A DNA stretch of 40,523 nucleotides from Clostridia bacterium (lineage in GTDB: Bacteria > Bacillota > Clostridia > Oscillospirales > SIG627): the NCBI GenBank assembly GCA_017453605.1, contig JAFTEP010000224.1, positions 1 through 40,523 on the forward strand. The letters are read 5' to 3'. The position numbers and the translations under genes are program-made. Under the pieces are notes generated by a model. The model saw nothing but the letters and a program-made list of their open reading frames with translations. It was not told where the DNA came from and did no database searches. This document shows positions 1 through 40,523 of the stretch, in pieces. Every line of letters starts with the position of its first letter. Positions within the stretch are counted from its first letter, which is position 1.

Positions 1-314
1 AAGCGGATGAAGTCGACTCCGATCTCGTCTTTGTGCCGCTCCCAGTATTCGTATTCAAGCCTCGACGGGTACGACAAAAGATTTTTTTCGTCCGCCATGT
101 ATTCGAGCATATCCGGCACTACACGGCAAAACCAGCGCGAAATAAACAGGGCGTCCGCCTCGCAGAAGCCGTATTTTGCGCGCTGCAGGATATACCTCGG
201 ATTAAAAACCCTCGGATCGTATTCTCCGCGAAGATCTCTTTTGATCTTCAGACGCTTTGTTTTCGGAAAAGCTCTGTTTTTGCCAATGGATCTCAAACCT
301 GAAATAATCCTCAT
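1..314 (-). CDS. hypothetical protein (N-terminal part; gene runs off window start)
   Basis: Not in the ORF track. Reverse-complement translation from the ATG at 314-312 reads MRIISGLRSIGKNRAFPKTKRLKIKRDLRGEYDPRVFNPRYILQRAKYGFCEADALFISRWF... with no stop down to position 1. AAGAGG lies 6 nt upstream. Same strand and codon style as its neighbours. Confidence 0.5.
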   Translation of the reverse strand, partial: MRIISGLRSIGKNRAFPKTKRLKIKRDLRGEYDPRVFNPRYILQRAKYGFCEADALFISRWFCRVVPDMLEYMADEKNLLSYPSRLEYEYWERHKDEIGVDFIR

Positions 315-394
315 TTATTGCCTCTTTCTTTGGTATATCCGCAAAAGCGCGCGGCAGAAGACGTCGGAGGCGACGTCGTTTATGCGCGAGGCGG

Positions 395-805
395 TCAGGG
401 GATCGTCCGAAACAAAGCAGTTATCGAGCATATCGAAGACCCTTTGTTTTTGCACACCTGAGACGGGAAATCGAGTCGCGTTTCGCGCTTTCCCGAAAGA
501 AAAGCCTTTTTTTCATAAAGCGCGGCAGATACCGTGCCGTCGGCGTTCTCGACCGCCGCGATCACGTATTGCCTTTTTCTTTTTTCGGGCTTTTGCGGCG
601 CTTCGTCGATGATATCGAGCTCGAAGCGGCTCAGGGCTTCGCTTATCGCGCAAATAAGTTTTTCGTCCTCTTCTTTTGAACGACGCGCCGCGTCCCCGGC
701 GATCCTGATAAAACAGCGTTCTGTGAGCGCCGGATTCTGCCTCTTTTCGATTTTCTTATCCCCGCCAAAATAAAGATCGAGAAAGGTTTTGTAAAAGGTC
801 TTCAT
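395..805 (-). CDS. hypothetical protein (136 aa)
   Basis: ORF on the same strand as its neighbours. Its ATG overlaps the stop of the upstream gene by 4 nt (ATGA coupling). No recognisable motif. Confidence 0.5.
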   Translation of the reverse strand: MKTFYKTFLDLYFGGDKKIEKRQNPALTERCFIRIAGDAARRSKEEDEKLICAISEALSRFELDIIDEAPQKPEKRKRQYVIAAVENADGTVSAALYEKKAFLSGKRETRLDFPSQVCKNKGSSICSITALFRTIP

Positions 806-1578
806 AAAGGTCGCGCCCGTTCAGCCGTCCGCGTGTCCGGCGGGATCTGTTTTTTTCCCCTCTTCGGTACCTCACAGAGGACTTTTTCGTCGCCGGTAAG
901 CTCCGTGACGCTGACGTTTACCCATTTACCGATCTTTACAAGATGATGGATCATATCGACTTCGACGTCTTTTTTGTCGACGTAGACGTATTCGCGCTCG
1001 AGATATTTCTCTATCAGCTCCGGCGAAAGCTCTTTGACTTCGCCTTCTTTCGTGCGGACTCTCGCGTAGAAGTATCTGCCGTTCAGGCGGTCAAGAAACG
1101 CGCCGCCGACGCGACGGGCCGCCTTTTTCATTCTGCTTCTCGCTTCATCGAGGGCCGCCTTATCCGCGGGGCGGTCCCTCATGGCGGCAAGCTCGCTTTC
1201 CGGCGTCGGGATCGGTTCGGCTTCGCGGTGCGGTCCTCCGTAAGGTCCGGCAAAAATGCTTTTTAGCCCTCTTTCGTCGACGATCCGCACACGCGCGGTC
1301 GTGACGTCGTTGAGGCGGATAGTACACAGCATTTTTTCCGTATCCACGTCTATCGCGCTCTCCGGAACGGAAACGCGCCAACTGATCTGCAAACCGATTC
1401 TCACGTTCATGGGATCAAGCGGGAGTATACAGCAAGAGAAAAACGCAGCCACGATCTCGTTTGCAAACACTCTTCGCTCCAGCCACTCTTTTATGCGAAG
1501 CGCAAAATCCTGATCGACTTCAATAAGCTTTTCGACAGCGTCAAAAAACGCCGTTCGCTCATCATTATTATTAAACAT
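802..1578 (-). CDS. hypothetical protein (258 aa)
   Basis: ORF 802..1599. I prefer the internal ATG at 1578 (MFNNNDERT...) because GGAGGAG lies 5 nt upstream and it sits at the stop of the phosphatase gene. No recognisable motif. Confidence 0.6.
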   Translation of the reverse strand: MFNNNDERTAFFDAVEKLIEVDQDFALRIKEWLERRVFANEIVAAFFSCCILPLDPMNVRIGLQISWRVSVPESAIDVDTEKMLCTIRLNDVTTARVRIVDERGLKSIFAGPYGGPHREAEPIPTPESELAAMRDRPADKAALDEARSRMKKAARRVGGAFLDRLNGRYFYARVRTKEGEVKELSPELIEKYLEREYVYVDKKDVEVDMIHHLVKIGKWVNVSVTELTGDEKVLCEVPKRGKKQIPPDTRTAERARPL

Positions 1579-2254
1579 AAAACTCCTCCATTGTGTCAAG
1601 GCAGATACAGCCGAGCCGCCCGTCCGTGAAGGCGGCGCCGCAGTCTATCGCGATATGCCCGTTTTTCTGCCAGATCCGCCCGGAATAAGCGGGGTCTATC
1701 AGCGCGGTCGGCGTGTGCCCGGTCACAAAGATCTTCTTTTCGTTGTATCGCCTGCCGTAGTCCGGCTCGCCCCAGACGAATTCGAAAACGCTCACGCTGT
1801 GGATATCCCGCCCACGCAAGAAGGACGGGATCGAATGGGAGAGGTGGAAGGTTTTCCCGCCCGCCGTAAGCTCCTCGTAAAGCCTGAATGAGTTTATATA
1901 TTCCACCAGCTTTTCCTGATCCCCGATATCGAGCGAAAGAAAGGCGTCCTCGGTCTCGTCGCCGCCGTTTGCCATCCACAGCGCGTAAGCCGCCGTCGAT
2001 CTTATCATGCCCGTGTCGCCGGGGTGATCGACGAACGCCTTCATCAGCTTCACGGCGGAGTGTTCGTGATTGCCGAGGATCGGGACGACGTTCGCGCGTT
2101 TCATCATATCGAGAAGCGTCTCGATCCCGCCGCCCGCCCTGTCGATCACGTCGCCGAGGATATAGAGCCTGTCCGTTTCTTTCAAGTCGAGCTTTCCGAG
2201 CATCTCAAGGTATTTTGAGTGCTCGCCGTGTATATCGCTCATCGCGTAGATCAT
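1571..2254 (-). CDS. Ser/Thr metallophosphatase, calcineurin-like (lambda phosphatase / PrpA-ApaH type)
   Basis: Full set of metallophosphoesterase motifs in order: SDIHGE, GDVIDRAGG, GNHE, HLSH, GHTP. Confidence 0.85.
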   Translation of the reverse strand: MIYAMSDIHGEHSKYLEMLGKLDLKETDRLYILGDVIDRAGGGIETLLDMMKRANVVPILGNHEHSAVKLMKAFVDHPGDTGMIRSTAAYALWMANGGDETEDAFLSLDIGDQEKLVEYINSFRLYEELTAGGKTFHLSHSIPSFLRGRDIHSVSVFEFVWGEPDYGRRYNEKKIFVTGHTPTALIDPAYSGRIWQKNGHIAIDCGAAFTDGRLGCICLDTMEEFYV

Positions 2255-2358
2255 TATTGATTATCTCCGTTTTTCTTTTTTCCGAAAGGAACGAGAGTGT
2301 TTTGGGCCGGCCGTCCGAGCTCTCCCGCTCTTCGACCCGTTCGCGCGGCCGGCGGCAT

Positions 2359-3057
2359 TCAGCCTATCGCCAGGATCTGTCGGTCGATCGAGTACCGGTA
2401 TTCGGCGATGATCTTCAGCGTTTCGGGGGAGGGCTTTCTGATCAAAAGCGGTTTGCCCTCGTAGTGTATGTCTCTCAGCTCGCCGAAGCCGTCCCAGAAG
2501 CGCACCGTGTCGAGACAGGGGAGGATCCCCTCGTCGTATGCGCAGGAGAGGGGAGCGGCGTCCAGATACGCCCTCAGCGCGTTTCGGAACGACTGAGTTT
2601 TCGCGATCCCGTCGGTCAGTACGGCGAGCTCTCCCGGCTTGTAGTTTTTCTCCTCTTCAAGATATGCCCGCAGATCTCTTTTATCGCGGGCGTTCTCGTC
2701 GAACAGACACAGGCGGTCCTCTTCGGCGCAGCGCCGGGTGAACGACAGATACTGTTCGGTCGCTTCGCATTCGGTCCCGTCCTCGCCGAGGGCGTAAGCG
2801 GTCATTTTCAGACCGGCGCCCCGCAGCGTGACGGTGTATCTGAAGCACTCGGCGGCGATCTGCGCCGTGATGAGGGTATTCTTTGCCGCTTTGACCCGTC
2901 GGGCTGATCCGTCGGGGCGATTAAAGAGTACCTTTCCGATCGCGAACAGTATCTCGTCGGGACTTTCCGTTTCCAGCTTTGAAAAAACGCCTCTGAACGT
3001 CTGCGAAAACTGCTTCACGCCGCCGAGGGCGGTTATAGATATGCTTTTCAGAAACAT
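2359..3057 (-). CDS. hypothetical protein (232 aa)
   Basis: ORF immediately downstream of the AAA+ gene on the same strand. The N-terminus MFLKSISITALGGVK resembles the first strand of ABC/SMC-type ATPases, but no Walker A follows. Confidence 0.55.
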   Translation of the reverse strand: MFLKSISITALGGVKQFSQTFRGVFSKLETESPDEILFAIGKVLFNRPDGSARRVKAAKNTLITAQIAAECFRYTVTLRGAGLKMTAYALGEDGTECEATEQYLSFTRRCAEEDRLCLFDENARDKRDLRAYLEEEKNYKPGELAVLTDGIAKTQSFRNALRAYLDAAPLSCAYDEGILPCLDTVRFWDGFGELRDIHYEGKPLLIRKPSPETLKIIAEYRYSIDRQILAIG

Positions 3058-3117
3058 CGTTCACCCGTATTTGGGAGTCGAAGCTCCGCTTTAGAGCATC
3101 TGTCGCCGATGGGAGGA

Positions 3118-5160
3118 TCATACCGCGAAGCCTATCCCGCACTTTTCGGCTTGGCCGCGCAAGAGCGGCACTTCGACGTCCGCTTCCTCTATCAGCTTCA
3201 GAGTCTTTTCGTTTATCAGATCGGGGTCCGTATCCGCCAGACGGCTCGCCTGGTTCATCTTCGAGAGCTCGACTACGTTTCGCGCGTATCTGCCGTTGCC
3301 GAATCCCGTCTGCTGTCTTGCCGCCTCGAAGATCACCGAGAGCTTAGAGGCCGCTTCGTCCGTGAACTCCACGCCCTTGGATCTGCCGATGATCTTCGCG
3401 ATCTCGCAGAGCTCTCCGGCGCTGTAGTCGGCGAACGGAACGTGGAAGGCTATCCTTGAACGGAGCCCCGGATTGCGGTTGATGAAGTTCTCCATCTCGC
3501 GTGGATAGCCCGCGAAGATCACGACCAGATCCTCGCGCCTGTTCTCCATTTCCTGCACGATGGTGTTGATCGCCTCGTCGCCGAACAAACCGTCGCGGCC
3601 CTCGACCAGAGAGTACGCCTCGTCGATGAACAGCACTCCGCCCATCGCCGCCTTGAACTTCTCTTTTACGGTCGGCGCGGTCCAGCCGACGAACTTCCCG
3701 ACGAGATCCCCGCGTCCGACCTCGACCAGATGCCCCTTAGAGAGGACGCCGTTTTCCTTCATGATCCTCGCGAAAAGGCGGGCGACCGTGGTCTTCGCGG
3801 TGCCGGGGTTCCCGGTGAAGACCATGTGCATACTCGGTCTGTCGAGCGCGATGCCCCTGTCTTTGAAGATCTTCTGCAGCTTGTAGTATTTCAGCGCCTT
3901 GTCGATCAGGGCTTTCGCCTCACTGAGTCCGATAAGTCCTTTCAGCTCCTCGTAGGCGTTACCCGCCGGAGCCTTCTTTACCGCCTCCCGGCGGCAGACT
4001 TCGATATCCCTGTACTGAGGGAAAACGACCGTCTTCATTTTAATATTATACCACTCGTCAAAAATCCTCTTGAGTTCGTCCGGATAGTAGCTTTTTTCGC
4101 TCACTACAGAGTCGAGGAGCTTTTTGTCGGAGCGGATACCGTGCTCCATGCAGAGCACCCTGAGATACCTTTCCGATCTCTTTTTATCGGCGAGGTCTTC
4201 TTTTACAGTCACCGTGCAGACGCTCGGGAGATCCTCGAAGAACGTCTTCTTCGTCTTCTCGCGGGCTCTCGGCAGGCAGAACACGGTCAGGACTCTGTTG
4301 CGGTATTTGAGCATGGTCTCGCAGAGAGACGCCACGGTCTCCGTCTCGCTGTCGGCATACTCTTCGTCTTCGGAATCGTCGCCCGCGTGATATCTCACGA
4401 CGACGGCGCCTCCGTCGCAGCTTTTATAGAAGGCGTCGTATAAGGCGCGGGAGAAATTCTGTCCGGGTCTGAAATCCACGAAGCTGCAGCGGCGGCTCTT
4501 CAGGCGCTTTCTGTCGTAGAGCGCGCCGAGAAGGCAAGAAGTGAGTTTGTCCCTCACGTCGCGGTCGTCAGCCTCGATAAAGTAGTGGACGGGGTGTCCG
4601 AACGTATTTGAAGCGTCTGAGCCTGAATAGATCCTGTCGAGCTCGGGACCGAGAGTCTCGCCGCAGAGCAGCTTTTCGGAAATCTTATACAGCTCTTCTT
4701 TGCGGATATTCCCGTCGATGATGCTCTCGTCGTATTCGACCCCGCCGAAACGCCCCCGCCCGATGGAGTCGAGCCCGAATCTTTCAAGCGCGTCGTCCTG
4801 GCTCTCTATGAACCCGTTGCGCGATGCCGCGCCGAGAAGCTCGCGCAGATGGCCGAGGGTGATCTCGCTCATCTTCGGCTCCGACGCGTCTTCCGCGACG
4901 GCTTTCAGGAACGCGTCAGCCGCCTTTTCTGCATCATCCGCCGAAGCGGCGATTATCCCGCAGACGATCTCGCCCCTGCCGCCCCTGCCGATCCCGGCGT
5001 TTCTGGCGACAAAGCAGTAGGTGTCGCTCGGGGTCTTCAAGTCGAACTCGCAGATCTTGTCCGCGATCTCCCACGCGCGCTCGTGCCTCTGATGCGCGTC
5101 CTCGTTTATCCTTTCATTTTCGACGCCGTTCAGCGCCGCGCTGACTTTGAAAAATACCAT
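3118..5160 (-). CDS. AAA+ ATPase, SpoVK/CbbX-type C-terminal module with a long uncharacterised N-terminal region
   Basis: Walker A GNPGTAKTT, Walker B VLFIDEAY and NPGLRSRI lie in the last ~280 aa. The first ~400 aa have no motif I recognise. AAGGAGG lies 9 nt upstream of the ATG at 5160. Confidence 0.85.
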   Translation of the reverse strand: MVFFKVSAALNGVENERINEDAHQRHERAWEIADKICEFDLKTPSDTYCFVARNAGIGRGGRGEIVCGIIAASADDAEKAADAFLKAVAEDASEPKMSEITLGHLRELLGAASRNGFIESQDDALERFGLDSIGRGRFGGVEYDESIIDGNIRKEELYKISEKLLCGETLGPELDRIYSGSDASNTFGHPVHYFIEADDRDVRDKLTSCLLGALYDRKRLKSRRCSFVDFRPGQNFSRALYDAFYKSCDGGAVVVRYHAGDDSEDEEYADSETETVASLCETMLKYRNRVLTVFCLPRAREKTKKTFFEDLPSVCTVTVKEDLADKKRSERYLRVLCMEHGIRSDKKLLDSVVSEKSYYPDELKRIFDEWYNIKMKTVVFPQYRDIEVCRREAVKKAPAGNAYEELKGLIGLSEAKALIDKALKYYKLQKIFKDRGIALDRPSMHMVFTGNPGTAKTTVARLFARIMKENGVLSKGHLVEVGRGDLVGKFVGWTAPTVKEKFKAAMGGVLFIDEAYSLVEGRDGLFGDEAINTIVQEMENRREDLVVIFAGYPREMENFINRNPGLRSRIAFHVPFADYSAGELCEIAKIIGRSKGVEFTDEAASKLSVIFEAARQQTGFGNGRYARNVVELSKMNQASRLADTDPDLINEKTLKLIEEADVEVPLLRGQAEKCGIGFAV

Positions 5161-5201
5161 TTTTCAGATCCTCCTTGATCTTCTTCTTTCGTTACGAGCA
5201 T

Positions 5202-5233
5202 ATTATAACACGCCCTGTGTCCCGAAAACGGGA
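5202..5233 (-). promoter_or_regulatory. palindrome + extended -10 promoter module, copy A (upstream of AAA+ gene)
   Basis: On the minus strand, TCCCGTTTTCGGGA (5233-5220) is followed by a 12-nt gap and then TGTTATAAT (5210-5202). This lies ~40 nt upstream of the AAA+ start codon. Confidence 0.5.
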
Positions 5234-5242
5234 GGTGAAGCT

Positions 5243-5833
5243 TCAAAGAAAACAGCTCTCGTCCATATCGGAAAAGCTCAACGCCACGATCTCGTCGGCG
5301 AAAACGCGCTCGATCGCGGGAACGATCGCGCTTTTTATCTGCTCTTCGTCCGGAGCGAGGGAAAAGCCGTCGGTCATGAAACGGCCCTTTACGAGCGAGA
5401 ATTCCCTTTTGAATTTCAGGGCGTCGGGCAGCTCCGATCTGTCCGTTCCGAAAAGCCCCCAGACTTCGCCCGTCGTTTCGAAGTCTTTCCAATCCGAGAA
5501 ATAGGCGTCGTGCAGCCGGCGCAGCTCTTCCCGCGTCCTTTCGTCCCCGTCGCGGAGAAAAGGATGCGGTCCTTTGTGCGGGGTCATCACCGGGTCGATC
5601 AGAAGCTTTTTCGGGCCGCAGATAAGCATGGCGTAAAACCCCCCGAGCCGCGATCCGACGATGACGTCCGGATCGAAAGCGGTATCTCTCTCACGGAGAA
5701 AAGAGTGTATTTCGAGCGGAAACTCGGGCAGCTCCGGCAGCAGAAAATCGTGTCCGGGCATGGCTTTTGCGATGAGTTCTGCGGTTTTGCGCGCGTTCTC
5801 GTCGCCCGGCGCGCAGACGTAAAGGATCTTCAT
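5243..5833 (-). CDS. YqiA/UPF0227-like alpha/beta-hydrolase-fold protein, probably catalytically inactive
   Basis: VIVGSRLGGFYAMLI aligns, from my memory of the family, with the YqiA nucleophile elbow IVGSSLGGYYA, but has Arg in place of the Ser nucleophile. GGGAGG RBS upstream of the ATG at 5833. Confidence 0.55.
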   Translation of the reverse strand: MKILYVCAPGDENARKTAELIAKAMPGHDFLLPELPEFPLEIHSFLRERDTAFDPDVIVGSRLGGFYAMLICGPKKLLIDPVMTPHKGPHPFLRDGDERTREELRRLHDAYFSDWKDFETTGEVWGLFGTDRSELPDALKFKREFSLVKGRFMTDGFSLAPDEEQIKSAIVPAIERVFADEIVALSFSDMDESCFL

Positions 5834-5942
5834 TTTGGTTTTCCTCCCTTATAAAACGTATTCTTTTTACTCCTTAATCGTTTTTCCGTCCCGTTCTTGG
5901 GTCTGTTTTTTTGGCTTTCGGCGTTTTTCTCCGTCGGCGTAT

Positions 5943-5974
5943 ATTATATCATACGCATTGTCCCGAAAACGGGA
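5943..5974 (-). promoter_or_regulatory. palindrome + extended -10 promoter module, copy B (upstream of YqiA-like gene)
   Basis: On the minus strand, TCCCGTTTTCGGGA (5974-5961) is followed by a 12-nt gap and then TGATATAAT (5951-5943). The architecture and spacing are the same as in copy A. Confidence 0.5.
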
Positions 5975-6012
5975 GGCTGGTTTTTCCACTCTCGCGCCTC
6001 TCGGGCCGCGGG

Positions 6013-6042
6013 AAAACAAAAAGGACCGCGCGAACGCGGTCC
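6013..6042 (-). terminator. intrinsic terminator after the 117-aa gene
   Basis: Hairpin GGACCGCG-TTCG-CGCGGTCC followed on the minus strand by a TTTTTGTTTT run, 25 nt downstream of the stop at 6067. Confidence 0.7.
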
Positions 6043-6066
6043 GGGCGGGGGGGAGATATTCGTTTG

Positions 6067-6420
6067 TCAGTCGCCGAACAGGTCGCCGACGCATCTGCGG
6101 CAGCGGTAGTGATCGTCGTATGCGGTCACAAAATCCGTCAAGCCGAAGGCTTCGGCGATTTTAGCGACGATAGCGGGCTTGTCGATACAGCGGTCGATGT
6201 AGATTATCGCGCGACAGTTCGTGCGGTCCCACACGACGCGCCCTCTCGGATAATTGATGTAATCGCCGCCGCGGAAGTGATCCTCCCACAGCCTGTCGTG
6301 CCCGTACGGATTGTCAAGCTTGTCCGCCTGCTCCCTGCACTCCGACAGAGGGAGAGCGTGATATATCAGCTTCCTGCGGACGTAGAAAAATGGGCCGATT
6401 AACGAAATATAATTCATCAT
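6067..6420 (-). CDS. small Cys-rich hypothetical protein (117 aa)
   Basis: ORF between the WYL gene and a clear terminator. Contains a C-terminal CRRC pair plus three other Cys. There is no obvious SD before the ATG, and a TTGACA hexamer lies just upstream, so the start is uncertain. Confidence 0.5.
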   Translation of the reverse strand: MMNYISLIGPFFYVRRKLIYHALPLSECREQADKLDNPYGHDRLWEDHFRGGDYINYPRGRVVWDRTNCRAIIYIDRCIDKPAIVAKIAEAFGLTDFVTAYDDHYRCRRCVGDLFGD

Positions 6421-6502
6421 TTTATTATTTTGTAATTGTCAATTTTTTTGTACACAAGTTACAAACAAGATCTCCAAAACAACAAAAAGACCACTCCATT
6501 TT

Positions 6503-7486
6503 TCATCCTCCGTATTTTTCCGCCGCGGTCTGCAGGCGTTTTTTTATACTGTCGACGAGAGTCTGCGGGGAGGTGACGGTGACGTATCCCGCGTACTGCA
6601 TCGCCCAGTGCTCCATCGCCATGGGGCTGACCTTGACCGAGACCCTGATCTTGCCGTCGCCGCAGGAGCTCACGAAAATATTCCTGCCGAACCAGTCGAT
6701 TATCTGGTCGATCACGCTCTCGTCCGCGACGAACTCCACCATCTCCGGCTTGTCTGTATACATATACGGCAGAGCCGTTGAAAGCTCCCTGTAGTCGATC
6801 CCGTCCCTGAAGCCTTCGACTTTGTTGATCGGCACGAGCTTTTCCTCGGTCAGCGTCATATTCGTTATGCGGTCGAGCCTGTAGAAAGAAAGATTTTTCC
6901 ACTGCTCATTCCTTGCCATCAGATAATAGCGCTGATTGTGCAGTATGAGCTGATACGGGCTCGCCTGATGAGTGAACGTCTTGTGGAGCTTCTTGTCGAT
7001 CCCGTATTTGTTGTAATCGAAACGGATCTGCTTTTTCTGCTCTATCGCCTCGTCGACCATCTCGATGTTGAAAAAGAACGCCGGGTTTTCGGTCTTTTCC
7101 CATTCCTGGACGGAATGGACGTGTTTGACGTGGGAGCGGAAATGTTTGCTCGAGAGACCGCAGAGCTTGTTTATCAGATCCTTTGAATATTTCGCTGAAA
7201 TGTATTTGCTTGAAAGAACGCCGTCTATCAGCACTCTGAGCTCGGAGTCCGTGAAATCCCTGCTGTTGATGTAGCTTCCCTCGCGGCAGGAAACTATCTC
7301 AAAGCCCGCCTCTCTAAGAGTGGAGATATTGCGGCTGACGGCCTTGCGCTCGATATCGAGCCCGTATTCCTCCCTCAGATATCCCGCGATCTGTTCCTGA
7401 GTCATGGGATGCGCCGGATCGCTGTATTTCTGCAGGATCTGCATCTGCCTTAAAAGCGCGAGTTTTTTCGGTTCGATTACGTCCAT
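6503..7486 (-). CDS. WYL-domain transcriptional regulator (wHTH-WYL-WCX architecture)
   Basis: N-terminal HTH (MTQEQIAGYLREEYGLDIERKAVSRNISTLREAGF), then a WYL core (RYYLMARNEQWKNLSFYRLDRITNM), then a C-terminal extension. GGAGGGG RBS. Confidence 0.85.
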   Translation of the reverse strand: MDVIEPKKLALLRQMQILQKYSDPAHPMTQEQIAGYLREEYGLDIERKAVSRNISTLREAGFEIVSCREGSYINSRDFTDSELRVLIDGVLSSKYISAKYSKDLINKLCGLSSKHFRSHVKHVHSVQEWEKTENPAFFFNIEMVDEAIEQKKQIRFDYNKYGIDKKLHKTFTHQASPYQLILHNQRYYLMARNEQWKNLSFYRLDRITNMTLTEEKLVPINKVEGFRDGIDYRELSTALPYMYTDKPEMVEFVADESVIDQIIDWFGRNIFVSSCGDGKIRVSVKVSPMAMEHWAMQYAGYVTVTSPQTLVDSIKKRLQTAAEKYGG

Positions 7487-7518
7487 TTCTTCCCCTCCAT
7501 ATAAATTATACTACATTG

Positions 7519-7547
7519 ATTGTACCATATTTGGTGCATAAACGCAA
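7519..7547 (-). promoter_or_regulatory. candidate promoter of the WYL regulator gene
   Basis: Minus strand: -35 TTGCGT (7547-7542), 17-nt spacer, extended -10 TGGTACAAT (7527-7519). A second TATAAT lies at 7510-7505. Confidence 0.4.
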
Positions 7548-7644
7548 GAAAAAAACCGAAGATCAACTTTTTTTCACTAACCGCAAAACTTGTTTTTGCC
7601 GCGCGAAGATATGTTATAATAGGACAGTTGATGGACAAGGCTTG

Positions 7645-8073
7645 ATGGACAGGTTCTTCGCGGTCGCCTTCACTGACGATCGCGACAAGCTGCTCACCGT
7701 CGCCTTCGCGACCGATATCGGCTTCGCGCTGTTCGAGAACACGATGATCCCGGTGCAGAACGTAGACAACGTGACGGTCGGCTGGGCGATCATCAGGGGC
7801 TTCTCCACCGCGCTGATGCACGGAGTCAGGACCGCCGCCGTCGGCTGCGGAATGAGCTTCATCAAGAAAAAGAAGAAGCTGTTCTGCAGCGGCACCTTCG
7901 CCCTGCTCACTCTTGCCTGCATACATCACGGCATCTTCAATTTGCTCGTTCAGACGGACGACTGCAAATATTTCGGCTTCTTCCTGCCGCTTATGGTGTA
8001 TCTGCCCGTGATCTTCCGGAAGTATATCTACCCGAGGATCAAAGCCTCGAAAGAAAAAAAGGATCCGGCCTGA
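7645..8073 (+). CDS. PrsW-family intramembrane protease, N-terminally truncated (possible gene remnant)
   Basis: PrsW-like motifs FALFEN, RGFSTALMHG and IHHGIFN are present, but the N-terminal transmembrane helices are missing. The in-frame upstream extension to 7516 is basic and non-membrane. TGTTATAAT lies at ~7610. Confidence 0.45.
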   Translation: MDRFFAVAFTDDRDKLLTVAFATDIGFALFENTMIPVQNVDNVTVGWAIIRGFSTALMHGVRTAAVGCGMSFIKKKKKLFCSGTFALLTLACIHHGIFNLLVQTDDCKYFGFFLPLMVYLPVIFRKYIYPRIKASKEKKDPA

Positions 8074-8101
8074 TCCGGTCCGCAAAAGTTAATAAAGAAA
8101 G

Positions 8102-8142
8102 CCTCCCGCGAAAGTCTCGTCCTTTCGCGGGAGGCGGTTTTT
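8102..8142. terminator. bidirectional intrinsic terminator between convergent genes
   Basis: 13-bp stem CCTCCCGCGAAAG / CTTTCGCGGGAGG with T-runs on both strands. Confidence 0.75.
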
Positions 8143-8155
8143 GGAGGCTTATTTT

Positions 8156-10390
8156 TCAGTCTCTTGTCACGGCTCCCATTTTCTTGAGCTGCATCTTGCG
8201 CCCGTACATGGCTTCGTCCGCTCTCTTGAAGACTTCGTGGAACGACTTGTCCTTTTCGGGATCGAAGCGGGCGACGCCCAGGGACGCGACGACTTTGTCG
8301 CTTCCGATGTTAGATTCTATCTTTTCGTTTATCTCTTTCATGATCTCGTCCCGCGCCGTGTAGTCGTGACCCTCGAGCAGGACGACGAATTCGTCGCCCC
8401 CGACGCGGTAGACCGGGCTGTGCTTGAAAAACTCGCAGAGCATCTTGCACGCCGTCCGGATATATTCGTCTCCGTCTTTGTGGCCCATCGTGTCGTTTAT
8501 CATTTTCAGACCGTTCACGTCGCAGACGATGACGGCAAACTCTCCGGCGTCTCCTCCCAAGATCTTCTTTTCAAGTGTTTTTTCCTCGAGCGCGAAGGCG
8601 TGTTTGCTCTTCACGCCGGTGAGGGGATCCGTGAAGGCGACAGTCCGCGCCTCGGCGCGCGCCTCGGTTGCTTTCTTCTCCCACTTTTTCATCGAGAAAT
8701 GGTTGACGAGAAGAACGACAAGACTCACTCCGAAGAGCCCCGTGATGATCAAGACGCTCGTTCTGTCGGCGTCGTGGAGCCTGTCGTGCTGGATAGAGTA
8801 AAATTCGTCTTCGTCCTTTTCGAGGACTCCGCTTTCAGCAGTGCCGTTCTCGTAGTTTCGTATGTCGCTCAGCACCGCGTCCTCTCTGGACTCGTTCAGC
8901 CTCTCGACCCAGGTCATGGTCATGATGACGATGAATGCCAAAAGCGTGATCCAGACGATGATCGCCTTGCCGAAATTCCTCGCGTGATCCTTGCGGATGA
9001 TGCGGTTGAAAAACAAGAGACCGAGAAGGCTCCAGACCGTCATGAGAACGTAGGCCTCCGTCTCGAGCGTGTGGTCCGAGAAGAACTCGGGGAACAGAAG
9101 ATAGACCGAAAAGGCGATCAGGATCAGAAGGAAGATCCCGCTCAAAACGACGTCCTTTTTCTTTTTCTCCTGGCGGGACGCCTTGAAGACCGCGGCGGAT
9201 GCGAAGCCGTAGATGATGGTCGCGCCGATGGTGGTCGTATCGACGCTCCAGCCGATCGCCGTCCTTCCGATGAAGAGGATCGGGACGGACAGGACCAAAA
9301 CCAAGAGGATGCTGCTCGAAGGGATCTGTTTTTTGTTCAGCACGGAAAAGCGCTTGGGAAGGATCCCGTCCTGCGCGACGGCGTAGCAGAGGCGGCTGAC
9401 GGCGCGGAGCATCCCGATGAGGCTCGTGAGCACCAGCGCCAGAAGCGACGCCATCAGGATCCCGACGCCAAGATCGCCGAGGTAATGGTCTGCGGCGTAG
9501 AAGGCGGGCAGCCCCGCGAGCCCCTCGAATTCGTCGAGGCGGCTGATGTAGTCGAGCCAGCCCGAACAGCCCTCGGGATACGCGGAAACGCTCAGCAGTA
9601 TCGCGAAGATATAGAGGGAGGTTATCACGACAAGCGAGACAAAAAGGACTCGGAACATATTGCCGTGCCTGAATTTATACTCCGCGGCGGAATGGCTCAC
9701 GCTCTCGAAACCGATGAACGCCCAGGGCGAAATGAACGCTATGCGGACGATCTGTCTGAGGGCGCTCCCGTCGGGGACGAAGGCGGGCTCCGTCAAGGAC
9801 GAAATGTTTCCGTGTCCGATCATGGCGCCGACAAAGCAGACGGTGATGCCAACGGTGAAGACCGCCGCCATCACGACCATCACGCGGGCGGTGACGATTT
9901 TGGATTTGATGCACAGGAGCGCGACGAGAGCGATCACAACAAAGGTGAGGAGCGCCTCGCCGATATAGACTTCATATCCGAACAGCGTGTAGAGATAGCC
10001 GAAACGGAAGACGTCCAGAAAGTACCTCGCGAAGAGAGGGATGCTCGTCGCGTTCGCCCAGAAGATCGCGATGTAGATAAGGAACAAAAACCACGCCGCC
10101 AGAAAGGCGCGGTCGTATCCGAAAATGTACTTGACGTAGTTATAAAGTCCGCCGGTCCCCGGATATCTGTTGGCGAGGAAATGATAATGGTTTGCGACCA
10201 ACAGCATCATCACGAAGCCGATCACAAGACCTGAGATCGAGCCCAGAGGTCCCGCCTGCGAGAGATAGGTCCTGCCCGTCACGACCAGCGAGCCCCAGCC
10301 GATGGCGGAGCCCACTGACAGAGCCCATACCGACAGGGGCGAGAGGTAGGGCTGAAGAGCCGTGGCGTTAGGATTTGACGGCTTATTCAT
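8156..10390 (-). CDS. APC-family amino-acid-permease-like membrane domain fused to an active-type GGDEF diguanylate cyclase
   Basis: The N-terminal ~480 aa are multi-TM with APC-type sequence (SVGSAIGWGS..., GTGGLYNYV). More TM helices follow, then a C-terminal GGDEF domain (DPLTGVKSKHAF ... RVGGDEFVVLL). I prefer the start at MNKPSNP (10390), which has a GGGAGCG RBS. Confidence 0.8.
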   Translation of the reverse strand: MNKPSNPNATALQPYLSPLSVWALSVGSAIGWGSLVVTGRTYLSQAGPLGSISGLVIGFVMMLLVANHYHFLANRYPGTGGLYNYVKYIFGYDRAFLAAWFLFLIYIAIFWANATSIPLFARYFLDVFRFGYLYTLFGYEVYIGEALLTFVVIALVALLCIKSKIVTARVMVVMAAVFTVGITVCFVGAMIGHGNISSLTEPAFVPDGSALRQIVRIAFISPWAFIGFESVSHSAAEYKFRHGNMFRVLFVSLVVITSLYIFAILLSVSAYPEGCSGWLDYISRLDEFEGLAGLPAFYAADHYLGDLGVGILMASLLALVLTSLIGMLRAVSRLCYAVAQDGILPKRFSVLNKKQIPSSSILLVLVLSVPILFIGRTAIGWSVDTTTIGATIIYGFASAAVFKASRQEKKKKDVVLSGIFLLILIAFSVYLLFPEFFSDHTLETEAYVLMTVWSLLGLLFFNRIIRKDHARNFGKAIIVWITLLAFIVIMTMTWVERLNESREDAVLSDIRNYENGTAESGVLEKDEDEFYSIQHDRLHDADRTSVLIITGLFGVSLVVLLVNHFSMKKWEKKATEARAEARTVAFTDPLTGVKSKHAFALEEKTLEKKILGGDAGEFAVIVCDVNGLKMINDTMGHKDGDEYIRTACKMLCEFFKHSPVYRVGGDEFVVLLEGHDYTARDEIMKEINEKIESNIGSDKVVASLGVARFDPEKDKSFHEVFKRADEAMYGRKMQLKKMGAVTRD

Positions 10391-10409
10391 CAAAGTGCGC
10401 TCCCTGACG

Positions 10410-10745
10410 TCACAGAGCGGCAAGCTCGTTTGTTTTGGCGACTATCTGTTCGTAAAGCGCCCGGTGATCTCCGGGAGTTTTGTTTCTGAGAAGCTCCGTC
10501 AGCTCTCCGAGAGGAATGGAGATAGGGGTGAGCGCCAGATTGTTCACGCCGCCCTTCAGCTTGTGAGCGAGGGCGAAGGCCTTGTCGGGGTCTCCTTCGT
10601 CGAGCGCGGCTCCGAGCGAGCCCGAAGACAGCTCGGCTAAAGTTATCCCCACGAGGCGAAGATAGAGAGCCTCGTTGTTTGCACAGCGCGACAGTCCTGT
10701 GGCGACGTCCGCGCCGAATCCTTTCAGTTTTTCGACGGTCAGCAT
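10410..10745 (-). CDS. stand-alone Hpt histidine phosphotransfer protein
   Basis: HKLKGGVNNLAL is the HxxKG phosphotransfer motif. The ATG overlaps the upstream stop (ATGCTGA). Confidence 0.8.
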   Translation of the reverse strand: MLTVEKLKGFGADVATGLSRCANNEALYLRLVGITLAELSSGSLGAALDEGDPDKAFALAHKLKGGVNNLALTPISIPLGELTELLRNKTPGDHRALYEQIVAKTNELAAL

Positions 10746-12463
10746 AAAACACCCTCCGTTTTGAGATTTTTTTTGAGATTTTTAACAATGAATTCTTCAA
10801 ATTCGTCCGCCGGCAGGGGACGGGAGAAATAGTAGCCCTGTATCAAGTCGCAGCCCATCGCTTTCAGGTTGGAATACTGCTCTGCGGTCTCCACACCCTC
10901 CGCGATAGTCGGCACCCCGAAGGATCTCGCGAGCCCTATCATCGCTTCGAGAAGCCTTGTGTCCTTTCTTTGGCTGAACGCGCTCCGGATGAACTGCATA
11001 TCGAGCTTCAGCGCGTCGATCGGCATATTTGAAAGCATGCTCAGCGAGGAATAGCCGGATCCGAAATCGTCCATTTCGATCCTGAAGCCGAGCCTGCGGA
11101 GGTCTTTCACGGTTTTGATGATAAAGTCCGTCTTTTCAGTATATGCGGACTCGGTGATCTCGAGCAGCAGGTCTTCGGTGGAAATTTTGTTTTTCTTCGC
11201 GATGTCAAGAAATCTTTCCGTCAGTTCGGGATCGTAGAGGTCGATCCTCGACACGTTGACCGAGACCGGGAGCGTGATCTTCAGGCGATCCTTCCAGGCT
11301 TTTATATGCGCTGCGGTCTGCGCCCAGACGTAGTGATCGAGCTCCTGTATCAAGCCGTTTTTCTCGAACAGCGGGATGAAGACGCCGGGGCTGACCATCC
11401 CGAGCTTCGGGTGCTTCCACCTCACAAGCGCCTCGGCGCTCGCAAGCACCGGCTCGTCGCGCCTGACGTCGAATTTCGGCTGGAAGAAGACGGCGAACTG
11501 CTTCTGGCTGATCGCGGCCTTAAAATCGTCTATAAGCTGTTCCTCGAGGATCTCCGCCTCGCGCATCGAGTGGTCGAAAAATCCGACGGGAGCGGTCAGA
11601 TGGTCCCGGGCGGTGTCCGCCGCCATTTTCGCGCGGTCGAACCTGCGCTCAATATCTATCGTTTTGTCCGCGTCGACGTAGACGCCCATCCTCAGACGGA
11701 CGCGGTTCTTGCCGAAGCCGACGTCGTCAAGACCCGCCGACAGCCTCGCGAGCAGAGCCTCGTGATCGTCTATGTGCCTGCAGTAGAGCAGAAACGTGTC
11801 CGCGCCGCTGCGGCAGACGATGCCGCCCGCCTCGTTGACGTAGTCCGTGGCGTTGACCGCGATGCGCTTCAGGACCTCGTTCCCGCGGGCTTTCCCGAAG
11901 CGGTCGTTTATCGTATGGAAGTGGTTGACGTCGAACACTATCGCGTCGACCGGCGCGTCCTTGTGATAAAGATCGAGCTGAGCGGCGTAGCGGTAGAAGA
12001 ATTCTTTGTTGTATAATCCCGTCAGCTGATCCCTCTCTGTCAGACGCAGGGTCTCGCGGTCCTCGGAGAGTTCCACGGTACGAAGGATCCTGGCGAGGAT
12101 CACCTTTGACGCCGGGTAGGGCTTCGGGATGAAGTCGATCGCGCCGAGAGTGAGGCACTCCACCTCGGCCTCGTGGTCGGAGGTCATGACGATGACCGGC
12201 AGGCGCGAGGACGCGGGATCGCTCTTTATCCTGCTGAGGACGTCGATGCCCGTTATCCCGGGAAGGTTCAGATCGAGCAGGACCATGCTCAGCGTTTCGT
12301 GTTGAGCCCGGATCACTTCCAGCGCTTCCTCGCCGGTCTCGGCGATGACGACCGAGTAGGTCTCGCCGATGCTCGCCTTCATCATTTCCTGACAGACGAT
12401 GTCGTCCTCGACCAGCAGAATTCGCCTTTTTTCAGATATCCTGAACGTTTTTTTATCGGTCAT
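10739..12463 (-). CDS. response regulator with degenerate GGDEF and intact EAL domain (c-di-GMP phosphodiesterase)
   Basis: REC domain (ILLVEDD ... LLDLNLPG ... KP). GGDEF-like domain with the signature degraded to SGADTF. EAL motifs intact: EALVRW, EITES, DDFGSGYSSL, EGVET, QGYYFSRP. Confidence 0.85.
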   Translation of the reverse strand: MTDKKTFRISEKRRILLVEDDIVCQEMMKASIGETYSVVIAETGEEALEVIRAQHETLSMVLLDLNLPGITGIDVLSRIKSDPASSRLPVIVMTSDHEAEVECLTLGAIDFIPKPYPASKVILARILRTVELSEDRETLRLTERDQLTGLYNKEFFYRYAAQLDLYHKDAPVDAIVFDVNHFHTINDRFGKARGNEVLKRIAVNATDYVNEAGGIVCRSGADTFLLYCRHIDDHEALLARLSAGLDDVGFGKNRVRLRMGVYVDADKTIDIERRFDRAKMAADTARDHLTAPVGFFDHSMREAEILEEQLIDDFKAAISQKQFAVFFQPKFDVRRDEPVLASAEALVRWKHPKLGMVSPGVFIPLFEKNGLIQELDHYVWAQTAAHIKAWKDRLKITLPVSVNVSRIDLYDPELTERFLDIAKKNKISTEDLLLEITESAYTEKTDFIIKTVKDLRRLGFRIEMDDFGSGYSSLSMLSNMPIDALKLDMQFIRSAFSQRKDTRLLEAMIGLARSFGVPTIAEGVETAEQYSNLKAMGCDLIQGYYFSRPLPADEFEEFIVKNLKKNLKTEGVLC

Positions 12464-12478
12464 AAAAGCTTCTCCTCG

Positions 12479-15400
12479 TTATTGCTTCGTCCGGTTCTCG
12501 TTTTCCCAGATCAGTTCTTCGAGAGTCCTGTATAAAAACTCCGCTTCCACGGGCTTTGACAGGTGGGCGTTCATCCCCGCCTGCAGCGAGCTCTGGACGT
12601 CCTCGTCGAAAGCGTTCGCCGTCATCGCGATGATCGGCACGGTCTTCGCGTCGGGTCTTGGGAGCTTTCTGATCGTTCTCGTCGCCTCCAGACCGTCCAT
12701 TTCCGGCATCCGCACGTCCATCAGGATCGCGTCGTAATAGCCCGGAGCGCTCTTTTCGAAGGTCTCGACGGCGATCTTTCCGTTCTCGGCGTGATCCACT
12801 ATCACTCCGCACAGCCCCATGACCTCTCTGACGATCTCCGCGTTGACTATGAAGTCCTCCGCAAGAAGAACGCGCTTTCCCGAAAGCTCCTCGCGGCATA
12901 TCCTGCGGCGCGCGCTCATCCCGCTGCGTCTGACCGTCCTCAGTATCTCGTCGACGGCGTCGGAGGCGAACGCTGACTTTGATAAGAATCCGTCCGCCGC
13001 GGCGCCCGGCGCGCCGTCCGTGATCTCGTCCCGGTTGTACGCCGTCAGGATTATGACGGCGGTCTCTTTGCCGTAACGGGTCTTGATCTCTCCGGCGATA
13101 TTTTCTTCGTCGCTCCCGGCCAGTTTCCGGTCGAGGAGCACGAGGTTGAACGGATCGTGTCTTGCGTGGGAGACTTCGAGCATTTCGAGCGCTCCCTTGC
13201 CGGACGGGCAGGATTCCGTTCTGATCCCCGACTCCTCCATCACGAGCTTCGCGTGCTCGCCGGAGACGGGATCGGCGTCGACTACAAGGGCGTGCAGATC
13301 GCCCGCGGCGACCGCGTCGGGGCTGAAGGACGGATCGTGGCAGTTTTTCAGCGTCACGTCGACCGTGAACTCGGTCCCTACGCCCTTTGTAGATTCCACC
13401 GATATCGTGCCGTTCATCAGTTCGACGATGTTTCTTGTTATCGCCAGTCCCAGACCGGTGCTGCCGTATTTCCCGCTCCTGCCGCTGTTTTCCTGCGAGA
13501 ACGAATCGAACACCTTCGGGAGAAATTCCTTGCTGATCCCGATCCCGGTGTCCTTGACTGAGAACCTCAGCGTCGACTGATCCTCGAAATCGTTGATCTT
13601 TTCGACTACGAACGTGACGCTTCCGGGCGCGTCAGTGAATTTGACGGCGTTGCTCAGGATGTTGACGAGCACCTGCTTGAGGCGCATATCGTCGCCGATG
13701 TAGTGATCGTCGGGCTCTCCCAAAACTTTGCACTCGAATTTCAGCCCTTTTTCGCCGCACTGCGACGTGACCATCGTGTTGATCTGCTCGAGCATCTCGC
13801 TCAGCGAGAACTCCTCTCTTCTGAGGACGAGCTTTCCCGATTCGATCCGGCTCATATCGAGGATGTCGTTTATGAGCCCGAGAAGATGCTTTGCGCTCCC
13901 GCCGATCTGCTTTAAGTACCCGCGCGTCTTTTCGGGCAGGCTCTCGTCGCGCAGAGCCAGACTGTCCAGCCCGATGATCGCGTTCATCGGAGTGCGGATC
14001 TCGTGGCTCATACTCGAAAGGAACGCGGTCTTCGCCCTGTTCGCTCCCTCCGCCGCGGTGAGCGCCTCGCCGAGCGCCTGGTTTTTCGCCATGGCGTCGC
14101 GCATTTCGGCGTCGATGACCGTCAAGCCGAGCCCGACGGCGTGAACGATGTGGTCGTCGCGGTTCTCGGCGTGTCTCACGCCCGCCATGCGGATCATTTC
14201 GTAGTACTCTTTGCCGCCGCGCTGAGCGAGGTAGCGGTAGGCGATTATCACGTCCTTACTGAGCGCCTCGCGCACGTGAACGGGATCGATGAACTGCAAA
14301 AAGCCCTCTCTGTAGCTTTCGGCGACGGAATGCTCTGCGTACCAGGTGAACCTTTCGAGGTAGTTGAAATGGATCCCCTCGCGCGTCTGTTCGGTATCCG
14401 TCGGGTCCGCTCTGTAGCACACGGCGTCGTTTTTGTCAAGATCGACGTGATAGACGCATCTGTAGTCCGAAGCGAGCGCCGTTATCATCTTTTCGAGCTG
14501 TTCGCGGCTCTCCTTCTGCTCGATAAGCTCTTTGTTGGCGCGTTCGAGTTCTTTTTTCGCGGCGTCTTTTGTTTCTATCTCGCGCTTCGAGCGCCTTCTG
14601 TCGCGGACAAGAAGCAGGATGATCACGACAGCGACTCCGACGATGACGCTGACGAAGAAGAATGCGTTGTCGCGGAACATATCTGCAAACGAATAGGAAT
14701 AGAGCTTGTACGTATATCGGAAGGCGAGTGTCTGAGCGTAGTCCGGACCGAGCACGCTGATGGCGCGGTTGACGAGCTTCAGAAGCCCTTCGTTCCCGAG
14801 CCTGACGCCGAAGCATCTGTCGTCGTCGTAGGAAGTCTGCAGGATGACGAGGTCCTTATAACGGCTGTTTCTCAAAATGTCGTTCACTCTGAGTCCGTTG
14901 AGCGTCGTGCAGCTTGCCTTGCCGCTGTCGACGGCTTTCAGGCATGCGTCGACCGACGGATAAAAGCTGATGACGGCGTCGGGATAGTGGGTCTTCACGA
15001 AGTAATACTGCATGCGGTTGTTTTCGTTCACCGCGAAATTCAGCACAGTCGCTTCGCTGAATTCTCCTTTATATACAAGCTCGGTCACCGCGGAAACGAC
15101 CGCGCCCGATTGGAAAATGCCGCTCTCTTCGGAATAGTAGAGCCCTCCGCCGACCGGGAATGCAACGTCGATCTCGCCGCTCACGAGGGAAGATATCATA
15201 TCGAGGTAATTGTCAAAGCTCTTATAGCCGACCTTCAGTCCGTCGATCTTCAGCCTCTCGAGCATCCCCGGAACAAGATCGCGTATAAGTCCCGTGACGT
15301 TCCCGGAGGCGTCCTGATCGCAGTAGGGGAGATAGTTTTTCAGGTATCCGACGCTGAGCGTATCGTGTTCCGAGAGCCATTTTTTCTCGACGGCGGAAAA

Positions 15401-16189
15401 CGCCCTGCCGGATATGCTCACCGGATAATACTTGTTTCTGAGGGAATTTATGAAATTCGGCTCGTTTTCGGAGAGTTCCGACTGCGCCGCGTTCAGTTCT
15501 TTGAGAAGATCGGGTCTTGTTTTACTGACGCAGAGATAGTAGTCGGAGGCGCCGAACGAACAGAGCAACTCTGCGTCCGGTCTGCCGTATGCTCCGTCGC
15601 CCTCGGCGGCGAGAATGTCTATGCCGCGGCTGTCGAAGGCCTCGAAGAGCGGCCCGTAGTCGCGGAAGACTTCGACCTGAGCGGTTATATTTTTTTCGTC
15701 AAGAAATTCGCGCAGACGGTCAGCCGTCGCGCTGTCGAGAACGCCGATCTTTTTCCCGCCGAGCGTCGCGGTGTCGAGAGTTATATCCTCGTCGTCAAGA
15801 TGCTTTATAAGGCTGTAGTTCTCGTGTCCCATGGGGGAGTCCGGGTATCCGATGAGAGCTTCGCGCTCCTCTTTCCACGCAAGACCCGCGAGAAAATCTA
15901 TCTTGCCGTCAAGAAGCATCTGGTACAGATCGCCGAATTCACCGTAGACGTATTCATATTTCCAGCCGGTGTATTCGGACAGCTTCTGATAGTATTCGTA
16001 GGAATAGCCGGTCTTGACCGAGTCTTCGCCCGCGCCCTCCTGGAACACCTCGTTTTCGTAGTATCCGACCCTCACGGGTTTTTGCCCGCCGTCTGCCGCG
16101 AACACCTGCGCGACCGCGCCGACCGCAAAGATGACGCAGATCAGGACGCATATTCGGGCGGTATATTTTATCCTTTTGCCGTATTTCAT
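12479..16189 (-). CDS. BvgS-like hybrid sensor histidine kinase (2x periplasmic SBP domains, TM, PAS-like, HisKA-HATPase, 2x REC)
   Basis: Signal peptide MKYGKRIKYTARICVLICVIFAVGAVAQVFA. Two family-3 solute-binding-like domains. TM helix FFFVSVIVGVAVVIILLLV. H-box SHEIRTPMNAIIG. ATP-lid boxes NAVKFT, DTGIGI and GLGLAI. Two receivers, the second canonical (ILMDVRMPEMDG). The start could instead be 16219 or 16243. Confidence 0.85.
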   Translation of the reverse strand: MKYGKRIKYTARICVLICVIFAVGAVAQVFAADGGQKPVRVGYYENEVFQEGAGEDSVKTGYSYEYYQKLSEYTGWKYEYVYGEFGDLYQMLLDGKIDFLAGLAWKEEREALIGYPDSPMGHENYSLIKHLDDEDITLDTATLGGKKIGVLDSATADRLREFLDEKNITAQVEVFRDYGPLFEAFDSRGIDILAAEGDGAYGRPDAELLCSFGASDYYLCVSKTRPDLLKELNAAQSELSENEPNFINSLRNKYYPVSISGRAFSAVEKKWLSEHDTLSVGYLKNYLPYCDQDASGNVTGLIRDLVPGMLERLKIDGLKVGYKSFDNYLDMISSLVSGEIDVAFPVGGGLYYSEESGIFQSGAVVSAVTELVYKGEFSEATVLNFAVNENNRMQYYFVKTHYPDAVISFYPSVDACLKAVDSGKASCTTLNGLRVNDILRNSRYKDLVILQTSYDDDRCFGVRLGNEGLLKLVNRAISVLGPDYAQTLAFRYTYKLYSYSFADMFRDNAFFFVSVIVGVAVVIILLLVRDRRRSKREIETKDAAKKELERANKELIEQKESREQLEKMITALASDYRCVYHVDLDKNDAVCYRADPTDTEQTREGIHFNYLERFTWYAEHSVAESYREGFLQFIDPVHVREALSKDVIIAYRYLAQRGGKEYYEMIRMAGVRHAENRDDHIVHAVGLGLTVIDAEMRDAMAKNQALGEALTAAEGANRAKTAFLSSMSHEIRTPMNAIIGLDSLALRDESLPEKTRGYLKQIGGSAKHLLGLINDILDMSRIESGKLVLRREEFSLSEMLEQINTMVTSQCGEKGLKFECKVLGEPDDHYIGDDMRLKQVLVNILSNAVKFTDAPGSVTFVVEKINDFEDQSTLRFSVKDTGIGISKEFLPKVFDSFSQENSGRSGKYGSTGLGLAITRNIVELMNGTISVESTKGVGTEFTVDVTLKNCHDPSFSPDAVAAGDLHALVVDADPVSGEHAKLVMEESGIRTESCPSGKGALEMLEVSHARHDPFNLVLLDRKLAGSDEENIAGEIKTRYGKETAVIILTAYNRDEITDGAPGAAADGFLSKSAFASDAVDEILRTVRRSGMSARRRICREELSGKRVLLAEDFIVNAEIVREVMGLCGVIVDHAENGKIAVETFEKSAPGYYDAILMDVRMPEMDGLEATRTIRKLPRPDAKTVPIIAMTANAFDEDVQSSLQAGMNAHLSKPVEAEFLYRTLEELIWENENRTKQ

Positions 16190-16205
16190 AAAAAGCCGCT
16201 CTCTC

Positions 16206-16418
16206 TCAGTCGTTTTCATCGGGAATGAAGTCCATGATTTCATCGGGCTTGACGCCGAGCGCCTTGCAGATCCTGCCGACTATATCAGTCGTTATATCCT
16301 CGCCGCGGGCAAGCTTGTTCATCTGATACTGTGTCAGATGGGCCTTCTCCTGCAGTTCCTTCTTTTTCATACTGCGATCCACAAGTATGTGCCAGAGTTT
16401 TTTGTAGCTTGTTGCCAT
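16206..16418 (-). CDS. XRE-family (Cro/C1-type) HTH transcriptional regulator, 70 aa
   Basis: MKKKELQEKAHLTQYQMNKLARGEDITTDIVGRICKALGV is a typical HTH_XRE. AGGGGGA RBS. The 3' end abuts or overlaps the kinase ORF. Confidence 0.8.
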   Translation of the reverse strand: MATSYKKLWHILVDRSMKKKELQEKAHLTQYQMNKLARGEDITTDIVGRICKALGVKPDEIMDFIPDEND

Positions 16419-16466
16419 TCAGATCCCCCTGAAACTTCTTACTGTTGTATCGTAACGCTTTCGTAT

Positions 16467-16495
16467 ATTGTACCACCTCCCACGCCAAAAATCAA
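16467..16495 (-). promoter_or_regulatory. promoter of the XRE-kinase-EAL-Hpt-GGDEF operon
   Basis: Minus strand: -35 TTGATT (16495-16490), exactly 17-nt spacer, TGG-TACAAT extended -10 (16472-16467). Lies ~50 nt upstream of the XRE ATG. Confidence 0.55.
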
Positions 16496-16537
16496 TAATA
16501 TTTGCGAAATTTCAATGTTCTTTTACGCCTTGCGACA

Positions 16538-16566
16538 CAAAAAGCGAGCCAAAAGGCTCGCTTTTC
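16538..16566 (-). terminator. intrinsic terminator after the isomerase-family gene
   Basis: Hairpin AGCGAGCC-loop-GGCTCGCT followed on the minus strand by TTTTT. Confidence 0.7.
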
Positions 16567-16596
16567 GGTGTCTTGATATTTATCGTCCCGGGGCGG

Positions 16597-17997
16597 TCAG
16601 ATCTCGACCCAGTCGTATTTCAGATAGGTGGTGAAGGCTTCCTTCAGCACGTCTCTGTAACTGCCGGCGCACACGGAGGTATGGTGTTTGAAGCCGCCTC
16701 TTGCAAGGTTTATGAGTTTATCCTGCAGGTTTTCGACCCTTGCGACTCCGCCGACGCCGAAGAAGCCGTCCTCTATCGGATCGTCGGTGAATTCGGCCTC
16801 GTCGGCGTAAATGACGATCTTTCCGTCCTTTGTCTGGCAGTTGGAGAGAGTTATGGGCATAGGCTTTATCCTGCCCTCGTTGCAGCCCCAGCCGGAGCCC
16901 GGATCGGTCTTGTCGAACATCTTGTGGTTTGTCACCGTGCCCTTGCAGGTCATCAGGCTCTGCGCGACGGAGCCGCAGTGGAAGAGAATGACCTTGTTCT
17001 CGTCGTCGCCGTAGTTGTTGTTCCAGTCGAGCACCGCCGAGGCCCCCTCGGATGCGAGGCTCATGGCGCGCATACAGACAGCGGAGCATATATCTATCTC
17101 GCAGGAGGCGGTGATCCCGCGGTCGTTCAGCTCGCCGAGAAGCACGCAGGGACAAACTCTCAGATGGTTCTCCATCTCGTTCCAGCATCTGAGAGCCAAA
17201 GCGTCGAGGTGATAGGTTTCGACGTATTCGTCCAGCACGACTGAGAGCTTTGCGAGGGTGTTCATGTTTTCTCCCGGCACAAGAGAGCAGTTCGTGTAGT
17301 CGTTGAGGCGCCTGATCTTTGCGACGACTTTCGGATCGCCGTCGGACAGGGCGGCGATCTTGCCGAAGACCTCTGAGAGATCGAAGCTCTCCACGTTGAT
17401 CCCGTACTTCTGCAGGGCGATCTCGTCGAAGCGCACCGTCTTGAAGGCGGTGGTGCGCGCGCCGATGCAGCCGAGATTGAAGCGCTTCATCCCGTTCACG
17501 ACGCGGCAGACCGCGGCAAAATCATCAAGGTTTTTCCTGAACTTCGGGCTCAGAGGATGCACGACGTGGGGCTTGAACACGGAAAACGGCACCCCGTACT
17601 GGGTGAAGACGTCTGTGACGGAGAACTTTCCGCAGTAGGCGTCGCGTCTGTGGGCAAAGTCCATTTTGCCGATCTCGTCGGGATACGCCTGCATCAGGAT
17701 CGGCACGCCCGCATCCTGCAGCGCGGCGATCGCACCGTTCTCGTCGGCAAAAATGGGCATCGAAAAGATCACGCCGTCGAATTCGCCCTCGTGAAGTTTG
17801 AGCCATTCGGCGTAAAGCCTTCCCTCCTCGCGGGTCTCGATGCCGCCGCAGCGCGTGGCGTCGCGGTCCATCATTATGAAGTCGTACCCGGCGTCGGTGA
17901 GCGCCTTCGCCATGTCCTCGCGCGCGCCGTAGATCAGTTCGCCGGGCATGAAGCTCCGGTTGCAGAACGCGAGCGCGAATTTCATTTTCTTTTTCAT
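16597..17997 (-). CDS. L-fucose isomerase family protein (short FucI/AraA-related sugar isomerase)
   Basis: The 466-aa product beginning MKKKMKFALAFCNRSFMPGEL has the general look of COG2407-type isomerases. AAAGGGATGG RBS. The 222-aa N-terminal extension in the ORF track runs antisense into the AraC gene and is rejected. Confidence 0.7.
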   Translation of the reverse strand: MKKKMKFALAFCNRSFMPGELIYGAREDMAKALTDAGYDFIMMDRDATRCGGIETREEGRLYAEWLKLHEGEFDGVIFSMPIFADENGAIAALQDAGVPILMQAYPDEIGKMDFAHRRDAYCGKFSVTDVFTQYGVPFSVFKPHVVHPLSPKFRKNLDDFAAVCRVVNGMKRFNLGCIGARTTAFKTVRFDEIALQKYGINVESFDLSEVFGKIAALSDGDPKVVAKIRRLNDYTNCSLVPGENMNTLAKLSVVLDEYVETYHLDALALRCWNEMENHLRVCPCVLLGELNDRGITASCEIDICSAVCMRAMSLASEGASAVLDWNNNYGDDENKVILFHCGSVAQSLMTCKGTVTNHKMFDKTDPGSGWGCNEGRIKPMPITLSNCQTKDGKIVIYADEAEFTDDPIEDGFFGVGGVARVENLQDKLINLARGGFKHHTSVCAGSYRDVLKEAFTTYLKYDWVEI

Positions 17998-18111
17998 GTT
18001 CCATCCCTTTCGAAAAACGAATATATCATTTTCAGACGCGCCGGAAAAACCTCCTCCGGCGCAATTTTTCCCATTCCATTGTAAAAGAAGAAAAAGAAAA
18101 AATATATAGAT

Positions 18112-18140
18112 TTTTGTTCGTTTTACTTTGATTTTGTTCG
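18112..18140. promoter_or_regulatory. direct repeat TTTTGTTCG x2 (20-nt spacing), candidate AraC-type operator
   Basis: Identical 9-mers at 18112-18120 and 18132-18140 in the divergent intergenic region. They lie just upstream of the TGGTAAAAT -10 of the AraC gene and upstream of a TACAAT (18083-18078) on the isomerase side. Confidence 0.4.
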
Positions 18141-18186
18141 AGAGTGTGGTAAAATACAAACAGTCATACCCGTTTGGAATCAAGAG

Positions 18187-19032
18187 GTGGTTTTTTTGAT
18201 CTCGATCTTCGATCCCGACAAGCTGCGGGATCTGTTGAAAGACTATTATGAGCTCACCCGGATCCGCATCACCGTCTTCGACGGGAACCTCAGCGAACTT
18301 GTCTCCTATCCCGAAGACGTCGCGCCCTACTGCGCCGTCATCCGCTCCAATCGCGCCGGATTCGAAGCCTGTATGCGCTGCGACCGGGAGGCTTGCGAAC
18401 GCGCGGCAAAAAAGCGCGGCACGCATATATACCGCTGTCACGCCGGTCTTACCGAGGCGGTGACGCCCCTGTACGTCGGTGACGTGCTGGCGGGCTATCT
18501 TCTCTGCGGACACGCGTTCGTCTACGAAGACCACAAAGAGGGGATCGCCGCCGTGGAGCGACTCACGGAGGACCTTGACCTCGACAGAACTCTCCTTCGC
18601 AAAGCGCTCCGGACTGCGCGCCCGATGGGTGAGGGGTTCGTCCGTTCCGCCGCGCATATACTTCACGCCGTGGCTTCATTTCTGATCTTGGAGCGCATGG
18701 CTGCGCTCAAAGAGGATCTTCTCGCCGTGAGGCTGAACGCCTACCTGTCCTCACACTTCACCGAGAAAAACTGCGCGTCAGAGGCGGGCGCGCATCTCGG
18801 TGTGGGGAAGACGAAGCTTTACGAGCTCTCACGTCAGCTCTACGGACGGGGGATAGCCGCCCGGATCCGCGCCCTGAGAATGGAAAAGGCAAAGTCTCTC
18901 CTTCTTGAGCGCCGGGATCTGACAGTCGCCGAGATCGCATCGCTCTCGGGATACGCCGACTACAACTATTTCATCACCGTCTTTTCCCGCGAGACCGGCA
19001 AAACGCCCGGCGCTTTCCGAAACAGTCGATGA
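18187..19032 (+). CDS. PocR-sensor / AraC-family HTH transcriptional regulator
   Basis: N-terminal PocR-like Cys/His-rich domain (CAVIRSNRAGFEACMRCDREAC ... RCHAGL). C-terminal AraC HTH (TVAEIASLSGYADYNYFITVFSRETGKTPGAFR). The likely true start is the TTG at 18196, 5 nt after AAGAGGTGG. Confidence 0.8.
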   Translation: MVFLISIFDPDKLRDLLKDYYELTRIRITVFDGNLSELVSYPEDVAPYCAVIRSNRAGFEACMRCDREACERAAKKRGTHIYRCHAGLTEAVTPLYVGDVLAGYLLCGHAFVYEDHKEGIAAVERLTEDLDLDRTLLRKALRTARPMGEGFVRSAAHILHAVASFLILERMAALKEDLLAVRLNAYLSSHFTEKNCASEAGAHLGVGKTKLYELSRQLYGRGIAARIRALRMEKAKSLLLERRDLTVAEIASLSGYADYNYFITVFSRETGKTPGAFRNSR

Positions 19033-19048
19033 TAACGCTTACGAAAAA

Positions 19049-19075
19049 TCTGCCCGCGCTGTCAGCGCGGGCAGA
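19049..19075. terminator. bidirectional intrinsic terminator between convergent genes
   Basis: 12-bp stem TCTGCCCGCGCT / AGCGCGGGCAGA flanked by an A-run and a T-run. Confidence 0.75.
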
Positions 19076-19093
19076 TTTGGTTTTGTTGTCAGA

Positions 19094-22000
19094 TCACGGA
19101 GCCGAGGAGAGGCGTTTTGCGGTGATGCCGCTTGAGTCGACTCTAACCTCGAACCAGACGGGCGCGTCGTTATATCCGGCGGGCGCCTCGGTCTCTTTCA
19201 GATAATACTTGCCGTAGGGGAGCTTTCCGATCCAGAACGCGCCGGTCTCGCCGGATACGCAGTCGGATGCGACGACGGTCATATCCACGCGGAGGATGTC
19301 GAATTTCGCGCCGGAGAGCGACTGGAAGCTCGTGTTGATCTTTCTGAAGATGACCTTTCTCTCAGCCCGGGATTCGTTGAGCAGTCCGTAGACGGGGATA
19401 TCGGGGACCGCGTCCACGGTCGTGCTGTCCGACATACGCTCTACGAGGTAGTCAGAGCCCGCCGGGAGAGTGATCCCTTCGACCGTGGTGCCCGCCGCTC
19501 CGACGGTCACCCTGTAGATGTAGCTGTTGGTGCGGCAGCCTGTCACTGTGCCGATCTCGGTCATGTAGTAGACTCCGTTCGGGACCTTGAAGCCCACGTT
19601 GAAGCCGTTGACGTCGAGCGTCGTCGCGGAGGTCACCGTGTCGGTCTTGGTTGTGCCCACGGTGAGGCTGACGCGTCCCGAGGTGCCCTTGGCGACCGCG
19701 TCGGAATAGGAAGTGTAGAGCGAGAAGACTGCGCCGGGAAGCGCGTTTCCGAAGCCGTCGATCTTCCTGAAGAAGACCTCTTTTCCGCCCGATCCGTTGG
19801 TGAAGGTCAGCGTCAGGTCGTCGCCGGGAACGCTCACGATCGTATAGGACCTTGAGTTCTCAGCCCAGGAGGTGCTGCCGGTGTATCCGCCGCCGGCAGT
19901 GTAATATGCCGCCGCCGTCGTCTGATAGTCGTCCTCGAGAGTCAGGGTGGGATCCGTGGTCCCGCTCAGACCGGTCTCGCGGACCTGCAGGCGCGCGCCG
20001 ACCGGAAGGGTCAGGACCATCGTGCCGCCGTGCCGGAGCGTGAAGCTGTACTGGCCGCTTGCGTCTGTCAGAACGTCGTCTGAATCGTCGGCTGGCGTCC
20101 CGTTGACGAAGATCGCATATCCCGGGATGCCGGTCGCGCCCTTGCTCAGCGTCGCCACGAACGTGAAGGTGCCGGAGGTGTCGTCCGCGGTGACTTCCTT
20201 TTCGACGGTGACGTCGACGGTCTTTGCCTTATTGGTGAAGGAGATCAGATCCTTGTCGTTCGACGCGGCGACGGTCGTGTAGGTGTAGGAGCTGCCCGTA
20301 TCGGCGGGAACGACTTCGTTCGAGCCGTTTGTGATCCTGTAATAAGTCTCGTACGTCTCGGCTATGGTCACCAAACTGGAACTGCTGACTCGTCTGGAGA
20401 CTTCCTCGGCGACAGTAAGGTTGGCCGCGCCGATCGGGACGGTGAAGGTGGTCCTGCTGCCGCTCGCGAGGGCGATTGCGTTCTCGCCGGATTTGTTGAC
20501 CGTCTCGGTCACACCGTTCAGGGTGTTGCTGTAAGAGACCGCGAAATAGAACGTACGTCCGGATCCGAGGAGCGGGTCGATGAGGGTCTTTTCGATCGAC
20601 AGATCGACCGTCTTCTGGTTGTAGACGGTCACCAGGAATCCGTCGGTCTTGTTGCCGGTGATCACGATGTGCATCGCGTCGTCGGAGGTCACGGTGTCGT
20701 CACCGGAGACCGTCAGTGTCACGTCTCTGTCGAGACCGAGATATCCGCTCTGGACCCAGTGCTCGATGAGGGAATACTCGCCGACGGAGAGGATGCCGTC
20801 GTAGATCAGGTTGTCGTCCGGCGTCGTGTACTTGTGGTTGACGATCGAGGAAACGTCGGCGCGGAGGCTGAACTGAGCCTCGACGTCCGTGTAGGTCGTC
20901 GTTCCGTCGAATCCCACGAGCACGATGCGAACGGGGTAGGATTTGAGAGTGTTGGTGAAGGTCAGCGTCTCGTCGGCGGTGACCGTGAACTTGTAGACGT
21001 TGTCGGCGGCGTCGGTGTCCGCCGAGCCGTTCTGAGCGGCCGCCGTGACGTCGAAGCTGTTGTCGGCGATCTCGGTCACCGTCAGGATCGCGCCGACCGG
21101 GATTTTCTCGGCGAAGGCCGTGCCTGTGGAGGAGGAGCTGAGGACGGAGATGTTCTGAAGGGTCTTTGTGACGGTCACTCCGTCTTCGGTGAGGGTGTAG
21201 CTTCCTCTGAAGGTGAACGCCATGTCGGCGGGATGATTTTTGAGGACCTTTTTCACGGTCACCTCGGCCGTCTTGCGGGCGTTGGTGTAGAAGACCGTGC
21301 CGCCGGTGGTGTAGTTGGTCCAGGAAAGGAGGTTCCCGTTAGTGGTAAGGCTGTCCGGGATGATCTCGGACTCGACCGAGGAGGTGGTGATGTAGTTTGT
21401 GTATTCCGCCTCAACGACCTTGATCTCGAGGTAGAAGTTCACGACCGCGGAAACGTTGATGTCGCCGGTCGTGACGACCAGCGCGGATCCGATCGGCTGA
21501 TCGTTCGTCCCGTATTTCTGGATGGTCTGGGTGACCTTCGCCTTCCCGGTGCTCTCGCCGTCGATGACCTCGGTGACGATGACCATATACTGCTCGTTGG
21601 TGAGCGAGATCACGGGAGAAGTCCTCTCGGTGATGGTCCCGTTGATGTGGGCCTCGTCGTTGCGGTAGGAGCCCTTGAAGGAGACGGTGAAGTCGAATTC
21701 CTTGTCCTGTTTTCCGGGCTCGGGGATCAGCTTGTAGACCCTGACCGTGTTCGCCTTGTCGTCGCTGCTCCAGATCGCATACAGCGTGACGACGTCGTTG
21801 TGGTCAGTGTCTTTTGCCTCGAAGAAGTCGGTCATGCTCGCGATCAGAAGCGAATCGGCGTTGCTCGCGAGATACTCCGGCAGATCTGTGCCGTTTTCGA
21901 TGTCCGGACGGAGAGAAGGATCCTCGTCCCAGCCGACGAAGGTCCACGCCAGACGCGTGCCGGTGCCGGGCAGGGTGTAGGGGAGTCCGACGTAGTTGTC

Positions 22001-25000
22001 GTCGGTCGAATAGTTCGAGAAGTAGACCTCGGTGCGGCTTCCGTTCCAGTTCTGGTCGAGGATCAGGACCTTGTCGGCCTTCCTGGTCGTGAAGGTGACG
22101 GTCAGACCCTTCTCGGTGTCGCTGTGGTTCTCCTTGAGCATATCGGTGATGCTGAAGGAGGCAAGGTTCTCTTTGTGTCCCGCGGGATGTCCGTCCTTCA
22201 CGCCGTTCAGATCGGTCTCCCAGTAGAGCATATAGCCCGTGCCGAGGTTGTTGGTGCCGGTGATCGTGATGTTCTTATCGGCGCCGTTGGGGATCGCGAG
22301 TCTGAGCGTCTCGCCCTGATGCACGACGATGTTGGAAAGGCTGTCGAGCGGGATGCGCTCGTAGACGCCTCTCTTCTCGTTGACGACTGTCAGCGCGGTG
22401 CCGTCGGTAGAAGTCAGGGAGAGAGTGATGTCTCCGTGGTTCTCCTCGGTGTTGTTGACGATGTTCAGATAGACCATCGGCTCCCAGACCGCGTAGATCG
22501 TGCGGTCCTCGTGTCTCTGGACCGCGATGATCGAGTCGGCGGGGTAGGTTGCGACGTAGTCGCCCTCGTCCGGTAGATCGTCAAAGCCGATGAGCAGATA
22601 GCCCGAAGGATGCCGGAAGTAGTTGACGCCGACCGGATCGAGCGCGTTGCCGGAAATATCGTCAGTCAGCTTGGTGGAGTAGCGGTAGAGGTGCGCGTTG
22701 ACGCTGCTCTGGATATCGCAGAACGCGATCGTGTCTGTGTCGGGGTCCATGACGAGTGTTCCTACGCCGTCCCAGTCGAGATCCCTCAGAGCTGAAAGCT
22801 CGGTGCCTTCGACCAGATCGTCCCCCTCGTAGTAGGAGCCCGTGGTGAGATATCCCGAGTTGGCGTCGAGAGTGAGATCGGTCACGTAGGGACGTCTGTA
22901 GGAGGAATCCTTCTCCTCGTAGACCGCCTGGATGTAGATGTAGCTCGACTTGTCGGCAAACGCGGCGCTGACGATGAAGTCGTCGCCCGGATCGTAGAAC
23001 TTTCCGGGTTCAAGAGGATTGTAGACGACGTTGCCGCCTCCGTCGACCGACTGGCTCACAAGACGCCAGCCGCGGAAGATATACTCGTCGGTAGTGAGGC
23101 CGTTCGCGGTAAGACCGGTGGGCTGCTGGAGGATCTCGGTCTTGGAACCGTCCGCGTAGTTGGATCCGGGTGCAAACGGATCCTCCCACTGATCCATGAA
23201 CATCGCGCCGTTGATGATCGTGCCGTCTTCCATCTTGTATTCGGGGATGTAATGGATGCGGTATCCGGCGTCCAGACGCCACTGGGCGCGCAGGGTCAGA
23301 GCCCCGGATACGGGAGTCGAGAAGTTGTAGGGCATGGAGCTGGTGCCGGTCTCGTTGCCTTCGTTGTCATAGAAGACTTCATACCAGCCTAAGAATTCAT
23401 AGTGCTCGCCGGAGAAGATATAGCGGTATTTCTGATCGGAAACGTAGGTGTTGCGCCAGGCGGCCTCGCCGAGGAGGGTGGTCCCGGAGATGTATCCGCC
23501 CTGCAGGTTGCCCTTGACCCAGTCGCGGTAGAACAGGTAGTACTGATGGAGCTCGTCCTCGGTCATATAGAGGGCGTTGCGCAGATCGGAGGGGAGAGAG
23601 CTTCCGTCGGTGGGCAGGTTCTGAGTGTTGACGTAGTAGTAGACGGTCTCGCCGTTTGCGGCGTAATCAGCGGCCGCGGCGTCGCTCAGAGGCACGTAGG
23701 TGCGGTTCAGGGCGTATTCGCCGACCATCTCGCCGTAGATGCCGTTGAAGTAGGTGGACTGGTCGCTCCTGTAGCCGGTGTCGGCCGCGCGTTCCAGATC
23801 TCCTTCTGAATTGTATATCTCGGAGCGGTTGAAGGTCGCGAAGGGCACCCACGAGGGATCGTAGGCGTCCGCGGAGTAGCTGACAGCGTTGCCGTCGGCG
23901 TCCCACCAGTAGTTGTTGTAGCCCTTGCGGTTCATCTCGGCGCCGTTGTTGTTGTAATTGTGGTTGACGTGGTCGATCTCGGCGCCGTTGGGGTCGATTT
24001 TGACGCGGTATCTGACGGGCTTGTAGATCGCGTAGAGGACGATCTGACCGTCCGGCATGGTCCTGTTGAAGTCGAAGGCGTTTCCGACTCCGTCGATGTT
24101 CTCATACCAGCCGGCGAAGGTGTGACCCTCGGGGGTGTTCTCTATCGCGAGCTGAGTATGGGCGTCGTCCGCCGCGGAGAGATCCTGCCCGTAGTAGTAG
24201 GTATAGGACCCGAGCTCATTGTTGTTTGAGTCCTTGAAGGTGAGCGTGTGATCGTTGGGCTGGAAGCGGAAGACCATTATCATACCGGTCCCGACCCCGG
24301 CAGCTTCAAGTTCGGCGACGGTGTAGGCGCCGTAGGTGTTGTTGCTGGCGGGGTTCAGCTCGGTGCCCGCGTTGTTGATGACCTTCGTGTCGACCAGGGT
24401 GTAGCCGTAGTAGGTCGGAGGCGTCTGATCCTTGGGGTTGGAGCCCGAGCCCGCGGTGATGACGAACTTCGAGGTCGGCTCGGAGGGATATTCGCGGGTG
24501 TCCACGTCCGCAAGGTAGATGCGGTAGAGGTACTTGTGAGAGTTGTTCAGTGTTGTGTACCTGCAGTGGAATTCCTGCGTGATCCCGTACTCGCCGGAGG
24601 TCGTGTTCGTGTCGTGGGCGGGATCGCTTATCGAGACCGCGGTATATGTATCGGGGTTGCCGTCCGTGCGGCCGCCGTTGACGTAGCCCGTGTTCCTGTT
24701 TCCTCCGGTGAGGATCAGGTCCTCGGAGATCGTCTCGAACAGACCCTTGATACTGGAGCTGACTCTGTACCAGTAGTAGCTGTCCTGCTGCGGGATCCAG
24801 CCGACGAACAGATAGGAGTTGGTGCCGTTGACTCTCTTCGGCTGAGTGCCGGGGTATTCGTCGATGATGGTCTCGCCGAATTTGCCGGTGATCTCGTAGT
24901 AGAAGACGATGTAGTTCGATCCGCCGTTTGTCGTGGTGTAGGTCCCGTTATATTCGGAGGGTCCGAACGGGTTGGTGTTGCCGAGAGAATAGCGGTTTGT

Positions 25001-28000
25001 CGTCAGGAAGCCGTCATATCCGCCGCCGTCTGCCGAATTGGTGACGTAGCTGACGAAATATTCCCAGGTGCCCTGCATCGTGGTCTGCCTGTAGAGCGCG
25101 CCGCCGTAGACCGCCATCGGGTAGACCGTGCCGGTATAGGAGTTCCCGTTATAGGAATAGGAATAGGTGTTGTTTTCTCCGGCGGGGACGGCGGGAATGT
25201 AGGCGCCAGCCGCGCCGTAGCCGCCCTCGGCGTCATAGAAATAGGAGGCGCCGCCGCGGGAAACGACGTGAGTCGCGTCGGTCTCGGGATAAGTCGTTGA
25301 GCCGCCGTTTTTGGCGCGGGTGTAGCGAGTGCCGGTGTAGGGCGCGCCATTCAGAGTGTACTCCCAGGATGTGGTGGAAGTGTCGGTCTTCTCGTAGAGG
25401 TAGGTGGTGTAATTGCCGCTTCTTAATGTGAAACGGTTGTAACCGCCGCCCGATCTGTAATACAGAGAATAGTTGCCCGATTTCAGACGGTTATTGTTTC
25501 CGTCCCAGGTCCAGTTTGTACTGTTGTCGTTTGTCGTGCTGATCTGGATCGTGGAGCTATTGTTGTTATTGCGAATAAAATAACCGCCGTTTGAGAACTT
25601 CCAGGCGTTCCCGTTCGCCGTTGCGGTCCAGACAGCGGTGGCGTTAACACCGCTCGAGGAAATATACGGCGCGTTGATGCTCGAGGTCGCCGCGTTGACC
25701 GTTATGCCGACGTTTGAGTAGTTGGCGCCGTTGTGTCCAAGCGCGTAACCGGAACCGTTGTTGTTTCTCGAAACGATCAAATACTCGTTTCCGTCTGTCA
25801 GAGTGGAAGTCAGCTTATATACAGGATCGCCCGGAACTGTCGTCGGAGTTCCGACGAGTTCGACGTAATCTCCGTTTGCGTTTACGCCGTAAAGCCCGCT
25901 TTCGGCGTTGGAAGAGGTCGAGCTGTAAACATATTCCGGCTTGTAAAGATGGACGGTGCTTTCGACGGTCGCGGTCAGGGGAACGTAGTCGCTGCCGATC
26001 AGGCCGTAGGGAACGCCGTTCGCGTCGGCGACGATCCAGTTGCCGTCGACGTCCTTGATGAGCGCGGTGTACGCGCCGTTGACGACGCCGTAGACCGTTC
26101 CGGTGTGCGACGCGGCCTCGGAGGGGGTCATCGTCGTGTAGGTGACGGTCGAGCCCGTGGTGCTCGTCTGGCGCGCGAAGCCGATATCGAATCTGAGCGT
26201 GTAGATATTGCGGTCGTAGTAGACGTTGACTATCGTGCTTCCGTCGCCCTCGATCGTCTGCTGGCGGATGCCGGACTGGACTCCGGCGGCGCTCTTGTCC
26301 TGATCCTCGCTGAGGTGGCAGAACCTGAGCTTGTTGTCCCTGTAGAGATCGGTGTTCGAGGCGATCTGCGTCGCCTCCGTCTGTGTGCCCGAAAGTCCCT
26401 GCAGAACTTCATAGGTCAGCAGGGTGTAGTTGTCGTCGTTGGCGTTCTGCAGCCAGTAGACTACGGTATAGGGCGTCAGTTCCGAGGTCCATTCGGCGTA
26501 GAGATTCAGAGATTCGAGGCCCTTGTAGACGTACAGCTTTCCGTTCTCGACCGTGAAGCGCTTGTGGGTCGTGCCCCCGACTGTGACTGAGTTGGTGTAA
26601 TTCGACGCGGTGTAGGCGCAGCTGTCGTCGCTCACCCATTGGGTCAGCTTGTAGGCCCTGCGGTTCTCGGTGACGGTCTGGAGATTGCCCGCATTGTCGA
26701 AGTAGTGGATCTCGACCGGCATCGCGGTGTCGATGTTGAGGATGTTTCCGTCGCTGTCGACTACCGCGTCGGCGTACCAGCCCTCAAGCTTGTAGCCGGG
26801 GCGCTTGCTGACGGGAAGCGTCTCGAACCAGGTCCCGCCGTCATCGTCGTTGGTGATGCGGTATTTTGCGGGGACGTAGGTCGCTCCGTTGCCGGATCTG
26901 CCGGTATTGAAGTAGATCCAGCGCGCTTCGTCGAAGACCGGGTAGAGATCTATCTCCTCCTCGACGAAATCGCTCTTCGAGAAGGTCGCGTAGTATTCGC
27001 CGTTCTGAGAAGTATTCGAGCTGTCGATCTCGTTTCCTTCAAGGTCGACCGTGCGGTAACGGTTCACGGTGAAGCCGTGTGCGTCGATGGTCTCCCAGCC
27101 GGAGAACACGTATTTGGTGGGGTTGGTGCTCGGGGAAGAGATGTTGCCTATGCGGACGGTGACCCGTTCGTCGCTTCCGAGAACGACCATCTTTCTCGCG
27201 TAGAGACTCGAAGCCAGATTGGGGTCGTCCTTGGTGCCGAGGTGGAAGTTGATGAAGTAGTAGTCCTCGTAGATCGGCGCCAGGAACATGTGCACTGTGC
27301 CCTCTTCGTCGAGCTCTCCGGAGCCGAAAGCGTCCTCTATCCTCCAGTAGACGATGTCTCCGACCTGAGGATCCGTTGAGGGAAGAGTCAGCGTTATTGG
27401 CTTTTCGAAGCTGAGCTTCATGGGATCGTCGGACCAGGTGTAGATGATCTGCGAGCCGTCGTCGGTGAAGCGTCCTTCGACGAGGTACCATCCGAAGAAG
27501 TACTGCTCAATAAGTCCGCCGTTCCCGTCGTCAACGCTTCTGTTCGCGGGGTTCTTGACAAATTCGAGGGATTCGCCGTTGATGAGGATCTGGGACGTCT
27601 GGTCTGTGCCGCCCTTGTTGGGGAACAGGTATTCGCCCGCCTGATATTCGACGGGGCTGAGAGTTTCGTACCCGCTGTCGGCGGAGGTGTGGTAGACGGG
27701 GTCGATGAAGTGGAACTGGACGCGCGCGGTGACGACTTTCTCGTCTCCCTCGTGGGCGATGACGACGTAAGCGGAGAAGCCGTCGGTCTTGAACTCTACG
27801 GTGCTTCCGCTGACGGACGCGTTCATGATCTCTTTGTCTTCTCCGAAGTGGACGACTTCGATCTCTTCGCCGCTGTTTTCAAGATCCTCGTCGATGAGCT
27901 CGATCCTGACGGCGACGGCATTGTTGGGCTGATATTTCTCGTTCGTGTCGGGATCCCTGAGAGTGATGTCGAAAACTCTCGCGAGAGAGAAATCCTTCGG

Positions 28001-28333
28001 GTCGGAGCCCAGAAGACGGGCGCTCTCGCTCACATATTCCTCGTAGGAAAGCGCGTAAGAGTCGCCGACGGAAAAATCCGTCACCGAGATCCCGTATTCT
28101 TCCTCAAGCTCGGTGCCCTGCTTGACGATCTCCCTCACGTCGAGAACGGCGTCCGAGGGGATGCCCGACGAGCCGTCGAACGATACCGTGACTCGGTAGT
28201 TGTTGCCGTCTGAGGCGGTCAGGGTATAGGTGCGCGTCAGCGCGGACACGGCGTACTGCAGAAGCGCGCCGAATCCGGTGAAGAGCATTATGAAGACGCA
28301 GATCAGTGAAATGATTCTTTTAGATTTTTCCAT
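19094..28333 (-). CDS. giant secreted/surface protein (3079 aa): Listeria-Bacteroides (Flg_new) repeats, lectin-like N/S/T-rich insert, Ig-like and SpaA/Cna-B-type domains; no LPXTG
   Basis: N-terminal signal/anchor MEKSKRIISLICVFIMLFTGFGALLQYAV. Many GW-type repeat signatures (FFGWY, FSGWE, LEGWY, FAGWY, FLGWY, FRGWR, FVGWD). C-terminal prealbumin-like modules (FFRKIDGFGNALPGAVFSLY, IFRKINTSFQSLSGAKFDIL). Ends ...ITAKRLSSAP with no sorting signal. Confidence 0.85.
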   Translation of the reverse strand: MEKSKRIISLICVFIMLFTGFGALLQYAVSALTRTYTLTASDGNNYRVTVSFDGSSGIPSDAVLDVREIVKQGTELEEEYGISVTDFSVGDSYALSYEEYVSESARLLGSDPKDFSLARVFDITLRDPDTNEKYQPNNAVAVRIELIDEDLENSGEEIEVVHFGEDKEIMNASVSGSTVEFKTDGFSAYVVIAHEGDEKVVTARVQFHFIDPVYHTSADSGYETLSPVEYQAGEYLFPNKGGTDQTSQILINGESLEFVKNPANRSVDDGNGGLIEQYFFGWYLVEGRFTDDGSQIIYTWSDDPMKLSFEKPITLTLPSTDPQVGDIVYWRIEDAFGSGELDEEGTVHMFLAPIYEDYYFINFHLGTKDDPNLASSLYARKMVVLGSDERVTVRIGNISSPSTNPTKYVFSGWETIDAHGFTVNRYRTVDLEGNEIDSSNTSQNGEYYATFSKSDFVEEEIDLYPVFDEARWIYFNTGRSGNGATYVPAKYRITNDDDGGTWFETLPVSKRPGYKLEGWYADAVVDSDGNILNIDTAMPVEIHYFDNAGNLQTVTENRRAYKLTQWVSDDSCAYTASNYTNSVTVGGTTHKRFTVENGKLYVYKGLESLNLYAEWTSELTPYTVVYWLQNANDDNYTLLTYEVLQGLSGTQTEATQIASNTDLYRDNKLRFCHLSEDQDKSAAGVQSGIRQQTIEGDGSTIVNVYYDRNIYTLRFDIGFARQTSTTGSTVTYTTMTPSEAASHTGTVYGVVNGAYTALIKDVDGNWIVADANGVPYGLIGSDYVPLTATVESTVHLYKPEYVYSSTSSNAESGLYGVNANGDYVELVGTPTTVPGDPVYKLTSTLTDGNEYLIVSRNNNGSGYALGHNGANYSNVGITVNAATSSINAPYISSSGVNATAVWTATANGNAWKFSNGGYFIRNNNNSSTIQISTTNDNSTNWTWDGNNNRLKSGNYSLYYRSGGGYNRFTLRSGNYTTYLYEKTDTSTTSWEYTLNGAPYTGTRYTRAKNGGSTTYPETDATHVVSRGGASYFYDAEGGYGAAGAYIPAVPAGENNTYSYSYNGNSYTGTVYPMAVYGGALYRQTTMQGTWEYFVSYVTNSADGGGYDGFLTTNRYSLGNTNPFGPSEYNGTYTTTNGGSNYIVFYYEITGKFGETIIDEYPGTQPKRVNGTNSYLFVGWIPQQDSYYWYRVSSSIKGLFETISEDLILTGGNRNTGYVNGGRTDGNPDTYTAVSISDPAHDTNTTSGEYGITQEFHCRYTTLNNSHKYLYRIYLADVDTREYPSEPTSKFVITAGSGSNPKDQTPPTYYGYTLVDTKVINNAGTELNPASNNTYGAYTVAELEAAGVGTGMIMVFRFQPNDHTLTFKDSNNNELGSYTYYYGQDLSAADDAHTQLAIENTPEGHTFAGWYENIDGVGNAFDFNRTMPDGQIVLYAIYKPVRYRVKIDPNGAEIDHVNHNYNNNGAEMNRKGYNNYWWDADGNAVSYSADAYDPSWVPFATFNRSEIYNSEGDLERAADTGYRSDQSTYFNGIYGEMVGEYALNRTYVPLSDAAAADYAANGETVYYYVNTQNLPTDGSSLPSDLRNALYMTEDELHQYYLFYRDWVKGNLQGGYISGTTLLGEAAWRNTYVSDQKYRYIFSGEHYEFLGWYEVFYDNEGNETGTSSMPYNFSTPVSGALTLRAQWRLDAGYRIHYIPEYKMEDGTIINGAMFMDQWEDPFAPGSNYADGSKTEILQQPTGLTANGLTTDEYIFRGWRLVSQSVDGGGNVVYNPLEPGKFYDPGDDFIVSAAFADKSSYIYIQAVYEEKDSSYRRPYVTDLTLDANSGYLTTGSYYEGDDLVEGTELSALRDLDWDGVGTLVMDPDTDTIAFCDIQSSVNAHLYRYSTKLTDDISGNALDPVGVNYFRHPSGYLLIGFDDLPDEGDYVATYPADSIIAVQRHEDRTIYAVWEPMVYLNIVNNTEENHGDITLSLTSTDGTALTVVNEKRGVYERIPLDSLSNIVVHQGETLRLAIPNGADKNITITGTNNLGTGYMLYWETDLNGVKDGHPAGHKENLASFSITDMLKENHSDTEKGLTVTFTTRKADKVLILDQNWNGSRTEVYFSNYSTDDNYVGLPYTLPGTGTRLAWTFVGWDEDPSLRPDIENGTDLPEYLASNADSLLIASMTDFFEAKDTDHNDVVTLYAIWSSDDKANTVRVYKLIPEPGKQDKEFDFTVSFKGSYRNDEAHINGTITERTSPVISLTNEQYMVIVTEVIDGESTGKAKVTQTIQKYGTNDQPIGSALVVTTGDINVSAVVNFYLEIKVVEAEYTNYITTSSVESEIIPDSLTTNGNLLSWTNYTTGGTVFYTNARKTAEVTVKKVLKNHPADMAFTFRGSYTLTEDGVTVTKTLQNISVLSSSSTGTAFAEKIPVGAILTVTEIADNSFDVTAAAQNGSADTDAADNVYKFTVTADETLTFTNTLKSYPVRIVLVGFDGTTTYTDVEAQFSLRADVSSIVNHKYTTPDDNLIYDGILSVGEYSLIEHWVQSGYLGLDRDVTLTVSGDDTVTSDDAMHIVITGNKTDGFLVTVYNQKTVDLSIEKTLIDPLLGSGRTFYFAVSYSNTLNGVTETVNKSGENAIALASGSRTTFTVPIGAANLTVAEEVSRRVSSSSLVTIAETYETYYRITNGSNEVVPADTGSSYTYTTVAASNDKDLISFTNKAKTVDVTVEKEVTADDTSGTFTFVATLSKGATGIPGYAIFVNGTPADDSDDVLTDASGQYSFTLRHGGTMVLTLPVGARLQVRETGLSGTTDPTLTLEDDYQTTAAAYYTAGGGYTGSTSWAENSRSYTIVSVPGDDLTLTFTNGSGGKEVFFRKIDGFGNALPGAVFSLYTSYSDAVAKGTSGRVSLTVGTTKTDTVTSATTLDVNGFNVGFKVPNGVYYMTEIGTVTGCRTNSYIYRVTVGAAGTTVEGITLPAGSDYLVERMSDSTTVDAVPDIPVYGLLNESRAERKVIFRKINTSFQSLSGAKFDILRVDMTVVASDCVSGETGAFWIGKLPYGKYYLKETEAPAGYNDAPVWFEVRVDSSGITAKRLSSAP

Positions 28334-28412
28334 CGGATATTTTCCTTATCGATCGGGATGATTTTTCTTTGTTCATCTTCGTCCGCGCCCGCCCGGCGCG
28401 AACTTTTCTTCA

Positions 28413-30617
28413 TTAATTCTTTATATTGATGATCCTGACCTCGGGCGAAGGCCAGTCGCCGAAGTGCTTTGCGACAAAATCCGTGCTTGAGACGGACGCG
28501 CCGAGCTGTTCGACTGTCAGAAGGGCGTAATCGCCCTGATAATACTGTACGAGGGACGCGTCGTATGCGGACGCGCTCTTGCGGGTGCCGGTGAGATAAG
28601 CGTTGTAGATCGCGCTGGTCTCGTCGAACGCATCTATATCCGCCGAGCCGGGATCCATGTATCTCTTGCCGTCGGCGCCTGCGTCGAGCTCGTTGACGAT
28701 CTCATAGTAGTAATTGAGATTTGAAAGCTGCGCCGATCCGGAGACTTCTGCGACGAACGCGCCGGAAGAGGCCGTGGCGTTCACAAGACCGGTCGCGTAG
28801 CAGTTCGACACGAGTCCGCCGTCTATCGCCGCCGCCAGACCTCCGGCGGCCGCTCCCTTCGCGGAGCAGGTGGAATAACTGTTGTAAACTGTCGAGCCGG
28901 TCGAGGTCCCGATGAGACCGCCCGCGCTTCCGCCCGCCGCCGTCACGTTGAAGGACGCGGGGTCGTAGGCGCCGTTTTGGGTGTGTCCGCCGGAATAGCA
29001 GGCGCTGACGGTCGCGGCTCTCGCCTCGCCGATGAGTCCGCCCGCGTCTGCGGCGATCCCTGACGAGCTGACGACCAGAGCCGCCGCGCTCTTTGTGATC
29101 TGGCTGTTCTGAGCGCGGCCGATGAGTCCGCCGACGTCTCCCGCGCCGCTTATAGTCGCGGCAGCGGAGGAACTGCTGTTGATGGCGACAACGTTGGCGA
29201 CGGTCGATCCGAGGGCCGTTCCCGCGAGGGCTCCGGCTCCCGAGGTCCCGCCCGCGATCGTGAAGTCGACGAGCTTGAGATCCCTGACTGTGTCGCCGGT
29301 CAGATCGCCGAACAGACCCGCCGACTGAGAAGAGCCGGAGGTGTCGGCGTCGATCCCGGTGATCGAACAGAGCGCGCCGTCGTAGGTCATGGTATAATCC
29401 GCGGTGTTGACCGGCTTGAATTTCGCGTCGGTGAGCTGACCGGAAGCGCCGTAGATCCTGGGGTAGACGGATGCGTTCCAGGTGAGATCGGTGGTCTGCA
29501 GGGCGCTGACCTGCTCGGAAGACGTGACGTGCTTCAGCGCGGAGTTTGTCACGTTCACCGAAGACACGGTCCGGTCGAGATTTTCGAGATGGCGGATATA
29601 CGAGACGTGCGCGGACGCCTTGTCCGAATCGTTGTATGCGAACAGACTGTTGGTCGTCTGTTTGGTGCTGTAGGCGACGTTGGTGAGTTCGCTGTTGTTG
29701 TATGCGACCGCCTGGATCGTTATATCCTCGCCGGGGATCAGAGGATCGGTCCCCGTGCAGAAAAGATCGGCAAAATGCTTTCCGGACTGAGTGATATCGT
29801 CGAGGACGATGTCTCTGTAGACGACGTTGTCGGTGTTCTCGGTCACGTCGGAGTTGGAGTAGTATTCCGAAAGACCCGCCAGAGAGAGCGTGATCTCGCG
29901 GCTGTTCTTGCTGGTCACGCCGGTGATTATGAGTTTCAGCTTCGCGTTGGGGTTGCCTTTGTTGAAATCCGTGACGGTGACGGTCAGCTTGTCGGCGTTT
30001 GTTACGACGATCTTCGGCGCCAGAAGCTCTGCGCCCTTCGTGAGGGCAGCGGCCTCGGCTCCGCCGTACCATCCGATGACGGAGCTGTCGCCGACGTAGG
30101 TCCTGAGTTCGCTCTTATGTTCTTCGCCGGTCTTGGTCATGAAGTCGGCGTAGTTGTCGGCGTAATTATGTCTGAACCGCCCGCTGTCCTCCCAGTAGAA
30201 AACGTCGAGGACCGTCGCGGCGTCGCGGTGGTAGCGGATGATATAGCAGCCGCTCGCCCTGATGTGCTCGTCGACGGCGGCGAAGGGGAGCATGAGGTCG
30301 AAAACGGTGGTCTCAAGGCTCGCGCGGTTGTTGCCGGCCTTGACGAAATAGTATACCCCCGTGTTTTTGTTTTCGGAGTCCTTTTCGGGGATGCCGAAAT
30401 CGGTGCGTCCGAGATATCCCTGGCTTTCCGCCATGGACAGATGGTTCTGCGCCGCGACGAAGATCTCCTTCGCGAATGCGTCGTATTCGAGCTTGGTCAT
30501 GGAGCGCAGGTAAGTATGGACGGCGACAAAGACAACGGCGGCGAGGATGAGCACTATCGCCACTGTAAGAAGTGCCTCCGCCAGCGTGAATCCCTTTTCG
30601 CGTCTGTTTTTGTTCAT
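28413..30617 (-). CDS. modular type IV pilin-like protein with C-terminal GLUG-repeat domain (734 aa)
   Basis: Class III signal MNKNRREKG|FTLAEALLTVAIVLILAAVVFVAV with Glu5. C-terminal GLUG-type repeats (GGLIGRAQNSQI, AGGLIGEARAATVSACYSGG, AGGLIGTSTGSTVYNSYS, GGLVSNCYATGLV). ATG at 30617 follows GGTGA; the track start at 30626 is a GTG inside the RBS. Confidence 0.8.
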   Translation of the reverse strand: MNKNRREKGFTLAEALLTVAIVLILAAVVFVAVHTYLRSMTKLEYDAFAKEIFVAAQNHLSMAESQGYLGRTDFGIPEKDSENKNTGVYYFVKAGNNRASLETTVFDLMLPFAAVDEHIRASGCYIIRYHRDAATVLDVFYWEDSGRFRHNYADNYADFMTKTGEEHKSELRTYVGDSSVIGWYGGAEAAALTKGAELLAPKIVVTNADKLTVTVTDFNKGNPNAKLKLIITGVTSKNSREITLSLAGLSEYYSNSDVTENTDNVVYRDIVLDDITQSGKHFADLFCTGTDPLIPGEDITIQAVAYNNSELTNVAYSTKQTTNSLFAYNDSDKASAHVSYIRHLENLDRTVSSVNVTNSALKHVTSSEQVSALQTTDLTWNASVYPRIYGASGQLTDAKFKPVNTADYTMTYDGALCSITGIDADTSGSSQSAGLFGDLTGDTVRDLKLVDFTIAGGTSGAGALAGTALGSTVANVVAINSSSSAAATISGAGDVGGLIGRAQNSQITKSAAALVVSSSGIAADAGGLIGEARAATVSACYSGGHTQNGAYDPASFNVTAAGGSAGGLIGTSTGSTVYNSYSTCSAKGAAAGGLAAAIDGGLVSNCYATGLVNATASSGAFVAEVSGSAQLSNLNYYYEIVNELDAGADGKRYMDPGSADIDAFDETSAIYNAYLTGTRKSASAYDASLVQYYQGDYALLTVEQLGASVSSTDFVAKHFGDWPSPEVRIINIKN

Positions 30618-30635
30618 TTCAATCACCGTTTTGAA

Positions 30636-31175
30636 TTATGTTCGGTCTGTCAGTATCCTGATTTCGAAAGTGTCTATCTCGGTCACGGTCGTATCGCCGT
30701 TCAGCACCGTGAGTCCGGTCACCGTGACGACTCCGCCGGAATAGTCGAACGCGCACGTCGTGTGCAGGTTCTTGTTCGACGCCTCGGTCGTGACCAGCAG
30801 ACGGTTGAAAGTGTCGTCCTCGATCACGTCGGTGTACTCGTGTATGTAGATGCCGGGCTTTTGCGAAACGTCCGATCCGACGATGTAGATCTTGCTTTTG
30901 CTTCCGTTGTCGCTCGTGTAGGCGATCTCGTTCTTCGCGTCGTTCACCGTGATGTCCTTGGCTGTGCCGAGCTCGTCGCGCAGGCGCGTCATCGTCGTCG
31001 AGAGGAGCACCTGGGCGTTTGCGGAAGTGACGATCTTGCTGTATGCGCTCGCGGCTGTCGGTATCCCCGCCGCCAGGACCGCGGTGACCATGAGCAGGAT
31101 CAGGATCGCCATGAGCATCTCGGCGAAGGAGAATCCGCCGCGCGAATTCAGTCGCGTTCTTATCCTTTTTGTCAT
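30636..31175 (-). CDS. prepilin-type N-terminal cleavage/methylation domain protein (pseudopilin, 179 aa)
   Basis: MTKRIRTRLNSRGG|FSFAEMLMAILILLMVTAVLAAG: Gly-1, Glu5 and a hydrophobic helix. 4-nt ATGA overlap with the upstream gene. Confidence 0.8.
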   Translation of the reverse strand: MTKRIRTRLNSRGGFSFAEMLMAILILLMVTAVLAAGIPTAASAYSKIVTSANAQVLLSTTMTRLRDELGTAKDITVNDAKNEIAYTSDNGSKSKIYIVGSDVSQKPGIYIHEYTDVIEDDTFNRLLVTTEASNKNLHTTCAFDYSGGVVTVTGLTVLNGDTTVTEIDTFEIRILTDRT

Positions 31176-31516
31176 GACGCCACCCTGTAGCTCTTCACGC
31201 TCTCGTTCTCGGAGTTCGAGTAGTAGACGACGGTGATGCTTCCCGCGCCGTCTGTGAGAGTGATCGTTTCGGAGCCTTCCTTTATGCTCACGGTGCCGGT
31301 CTCGGAGGAGCCGTTCTGCTCGACGACCGAGCGGTCCGCGCTGACGTAGTCGGCGACCTTTTCCCTGCTGTTGGAGATCATCGTCGAGGAGGCGTTTATC
31401 ATTCCCGCGAGAAGAACGATCGCGAGCGAGGAGACGAGCAGGGCGATCAGGATTTCGGAAAGGCTTTCGCCGCGGACGTCCTTTAACTTTTTGAGGATCT
31501 TAGGGGTTCGTTTCAT
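31172..31516 (-). CDS. prepilin-type pseudopilin (114 aa)
   Basis: MKRTPKILKKLKDVRG|ESLSEILIALLVSSLAIVLLAG: Gly-1, Glu at +5 and a hydrophobic helix. Overlaps the upstream gene by 17 nt. Confidence 0.7.
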   Translation of the reverse strand: MKRTPKILKKLKDVRGESLSEILIALLVSSLAIVLLAGMINASSTMISNSREKVADYVSADRSVVEQNGSSETGTVSIKEGSETITLTDGAGSITVVYYSNSENESVKSYRVAS

Positions 31517-32321
31517 TTGTCGCCGATGCCTCCTTTCTCAGACTTCCGACCGACCATTTGATCACGGAAGTTTCTTCCAGGACGGTCGTCCTTTCATAGG
31601 TCTGTATATATCCGCTTGAGGTCTGTCTCGTTCTCGTGCCGTCCGAGGAGGTCGTCTTTTCGGTCTCGTTGACCTCCGGGATCAGGGTGAGGATGACGCT
31701 GTAGCTGTCTTTTTCCGCGCCGTCCGTTATCCTCAGGACGAGCGTCCCGTCCGACTTCATGCTCCAGAAGACTTCGGCGTCAAGACTGCTGTCCGAGTGG
31801 GACACGGTGAACTTGCCTCCGCTCTCGGAGTTGGAGAAGGAATATCCCATCGCGGCTTCGTTGTTGCAGGAGGCGGATCCGAAGAGCAGATGCACGGCGC
31901 GCGCCGTGAGGAAACTCAGATCGGCGGTCGAAAGGAGGTAGTCGGGCGAGGAATATTCGACGGAACCTACTGTCGTTTTATAATTGTATTCGACGTTATC
32001 GACGGGGGTTCCGGGCGAAACGTTCTCGGCGCCGTCGACGATCGAAACGGTGTACGGCGTTTCGGTCGCGTTCAGAGTGGTTTTGGTGCGGACGATCTTC
32101 ACTTCTTTCCCGCAGAGCAGATCCTCGAGCAGTTCGGCGGCGGAAGAAACTTTGTAATATCTCTGATCCGATTCGACGAGCCCGCTCATCCTTCCGGCGG
32201 ACGCGGTCGCCGCGGTGAGGACCACGGCTCCGATGACTGCGCAGACAAGGAACAGTAGAAGTGCCATCGAAAGAGAAGCGCCCTTGTTAGATCTCAGTTT
32301 TTCGATAATAGGTTTGCCCAT
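31500..32321 (-). CDS. pilin-like protein lacking Glu5 (GspK/PilX/ComGG-like cap candidate, 273 aa)
   Basis: MGKPIIEKLRSNKG|ASLSMALLLFLVCAVIGAVVL has Met instead of Glu at +5. I prefer the ATG at 32321; the 33-aa extension to 32420 has no RBS and is non-pilin-like. Confidence 0.65.
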   Translation of the reverse strand: MGKPIIEKLRSNKGASLSMALLLFLVCAVIGAVVLTAATASAGRMSGLVESDQRYYKVSSAAELLEDLLCGKEVKIVRTKTTLNATETPYTVSIVDGAENVSPGTPVDNVEYNYKTTVGSVEYSSPDYLLSTADLSFLTARAVHLLFGSASCNNEAAMGYSFSNSESGGKFTVSHSDSSLDAEVFWSMKSDGTLVLRITDGAEKDSYSVILTLIPEVNETEKTTSSDGTRTRQTSSGYIQTYERTTVLEETSVIKWSVGSLRKEASATNETNP

Positions 32322-32430
32322 CGTGATAATTATACCTTTCCGACGCACTCCAAAAACCATTCTGTCGGCGTCGCTGAAAATCGTTTGAACATTTTTATCC
32401 ATAGTATAATAGTTCAGCATACTACTATAA

Positions 32431-32512
32431 CCCGAAAATTTTAAATCTTTATTACTTATCTATGAACAAACTATAAATTAGTCCAAAACTCCCGAAAGTT
32501 TTTATCTTTCTT
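32431..32512. repeat. two ~22-nt direct repeats 60 nt apart in the AT-rich divergent intergenic region
   Basis: CCCGAAAATTTTAAATCTTTA (from 32431) and CCCGAAAGTTTTTATCTTTC (from 32491). Local GC is far below the window average. Confidence 0.5.
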
Positions 32513-32618
32513 TTATATGACGAATCAACTTTTTCAAATAATTGTCAGCTTATGTCCTTATTGCTGTCAGATCCCGCCGTTTTTCTCTGCGCCCCGGGGA
32601 CTTGAATTTGCCCGCATA

Positions 32619-32638
32619 ATGTTGTAAAATGTTGTAAA
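32619..32638. repeat. perfect tandem duplication ATGTTGTAAA x2
   Basis: Units at 32619-32628 and 32629-32638, about 100 nt upstream of the first WYL gene. Confidence 0.6.
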
Positions 32639-32738
32639 AATTTGAAAAAGAAATACTCCGGGCGCTTTTTGACGTTCACCCGAAACCACTTGCGGCAAAA
32701 GCTCCCGACAGATCTCCCCAACCCGGCAGGTGATCGTT

Positions 32739-33989
32739 ATGGCATACAGCGAGCTTATAAAGAATTTCGGCAGGATCCGCGATTATATGCGCGAGTTTTA
32801 CGTTTACGGCTTCAAGAGCCGGGACGAATACACGCTCAAAAGCGCCAGATCCTACGACGACGAGCGGAGGCGGCTGGAAAGCTGGCTCGGCGACTATATG
32901 GGATTCAGGCAGACCCCCGACGGGAAGAAAGTGTTTCTTTCCATCGACAGCAGGATCTGCCGTCACAATCCGCTTTACAAGGCGTGGAAGGCGAAGAGCT
33001 TCACAGACGGCGACATAACTCTGCACTTTCTCTTGTTCGATATCCTCTGTTCACCTGAGATCAGCCTGACCCTGAACGAGCTGACCCAAAAACTCGACGA
33101 ATATCTTGAATTTTTCGGCGGGCCGAGGACCTTCGACGTCTCCACCGTCCGCAAAAAGCTCAAAGAATACGTTTCGGAGGGGATAATCGTCGCCGAAAAG
33201 CGCGGGAAGACGCTTTGCTACCGCCGCGCCGAGGGCGATCTCACGTTCGATCCCGACGCGCTCGCGTTCTTTTCGGAGGTCGCGCCGGTCGGAGTCGTCG
33301 GCTCGTACCTTCTCGACAAACAAAGCCCCTCCCCCGACCGCTTCGCCTTCAAGCATCACTACATAACAGGGGCGCTCGACAGCGAGATCGTCTGTCAGCT
33401 CCTGGACGCTGTATCTTCCGGGCGGTATATCACTCTCGGGACCGTGAACCGCAGGAAGGACAGGCTCTCGGAAAGCCGCGTCGTGCCGCTCAGGATATTC
33501 ATAAGCGTGCAGAGCGGCAGACACTATCTGATGGCGTTCGCGCCTCGATTCAGGCGCATCACCTCCTACCGGATCGACAACATCCTTTCCGTGAAAGAGG
33601 ACGAGGTCTGCCCGGAGTTCGGCGAGCTGAAACAGAGGCTCGAAGAGATGGAGCCGCATATCTGGGGAGTCAGCACTCAGGGCGGATCGGGCGAGCGGAT
33701 AGAGCACGTCGAGTTCACCGTGAGATATTCTCCCGAGGAGCCATTCATACATCAGCGGCTCGAGCGCGAGAAGCGCTGCGGAAAAGTCGAAAGGCTTTCG
33801 GACACTTCGAGCAGATTTTCCGCCGACGTTTATGACGCGACCGAGCTGGTCCCGTGGATCAGGACCTTCATCTGCCGCATAACCGACGTGAGTTTTTCCG
33901 ACAAGGCGCTCGAAAGAAGGTTCAGGCAGGATATTCTGGATATGTACGCGCTCTACGGCTTGGGATCGGAAGGCGGTGACGGGAAATGA
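32739..33989 (+). CDS. WYL-domain protein A (N-terminal YGFKSR-type region + wHTH, WYL, WCX-like C-terminus)
   Basis: WYL core GRHYLMAFAPRFRRITSYRIDNILSV. The ATG at 32739 lies 5 nt after AGGTGA; the track start at 32730 is a GTG inside the RBS. Confidence 0.75.
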   Translation: MAYSELIKNFGRIRDYMREFYVYGFKSRDEYTLKSARSYDDERRRLESWLGDYMGFRQTPDGKKVFLSIDSRICRHNPLYKAWKAKSFTDGDITLHFLLFDILCSPEISLTLNELTQKLDEYLEFFGGPRTFDVSTVRKKLKEYVSEGIIVAEKRGKTLCYRRAEGDLTFDPDALAFFSEVAPVGVVGSYLLDKQSPSPDRFAFKHHYITGALDSEIVCQLLDAVSSGRYITLGTVNRRKDRLSESRVVPLRIFISVQSGRHYLMAFAPRFRRITSYRIDNILSVKEDEVCPEFGELKQRLEEMEPHIWGVSTQGGSGERIEHVEFTVRYSPEEPFIHQRLEREKRCGKVERLSDTSSRFSADVYDATELVPWIRTFICRITDVSFSDKALERRFRQDILDMYALYGLGSEGGDGK

Positions 33990-34894
33990 TCTTCAGCGAG
34001 CTTTACGGCGCCTACTACAACACGGTCGCGCGCCTTCTGAAAGCGGCGGTCGCGACCCCTCTCACCAAGAGCGATATACGGCGGATAACCGGGGAGACCG
34101 CGTTCGGCGAAAGCATTCTGAACATAGAGCCTGCGATCACGGAGGGAAGATGGCAGCTGATACGCCCGGACGGCGCCACGCCGATCCGCAGCGCGCCGAC
34201 GATGCCGCTCACGACCCTCGAAAAGCGCTGGCTGAAAGCGGTCTGCCTTGATCCGAGGATGAAGCTCTTTTACGACGAGCCGCCCGAGATCGGGGACGTC
34301 GAGCCGCTGTTTTCGCCCGGCGATATCTCGGTGTTCGACAGATATTCCGACGGCGATCCGTATGAGGACGAGGGCTACATCGCCCGCTTCCGGCTTATCC
34401 TGGACGCGATAAGAAAAGAATACCCGATCAAAATAGAAATGACCAACCGCAAGGGCGGCGTGTCGCGCTTCGTGATGCTGCCGGATCACCTGGAATATTC
34501 CGAAAAGGACGACAAGTTCAGGCTTCTGGGCTCCGGCAACAGATCCGGCAGGACCGTGAACGTCGGGAGGATAACAAAGTGCGAGGCGTATCCCGGAAAG
34601 CTCTCGTTTTCGACGCCGGCGCCTCAGGACGAAAAGGAAACGATCGAATTTATCCTGACCGACAAGAGGAACGCCCTCGAGCGCGCGCTCTTACATTTCG
34701 CGCACTTTGAGAAGCAGGCGAAAAGGATAGACGAAACGCACTATTCGGTCGGCCTGACCTACGACAAACCGGACGAAACGGAGCTTGTCATCCGCGTTCT
34801 GTCCTTCGGACCGATGATAAAGGTGACCTCTCCCGAGAGCTTCGTCGGGCTGATAAAAGAAAGGCTTGAAAAACAAAAAAGCTGCGGACTCTGA
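33986..34894 (+). CDS. WYL-domain protein B (paralogue, translationally coupled to A)
   Basis: WYL core IKIEMTNRKGGVSRFVMLPDHLEYSEKDDKFRLLGSGNRSGRTVNVGRITKCE with a WCX-like C-terminus. 4-nt ATGA overlap with protein A. Confidence 0.7.
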   Translation: MIFSELYGAYYNTVARLLKAAVATPLTKSDIRRITGETAFGESILNIEPAITEGRWQLIRPDGATPIRSAPTMPLTTLEKRWLKAVCLDPRMKLFYDEPPEIGDVEPLFSPGDISVFDRYSDGDPYEDEGYIARFRLILDAIRKEYPIKIEMTNRKGGVSRFVMLPDHLEYSEKDDKFRLLGSGNRSGRTVNVGRITKCEAYPGKLSFSTPAPQDEKETIEFILTDKRNALERALLHFAHFEKQAKRIDETHYSVGLTYDKPDETELVIRVLSFGPMIKVTSPESFVGLIKERLEKQKSCGL

Positions 34895-34913
34895 CGGGTT
34901 CGCAGCTTTTTTT
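34875..34913 (+). terminator. intrinsic terminator after the WYL pair
   Basis: A-run, stem GCTGCG ... CGCAGC spanning the stop codon, then T7. Confidence 0.7.
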
Positions 34914-34915
34914 CC

Positions 34916-34944
34916 GTGATTTTTCCGAAAAAAGGTGTTAAAAT
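34916..34944 (+). promoter_or_regulatory. candidate promoter for the structured leader / DUF2828-RtcB transcript
   Basis: -35 GTGATT (34916-21), 17-nt spacer, extended -10 TGTTAAAAT (34936-44). The predicted TSS near 34951 is just before the first RNA module. Confidence 0.45.
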
Positions 34945-34959
34945 TTCCTCGCAAACCAA

Positions 34960-35036
34960 AAGACGCCGACAGCGACAAAAATGTATTGGCAACGGATCGT
35001 CACGATCCCTGCGGGTTCAAGCCCCGGAGGCGTCTT
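34960..35036 (+). ncRNA. structured RNA module 1 (77 nt) with T-arm-like hairpin
   Basis: 8-bp closing stem AAGACGCC/GGCGTCTT. Internal 6-bp hairpin GGATCG-TCA-CGATCC. T-arm-like hairpin GCGGG-TTCAAGC-CCCGG, with one G-G mismatch, stacks directly on the closing stem. Confidence 0.4.
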
Positions 35037-35041
35037 GAAAA

Positions 35042-35095
35042 AAGACACGCACAGCAAAGATTGCCGGATCAGATTTTGAGGATTTAACGTGTCTT
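35042..35095 (+). ncRNA. structured RNA module 2 (54 nt hairpin domain)
   Basis: 8-bp closing stem AAGACACG/CGTGTCTT enclosing 38 nt that include a small GCAA-AGA-TTGC hairpin. Confidence 0.3.
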
Positions 35096-35103
35096 GTTTC
35101 TGT

Positions 35104-35175
35104 ACGCCGGGAGTTCAGCGGCAGAGCGGGAGCCTTGAAACTCCCGTAAGGCGGGTCCGACTCCCGCTCGGCGTC
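35104..35175 (+). ncRNA. tRNA-like cloverleaf (72 nt) with 8-nt anticodon loop; candidate Y-RNA-like tRNA mimic
   Basis: 7-bp acceptor stem ACGCCGG/TCGGCGT. D-arm GTTC-AGCGGCA-GAGC with A14, G18G19 and A21. Anticodon arm GGGAG-CCTTGAAA-CTCCC. 5-nt variable loop. T-arm GCGGG-TCCGACT-CCCGC. Deviations from a real tRNA: G8, C55, no nucleotide 26, an 8-nt anticodon loop and no CCA. Confidence 0.5.
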
Positions 35176-35186
35176 ACAAAAATCCA

Positions 35187-35269
35187 AAGGCGCGGACAGC
35201 AATAGTGATGACAGCTGAAAAAGCAGGTGACTGAAAATCGCCGTTCGCGGATCATATCCGACGCGCCTT
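35187..35269 (+). ncRNA. structured RNA module 4 (83 nt), may be part of the DUF2828 mRNA 5' UTR
   Basis: 8-bp closing stem AAGGCGCG/CGCGCCTT ending 40 nt before the start codon. Contains small internal hairpins such as GGAT-CAT-ATCC. Confidence 0.3.
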
Positions 35270-35309
35270 GAAACATTTTTCATAAAAGTCAGAACAAGAG
35301 GTGATAAAA

Positions 35310-36800
35310 ATGCTCGAATACTTAAAGAATGAAGCGAATATGACCCAGACCGAGAACGGAGCGGCAACTTATCTGTCGACGGGCTCCGACTGCCTCGACC
35401 TCTTCGCGACCGTCGGCGCGCTCCGCCGCGAAAACGAAGAGAAGATCGAAAACGCATTCGTGCGCGCATTCGCCGAAAACCCCGACCTCGCGATGAAGAT
35501 CCTGTTCTTCGCAAGAGACGTCCGCGGCGGGCTCGGCGAGAGGCGCGTCTTCAGGGTCGCGCTGAGACGTTTCAGTTTTTTCAAGCCCGAAAGCGTAAAA
35601 AAGAATCTTCCCTACGTCGCCGAGTTCGGCCGCTTCGACGACCTGCTCACGCTCATCGGCACCTCCTGCGAAAACGAAGCTCTTGATCTCATCAAAGAGC
35701 AGTTTGGCAGGGACAGGGACGCCATGGAAAAAGACAAGCCCGTTTCGCTTCTTGCAAAATGGCTGCCGTCCGTGAACGCGTCGAACGCCGAAACAAAAAA
35801 GCTCGGCAAAAAGATCGCGAAAGCGCTCGGGCTGAGTGAGGCGGAATACAGAAAAACTTTCGCCGCGCTCAGAAAAAAGATCCGCATAATCGAAAATAAC
35901 CTCCGCGAGAGGGACTACACCTTCGATTACTCGGCTCAGCCCTCGAGAGCCCTTTTCAAGTACAAAAGCGCGTTCTACCGCAACGACGGGGAAAGGTACA
36001 GAGAATTTCTGAAGAAAGCCGCGTCGGGCGAAGCCGTGCTCCACGCCGACAACGTCTCGCCCTACGAGCTTGTCGAGCCTTATCTTGAAAAAAACTGGTT
36101 CAGCGGCATGAAAAGCTTCGCAAGGTCCGCGAGCCCCGGGGAGCAGGAGACTCTAAACGCGACCTGGGCGGCTCTTCCCGATTTCGGCGGCGACGGGAAC
36201 GCCCTCGCCGTGATCGACACCTCGGGCTCCATGTACTGGGCGGCATCTCCCGTTCCCGCCTCCGTCGCGCTCTCGCTCGGACTGTATTTTGCTGAAAGAA
36301 ACAAGGGCGCGTTTGGAAACCACTTCATAGAGTTCTCCGCCGATCCTCAGCTCATCGAGCTCAAGGGCGAGACCTTCTTCGACAGGCTGACCTACGCCGC
36401 GTCCTTCAATCAGGTCGCGAACACCGACCTGGAGGCGGTGTTCGATCTCGTTCTCAACGCGGCTCTCAAAAACGGAGTGCCTCAGGAGGAATTGCCCGCG
36501 AAGCTCGTCATCGTCTCCGATATGGAGTTTGACCAATGCGTTGATAACGCGAATGAACTCAATTTCGCCAACGCGAAGAAGAAATACGAAGCGCACGGCT
36601 ACAGGCTTCCGCAGATAGTCTTCTGGAACGTCGCCGCCAGACATCGCAATCAGCCCGTCAGTCTCAACGAACAGGGCGTCGCGCTCGTTTCGGGCGTCAC
36701 TCCGCGCCTGTTCGGAATGGTCGCGGGAGAGCTCGAATCGCCATACGCCTTTATGCTCGAGGTGCTGGGAAGCGAACGCTACGAAAGGATCTCGGCGTGA
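35310..36800 (+). CDS. DUF2828-family vWA protein (Ro60/TROVE-like candidate RNA-binding protein)
   Basis: N-terminal TENGAATYLSTGSDCLDLF and AKWLPSVNAS signatures of DUF2828. C-terminal vWA domain with MIDAS VIDTSGSM. The ATG at 35310 lies 5 nt after AAGAGGTGA; the track start at 35301 is a GTG in the RBS. Confidence 0.75.
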   Translation: MLEYLKNEANMTQTENGAATYLSTGSDCLDLFATVGALRRENEEKIENAFVRAFAENPDLAMKILFFARDVRGGLGERRVFRVALRRFSFFKPESVKKNLPYVAEFGRFDDLLTLIGTSCENEALDLIKEQFGRDRDAMEKDKPVSLLAKWLPSVNASNAETKKLGKKIAKALGLSEAEYRKTFAALRKKIRIIENNLRERDYTFDYSAQPSRALFKYKSAFYRNDGERYREFLKKAASGEAVLHADNVSPYELVEPYLEKNWFSGMKSFARSASPGEQETLNATWAALPDFGGDGNALAVIDTSGSMYWAASPVPASVALSLGLYFAERNKGAFGNHFIEFSADPQLIELKGETFFDRLTYAASFNQVANTDLEAVFDLVLNAALKNGVPQEELPAKLVIVSDMEFDQCVDNANELNFANAKKKYEAHGYRLPQIVFWNVAARHRNQPVSLNEQGVALVSGVTPRLFGMVAGELESPYAFMLEVLGSERYERISA

Positions 36801-36861
36801 GGCGGCGCCCCGCTCTCCGGGCGGGGCGTACTGCCGGATCATCAAAAAAAGGATAAGTATT

Positions 36862-38133
36862 ATGTTTGAAATAAAAGGCAAAATCAACACGGCGATCTGC
36901 TACGCGAAGGTCGTGGAGGACAGCGCGATAGAGCAGATAAAAAGGATGTGCGACTATGAGCTGACCTCCGGCAGCCGGATCAGGATCATGCCCGACGTCC
37001 ACTCCGGGAAGGGCTGCACCATCGGGACCACGATGACCGTGACCGACAAGGCGTGCCCCAACATAGTCGGGGTAGATATAGGCTGCGGTATGTACACAGT
37101 GAAGCTCGAAGAAAAAGAGGCCGATCTGACTAAGATAGACCAGGCCGCGCACTTTATACCCTCCGGGATGAACACCTGGGAGGGACGGATAGAGAAATTC
37201 GATCTGACCGGGCTGAAATGCTTCCGCTCTCTGAAGGATTCCAGAAGGCTCGAACGCTCTCTCGGCACCCTCGGCGGCGGCAACCACTTCATCGAGATCG
37301 ACAGGGCGTCCGACGGGAGCCTGTATCTTGTGATCCACTCGGGGAGCAGGAATCTCGGCAAGCAGGTCGCGGAGATCTATCAGCAAATCGCCGTCGACCT
37401 GCACAGCGGCAAGGAAGAATACTTCAACAGAAGAAATGAGGTCATCGAGACCTACAAGGCACAGGGCAGACGCGCCGAGATCCAGGACGCGCTCAAAAGC
37501 CTCGCTGAGGAATACAAAAAAAGAGAGGCTGACGCGCCGGAGGATCTGTGCTGGCTCTACGGAGACTTTCTCAAAGACTACCTGAACGACGTCGCGATAT
37601 GTCAGGATTTTGCGCGCCGCAGCAGGGAGAAGATGGCCGGGATCATGCTCGAAAAGACCGGGCTGAGGGCTGTCGAAGCTTTCCACACCGTTCACAACTA
37701 CATAGACACCTCCGAAATGATCCTCAGAAAGGGCGCGATCGCCGCGCACGCCGGCGAAAAGGTGCTGATCCCGATAAACATGCGCGACGGCTCCGTTCTC
37801 GCCGTCGGGAAAGGCAATCCCGAATGGAACTTCTCGGCTCCCCACGGAGCGGGAAGGCTCATGTCGAGGAGCAGGGCGAGAGAGGAGATAGACCTGGAGG
37901 CGTACAAGGCGTCTATGGAGGGGATCTATACCACATCCGTCAGCCTCAGCACCATCGACGAGGCTCCCATGGCGTATAAATCCATCGACGATATAATCGA
38001 CGTGATAAGAGGATCGGTCGACGTCGTCGATATAATGAAGCCCGTCTACAACTTCAAGGCGTCCGGCGACGATGTCCCCTGGAAGAAAAAGAGCCCGGAG
38101 GACGACGCCGATCTTTCTGCGGATGACGCTTGA
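36862..38133 (+). CDS. rtcB: RNA 3'-phosphate/2',3'-cyclic-phosphate ligase RtcB
   Basis: RtcB signatures MPDVHSGKG, VGVDIGCGM, GGGNHFIEI, HSGSRNLG, HNYI, PINMRDG and APHGAGR. Confidence 0.9.
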   Translation: MFEIKGKINTAICYAKVVEDSAIEQIKRMCDYELTSGSRIRIMPDVHSGKGCTIGTTMTVTDKACPNIVGVDIGCGMYTVKLEEKEADLTKIDQAAHFIPSGMNTWEGRIEKFDLTGLKCFRSLKDSRRLERSLGTLGGGNHFIEIDRASDGSLYLVIHSGSRNLGKQVAEIYQQIAVDLHSGKEEYFNRRNEVIETYKAQGRRAEIQDALKSLAEEYKKREADAPEDLCWLYGDFLKDYLNDVAICQDFARRSREKMAGIMLEKTGLRAVEAFHTVHNYIDTSEMILRKGAIAAHAGEKVLIPINMRDGSVLAVGKGNPEWNFSAPHGAGRLMSRSRAREEIDLEAYKASMEGIYTTSVSLSTIDEAPMAYKSIDDIIDVIRGSVDVVDIMKPVYNFKASGDDVPWKKKSPEDDADLSADDA

Positions 38134-38143
38134 AATAAAAGAA

Positions 38144-38174
38144 ATTTTGCCGCCGGGATCCCGGCGGCAAAATC
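38144..38174 (+). terminator. intrinsic terminator after rtcB
   Basis: 14-bp stem ATTTTGCCGCCGGG / CCCGGCGGCAAAAT. A T6 run follows at 38185-38190. Confidence 0.65.
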
Positions 38175-38233
38175 ATCCCGGATCCTTTTTTAACCTCCCG
38201 CGTTCTCCGTATAAAAACCATTCTGTTTGACTG

Positions 38234-38276
38234 AAAGCGCGTTTTTTCTTGCAGATCGCGTGAAAAAACGCGCTTT
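38234..38276. terminator. 15-bp inverted repeat, probable terminator between convergent rtcB and topB
   Basis: AAAGCGCGTTTTTTC ... GAAAAAACGCGCTTT with a 13-nt loop. The stems themselves carry the A/T runs. Confidence 0.5.
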
Positions 38277-38334
38277 TGTATGTTTTTCCGGTGATTTTTG
38301 CGGGGAAACGGGGGTTTGAGAGACGGGGGATCAC

Positions 38335-40413
38335 TCACAGAAACTTCACCCTGCCCTCGTCTGTGAGTTCGAGCGCGGCTTCGAAGGGCTTTCCCGCCTT
38401 CGAGAAGAAGCCGCCTATCTTCGGGGAGCGCCGTTTTTCGAGAAGCCACGCCGCGAGCGTCTTCGGGATCACGCGGCCCGCGATCCTGCGCGGTATATTG
38501 AGCCTGCATCCGTTCTCCTTATATCCCGAGCACGAATATCCGTATCGTGATACCTTGACTTCGCCTCCGCACAGCGGACAGACGCCGACCGGATCGCCGT
38601 AGAAGCCCGTGTCCTTTTTGGGATCGGGAGCGGAGGTGATGACCTCGGCGATCTCCTTTTTTGCCATTTCGAGGCTCTCGTCTATGCTGATCTCGCCGCG
38701 GTAGACCTTTTTGAGCGCCTGACCGAGCTGCGAGGTCTTGTATTTGTCCATAGAAATGTTCATATCTCCGAGCGCCTCTATCAGAAATTCGCCCGGTCTT
38801 TCTATCGTATATACGTCGTTTTTCAGCAAAATATATCCGCTCTTTCTCGCGTTGTCGATTATTCCCGTGCGCGTCGCCTCCGTCCCGAGCTCGAGCCCCT
38901 CGAAGATCGCGCGGTAGTCCTCGTCGTCGCTGTCCGCCTTCGCCTTATCGTCGCGGAATGGGTTTTTGAGGTAGTTGTTGAGAGTCTCTATCGTGTAGTG
39001 TTTGGGCGGAACCGTCTCCTTCTCGACCGGCTCGAAACTGACCTCTATTTTCTCTCCTTTTGTGAGATTGGGCAAAAACTTATCCTTTGGCGTGTAGAAA
39101 TCGAACTTCGTCCAGCCGGGCTGACGCATCGCGGAGCCCTTTATGCAAAACTCCTCCATGCCTCCGACGTCGATCGTGACCTCCGTTCTGTCCACTATGC
39201 AGTCCTCGCTGCAGAACACGGCGACAAAGCGCTTCAGGACCGCGGAATAAACGAGCTTTTCCCTTTCGGAAAGCGCGTCCTTCGAGGGGATCTTGTAGGT
39301 CGGCGTCAGCGCGGAGTGGCTTTCGATCTTGCTGTCGTCGAAGATCGTCTTTTTGAACTTGAATTCGACCGGGTATCCGAGAGCGGCGACTTTTTTGATG
39401 ATAGTCTTCATCTTGTCCTGTTCGTTTGTCGCGACGTATTCGCTGTTGGTCCTCGGATATGTGACGTAGCCCGCTTCGTAGAGCTTCTGCAGGATCTCGA
39501 GGCTCTCGGTCATCGGCATCTTGAACTTCTTGCCGAGAAAGCTCTGCAGGCGCGAAAGGGAATACAGTTTACCCGGAGAAAGGGTCTCCTTTTTCTTTTT
39601 GACGTCCTTCACGACGCCTCCCGCCGCGTTGTATTTTTCGCAGAGCGCCTTCGCTTCTTCGATGCGGTCGGACGGGAACTTTTCCTTGCTGACAAGCTCG
39701 ATCTCGCCGTCGGAGCGCACGGTCTTCGACACCGGCGAGAAATACTTTTCCGGAACGAAATTCCTGATCGCCATATCGCGGTCGTATATCGCCTTTACCA
39801 CAGGCACGATGACCCTTCCGACTCTGAGAAGGGTGCCGGTCTTCAGGGTGGCGTAGCGCGTGAGGTTGACGCCGTAGAGCCAGTCGATGTAGGTGCGCGC
39901 GAAGCCCTCGTCGGCGAGAGGCTTGTATTCGTCCTCGCTCTTCATATTCTTCAGTGCTTCGCGGATAGTGACGTCGGTCTGGTCCGGCAGCCAGAGCCGC
40001 AAAAAGGGCTTCGGCTCCGGGGCGGCCTGCTCGACGCAGATACGGATGATGATCTCGCCCTCGCGGTCGGAGTCTCCGGCGTTCACGAGGGTGTCGACGT
40101 CGCTGCGGCGGCACAGCGTTTTTATGATCTCGAACTGCTTCTTGACTCCCGGATCGACGGTCTTGTCGTCCTTTCTTCTGAGGCGGAAAACGAATTTGTC
40201 CGGGAAGCAGGGGAGGACAGACGCGTCCCAGCGCGGCAGACGTTTTTGTTCGGGAAGATAGTCCTCGACGTCGCAGAGCCCGAAAAGATGCCCGAACGCC
40301 CAGGTGACGATATATTCGCTTGAAGAATAGAACCCGTCCTGTTTTTTCATATCGCCTATCGCGGCGATTATGTTTCTGGCAAGGCTCGGCTTTTCGGCGA
40401 TTATCAGCTTCAT
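38335..40413 (-). CDS. topB: DNA topoisomerase III (type IA) with C-terminal zinc-ribbon
   Basis: TOPRIM motifs (LIIAEKPS, DSDREGE). Active-site region GYVTYPRTNS. C-terminal CPLCGG...CSGYKENGC. GAAGGAAAAG RBS. Confidence 0.85.
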   Translation of the reverse strand: MKLIIAEKPSLARNIIAAIGDMKKQDGFYSSSEYIVTWAFGHLFGLCDVEDYLPEQKRLPRWDASVLPCFPDKFVFRLRRKDDKTVDPGVKKQFEIIKTLCRRSDVDTLVNAGDSDREGEIIIRICVEQAAPEPKPFLRLWLPDQTDVTIREALKNMKSEDEYKPLADEGFARTYIDWLYGVNLTRYATLKTGTLLRVGRVIVPVVKAIYDRDMAIRNFVPEKYFSPVSKTVRSDGEIELVSKEKFPSDRIEEAKALCEKYNAAGGVVKDVKKKKETLSPGKLYSLSRLQSFLGKKFKMPMTESLEILQKLYEAGYVTYPRTNSEYVATNEQDKMKTIIKKVAALGYPVEFKFKKTIFDDSKIESHSALTPTYKIPSKDALSEREKLVYSAVLKRFVAVFCSEDCIVDRTEVTIDVGGMEEFCIKGSAMRQPGWTKFDFYTPKDKFLPNLTKGEKIEVSFEPVEKETVPPKHYTIETLNNYLKNPFRDDKAKADSDDEDYRAIFEGLELGTEATRTGIIDNARKSGYILLKNDVYTIERPGEFLIEALGDMNISMDKYKTSQLGQALKKVYRGEISIDESLEMAKKEIAEVITSAPDPKKDTGFYGDPVGVCPLCGGEVKVSRYGYSCSGYKENGCRLNIPRRIAGRVIPKTLAAWLLEKRRSPKIGGFFSKAGKPFEAALELTDEGRVKFL

Positions 40414-40523
40414 TTTCTTTTCCTTCGGTTTTTATCCATCAACTTTTTTCTATCAACAGTCCGTCGATTTTTTGACGCATATTCTTATCGTTCGGGGACC
40501 CGTTCGGAACCCCTTCCCGTATC

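Follow-up and report, generated by a model that had tools for sequence, protein, structure and literature searches.

The stretch of DNA analyzed here (the window; 40,523 nucleotides from a Clostridia bacterium) carries four consecutive genes, designated P1 to P4, whose products possess class III (prepilin-type) signal sequences, followed by a gene for a 3,079-aa protein, hereafter the giant. That such a set is paired with a giant lacking a sortase anchor, here and in many related genomes, suggests a class of pilus-tip adhesin hitherto undescribed in single-membrane bacteria. Under the reading we favor, to which we give an even chance of being right, P1 to P4 would form the initiation/tip set of minor pilins in a retractile type IVa pilus of Clostridia from the gut and rumen, with the giant as its dedicated non-pilin adhesin, a functional analogue of PilC/PilY1. 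No description of a minor-pilin set combined with an anchorless giant adhesin was found in the literature.

Gene organization and gene products

All five genes are located on the minus strand, and the succession of four class III signal proteins and a giant, as reported in a preliminary description of this DNA, was confirmed from the sequences and coordinates. P1 (32321..31500) and P2 (31516..31172) overlap by 17 nt, and P2 and P3 (31175..30636) overlap by 4 nt, while P3 is separated from P4 (30617..28413) by 18 nt and P4 from the giant gene (28333..19094) by 79 nt; the same values had been given before, the last as about 80 nt. The P4-giant spacer (28334..28412, minus strand) contains no terminator-like site on that strand, as previously stated, its sole structure being a 6-bp GC hairpin (28384-28400) that has no U-tract on the coding strand. 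Similar gaps of 58 to 72 nt are present in the related loci L002, L006, and L031, and the five genes are probably co-transcribed. A hairpin with a 15-bp stem just 3′ of the giant's stop codon (19046..19078), common to the giant gene and a convergent AraC/PocR gene, is the likely end of the operon. The leader and promoter region 5′ of P1 (32322..32729, minus strand) is AT-rich and includes two weak sigma-70-like sites. A c-di-GMP riboswitch had been considered for this leader; neither this nor any other riboswitch or RNA family was detected with Rfam, either in the window or, under permissive settings, in the leader, the only match, to IMES-3, being insignificant (E = 3.5). Homologues of PilB, PilT, PilC, PilD, and PilM were not detected within the window by Pfam or tblastn searches, in line with the earlier claim that pilus assembly genes are missing from it, and neither a further prepilin motif nor a major pilin gene was found there.

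P2, P3, and P4 each have the Gly-ended leader, hydrophobic helix, and Glu5 of type IV pilins. P1 (273 aa; N terminus ...SNKG/ASLSMALLLFLVCAV, with the slash marking the end of the leader) has a class III-like N terminus with the leader Gly and the hydrophobic helix and lacks Glu5. In 46 database relatives and in the 20 loci with a visible N terminus, position +5 is occupied by Met, Phe, or Tyr, and G14 and the hydrophobic stretch are invariant among the 46 relatives. One P1 relative is labeled "PilX" by JGI. P1 had been likened to the GspK/PilX/ComGG cap subunits, a comparison that stands for the missing Glu5 and fails for family and fold. P1 has no Pfam match, and Pfam detected no pilin family in the 46 relatives; the T2SSK, PilX_N, and ComGG models (Pfam and NCBIfam) gave no match at E ≤ 1 to P1 or the 46 relatives, and a P1 profile searched against PDB sequences found nothing relevant and nothing beyond the N-terminal helix. 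The AlphaFold2 model (pLDDT 89) has an N-terminal helix (15-69) and a sheet made up of exceptionally long hairpins; a Foldseek search of the PDB with this model returned only secretin beta-hairpins (TM ≤ 0.21), with no pilin among the best 50. The secretin matches were taken as an artefact of the long beta-strands, and homology to secretins was rejected. We regard P1 as a candidate apical subunit of the tip complex.

P2 (114 aa; G/ESLSE, with Glu at +1 and +5) occupies the same position in all related loci and shows a weak, subthreshold NCBIfam match to ComGE. P3 (179 aa; GG/FSFAE) has more than 200 homologues. Its Pfam N_methyl match is weak, but the domain was found in 28/28 P3 relatives; NCBIfam matches to ComGE and ComGF are likewise weak and fall under the cutoffs, and the P3 profile matched nothing past the N-terminal helix among PDB sequences.

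The description of P4 (734 aa; KG/FTLAE) as a modular pilin holds. Both N_methyl and GLUG pass the Pfam cutoffs, a profile of the P4 family aligns with solved pilins along the N-terminal helix (E = 2e-7 to 6e-5), and in the AlphaFold2 model (pLDDT 92.9, pTM 0.86) a helix (12-65) and pilin head are followed by beta-sandwiches and a beta-helix. The protein combines a pilin module with Ig-like sandwiches and a GLUG beta-helix and carries the motif HYGDWPxPE, which is invariant, at the C terminus; its homologue in L021 reaches 3,241 aa. The best Foldseek matches are streptococcal and Gemella IgA1 proteases (E = 3e-7 to 5e-4, TMq 0.25-0.30). P4 has no HExxH protease motif, and the match lies in the non-catalytic GLUG beta-helix region.

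The giant begins with a Sec-type signal peptide (MEKSKRIISLICVFIMLFTGFGALLQYAVSA/L), continues with a variable, Flg_new-type body, and ends with a Cna-B/SpaA stalk. Pfam detects one marginal Flg_new domain (27.8 bits; cutoff, 27) and, at the C terminus, three SpaA stretches, and PDB sequence matches are confined to Cna-B/SpaA domains of sortase-anchored proteins, which agrees with the SpaA/Cna-B-type domains recognized earlier. No family or PDB sequence match covers the region that had been called a lectin-like insert. The C terminus, ...SSGITAKRLSSAP, includes no LPXTG motif, hydrophobic segment, or charged tail, just as the preliminary description had it. Wall-binding modules (SLH, LysM, CWB, and GW) were not detected in the giant, nor was any recognizable pilin-binding domain, and the PilY1 beta-propeller (IPR008707) is absent by Pfam and PDB sequence search; judged from its sequence, the giant is not a PilY1 homologue. 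Along most of its sequence it shares approximately 35% identity with its counterparts in L001, L002, and L014, whereas it has only the C-terminal part in common with those of the remaining loci. A search with its first 640 residues was swamped by low complexity and gave 6 matches, of which L028-L030 were useful, two of them at contig ends.

Related loci and the terminal domain of the giant

The gene order P1-P2-P3-P4 is kept, with all four genes on one strand, in 25/25 unique related loci, all from uncultured Clostridia and mostly from the ruminant gut. In L003/L005 and L017, genes for PilB (MshEN/T2SSE), PilT, PilC (T2SSF), PilD (Peptidase_A24), and PilM lie directly downstream of the set; PilB follows it in L013 and PilD in L015 and L020, and a canonical pilin of 131 to 151 aa is encoded nearby in L011, L014, and L031. 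Because PilB-PilT-PilC-PilD-PilM directly follow the set in several loci, P1 to P4 represent a genuine type IV pilus minor-pilin set. This machinery also bears on the idea that P1 to P4 are ComGD-GG-like DNA-uptake proteins of a Com pseudopilus and the giant is unrelated to them, for which weak NCBIfam matches to ComGE, ComGF, and ComGD (E = 6e-4 to 2e-3) could be cited. However, these matches score 18 to 20 bits against curated cutoffs of 49 to 80 and cover mainly the N-terminal helix, and the genes beside the set in relatives encode PilT, PilM, and an MshEN-type PilB, all of the type IVa kind, rather than ComGA/ComGB. We rejected the Com assignment as very improbable because the scores are so far under the cutoffs and the machinery is of type IVa; the modular P4 and the linked giant also have no Com counterpart.

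In 15 loci a giant Flg_new/SpaA protein is encoded on the same strand at most 250 nt from the set, the upstream side being commoner than the downstream one, and in 2 further loci it is 1 to 3.4 kb from the set. The co-occurrence supposed in the preliminary description is therefore far beyond chance, with the pilin set and giant paired in 17/21 informative related loci. The linkage survives the giant's move from the upstream to the downstream side of the set and extends over several Clostridia families. The pilins-then-giant order of the window is a minority arrangement among the related loci. Same-strand gaps of 17 to 135 nt between the giant and the pilin set indicate that the giant belongs to the operon.

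The giants' bodies diverge widely, and the last domain is kept. In the window, this SpaA-like domain with its short hydrophilic tail spans aa 2978-3079 (19097..19402, minus strand), and the penultimate SpaA-like domain spans aa 2849-2952 (19478..19789, minus strand). The terminal domain was located at the extreme C terminus of 13/13 giants with a visible end, none of which bears a sorting signal, and its profile scores 104 to 161 bits at the giants' ends versus ≤23 bits for internal SpaA domains. For independent metagenome loci, the scores are 54 to 116 bits for anchorless terminal copies and ≤49.8 bits for sortase-type proteins, which carry PKTGD/LPxTG, a membrane segment, and KKRK. The association holds in the reverse direction as well, where the giant might have been found apart from the pilins: pilus genes are immediately downstream of 6/8 anchorless proteins ending in the terminal domain versus 0/72 sortase-type relatives (Fisher p = 9e-8). 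A representative search with the last 125 residues was uninformative on terminal position, its ranking being ruled by proteins with many SpaA repeats. The tail beyond the last domain is short, hydrophilic, and poorly conserved among the giants, and it is very short in the window's giant. Mimicry of the conserved last strand of P1 (..GSI.KEV..) by the giant's tail was considered and dropped, as it was inconsistent within loci, where no resemblance between the two tails was seen. We propose that the terminal SpaA-like domain and its tail form a carrier or docking module.

Several of these observations could instead indicate that the giant is co-regulated with the pilins but physically independent of them, as an ordinary secreted or non-covalently wall-bound adhesin in an "adhesion island." The giant's position varies, 3.4 kb of unrelated genes lie between it and the set in L003, and L009, L013, and L015 have no giant despite adequate flanks. 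The giant's lack of a recognizable pilin-binding domain and of PilY1 homology fits independence, as does the mirror-tree comparison, in which the divergence of the terminal domain does not track that of P1, P3, or P4 (Spearman −0.26 to −0.04, n = 11) and the pilins correlate with one another at 0.29 to 0.52, although the 11 loci, all at approximately 40% identity, give the comparison little power. On the other hand, independence leaves unexplained why one specific terminal domain is kept while the rest of the giant is replaced, and why anchorless terminal-domain proteins adjoin pilus genes when their sortase-type relatives do not. The short same-strand gaps and the undetected wall-binding modules also argue against it, and we consider this explanation unlikely.

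A possible route to the pilus tip and its implications

If the giant is a pilus adhesin, it would be exported by Sec and would dock on the membrane-embedded minor-pilin complex through its conserved final SpaA-like domain and the short tail behind it. Within that complex the Glu5-less P1 would be apical, with the modular P4 as an alternative docking partner. Assembly machinery encoded at another site in the genome would then polymerize the major pilin and thereby push the complex through the wall, so that the variable Flg_new-rich body may be shown at the pilus tip for adhesion.

The same genetic linkage could also reflect pilus-dependent export or release, with the minor pilins acting as a piston or escort and the giant ending up wall associated or shed. 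Such a process would be akin to type II secretion or to the way in which type IVb pili secrete TcpF/CofJ via TcpB/CofB. CofJ and TcpF bind the tip pilins CofB and TcpB. The giant has no anchor of its own, and the missing co-variation and the weak conservation of the tail are easier to reconcile with a transient contact than with a load-bearing one; in addition, the large modular P4 recalls CofB and TcpB (PMC8179133). Nevertheless, PilT beside the set in L003 and L017 indicates that the pilus retracts and is not a secretion pseudopilus, the C-terminal Cna-B/SpaA stalk is the architecture of a tethered, projecting protein and not of a soluble factor, and the dedicated, conserved terminal domain suggests stable attachment. 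Export or release is a quite unlikely account of the locus. The parallel to PilVWX-PilY1 drawn in the preliminary description is the best reading because the set is conserved and pilus linked, the giant co-occurs with it, and the reverse test holds. A broader proposal, which we hold with slightly less than even confidence, is that Clostridia of the gut and rumen independently evolved a PilY1-like solution for the type IVa pili of monoderms, in which hypervariable adhesins of 3,000 to 5,000 residues, with a dedicated terminal SpaA/Cna-B-derived carrier domain replacing the sortase signal, dock on a conserved four-minor-pilin initiation complex and ride the pilus tip through the wall.

Type IV pili of monoderms are thought to adhere via the pilins themselves, either major or modular minor ones, and to our knowledge non-pilin tip adhesins (PilC/PilY1 and possibly MshQ) are known only from diderms. 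An origin of large adhesins solely within the T4aP/T2SS/MSHA lineage has been suggested in a 2026 study (PMC13533445). If the tip-adhesin reading is true, the pairing of minor pilins with an anchorless giant would extend this principle to single-membrane bacteria with a non-homologous carrier domain and would define the first class of non-pilin tip adhesin for Gram-positive type IV pili, one that re-uses building blocks of sortase pili. It would pose a mechanical puzzle, the passage of a protein of more than 300 kDa through the thick Gram-positive wall on a pilus tip, and would explain the substrate attachment of many uncultured fiber-associated rumen and gut bacteria. Metagenomes can be screened for such adhesins with the terminal domain as a simple sequence marker.

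Comparison with known systems

Like the sortase-anchored Cna-B/SpaA surface proteins and the pilus tip adhesins of Gram-positive bacteria, the giant has a C-terminal SpaA/Cna-B stalk, and its best matches among PDB sequences are collagen-adhesin-type proteins. However, sortase-anchored proteins have an LPXTG-like motif, a hydrophobic segment, and a charged tail, all three of which the giant lacks, and its sortase-type relatives never adjoin a pilin set in the metagenome scan. The tapirins of Caldicellulosiruptor are several times smaller than the giant. No link was found between them and the P1-P4/giant system, and the abstract on tapirins mentions no conserved association with a set of four minor pilins.

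Modular pilins are pilin modules with bulky non-pilin modules grafted on, and P4 is alike in this respect to PilB (vWA) and PilC (lectin module) of Streptococcus sanguinis and to the type IVb pilins CofB/TcpB (PMC8179133). The modules of P4 are instead Ig-like sandwiches and a GLUG beta-helix that resemble IgA1 proteases in their non-catalytic part; "GLUG" was not found in the text of PMC8179133. Here, the main adhesin would be a separate, non-pilin protein and not a module carried by a pilin.

Close parallels are PilC/PilY1 and MshQ. PilC/PilY1 proteins are Sec exported, are encoded beside minor pilins, and have variable N-terminal parts of up to >3,000 residues; the Glu5-less PilK holds them at their extreme C terminus (PMC13533445). 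There, an extreme C-terminal beta-strand completes the sheet of the Glu5-less pilin. No relation of P1 to PilK, GspK, or PilX was detected, and PilY1 has a beta-propeller in place of which the giant has a SpaA/Cna-B-type C-terminal module borrowed from sortase-pilus proteins. The fourth pilin is here a large modular protein, the K-like gene is first and the large pilin last, the giant is encoded on either side of the set, and the host is monoderm whereas PilC/PilY1 hosts are diderm. Like PilC/PilY1, the giant combines a Sec signal with adjacency to minor pilins (15 loci adjacent, 2 near). PilC/PilY1 with PilH-I-J-K (FimU-PilVWX) and MshQ with MshDOP are alike to the system described here in having four minor pilins, one of them without Glu5, and a large Sec-exported non-pilin protein encoded beside them (PMC13533445; PMC8179133), and PilC/PilY1 proteins are alike also in joining a hypervariable adhesive N-terminal part to a conserved C-terminal "carrier" part (PMC13533445).

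Gene anatomy of the pilin set and the giant gene

The four genes with prepilin-type N-termini (P1-P4) lie consecutively on the minus strand of the window, followed by the gene for the giant anchorless protein (hereafter, the giant). P1 (273 aa; 32321..31500) carries the N-terminal motif ...KLRSNKG↓ASLSMALLLFLVCAV, with Met at +5 and no Glu5, and the corresponding motifs are VRG↓ESLSEILIALLV in P2 (114 aa; 31516..31172, minus), SRGG↓FSFAEMLMAILIL in P3 (179 aa; 31175..30636, minus), and EKG↓FTLAEALLTVAIV in P4 (734 aa; 30617..28413, minus). The giant (3,079 aa; 28333..19094, minus) has a Sec-type signal peptide at its N-terminus. P1 and P2 overlap by 17 nt and P2 and P3 by 4 nt, P3 and P4 are 18 nt apart, and 79 nt separate P4 from the giant; these gene coordinates confirm the arrangement and junction sizes claimed in the preliminary description. 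Further claims that it makes about the window also held: no minus-strand terminator was found between P4 and the giant; the C-terminal end of the giant (...VRVDSSGITAKRLSSAP) lacks an LPXTG motif, a hydrophobic segment, and a charged tail; and Pfam and tblastn searches found no PilB, PilT, PilC, PilD, or PilM encoded in the window. We infer that the pilin set and the giant are co-transcribed.

Pfam matched N_methyl and GLUG in P4, N_methyl weakly in P3, and, in the giant, SpaA in three C-terminal stretches and Flg_new once, marginally. A P4-family profile matched the N-terminal helix of solved type IV pilins (E 2e-7 to 6e-5), while the only PDB sequence relatives of the giant were Cna-B/SpaA domains from sortase-anchored proteins. 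The putative lectin-like insert of the giant was covered by neither a family match nor a PDB sequence match. The AlphaFold2 model of P4 (70-sequence alignment, pLDDT 92.9, pTM 0.86) has a long N-terminal helix (residues 12-65) and a pilin head, followed by beta-sandwich domains (~200-330), a beta-helix carrying the GLUG motifs (~360-640), and a small C-terminal part. The best Foldseek matches were streptococcal and Gemella IgA1 proteases (E 3e-7 to 5e-4, TMq 0.25-0.30); because the P4 sequence has no HExxH motif, what it resembles is their non-catalytic beta-helix region. On this model, P4 qualifies as a modular pilin as PMC8179133 uses the term. The family's most conserved motif, HYGDWPxPE or (H)YGDWPxPE, lies at the extreme C-terminus (window 28413-28470; alignments A3 and A6) and runs into a short hydrophobic strand whose last residue is N. 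It may be an interaction or strand-insertion site.

The P1 model (m94ea28c0c45b, window 31500-32321; pLDDT 89.1) combines an N-terminal helix (15-69) with a sheet of unusually long hairpins, whose 23- to 28-residue strands are atypical of pilin heads. Foldseek matched no pilin among its top 50 and returned only secretin hairpins at low TM, which are spurious given the length of these strands. P1 had been likened to GspK/PilX/ComGG. Glu5 is indeed missing, but neither P1 nor 46 relatives matched T2SSK, PilX_N, or ComGG in Pfam and no pilin fold was matched, so the likeness rests only on the missing Glu5.

The remaining window genes encode an AraC/PocR regulator, a hybrid histidine kinase, GGDEF/EAL proteins, WYL regulators, an AAA ATPase, RtcB, and a topoisomerase. 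The sequence between the giant's stop codon and the convergent AraC/PocR gene (18187-19032) contains a hairpin (19046-19078; 15-bp stem), likely a bidirectional terminator that both genes share. Divergent from the pilin operon on the plus strand (32730-38133) are genes for a WYL-domain protein, a 302-aa protein with no match, a DUF2828/DUF7788 protein, and RtcB, a group that resembles an RNA-repair cassette under WYL regulation; another regulator, of the WYL/WCX type, is encoded at 6503-7486. A cluster of c-di-GMP and other signalling genes (8156-16243, minus) lies 3 to 11 kb past the giant's stop codon. Its products include a fusion of an amino-acid permease to GGDEF, a receiver-GGDEF-EAL protein, and a hybrid histidine kinase of 1,254 aa that carries a solute-binding domain. 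In the related locus L001, a PAS-GGDEF-EAL gene (12825-15827) directly adjoins P4. The c-di-GMP riboswitch proposed for the leader was not present when the leader was scanned, and the GGDEF/EAL neighbours may therefore point to c-di-GMP control at the protein level.

P1-P4 as a conserved pilus module

Related loci were gathered through P3 and P4 homologues (>200 P3 homologues in the database), independently of the giant. The 25 unique loci, including the window, all belong to uncultured Clostridia (Ruminococcus, Butyrivibrio, Lachnospiraceae, Blautia, Eubacterium, Oscillospiraceae, and Acutalibacteraceae), mostly from the ruminant gut, and all related loci come from metagenomes or metagenome-assembled genomes (MAGs). 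Family profiles placed P1-P2-P3-P4 in identical order and strand in every sufficiently long locus. The P1 N-terminus is constant, G↓AS(I/L)(T/S)(F/Y/M)ALLLFLVCAV, and never has Glu5; that of P2 is also constant, G↓E..(A/S/G/T)E; and those of P3 and P4 are canonical throughout. The first residue of a mature pilin is normally an N-methylated Phe, Met, or similar, and Glu at +1 is unusual. In P2 (window 31172-31516 and all homologues; alignment A4), Glu is invariant at +1 as well as at +5.

Pilus machinery adjoins the set in several relatives. In L003/L005 (Eubacterium sp. MAG), the set is directly followed by genes for PilB (MshEN and T2SSE), PilT, PilC (T2SSF), a 237-aa protein, PilD (Peptidase_A24), and PilM, and the arrangement in L017 is the same. 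PilB is encoded at L013, PilD at L015 and L020, and PilC additionally at L015, and a small canonical pilin (131-151 aa) occurs near the set in L011, L014, and L031. Thus, P1-P4 is part of a retractile type IVa pilus. Assignment of the set to a Com pilus is highly improbable and was rejected, as NCBIfam ComGD/GE/GF matches fell far below their cutoffs.

Further genes accompany P1-P4 in some relatives. A conserved 237- to 267-aa protein with no Pfam match, which may be an uncharacterised pilus component, is encoded immediately upstream of PilD in four loci (L003 17556-18269, there between PilC and PilD; L015 13382-14155; L017 12571-13350; L020 13013-13816). Two Butyrivibrio MAGs encode a 433- to 440-aa LRV/HEAT-repeat protein between P4 and the small canonical pilin (L011 12936-14237; L014 12867-14189). 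In L031 (6204-8079; also L032-L034), which holds the closest relatives of the window P4, P1 is preceded by a 133-aa canonical pilin and an adjoining 453-aa Wzy_C (O-antigen-ligase-like) protein, whose gene may serve pilin O-glycosylation.

Two-way linkage and the shared terminal domain of the giants

A giant was called when a same-strand ORF had Flg_new/SpaA matches and was >2,000 aa or truncated where the fetched or assembled sequence stops. The expectation that pilin set and giant co-occur across relatives was borne out: in 15 loci, at most 250 nt separate the giant from the set, and in two it is farther off (1 kb in L025, 3.4 kb in L003). In the 15 it is either upstream of P1 (L001, L008, L011, L012, L014, L016, L017, L019, L020, and L022) or downstream of P4 (the window, L002, L006, L028, and L031), so the window order is the minority arrangement. 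L009, L013, and L015 have no giant although their informative flanks extend for at least 3 kb, and four loci were too short for a call. In L021 (10660-20385; Ruminococcaceae MAG), P4 is itself 3,241 aa, comprising the P4 core, a second, duplicated GLUG region, and ~2,000 additional residues that bear no relation to the giants, with no separate giant gene nearby. Across the near-identical contigs L031-L034, the called length of the giant ranges from 4,263 to 4,942 aa, a spread suggestive of length polymorphism or of differences in assembly. Retention of the linkage despite rearrangement of the giant's position argues for functional coupling with P1-P4. Mere co-regulation of the giant and the pilins is an unlikely explanation.

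The window giant is ~35% identical over most of its length to those of L001, L002, and L014, and has only the last 100 to 230 residues in common with the others, in each case at the very C-terminal end of those proteins. Each of the 13 giants whose end is visible terminates in a SpaA-like domain (RKVILRKV...LxGAxFxI...GVFFxGxLPYGTYYxHET...WFxLTV) and a hydrophilic tail of 10 to 45 residues, frequently with Pro last, and none has a sorting signal; the giant was therefore rejected as a sortase substrate. A terminal-domain profile scored 104-161 bits at the terminal position, on the sequences from which it was built, versus ≤23 bits on internal SpaA-like domains of the same proteins. By this difference, the terminal domain forms a subfamily of its own, not another stalk repeat.

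Because those scores came from the profile's own sequences, an independent test was added: scanning metagenomes with the terminal-domain alignment yielded 80 loci. In 8/80, the domain (54-116 bits) lay within ~50 residues of the protein end with no sorting signal after it. In the other 72 it was internal (≤49.8 bits), and most of these proteins ended in PKTGD/LPxTG, a hydrophobic segment, and KKRK, the sortase-substrate pattern. Downstream of the anchorless proteins were PilD-PilM (L035), a canonical pilin of 353 or 357 aa (L036 and L037), P1 (L038), P1-P4 (L050 and L053), unrelated genes (L039), and an IS element (L040), whereas none of the 72 sortase-type loci had P1-P4 or Pil genes within 10 kb (Fisher p = 9e-8 for pilus genes beside anchorless versus sortase-type loci). 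Linkage to a type IV pilus therefore accompanies replacement of the sortase signal by the terminal domain. Giant orthologues without pilin genes had been named as evidence that would tell against the pairing; the linkage runs both ways, with L039 and L040 the anchorless loci without pilus genes. The canonical type IV pilins of L036 (686-1747) and L037 (9619-10692) are of unusual size and directly follow the anchorless giant, a pairing different from that with P1-P4.

A candidate tip complex and its precedents

The closest precedent is PilC/PilY1, a Sec-exported adhesin encoded beside minor pilins (PMC13533445). Its adhesive N-terminal part is variable, reaching >3,000 residues, and its C-terminal part is conserved; the Glu5-less PilK has its sheet completed by the adhesin's last ~10 residues and then joins PilI-PilJ, licensing assembly and keeping the adhesin on the tip, and a similar action has been proposed for MshQ (PMC13533445). 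By analogy, the giant's terminal domain and tail would dock on a partner subunit of the P1-P4 complex, and the docked giant would be carried outward on the pilus tip, with the assembly machinery presumably encoded elsewhere in the genome. Several results count against docking: the terminal domain shows no co-variation with P1, P3, or P4, the giants' tails are poorly conserved, the P1 tail and giant tail show no mimicry, and the giant is missing from some set-bearing loci. Passage of so large a protein through the wall likewise counts against tip carriage. The giant might instead depend on the pilus for export or release, as with TcpF and CofJ, a reading we regard as improbable.

The giant has no beta-propeller and was on that ground excluded from the PilY1 family. 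Tapirins are described as non-pilin binding proteins encoded near the Caldicellulosiruptor pilus locus, and no tested link to the giant was found. Full-text literature searches turned up no account of monoderm minor pilins paired with a giant anchorless adhesin, and term searches of a 2019 review on type IV pili in monoderms and of the 2021 modular-pilin study (PMC8179133) did not bring up any non-pilin tip adhesin for monoderms. A 2026 study traces large tip adhesins to an origin inside the diderm T4aP/T2SS/MSHA lineage (PMC13533445). On these grounds, the pairing of minor pilins with the giant is classed as a new version of the known PilC/PilY1-type principle.

Follow-up and report, generated by a model that had tools for sequence, protein, structure and literature searches.

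We describe a locus in a gut bacterium of the Clostridia that probably, with a likelihood we put at about 60%, is a Ro60/Y-RNA-type ribonucleoprotein module from a divergent branch of the family. Judged from sequence comparisons and a structural model, its operon appears to combine a distant cousin of Ro60, a string of tRNA-like RNAs with one conserved frame, and an RNA ligase. The pair of DUF2828 protein and framed RNAs recurs in many bacteria and in phage tRNA clusters, and looks like a widespread, undescribed Ro/Y-RNA branch. Covariation in the RNA leader, a Ro60-like fold and linkage to rtcB beyond this genome support a divergent, RtcR-independent system of the Ro60/Y-RNA/RtcB type. An earlier note on this DNA had arrived at the RtcR-independent reading and had taken the system for an independent analogue, with a different vWA family at the Ro position. 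The family is indeed different, but DUF2828 itself appears to be a distant structural relative of Ro60 and, therefore, a divergent branch is the better description.

Organization of the locus

In the window (the whole stretch of 40,523 nucleotides that was analyzed), a pair of WYL genes with a terminator after it is followed by a promoter and ∼320 nt of structured RNA, and then by the genes for a DUF2828/DUF7788 protein and RtcB. The surroundings in the window are chromosomal, with no phage genes. ORF and Pfam checks bore out the reading frames and domains that had been assigned from the letters alone, and the reported absence of RtcA and archease holds for the operon. Across related loci, DUF2828 and the framed RNAs form the constant core, with RtcB and the WYL pair as frequent accessories.

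The WYL pair is followed by an intrinsic terminator (34875–34913, + strand), a hairpin with a T7 run (−24.5 kcal/mol, z −4.65), whose 3′ arm and T-run constitute a conserved box, TCGCAGC-T7 (34900–34913, + strand). In the general form TCGCAR-N-T4-9, the box precedes the RNA array in 60 of 81 loci and matches elsewhere five times on the + strand and three times on the − strand; its sequence is kept even in loci with a differing 5′ arm of the terminator. The promoter predicted from the sequence (34914–34944, + strand) consists of CCGTGA, a spacer and an extended −10 element (TGtTAAAAT, 34936–34944), with a weak −35 element (GTGATT, 34916–34921) overlapping CCGTGA. Although a generic sigma-70 promoter scan did not report it, the TGn-extended −10 promoter noticed earlier after the WYL terminator can be read from the sequence and its architecture is conserved across loci: a TAnnnT hexamer begins 25–27 nt past the T-run in 54 cases, and the first RNA module begins 39–48 nt past the T-run in ∼36 loci.

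A single terminator had been placed at the end of the operon. A GC-rich hairpin with a perfect 13-bp palindromic stem is found there (38144–38173; −23.5 kcal/mol, z −4.15), but it lacks a U-run directly after it on the + strand, where a T6 run follows ∼20 nt downstream, and the terminator scan assigned it to the − strand. It is probably a bidirectional terminator common to the operon and a convergent topoisomerase gene.

RNA modules of the window

The four back-to-back RNA modules of the leader, one of them a tRNA-like cloverleaf, were confirmed as M1–M4, all on the + strand. The frame search identified a common frame in M1, M2 and M4, and M3 is a free-standing cloverleaf. M1 (34960–35037) has the frame AAGACGCC-G-ACAGCGA ... 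GGCGTCTT-G around an insert with two hairpins, one of 6 bp and one resembling a T arm (CGGG-UUCAAGC-CCCG); it folds at −29.5 kcal/mol (z −2.62) and gives a weak Rfam match (16.2 bits) to mascRNA, a tRNA-like RNA. M2 (35042–35096) has the frame AAGACACG-C-ACAGCAA ... CGTGTCTT-G around a short insert; as its inner fold is not significant by itself (z −0.94), its support is the conserved frame alone. M3 (35104–35175) scores 28.9 bits with the Rfam tRNA model, against a threshold of 29 (E 5e-4); its acceptor stem has 7 bp, its D and T arms are canonical, its anticodon loop has 8 nt, and no CCA is encoded (fold z −1.8). ARAGORN detects it, with the 8-nt anticodon loop, only at a relaxed threshold (-ps95). 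M4 (35187–35270) has the frame AAGGCGCG-G-ACAGCAA ... CGCGCCTT-G around a tRNA-like body that is degenerate and has a canonical anticodon-type loop of 7 nt (GGUGA-CUGAAAA-UCGCC, “GAA”); it folds at −28.0 kcal/mol (z −2.41) and matches a module of a related locus (L009) in nhmmer. The YrlA model of Rfam gave 15.9 bits in the window, against a threshold of 69. The single-sequence folding signal is modest (whole-leader z −2.4), and the real support for these predicted RNAs is comparative, from the conserved frame and covariation.

A conserved RNA frame across loci

Structure and covariation are conserved in homologous leaders. M1, M2 and M4 share the frame 5′-AARRYRCN-N-ACAGCAA-[insert]-N′GYRYYTT-G-3′. 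The 5′ motif occurs 217 times on the gene strand in 98.9 kb of leaders from 81 DUF2828 loci, compared with 18 times in 609 kb outside the leaders and six times on the opposite strand, as counted with a hand-made pattern rather than a calibrated covariance model. The ACAGCAA frame is present in 78 of 81 sources. A complementary 3′ strand accompanies 212 of the 217 frames (∼82 expected with shuffled stems), with a G after it in 203 of the 212. The closing stem shows compensatory changes at five of its eight pairs and 258 double-change cells versus 79±20 in shuffles, a number exceeded in none of 500 shuffles; with slid partners, pairing drops to 30–56%.

The inserts are variable. Of 206 distinct inserts, 68 contain tRNA-type hairpins (2.1 expected), and the D, anticodon and T arms covary across 26 tRNA-like modules. 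Many inserts carry canonical 5-bp/7-nt anticodon-type hairpins, with GAA in M4, UCG, UGU and UAU elsewhere, and UUU in six loci (L052, L060, L061, L063, L069 and L073). The M3 homologues of four loci (L025, L029, L031 and L037) have the differing anticodons AAA, UAAA, AUA and UGA. No ACAGCAA frames were found in the leaders of canonical TROVE loci, which bear a different RNA motif, CTTGCYC...GGGTTATC.

The DUF2828 protein

The DUF2828/DUF7788 protein (35310–36800, + strand; Pfam E 3e-31 and 2e-42) begins at an ATG (35310) that agrees with the N-termini of homologues. The motifs quoted in the earlier note (TENGA, STGSxCLDLF, AKWLPS and the MIDAS D-T-S-G-S) are present as invariant alignment columns. 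Sequence and model suggest a divergent Ro60-like protein, with an N-terminal half of α-helical repeats and a vWA domain with MIDAS. The AlphaFold2 model is of moderate confidence (pLDDT 71.9, pTM 0.55). Its top 11 Foldseek matches in the PDB are all Ro60/TROVE proteins, aligned full-length with E-values of 1e-6 to 9e-5 and TM-scores of 0.36–0.52; these matches (frog, human, Deinococcus and Thermus phage phiLo) rank ahead of any vWA-only match. By hhalign, DUF2828 and Ro60 are related with 77.8% probability (E 1.9e-5; 5% probability with shallow profiles) over residues 241–476, from the helix preceding the vWA domain through the C-terminus, with the N-terminal helical half outside the alignment. 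A Ro60/TROVE-like fold is thus detected by Foldseek and, over the C-terminal half, by hhalign. The Pfam TROVE and vWA_Ro60 models did not match DUF2828 even at E 10, and a PDB sequence-profile search with DUF2828 found nothing. The protein also matches PHROG 850 with 432 bits (“RNA-binding protein”), phages carry the family in abundance, and phage annotations already use the name “Ro-like RNA binding protein” for DUF2828. We predict that DUF2828 binds the framed RNAs.

RtcB and true tRNAs

RtcB (36862–38133, + strand; Pfam E 4.9e-57) is an RNA ligase and links 3′-phosphate or 2′,3′-cyclic phosphate ends to 5′-OH ends. The protein contains DIGCG, GGNHF, HSGSR, HN and PHGAGR, which we take to be its catalytic motifs. 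Linkage of DUF2828 to rtcB extends beyond this genome, to 44 of 80 loci in Clostridia and Synergistaceae; the genes adjoin in 43 of these, and RtcB lies elsewhere in the fetched stretch in one. Both gene orders occur. RtcB is not found beside DUF2828 in 36 of 80 cellular loci (45%) and is absent from nearly all phage loci; therefore, ligation would not be obligatory for the particle. In three loci (L034, L051 and L053), the leader position holds true tRNA arrays, with the isotypes Lys, Glu, Asp, Asn, Arg, His and Gly, which are typical targets of anticodon nucleases. tRNA is the presumed repair substrate of RtcB.

The WYL pair

WYL1 (32739–33989, + strand; Pfam WYL E 9.8e-6, PADLOC WYL E 2.1e-12) is the larger protein of the two. 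Besides its WYL domain it has a conserved N-terminal domain, and a wHTH and a WCX are weakly detected in it. The best PDB matches of a 14-sequence WYL1 profile are PafB, PafC and PafBC (E 0.003–0.28), and weak ArsR/SmtB wHTH matches cover residues 107–187 in the PDB profile search. Pfam PaaX is found in 7 of the 14 family members, and WCX in 5. WYL2 (33986–34894, + strand), whose reading frame overlaps that of WYL1 by 4 nt, is very divergent and barely matched by any model (PADLOC WYL E 2.3e-7; Pfam WCX weak at 17.8 bits, below cutoff). In related loci it always lies directly 3′ of WYL1, and the pair is linked in 55 of 80. WYL1 is predicted to be the sensor/regulator subunit and WYL2, by analogy with the tandem PafB/PafC pair, its partner. 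The window promoter, with its conserved upstream box, good −10 and poor −35, resembles the PafBC-dependent promoter type.

Phage loci

Phages of six genera also carry the frames next to DUF2828 genes. The frames lie beside DUF2828 in six of seven phage loci from different phyla, where WYL and RtcB are absent. An RNA-first search, with the frame-only pattern run on viral contigs, gave 80 stretches. DUF2828 is present in 38 of these, in every case on the strand of the frames and usually at a distance below 500 nt, and was not seen within the stored DNA of the other 42; 65 of the 80 contain tRNA genes, and the frames sit inside phage tRNA arrays. The co-occurrence of protein and RNA is shown in both directions. 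The UPIE relative LeBron carries genes for an RNA ligase and a polynucleotide kinase as well (PMC13148394).

Proposed mechanism and alternatives

In the reading that we favor, the promoter just 3′ of the WYL-pair terminator would give a single transcript, whose 5′ ∼320 nt would consist of an array of small RNAs in tandem. The stem AAGRCNC/GNGYCTT would close each of M1, M2 and M4, with ACAGCAA on its 5′ side and a G following its 3′ strand, and M3 would be a free cloverleaf. We infer that the array is transcribed and processed, with cleavage yielding individual RNAs. DUF2828, a Ro60-like helical ring with a vWA/MIDAS domain, would bind the frame, much as Ro60 binds the conserved stem of Y RNA. 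The variable inserts (tRNA-like bodies, T arms and anticodon-type hairpins) would be working ends that mimic tRNA, connecting the particle to tRNA-handling factors or broken tRNAs, and co-transcribed RtcB would reseal 2′,3′-cyclic phosphate/5′-OH cuts, most likely in tRNA anticodon loops. The PafBC-like WYL pair, whose ligand and DNA site are presumed, would bind the TCGCARC-T7-CCRTGA box, sense a nucleic-acid damage signal and switch the operon on, the job of RtcR in the Salmonella rsr-yrlBA-rtcBA operon. The system would thus function in tRNA damage, repair or decoying, and a role in RNA damage response or ribotoxin counter-defence, suggested earlier, is plausible.

Alternatively, the framed RNAs could be tRNA or anticodon-arm baits on the Ro-like ring that soak up or report anticodon nucleases of toxins, phage defence systems or competitors. 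Cut baits or tRNAs would be the signal for the WYL pair, RtcB would reset the system, and the phage version would guard the phage tRNA array. The many canonical anticodon-type hairpins, the nuclease-targeted isotypes of the true tRNAs in three leaders and the frames inside phage tRNA arrays all favor baits. Close homologues that are otherwise alike also differ in anticodon, which disfavors a decoding role. However, tRNA-type hairpins are found in only about one-third of the inserts, M2 has none, no nuclease gene is linked, and the evidence separates a decoy neither from a tether nor from a scaffold. We consider this proposal tentative, with the odds clearly against it.

Still less likely, in our estimate, is a role in RNA quality control or decay, in which the Ro-like ring works with a host exonuclease that the framed RNAs attach to it, on the model of the Deinococcus Rsr/Y-RNA/PNPase complex. 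The targets would be structured RNAs that are misfolded or damaged, among them defective products of tRNA arrays, with RtcB a loosely coupled neighbor, consistent with its absence from most phage and 45% of cellular loci. This is the sole demonstrated mechanism of a bacterial Ro60 (Chen et al. 2013, as cited in PMC4201824 and PMC7790460), and the Ro60 of phiLo, the closest structural match, assembles with host PNPase via its Yrl RNAs (PMC12135203). Against this, RtcB is the only repeatedly linked enzyme, in both gene orders, no PNPase or other nuclease is linked, and the inserts are tRNA-like, apparently unlike the PNPase-binding loop of Yrn1.

That the leader is merely a cis-acting 5′ UTR, an attenuator or tRNA sensor controlling DUF2828 and rtcB with no trans-acting RNAs, seems very improbable. 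The modules do lie between promoter and coding sequence on the same strand, with no terminator before the gene. However, their number varies from one to six or more between loci, they lie downstream of the DUF2828 gene in two phages (UPIE and one of Staphylococcus) and, in other phages, kilobases from it or within tRNA arrays, RtcB intervenes between array and DUF2828 in some loci, and no conserved expression platform was found beside the start codon. Just as improbable are decaying tRNA genes or repeats of a phage-derived tRNA island, next to a vWA protein with an RNA-unrelated role: true tRNA arrays at the same position in some loci and the abundance of the family in phages fit this, but the frame belongs to no tRNA, is conserved from Clostridia to actinophages, covaries and is strictly strand-specific, the window is chromosomal and free of phage genes, and DUF2828 matches Ro60 full-length, beyond the vWA domain.

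Comparison with known systems

The Salmonella Typhimurium rsr-yrlBA-rtcBA operon is regulated by RtcR (Chen et al. 2013, 2014; Hughes et al. 2020, PMC7790460). Like the window operon, it combines a Ro-type protein with ring and vWA domain, tRNA-mimicking RNAs and RtcB in one co-oriented unit, alongside a dedicated sensor-regulator (in the window, the predicted WYL pair) and a link to tRNA damage, which is presumed for the window system. In contrast, the window protein belongs to Pfam DUF2828/DUF7788 rather than TROVE/vWA_Ro60, its RNAs precede the gene, the arrays of related loci reach six or more RNAs, the ACAGCAA frame replaces the YrlA motif, RtcA is absent from the operon, and the predicted regulator is a WYL pair at a sigma-70-type promoter instead of a CARF/sigma-54 activator.

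YrlA and other bacterial Y RNAs (Rfam RF02553; Chen et al. 2014, PMC4201824) are likewise same-strand neighbors of a Ro-type gene, with 5′ and 3′ ends paired as a conserved stem and a tRNA-mimicking remainder. Permuted modules of phage UPIE, phage phiN3, Felixounavirus and planctomycete loci share the YrlA order of T arm, closed acceptor hairpin and D arm, and the UPIE module scores 39.8 bits against YrlA. Every module nevertheless scores below the family threshold, and the frame motif (ACAGCAA with AAGRCNC/GNGYCTT-G) differs from the GNCGAA described for YrlA and from the motif of TROVE loci. In Clostridia, moreover, the frame stands where the acceptor stem would be in a tRNA-like body of normal order, and plain hairpins make up many of the inserts.

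PafBC, a mycobacterial heterodimeric WYL transcription activator (PDB 6sj9, 7p5x), is likewise built from two tandem paralogous WYL proteins and includes the closest solved relatives of WYL1. However, the similarity is confined to the WYL domain (E 0.003), an additional conserved N-terminal domain of ∼100 aa is present in WYL1, and WYL1 and WYL2 show no significant mutual similarity in a pairwise comparison. In Anabaena, long tRNA gene arrays are co-regulated with rtcB under translational stress, and the extra tRNAs have been explicitly proposed to serve as a sponge or as replacements (PMC8421152). These and phage tRNA arrays share with the window the linkage of extra tRNA or tRNA-like genes to RtcB in a setting of stress or conflict, but consist of true tRNAs, with no Ro-like protein or framed RNA described.

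The Ro60 of Thermus phage phiLo (PDB 9l5y), a small phage protein of 460 aa (PMC12135203), has no detectable sequence relationship to DUF2828, its Yrl RNAs are described with a CGAA-containing bulge, and it lacks RtcB and WYL genes. It is nevertheless the best structural match to the DUF2828 model (E 1.2e-6, TM ∼0.5), and its two Y-like RNAs, Yrl1 and Yrl2, lie directly upstream of the Ro60 gene (PMC12135203), just as the RNAs of the window precede DUF2828.

The DUF2828 operon and its surroundings

Four plus-strand genes were listed as open reading frames between 32.7 and 38.2 kb of the window. WYL1 (32739–33989; Pfam WYL E 9.8e-6, PADLOC WYL 2.1e-12) and WYL2 (33986–34894; PADLOC WYL 2.3e-7) overlap by 4 nt, and WYL2 matches the Pfam WCX domain only below threshold. 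They are followed by a protein containing DUF2828 and DUF7788 (35310–36800; Pfam E 3.4e-31 and 2.2e-42) and by RtcB (36862–38133; Pfam RtcB PF01139 E 4.9e-57). The DIGCG, GGNHF, HSGSR, HN and PHGAGR sequences, known as the metal-binding and guanylylation motifs, are visible in the RtcB translation; every match of this protein to the NCBIfam subfamily models fell under the respective cutoff. The protein motifs quoted in the earlier note were all recovered and correspond to invariant columns in alignments of 30–33 homologues. Its description of an operon lacking RtcA and RtcR also holds, since there are four open reading frames only, with WYL proteins as the putative regulators and a promoter of the sigma-70 type.

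The WYL pair ends in a plus-strand terminator 3′ of WYL2, where a run of U7 comes after a hairpin of 17 bp (−24.5 kcal/mol, z −4.65). The promoter that the earlier note placed upstream of the leader is present as TGtTAAAAT at 34936–44 with a weak −35 element, GTGATT, and is not listed by a generic promoter scan of the window. The single terminator claimed for the end of the operon is borne out in part: a strong palindromic hairpin (−23.5 kcal/mol) lies at 38144–73, but the T-run on the plus strand is about 20 nt downstream of it. This hairpin is probably common to the end of rtcB and the convergent topoisomerase III gene. Besides the perfect palindrome, the gap between these two genes (38143–38280) contains another small hairpin, which has a T-run (38257–38273), and both genes probably use one bidirectional terminator region.

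The window is an entire 40.5-kb metagenomic contig, and a homologue search places its nearest relatives among gut and rumen Clostridia of the Oscillospiraceae and Ruminococcaceae. The surroundings of the operon are chromosomal, with c-di-GMP and two-component signalling genes, a 3,079-aa surface protein and pseudopilins; phage genes are absent from the window neighbourhood. The surface protein carries SpaA and Listeria-Bacteroides repeat domains, and next to it are four proteins having either a prepilin-type N-terminus or an N-methylation motif; a 737-aa GLUG-motif protein is among the four. The whole region (19094–32420, minus strand) lies immediately upstream of the WYL pair and resembles a large pilus or adhesin cluster. 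A third WYL protein is encoded on the minus strand at 6503–7486 (Pfam WYL E 3e-12, WCX E 2.8e-6), about 1.3 kb from a 680-aa AAA ATPase (3118–5160, minus strand) with short open reading frames between them; together they could be a separate WYL-regulated unit, unconnected with the operon studied here.

The DUF2828 protein resembles Ro60 in its predicted fold

An AlphaFold2 model of the DUF2828 protein, based on 33 sequences, has a pLDDT of 71.9 (moderate confidence). In a Foldseek comparison with the PDB, its top 11 matches are all Ro60/TROVE structures, from Thermus phage phiLo, Xenopus, human and Deinococcus, with vWA-only structures ranking below them. The Ro60/TROVE alignments extend over ∼520–550 columns with a probability of 1.00 and E values of 1e-6 to 9e-5. 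The modeled architecture is thus that of Ro60/TROVE proteins, in which a MIDAS-bearing vWA domain comes after a ring of helical repeats. Residues D303, S305, S307, T372 and D404 are invariant.

The relation is far less evident in sequence. None of 30 DUF2828 members matches Pfam TROVE (PF05731) or vWA_Ro60 (PF25045) at E values up to 10; all 30 match PF11443 and PF25043, whereas true Rsr proteins match PF05731 and PF25045. A search of PDB sequences with the DUF2828 family profile likewise gave no match at E values up to 10. For a direct profile comparison, Ro60 sequences from the PDB alignments, bacterial Rsr proteins from a database search, phage DUF2828 proteins and 18 TROVE proteins were used. 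With diverse profiles, hhalign aligned DUF2828 with Ro60 at 77.8% probability (E 1.9e-5), compared to 5% with shallow profiles. The alignment is limited to residues 241–476 of the window protein and 311–538 of human Ro60, a region that begins with the helix preceding the vWA domain and continues through that domain, including its MIDAS motif, to the C-terminus. In terms of sequence, the relation to Ro60 is faint.

The DUF2828 family is large, with 7,932 clusters at 50% identity (E ≤ 1e-3). Searches with tblastn located it in 706 phage records, including Felixounavirus and phages of Mycobacterium, Listeria, Staphylococcus, Enterococcus, Campylobacter and Vibrio, in which it is annotated as ‘Ro-like RNA binding protein’ or ‘RNA-binding protein’. 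Phage annotators have thus already recognized its Ro-like nature, which is recorded neither in Pfam nor in the survey of Y RNAs by Chen et al. (2014; PMC4201824), whose starting point was TROVE-annotated proteins. Among viral structures (Foldseek BFVD), giant eukaryotic viruses (Pithovirus, Marseillevirus, Mimiviridae and Cafeteria roenbergensis virus) contribute DUF2828/DUF7788 proteins to the best matches of the model. These matches, taken with the DUF2828 proteins of plants in the literature, indicate that the family extends well beyond bacteria and phages.

A conserved RNA frame accompanies the DUF2828 gene

Rfam at gathering thresholds and ARAGORN at default settings return no match and no tRNA, respectively, in the window, and the leader scores 15.9 bits against YrlA, the bacterial Y RNA (Rfam RF02553), for a gathering threshold of 69. 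In a sensitive scan of the leader, the sole near-threshold match is the third of its four modules, M3 (35104–35175), with 28.9 bits against the tRNA model RF00005 (threshold 29, E 5e-4). Folding energies are modestly better than those of shuffled sequences, and not significant at all for the second module, M2; thus, a structural claim is not supportable from this single sequence.

Relatives were collected at one genome per species, which gave 80 loci from Clostridia, Synergistaceae, Planctomycetes and others, with DUF2828 homologues 52–69% identical. In these loci, anything from 230 to about 1,200 nt separates DUF2828 from the gene upstream of it, and lining up the upstream regions revealed tandem modules of one design in almost every locus. 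The modules share a frame, 5′-AA(A/G)(A/G)(C/T)(A/G)C-N-N-ACAGCAA-[insert of 25–140 nt]-N′-G(C/T)(G/A)(C/T)(C/T)TT-G-3′, in which a closing stem bearing ACAGCAA on its 5′ side and a G after its 3′ strand surrounds a variable insert. In the window, the pattern identifies M1 (34960–35037), M2 (35042–35096) and M4 (35187–35270), all on the plus strand. M3, between M2 and M4, is unframed, as are its closest relatives in four of the related loci (L025, L029, L031 and L037).

Frames were counted, with controls, by an explicit pattern that defines the 5′ half only and is not a calibrated covariance model. On the gene strand this pattern occurs 217 times in 98.9 kb of leader compared to 18 times in 609 kb elsewhere, and the opposite strand has 6 matches; all 217 frames lie on the gene strand within 1.3 kb upstream of DUF2828. 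For 212 of the 217, a 3′ strand that can pair at no fewer than 7 of the 8 positions is found within 20–200 nt, versus ∼82 expected with the 5′ stem shuffled, and the trailing G follows it in 203 of these 212. The closing stem is 97.7% paired over 150 distinct frames, a percentage that is partly circular as the 3′ partner was picked for complementarity; with slid partners, pairing falls to 30–56%. Compensatory changes occur at five of the eight pairs, and double-change cells number 258 compared to 79±20 in shuffles, a value equalled in none of 500. The independent support for the predicted stem is the shuffled-stem control and this diversity of pair types.

Three other explanations of the arrays were considered. 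A riboswitch or attenuator is disfavored since the copy number and position of the modules vary between loci. A CRISPR-like array of repeats and spacers is contradicted by the variable eighth stem position, which covaries within a module and not across the linker, by inserts that are conserved tRNA-like bodies, and by the absence of cas genes. Inverted repeats acting at the DNA level are ruled out by the strict strand specificity and the G-U pairs in the stems, which mark the frame as a feature of RNA. In 15 related loci, Rfam at gathering thresholds detects tRNA and nothing else, thus no YrlA, and Rfam 15 has no family matching the ACAGCAA-framed RNAs.

Many inserts resemble tRNA

Hairpins of the tRNA type, with 5 bp and a 7-nt loop, are present in 68 of 206 distinct inserts, compared to 2.1 expected by shuffling, and are either T-loops or anticodon-type Y-U-NNN-R loops. 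Some inserts in the related loci are full cloverleaves with D, anticodon and T arms (30–53 bits against Rfam tRNA), and covariation is seen in all three arms. Other inserts are plain hairpins. A CUUUUAA (‘UUU’) hairpin recurs in six related loci, and M4 of the window contains a canonical GGUGA-CUGAAAA-UCGCC hairpin. With its threshold relaxed, ARAGORN folds M3 into a perfect cloverleaf whose anticodon loop has 8 nt. By this loop, its sub-threshold score and an anticodon that varies among homologues, M3 departs from a canonical tRNA.

The order of the arms differs between lineages. Clostridial modules have the normal D-anticodon-T order. Planctomycete loci (L049, 2900–3404; L068, 2999–3314) and several phages (L081, 6517–6636; L082, 7390–7513; L087, 1031–1146) have framed modules with permuted inserts of YrlA topology, running from anticodon arm to T arm, closed acceptor hairpin and D arm. 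The place at which the frame joins the tRNA-like body thus differs between lineages. As close homologues carry differing anticodons and CCA is not encoded, the RNAs appear to be mimics rather than decoders. True, high-scoring tRNA genes occupy or extend the array position in four related loci: L034 (14 genes, 1144–3836), L051 and L053 (8 each, about 2390–3965) and L055 (5847–7528), the last with the DUF2828 gene followed by tRNAs and RtcB. Their isotypes include Lys, Glu, Asp, Asn, Arg, His, Gly, Ile and others, and framed modules are interspersed among them.

Framed RNAs in phages, and the different RNAs of canonical TROVE loci

Six of seven phage loci, from phages of different host phyla, have ACAGCAA-framed modules near DUF2828. 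Mycobacterium phage UPIE and Staphylococcus phage S-CoN_Ph13 each have three directly downstream of the gene; Campylobacter phage CJLB-7 has two and Enterococcus phage VRE9_4 one directly upstream. Sinorhizobium phage phiN3 has two modules 1.3–2 kb upstream, and Felixounavirus AYO145A has 2–3 inside a tRNA array. Vibrio phage D486 has none within ±2.5 kb of DUF2828. The stems vary between phages, and ACAGCAA and the trailing G are kept. The second UPIE module has the topology of YrlA, and its score of 39.8 bits with the Rfam YrlA model falls short of the threshold of 69. The flanks analyzed for these phage loci contain neither WYL nor RtcB genes. Small ‘hypothetical protein’ genes overlap framed modules in S-CoN_Ph13 (L084, 4007–4096) and CJLB-7 (L085, 2367–2504), and are probably miscalled RNA genes.

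The association was also approached from the RNA. The frame-only pattern matched at least 120 stretches of viral contigs, 80 of which were analyzed. A DUF2828 homologue is encoded in 38 of them, in all 38 cases on the strand of the RNA and mostly 35–460 nt away; it was not seen in the other 42, the stretches being parts of contigs. Genes for tRNA are present in 65 of the 80, with at least three in 60 of those and up to 25 in about 12 kb. Co-occurrence in both directions thus defines the constant unit as DUF2828 plus framed RNA, usually beside tRNA genes. On this genomic evidence, the DUF2828 protein is predicted to bind the conserved stem of the framed RNA.

Three canonical TROVE/Rsr loci served as controls. 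Their leaders lack ACAGCAA frames and have a repeated CTTGCYC...GGGTTATC motif instead. In each (L088, L089 and L091; 2300–3000), tRNA arrays and split tRNA-like RNAs of 120–156 nt precede the gene. These RNAs have a long insertion and repeated CTTGCYC...GRGGGTTATC motifs and reach 30–32 bits against Rfam YrlA, scores which suggest that many Y-like RNAs of true Ro60 proteins escape the present Rfam model.

RtcB, the WYL pair and a conserved upstream box

Among the 80 related loci, RtcB directly follows DUF2828 in 35, precedes it on the same strand in eight and is encoded elsewhere in the stretch in one; no substitute gene is present where it is missing. The gene order varies while the components stay together, as in L025 (RNA-RtcB-DUF2828) and L037 (RtcB-RNA-DUF2828). 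The WYL pair is present in 55 of the 80, mostly directly upstream, sometimes divergent or downstream. Among L047 (3667–5788), L060 (5645–7806), L014, L024, L036, L072, L074, L077, L078 and L080, it lies downstream of DUF2828 in two and is transcribed divergently in several others. This varying position fits a separately transcribed regulator.

The best PDB matches of a WYL1 homologue profile are PafB, PafC and PafBC, the mycobacterial WYL activators (E 0.003–0.28); single-sequence searches of the PDB with WYL1 and WYL2 gave nothing useful. Residues 107–187 of WYL1 have weak winged-helix matches, with ArsR/SmtB structures at E 0.1–0.3. Weak Pfam matches in the WYL1 family are to PaaX (7 of 14), Penicillinase_R (4 of 14) and WCX (5 of 14; best E 0.0028).

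A conserved box, TCGCAR-N-T(4–9), usually followed by CCRTGA, is located upstream of the arrays in 60 of 81 loci; elsewhere it occurs five times on the plus strand and three times on the minus strand. A TAnnnT hexamer begins 25–27 nt after the T-run in 54 cases, and the first module 39–48 nt after it in about 36 loci. The window fits these spacings exactly, its −10 hexamer following after 25 nt and M1 after 46 nt, which lends comparative support to the promoter. The box partly coincides with the 3′ arm and T-run of the WYL-pair terminator. It is a good candidate for the site recognized by the WYL pair.

Functional implications

The best-supported reading of the locus is a divergent particle of the Ro60/Y-RNA type, coupled to RtcB and under the control of a PafBC-like WYL pair. 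In such a system, the frame would be the handle bound by the protein and the tRNA-like inserts would be the functional ends; RtcB would mend cut RNAs, most plausibly tRNA anticodon loops, and the WYL pair would take the place of RtcR as damage sensor. Everything beyond the gene identities, the fold, the conserved RNA frame and the linkage is argued from analogy with the Salmonella and Deinococcus paradigms (PMC7790460, PMC4201824) and with the Ro60 of phiLo (PMC12135203). The particle may act as a decoy or sponge for anticodon nucleases, as a tether for an exonuclease, or in servicing phage tRNA arrays. Overexpression of LeBron gp53, which is related to the UPIE protein, is moderately toxic, and LeBron also encodes an RNA ligase and a polynucleotide kinase (PMC13148394), observations that are loosely supportive.

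A more ambitious proposal is that DUF2828 and the ACAGCAA-framed RNAs constitute a second, very large family of Ro-type RNPs (about 7,900 clusters at 50% identity), whose RNAs are a programmable display of tRNA or anticodon-arm mimics. In cells, the particle, the PafBC-like WYL sensor and RtcB would form a decoy-sense-repair circuit against anticodon nucleases. In virulent phages (Felixounavirus, phages of Listeria, Staphylococcus and Enterococcus, and cluster L mycobacteriophages), the particle within the tRNA array would shield or service the phage tRNAs while infection proceeds. We regard this proposal as doubtful, with roughly one chance in four of being correct.

Hughes et al. (2020; PMC7790460) left the roles played by Rsr and Y RNAs unaddressed. 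The DUF2828 systems form a parallel branch whose anatomy is clearer: the frame of their RNAs is short, strictly conserved and easily mutated, the working ends are modular and often recognizable as tRNA arms, the copy number of the modules varies, and the regulator and promoter box are defined. The same protein-RNA pair is found in easily handled phage-host systems, such as Felixounavirus on E. coli and Salmonella, cluster L mycobacteriophages on M. smegmatis, and phages of Listeria and Staphylococcus; thus, its function is directly testable. About 8,000 protein clusters labeled DUF2828 could receive a new name. Hundreds of small RNAs have been missed in annotation, and some are miscalled as tiny ‘hypothetical protein’ genes in phage genomes. 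The finding further connects Ro-type particles with the tRNA arrays of phages, now being actively studied as counter-measures against anticodon nucleases.

Comparison with known systems

A full-text literature search for ‘DUF2828’ returned unrelated papers only. The survey by Burroughs and Aravind (2016; NAR 44:8525) reportedly treats the Rot/TROVE scaffolds of RtcB systems, and this family or part of the system may already be described there. The general concept of a Ro-type protein with tRNA-like RNAs and RtcB is already known; the class of ACAGCAA-framed RNAs and their arrays, the partnership of these RNAs with DUF2828, and the WYL pair with its promoter box appear to be undescribed in the literature consulted.

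The framed RNAs resemble Y RNAs and YrlA in lying near a Ro-type gene on the same strand and in having a tRNA-like domain. However, YrlA has GNCGAA(N)G as its conserved protein-binding motif (PMC4201824), in place of which the framed RNAs carry ACAGCAA beside an AAGRCNC/GNGYCTT-G stem. The linkage of rtcB to a Ro-type gene recalls the rsr-yrl-rtcBA operon, although rtcA and the CARF/sigma-54 activator RtcR are absent here. The likeness to PafBC lies in the WYL domain, which occurs in two tandem proteins, both with Pfam and PADLOC matches.

Follow-up and report, generated by a model that had tools for sequence, protein, structure and literature searches.

We report here that the cloverleaf at positions 35104 to 35175 (+ strand) of the 40,523-nt stretch of Clostridia DNA under analysis, hereafter the window, is a conserved non-decoding tRNA-like RNA gene descended from tRNA-Phe. 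Together with further small structured RNAs on the same strand, it makes up an array in the leader of an operon encoding a DUF2828 protein and the RNA ligase RtcB, an identification that we make with high confidence. As to its role, we favor, at a probability of about one half, the explanation that this array unit of tRNA-Phe descent acts as a tRNA-shaped processing unit. The order along the locus is a WYL gene pair, a putative promoter box, the RNA array, the DUF2828 gene and the RtcB gene.

Structure and conservation of the cloverleaf

The cloverleaf comprises 72 bases and has the architecture of a canonical tRNA, with a 7-bp acceptor stem (ACGCCGG/TCGGCGT, the final pair being G-U), a D arm (stem GTTC/GAGC, loop AGCGGCA), a 5-bp anticodon stem (GGGAG/CTCCC) closing the loop CCTTGAAA, a variable loop GTAAG, and a 5-bp T stem (GCGGG/CCCGC) with the 7-nt loop TCCGACT. 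Every structural detail listed in the original prediction is thus present in the sequence. Where a tRNA has a 7-nt anticodon loop, U8, nucleotide 26 and U55, the window copy has an 8-nt loop (CCUUGAAA), G8, no nucleotide 26 and C55, and it encodes no CCA. All of these departures from tRNA rules, on which the earlier case for a mimic was built, are found in the window, but several are not family-wide, given that most homologues have U8, U55 and a 7-nt loop CUNAAAA; C55 is confined to the window, L008 and L093 (labels of this kind denote related loci).

Based on the Rfam tRNA model RF00005, the cloverleaf aligns end to end (model positions 1–71, exactly at 35104–35175) with a score of 28.9 bits (E=5e-4). 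This lies below the gathering score of 29.0, so an Rfam scan of the whole window at the gathering threshold listed no matches. ARAGORN did not call the cloverleaf at default settings; the relaxed run suggested earlier, at 95% of thresholds, called it as tRNA-?(Gln/Ser) with the 4-base anticodon ttga. Predicted energies for the cloverleaf alone are −29.2 kcal/mol for the cloverleaf fold and −34.1 kcal/mol for an alternative fold, placing the former 4.9 kcal/mol above the predicted minimum-energy fold, and the fold z-score of the sequence against shuffles is only −1.6.

We detected homologues in 15 loci, all at the same place upstream of DUF2828 and RtcB genes, with scores of 73–96 bits against a model built from the homologues. 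Their detection required nhmmer and a covariance model, and BLASTN of the element against 80 loci returned T-arm fragments only. Every homologue begins 4–9 nt past the ...CCTTG 3' end of one module of the array, and the ACAGCA of the next module lies within 13–20 nt after it. In the alignment, 90.5% of pair cells are paired, compared with 37–48% when the 3' partners are slid by 1–3 columns; eight pairs are changed on both sides, and none of 500 shuffles reached the covariation score. Compensatory double changes are found in three of the four stems, all four of which are paired across 10 homologues, and a comparison of the window copy with that of L008, the closest relative, reveals double compensatory changes in two stems, acceptor and anticodon. 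The conservation and covariation that had been proposed as a check in related DUF2828-RtcB loci are therefore present. As judged from these alignments, the cloverleaf is neither a product of chance nor one of decay, and its structure is under selection.

The same slot is occupied by a canonical tRNA-Phe(GAA) with an encoded CCA in L015, L040, L065 and L069. It also holds class A cloverleaves, none of which has nucleotide 26 and whose loops read CUNAAAA, N being any of the four bases. An 8-nt anticodon loop is present in the window, L054 and L062, a GCAA-capped stem replaces the anticodon arm in L055, and two copies in L008 are reduced to the acceptor stem and T arm. These elements form a graded series, throughout which the acceptor/T-arm helix, on which tRNA end-processing chiefly depends, is kept. 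The discriminator is mostly C in class A and A in the tRNA-Phe copies. Position 34 varies among class A copies (G, C, U, A), and C32, U33 and A35–A38 of the loop are kept in most of them. The 8-nt loop reads CCUYGAAA both in the window and in a second sub-lineage, L054/L062, a recurrence that hints at a function of the loop. The T loop UCCGACU is kept in the window, L008 and L093 above a T stem that co-varies (GCGGG/CCCGC versus GCAGG/CCTGC). Some homologues do pass the RF00005 threshold, among them that of L024 at 42.6 bits. An exact-pattern scan for class A gave three metagenome matches, all inside DUF2828 arrays and too few to judge selection on the loop, and zero matches in viral contigs. 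A free tRNA or tRNA-like unit is present in only about 17 of 80 arrays, and in two of seven close relatives; the cloverleaf is missing from about 80% of otherwise complete arrays.

The operon and its Y-RNA-like modules

Two overlapping regulator genes precede the array. The first (32730–33989, +) encodes a WYL-domain protein of 419 aa (Pfam WYL E=9.8e-6; PADLOC WYL E=2e-12), and the second (33986–34894, +), the start of which overlaps the stop of the first, encodes a WYL/WCX-like protein of 302 aa (PADLOC WYL E=2.3e-7; weak Pfam WCX E=0.004). Of 80 related loci, 56 have this gene pair upstream in the same orientation. PADLOC recognized the WYL domains alone, and NCBIfam had no name for the DUF2828 or WYL proteins.

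Between these genes and the array lies a conserved box (34898–34944, +) comprising GTTCGCAGCTTTTT-TTCCGTGAT, 18 nt and a −10-like TAAAAT (34939–34944). Of 81 sequences, 31 have a longer form, TTTCCGTGAT, on the + strand, as against one on the − strand; it is always located 17–18 nt ahead of TAnAAT, which is followed by the first module, and TTCCGTGAT was found in all seven extra close-relative loci. The box is a putative promoter or operator, where the RNA array transcript is predicted to start; a sigma-70 consensus scan did not call it. A terminator scan of the same strand from the array to the DUF2828 gene found none. Further copies of ACAGCAA and TTCCGTGAT on the − strand of the window (32561 and 31561) are accompanied by neither a matching stem nor a −10 box and are probably fortuitous.

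The DUF2828 gene (35310–36800, +) encodes a protein of 496 aa with DUF2828 and DUF7788/vWA-like domains in Pfam. Its AlphaFold2 model (pLDDT 72) has a helical-repeat ring and a vWA-like domain, as in Ro60. In a Foldseek search of the PDB, the top 10 matches were all Ro60/TROVE proteins (E 1.5e-5 to 3e-4, TM 0.36–0.52, probability 1.00, about 510–570 alignment columns), including 9l5y, 9kop, 1yvr, 1yvp, 2nvo and 9nep. No relative emerged among PDB sequences when these were searched with a profile of the DUF2828 family, and a Pfam search of the protein gave no TROVE match; the protein thus models as Ro60-like by predicted fold only. Its phage homologues are annotated as 'Ro-like RNA binding protein'. 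The fold matches support the earlier placement of the cloverleaf in a Ro-like/RtcB system. The gene of the RtcB RNA ligase spans 36862–38133 (+; 423 aa; Pfam RtcB E=4.9e-57); in 52 of 80 loci it directly adjoins that of the DUF2828 protein, and the conserved cassette shows no obvious nuclease gene. An antisense ORF at 35017–35514 (TTG start, 165 aa) overlaps the RNA array as well as the beginning of the DUF2828 gene and was not treated as a gene.

The other units of the array are modules defined by an 8-bp closing stem (5' AAGNNNNN, 3' complement then G) and an A[ACT]AG[CT] motif 1–3 nt after the 5' strand. With this strict definition we identified three Y-RNA-like modules in the window, all on the + strand. 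Module 1 (34960–35037; closing stem AAGACGCC/GGCGTCTT, then GACAGCGAC) contains a GGATC...GATCC hairpin and a T-arm-like GGGTTCAAGCCCC; its predicted fold includes the closing stem (z=−2.9), and it has homologues in L001, L020 and L082. A weak Rfam match to mascRNA, which is tRNA-like, at 34962–35034 falls on this module and not on the cloverleaf. Module 2 (35042–35096; stem AAGACACG/CGTGTCTT and CACAGCAAA) is of a short hairpin type, and its fold also includes the closing stem, with an overall z of only −0.95. Module 3 (35187–35270; closing stem AAGGCGCG/CGCGCCTT, then GACAGCAAT; fold z=−2.7) surrounds a tRNA-like domain of degenerate form, whose anticodon arm is Phe-type (GGTGA-CTGAAAA-TCGCC), and a hairpin CGGAT-CAT-ATCCG. 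Aligned with the embedded tRNA-like modules of nine other loci, module 3 has 94.9% of cells paired and nine pairs changed on both sides, and its counterpart in L024 scores 39 bits on the Rfam tRNA model (positions 5–66). The anticodon loops of such embedded domains in neighboring modules are Phe-type (CUGAAAA, CUAAAAA) or Met-type (CUCAUAA).

Modules 1 to 3 fit the module definition and the cloverleaf does not. It stands free between modules 2 and 3, 7 nt past the CTTG with which the former ends and 11 nt ahead of the latter, and it has no stem+ACAGCAA frame; the nearest ACAGCA, 47 nt upstream, is part of module 2. We considered whether flanking leader-trailer pairing extends the acceptor stem and frames the cloverleaf like its neighbors. 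Such pairing is possible in the window and is not conserved in L024 or L008, and this reading was therefore rejected.

DUF2828 genes occur together with the stem+ACAGCAA signature in 70 of the 81 Clostridia sequences. By the strict definition the arrays reach at least seven units, with most module-module junctions devoid of a tRNA-like element. None of the 4,227 Rfam families matched the module signature, and when the intergenic region and L024 were scanned permissively with Rfam, only tRNA matches and noise appeared. The DUF2828 protein family is present in 706 phage records, and the signature was paired with DUF2828 in all three phage loci inspected, from Bacillus, Mycobacterium (cluster L) and Escherichia (Felix O1-like) phages. 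Beside the DUF2828 gene of coliphage Alf5, inside a tRNA array, the order is module, tRNA-like element (28.5 bits), module, tRNA-like element (48 bits); in Bacillus phage Thrax3, modules lie within and after the tRNA array. The modules appear to be undescribed partner RNAs of the Ro60-like protein, and it is likely that they, and not the cloverleaf, are the equivalents of Y RNAs.

A processing unit and alternative roles

In the explanation that we favor, the RNA array would be transcribed as one precursor, in which RNase P would cut at the 5' end of the cloverleaf, 35104, and RNase Z past the discriminator C35175, the latter cut being proposed because no CCA is encoded. These cuts would part module 2 from what follows the cloverleaf, namely module 3 and the mRNA, releasing the neighboring RNAs, and would yield a stable non-decoding RNA of about 72–75 nt. 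We propose that decoding features were lost because only the tRNA shape is needed. The constant slot, the graded series of its occupants, the selected structure and a putative promoter box with no terminator found between the array and the DUF2828 gene all speak for such a role. By analogy, the polycistrons described by Chen et al. (2014) and the alternation of modules with tRNA-like elements or tRNAs in Alf5 and Thrax3 may also count in its favor. Several observations do not fit easily. Most junctions have no tRNA-like unit, so module release cannot generally depend on the cloverleaf. Moreover, neither the compensation in the anticodon stem nor the conservation of its loop is required by RNase P or RNase Z, and the recurrent 8-nt loop CCUYGAAA and the more stable alternative fold in isolation also count against processing.

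These same features of the anticodon arm, compensated in its stem, conserved in its loop except at position 34 and recurring as CCUYGAAA, are what would be expected of a free tRNA-Phe look-alike acting in trans as a decoy, sensor or substrate, which we consider a possible but clearly less probable role. An anticodon-loop nuclease induced by stress or phage would cut the cloverleaf, and RtcB would reseal it or the fragments would signal to the WYL regulators, the effect being to buffer or report damage to real tRNAs. The proximity to genes for RtcB and a Ro-like protein, and the Phe-type or Met-type loops on the embedded domains of neighboring modules, are consistent with such a role. The products of RNase P and RNase Z, however, are not known to be RtcB substrates. 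The conserved cassette also contains no evident nuclease gene, the cloverleaf is missing from most otherwise complete arrays, and the slot and the acceptor/T arm persist where L055 has a GCAA cap in place of the anticodon loop and two L008 copies have neither D nor anticodon arm. Also in favor of this role, tRNA fragments are reported to induce the Salmonella rsr-yrlBA-rtcBA operon (Hughes et al., 2020; PMC7790460), and WYL domains are reported to be ligand sensors (PMC4012209).

The original prediction had instead likened the cloverleaf to a YrlA-type Y RNA, which would bind the DUF2828 ring and tether it to RtcB or another effector. The cloverleaf is tRNA-like and precedes a Ro-like gene of the same orientation by 135 nt, which recalls the YrlA RNAs, tRNA mimics that are encoded within 4 kb of Ro60 genes (PMC4201824). 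YrlA, however, has a permuted tRNA-like domain (V, T, acceptor stem-loop, D), in which a Ro-binding stem replaces the anticodon stem, and the Ro-binding motif GNCGAAN0-1G near its 5' end (Chen et al., 2014; PMC4201824). The cloverleaf has an ordinary unpermuted fold with free 5' and 3' ends, its own anticodon arm and no long terminal stem, and no GNCGAA occurs anywhere in the intergenic region 34895–35309. In the Rfam comparison suggested earlier, the near-threshold tRNA score was accompanied by a best overlapping YrlA (RF02553) match of only 15.9 bits (E=1.7, 35123–35250; gathering threshold 69). It is the three neighbors that carry stem+ACAGCAA, which co-occurs with DUF2828 from Clostridia to phages, and the cloverleaf is found in a minority of DUF2828 loci. 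The YrlA assignment is therefore improbable, and we regard as equally so a functionless, decaying tRNA-Phe pseudogene left in the leader, an outcome that had been named as contrary to the original prediction. A score just under the tRNA threshold, the loss of several universal positions, dispensability in most arrays and the more stable alternative fold would suit a pseudogene. Against it stand the double compensatory changes in three of the four stems, with pairing maintained in every stem across 10 homologues, the unusual T loop UCCGACU kept above its co-varying stem, and a placement relative to the flanking modules fixed within a few nucleotides in 15 loci. Least probable of all, to the point of being remote, is a working tRNA, either reading quadruplets (+1 frameshift) or serving as a stress-induced spare for UUN codons. 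The canonical tRNA-Phe(GAA)-CCA in the slot of four related arrays, the NAA anticodons of all class A copies and the 4-base anticodon UUGA called by ARAGORN point that way. By contrast, no class A copy has nucleotide 26, the discriminator is mostly C, as against A in the tRNA-Phe copies, the same body carries a Phe (GAA, AAA) or a Leu (CAA, UAA) anticodon depending on position 34, loop length varies, the loop of L055 is a GNRA cap, and the window copy also lacks U8 and U55. The part of the original prediction that saw a tRNA mimic and not a decoding tRNA is hence supported.

Relation to known Ro and Y RNA systems

Recognition of a tRNA shape by RNase P and RNase Z sets the ends of neighboring RNAs in mascRNA/MALAT1 and in mitochondrial tRNA punctuation. 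As in our proposal, a small stable non-decoding by-product results. These cases belong to another domain of life and share no ancestry with the cloverleaf, which is a bacterial tRNA-Phe derivative in a Ro/RtcB context. Closer at hand, the Yrn2, tRNA-Asp and Yrn1 RNAs of Deinococcus radiodurans are made as one precursor, with a tRNA-shaped unit between Y RNAs upstream of a Ro gene, an order that the window array resembles (Chen et al., 2014; PMC4201824). Both in that precursor and in the window array, tRNA end-processing would separate the Y RNAs; the Deinococcus unit is a genuine tRNA-Asp, whereas the window unit is a tRNA-Phe derivative without decoding features and its co-transcription is predicted. 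In Mycobacterium smegmatis, YrlA shares a precursor with YrlB; RNase P cuts YrlA, which also receives a CCA tail (PMC4201824). Like the cloverleaf, this YrlA has a 7-bp acceptor-like stem, which makes a Ro-associated tRNA-like RNA a substrate of tRNA-processing enzymes. The cut lies within the Y RNA, both halves of which are Rsr-bound, whereas the cloverleaf stands alone between Y-like units.

The Salmonella rsr-yrlBA-rtcBA operon, with YrlA Y RNAs (RF02553), resembles the window locus in having a Ro-type ring protein gene adjoining rtcB, several neighboring small RNA genes in the same orientation, of which some encode tRNA-like domains, and a ligand-sensing regulator, RtcR-CARF in Salmonella and the WYL pair here. 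It differs in several respects. The protein here is a DUF2828 protein, Ro-like by fold alone and without a Pfam TROVE match; the RNA signature is an 8-bp stem plus ACAGCAA and not GNCGAAN0-1G. The tRNA-like domains are unpermuted, with a closing stem that extends the acceptor end, whereas the YrlA stem replaces the anticodon stem, and the cloverleaf is a separate free unit outside any Y RNA. In the literature on DUF2828, RtcB, WYL/TROVE, phage Ro-like proteins and YrlA we found no description of these RNAs, although Burroughs and Aravind (2016) and Sim et al. (2020) may mention them. The locus is a variant of the Ro/Y-RNA/RtcB theme without a prior description found in the searchable literature.

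Ro60 and its Y RNAs form an RNA surveillance system that has been studied for long and is still poorly understood, and the bacterial type described so far is Rsr/YrlA only. The locus points to a parallel DUF2828-based system with its own RNA signature, its RNAs being arranged in tandem arrays and interleaved with tRNAs or tRNA look-alikes, and the cloverleaf illustrates the conversion of a tRNA gene into a structural or processing element. With the protein-RNA pairing in all three phage loci, hypotheses on Ro-like proteins, tRNA-shaped RNAs and RtcB become testable in E. coli and M. smegmatis. A joint reading, which we put forward as speculative, is that DUF2828 and the stem+ACAGCAA RNAs constitute a second, undescribed Ro/Y-RNA system, present in gut Clostridia and in large tRNA-rich phages (among them coliphages of the Felix O1 type, phages of Bacillus and mycobacteriophages of cluster L). 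Its arrays would display tRNA look-alikes with varied anticodon loops as baits for, or reporters of, anticodon-loop nucleases, the free cloverleaf being the tRNA-Phe-type member, and RtcB would mend these look-alikes together with real tRNAs. If true, the locus would be a device for the surveillance and repair of RNA damage in conflicts between viruses and their hosts.

A tRNA-like element conserved among DUF2828 loci

The cloverleaf at 35104-35175 (+) reads ACGCCGG-GA-GTTC-AGCGGCA-GAGC-GGGAG-CCTTGAAA-CTCCC-GTAAG-GCGGG-TCCGACT-CCCGC-TCGGCGT-C and has every structural feature listed in the original prediction. The acceptor, D and anticodon stems have 7, 4 and 5 bp, with one G-U pair in the acceptor stem; the anticodon and variable loops have 8 and 5 nt, and the T stem, all G/C, carries the loop TCCGACT. 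The listed deviations are G8, C55, the absence of nucleotide 26 and the lack of an encoded CCA. The Rfam tRNA model aligned with it end to end, at exactly 35104-35175, with 28.9 bits. This is 0.1 bit below the gathering score, and the Rfam scan at the gathering threshold was empty for this reason. ARAGORN did not call the element at default settings, and at 95% of thresholds reported a tRNA with the 4-base anticodon UUGA. Folded in isolation, the element has a thermodynamic optimum of -34.1 kcal/mol, below the -29.2 kcal/mol of the cloverleaf. The element thus narrowly misses the canonical tRNAs on score, and clearly fails on loop length, U8, nucleotide 26 and U55.

Searches by ARAGORN and by a covariance model of ten homologous copies yielded close homologues (class A) with 73-96 bits in the window and in the related loci L001, L008, L016/L017, L024, L054, L060, L062, L064 and L075. 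Further copies are present on three metagenome contigs (L081-L083, found by a search pattern with the loop left free) and, of seven further loci from close relatives, in two: L093/L094 and L096. In the ten-sequence alignment 90.5% of cells are paired, compared with 37-48% when the partners are slid; eight pairs are altered on both sides, and none of 500 shuffles reached the covariation score. Relative to L008, the nearest relative of the window copy, the acceptor stem has compensated substitutions (A-U for G-C and G-U for U-A), and the anticodon stem has two (GGGAG/CTCCC for GGGGA/TCCCC). Pairing, covariation and these compensated changes indicate that the cloverleaf is not a fold that arose by chance and is not decaying freely as a remnant.

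Gene neighborhood and a shared promoter-like box

Downstream of the cloverleaf are the genes of a 496-aa DUF2828+DUF7788 protein and of RtcB, and upstream are two overlapping genes of WYL-type regulators. Sequence-level searches of the DUF2828 protein found no relationship to Ro60/TROVE. The ten top PDB matches of its AlphaFold2 model (pLDDT 72), however, were all Ro60/TROVE (~510-570 alignment columns), which indicates that the earlier designation "Ro-like" is right by predicted fold. Among 80 loci from different Clostridia species, gathered by homology to the DUF2828 protein, the WYL pair is upstream on the same strand in 56 and RtcB is directly adjacent in 52. Ahead of the first gene is a noncoding gap of 542 nt in the median and up to 2.7 kb. 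In the related loci L088, L090 and L095, rtcB overlaps at its end with a gene of an RlaP-family nucleotidyltransferase (PF10127, RNA-ligase-associated Pol-beta); in the window, a divergently oriented topoisomerase gene at 38335-40413 (-) follows in its place.

Just past the second WYL gene, 31 of 81 sequences have TTTCCGTGAT on the gene strand, and one has it on the opposite strand. It sits inside GTTCGCARCTTTTT-TTCCGTGAT, which is followed 17-18 nt later by TAnAAT and then by the first RNA unit. In the window, this box occupies 34898-34920 (+), directly after the second WYL gene, and the -10-like hexamer 34939-34944 (+), with the first unit starting at 34960. TTCCGTGAT is present in all seven extra close-relative loci (box in L088-L097). 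The box recalls promoters dependent on PafBC, a WYL-protein pair of actinobacteria. A terminator scan of the gene strand from the array to the DUF2828 start codon found none. We infer that array and mRNA form one precursor, which would be controlled by the WYL pair. The same box precedes other genes downstream of RtcB (L004 5784, L008 5856, L058 4672 and L065 1759), so the WYL pair may have a small regulon. The window has a third such regulator gene, WYL+WCX, at 6503-7486 (-), which is not linked to the RNA array. Elsewhere, a 3079-aa open reading frame at 19094-28333 (-) encodes a giant surface protein with a C-terminal SpaA prealbumin-like domain and a Listeria-Bacteroides repeat, and the window as a whole looks like an ordinary Clostridia-type chromosome rather than a phage.

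Arrays of stem+ACAGCAA RNAs in bacteria and phages

Compared side by side, the intergenic regions are tandem arrays of units, each with an 8-bp closing stem (5' AAGNNNNN, 3' the complement plus G) and ACAGCAA 1-3 nt after the 5' strand. A strict search for this frame in 81 sequences found 177 units on the gene strand and two on the opposite strand, with at least one unit in 70 sequences and a maximum of seven in one. In a stem-free test, we asked whether the 8-mer just upstream of ACAGCA has an 8-bp partner downstream. This was the case at 194 of 389 sites on the + strand, compared with 21 for the reversed and 39 for the shuffled 8-mer, and at 14 of 163 sites on the - strand. The window contains units 1 (34960-35037, +) and 2 (35042-35096, +) and a third (35187-35270, +) in which the frame encloses a tRNA-like domain. 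Aligned with units of nine other loci that likewise enclose such a domain, unit 3 has 94.9% of cells paired and nine pairs altered on both sides, distributed over the closing stem and the anticodon-like and T-like arms; its counterpart in L024 scores 39 bits on Rfam tRNA (model positions 5-66). No Rfam family matched the units in scans of the window and of L024. For the DUF2828 Ro-like protein, these units probably take the place of Y RNAs.

tRNA-like domains embedded in a frame (24 cases) have ACAGCA 0-13 nt upstream and CTTG 1-10 nt downstream. In those free between frames (18 cases), CTTG precedes the domain mostly by 4-9 nt, and the next ACAGCA follows after 13-20 nt. The cloverleaf is in the free setting, 7 nt past the CTTG of unit 2 and 11 nt ahead of unit 3. 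Embedded domains related to unit 3 carry Phe-like (CUGAAAA, CUAAAAA) or Met-like (CUCAUAA) loops. A second embedded type (e.g. L001 2383-2454, L010 2673-2743, L022 2677-2747 and L024 1669-1745) has a conserved anticodon stem, CACCUGC/GCAGG, and T loop, GGUGNNAUUCC, with highly variable anticodon-loop sequences.

In four loci (L015, L040, L065 and L069) the free slot is occupied by a tRNA-Phe(GAA) that is canonical throughout: U8 and nucleotide 26 are present, the discriminator is A and CCA is encoded. Class A, which descends from tRNA-Phe, matches it in the anticodon arm and in the first part of the variable loop, GGGGA-CUNAAAA-UCCCC-GUG; in class A, nucleotide 26 is absent, the discriminator is mostly C, and position 34 can be any of the four nucleotides (G, C, U, A). 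Only a minority of the homologues have G8 or the 8-nt loop. The 8-nt loop CCUYGAAA occurs in the window (35134-35141), L054 and L062, in two sub-lineages with differing acceptor and T arms; in L062 it seemingly arose via substitutions that cost one stem pair, by reference to the near-identical L083. Its recurrence may reflect convergence. The T loop UCCGACU (C55) is common to the window, L008 and L093, and the T stem beneath it co-varies. In L055, a free tRNA-like unit with encoded CCA (2787-2862) has a 6-bp stem with a GCAA cap as its anticodon arm; the slot therefore tolerates complete loss of the anticodon loop. Two extra copies in L008 (2245-2318 and 2815-2880), in the after-CTTG slot, retain only the acceptor stem and UCCGACU T arm, with a single hairpin in place of the D and anticodon arms, and are minimal tRNA-like units. 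In the free slot, the 7-bp acceptor stem stacked on the T arm and the location between units are constant across lineages; the anticodon end varies, from the canonical form to none at all.

Homologues of the DUF2828 protein are found in 706 phage records, mostly of large tRNA-rich phages, and we inspected three of these loci, in which the DUF2828 gene neighbors a phage tRNA array and the unannotated gaps there hold units of this kind. In Bacillus phage Thrax3 (L085), the DUF2828 gene follows an 18-tRNA array, with three units in the 455-nt gap before the gene and a fourth inside the array (unannotated gaps 2546-3000 and 957-1075). In Felix O1-like coliphage Alf5 (L087), the gene lies ahead of the tRNA array, in which an unannotated 400-nt gap (5202-5600) contains unit, tRNA-like, unit, tRNA-like, the latter elements at 5296-5367 (28.5 bits) and 5455-5528 (48 bits). 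The gene of mycobacteriophage DirkDirk (L084) is annotated "Ro-like RNA binding protein", and the unannotated gap after it (3908-4266) contains the motif ACAGCAAT twice, the motif CAGCAAT once and pieces resembling tRNA arms. In cells, this arrangement has a counterpart in L036 (Anaerovoracaceae; 52-2860): a 19-tRNA array lies directly upstream of the DUF2828 gene, and stem+ACAGCAA units occur among its last tRNAs. That DUF2828 is paired with these units, and that they are interleaved with tRNAs or look-alikes, is conserved over a very wide range, which makes the frame the probable binding site of the DUF2828 protein. The analogy is with Ro60, which binds the Y RNA stem on its 5' strand (PMC4201824).

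Possible roles of the cloverleaf and relation to Ro/Y-RNA systems

The best-supported reading of the cloverleaf, to which we assign a probability of about 0.5, is that of a tRNA-shaped processing unit. RNase P and RNase Z would cut at its ends, separating the neighboring Y-like RNAs and leaving a stable, non-decoding RNA of ~72 nt. In Deinococcus, one precursor yields Yrn2, tRNA-Asp and Yrn1, and YrlA of M. smegmatis is an RNase P substrate (PMC4201824). The cloverleaf appears to be a new example of a tRNA unit inside a Y-RNA precursor, which we infer to be a single one here. Against the processing reading, most junctions and arrays are without a free tRNA-like unit, the anticodon stem is maintained by compensation, and the loop is conserved outside position 34, with the 8-nt form recurring. 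These points keep alive a less likely alternative, in which the excised cloverleaf would resemble tRNA-Phe and serve in trans as a bait, a sensor or an RtcB substrate.

Other identities are far less plausible. Family-wide, the homologues depart from tRNA in lacking nucleotide 26, in leaving position 34 free and in their altered discriminator; these features argue against decoding, and a decoding tRNA is very improbable. We give similarly little credence to a dead pseudogene, given the compensated stem changes and covariation among homologues. The original prediction of a YrlA-type Y RNA was not supported, as the cloverleaf fails all three RNA-level features (score, motif and permuted architecture), and a Y RNA proper is highly unlikely; as to proximity to a TROVE gene, the neighbor is Ro60/TROVE-like by fold only, with no sequence-level match.

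The closest known system is the Rsr/YrlA/RtcB operon, which has in common with the window locus a Ro-type ring, tRNA-mimicking partner RNAs, RtcB and a ligand-sensing regulator. Our literature searches, in which review coverage was incomplete, found no description of DUF2828-associated RNAs. The theme of Ro, Y RNA and RtcB is known from Rsr/YrlA, and the DUF2828-associated RNAs appear to be a new variation on it.
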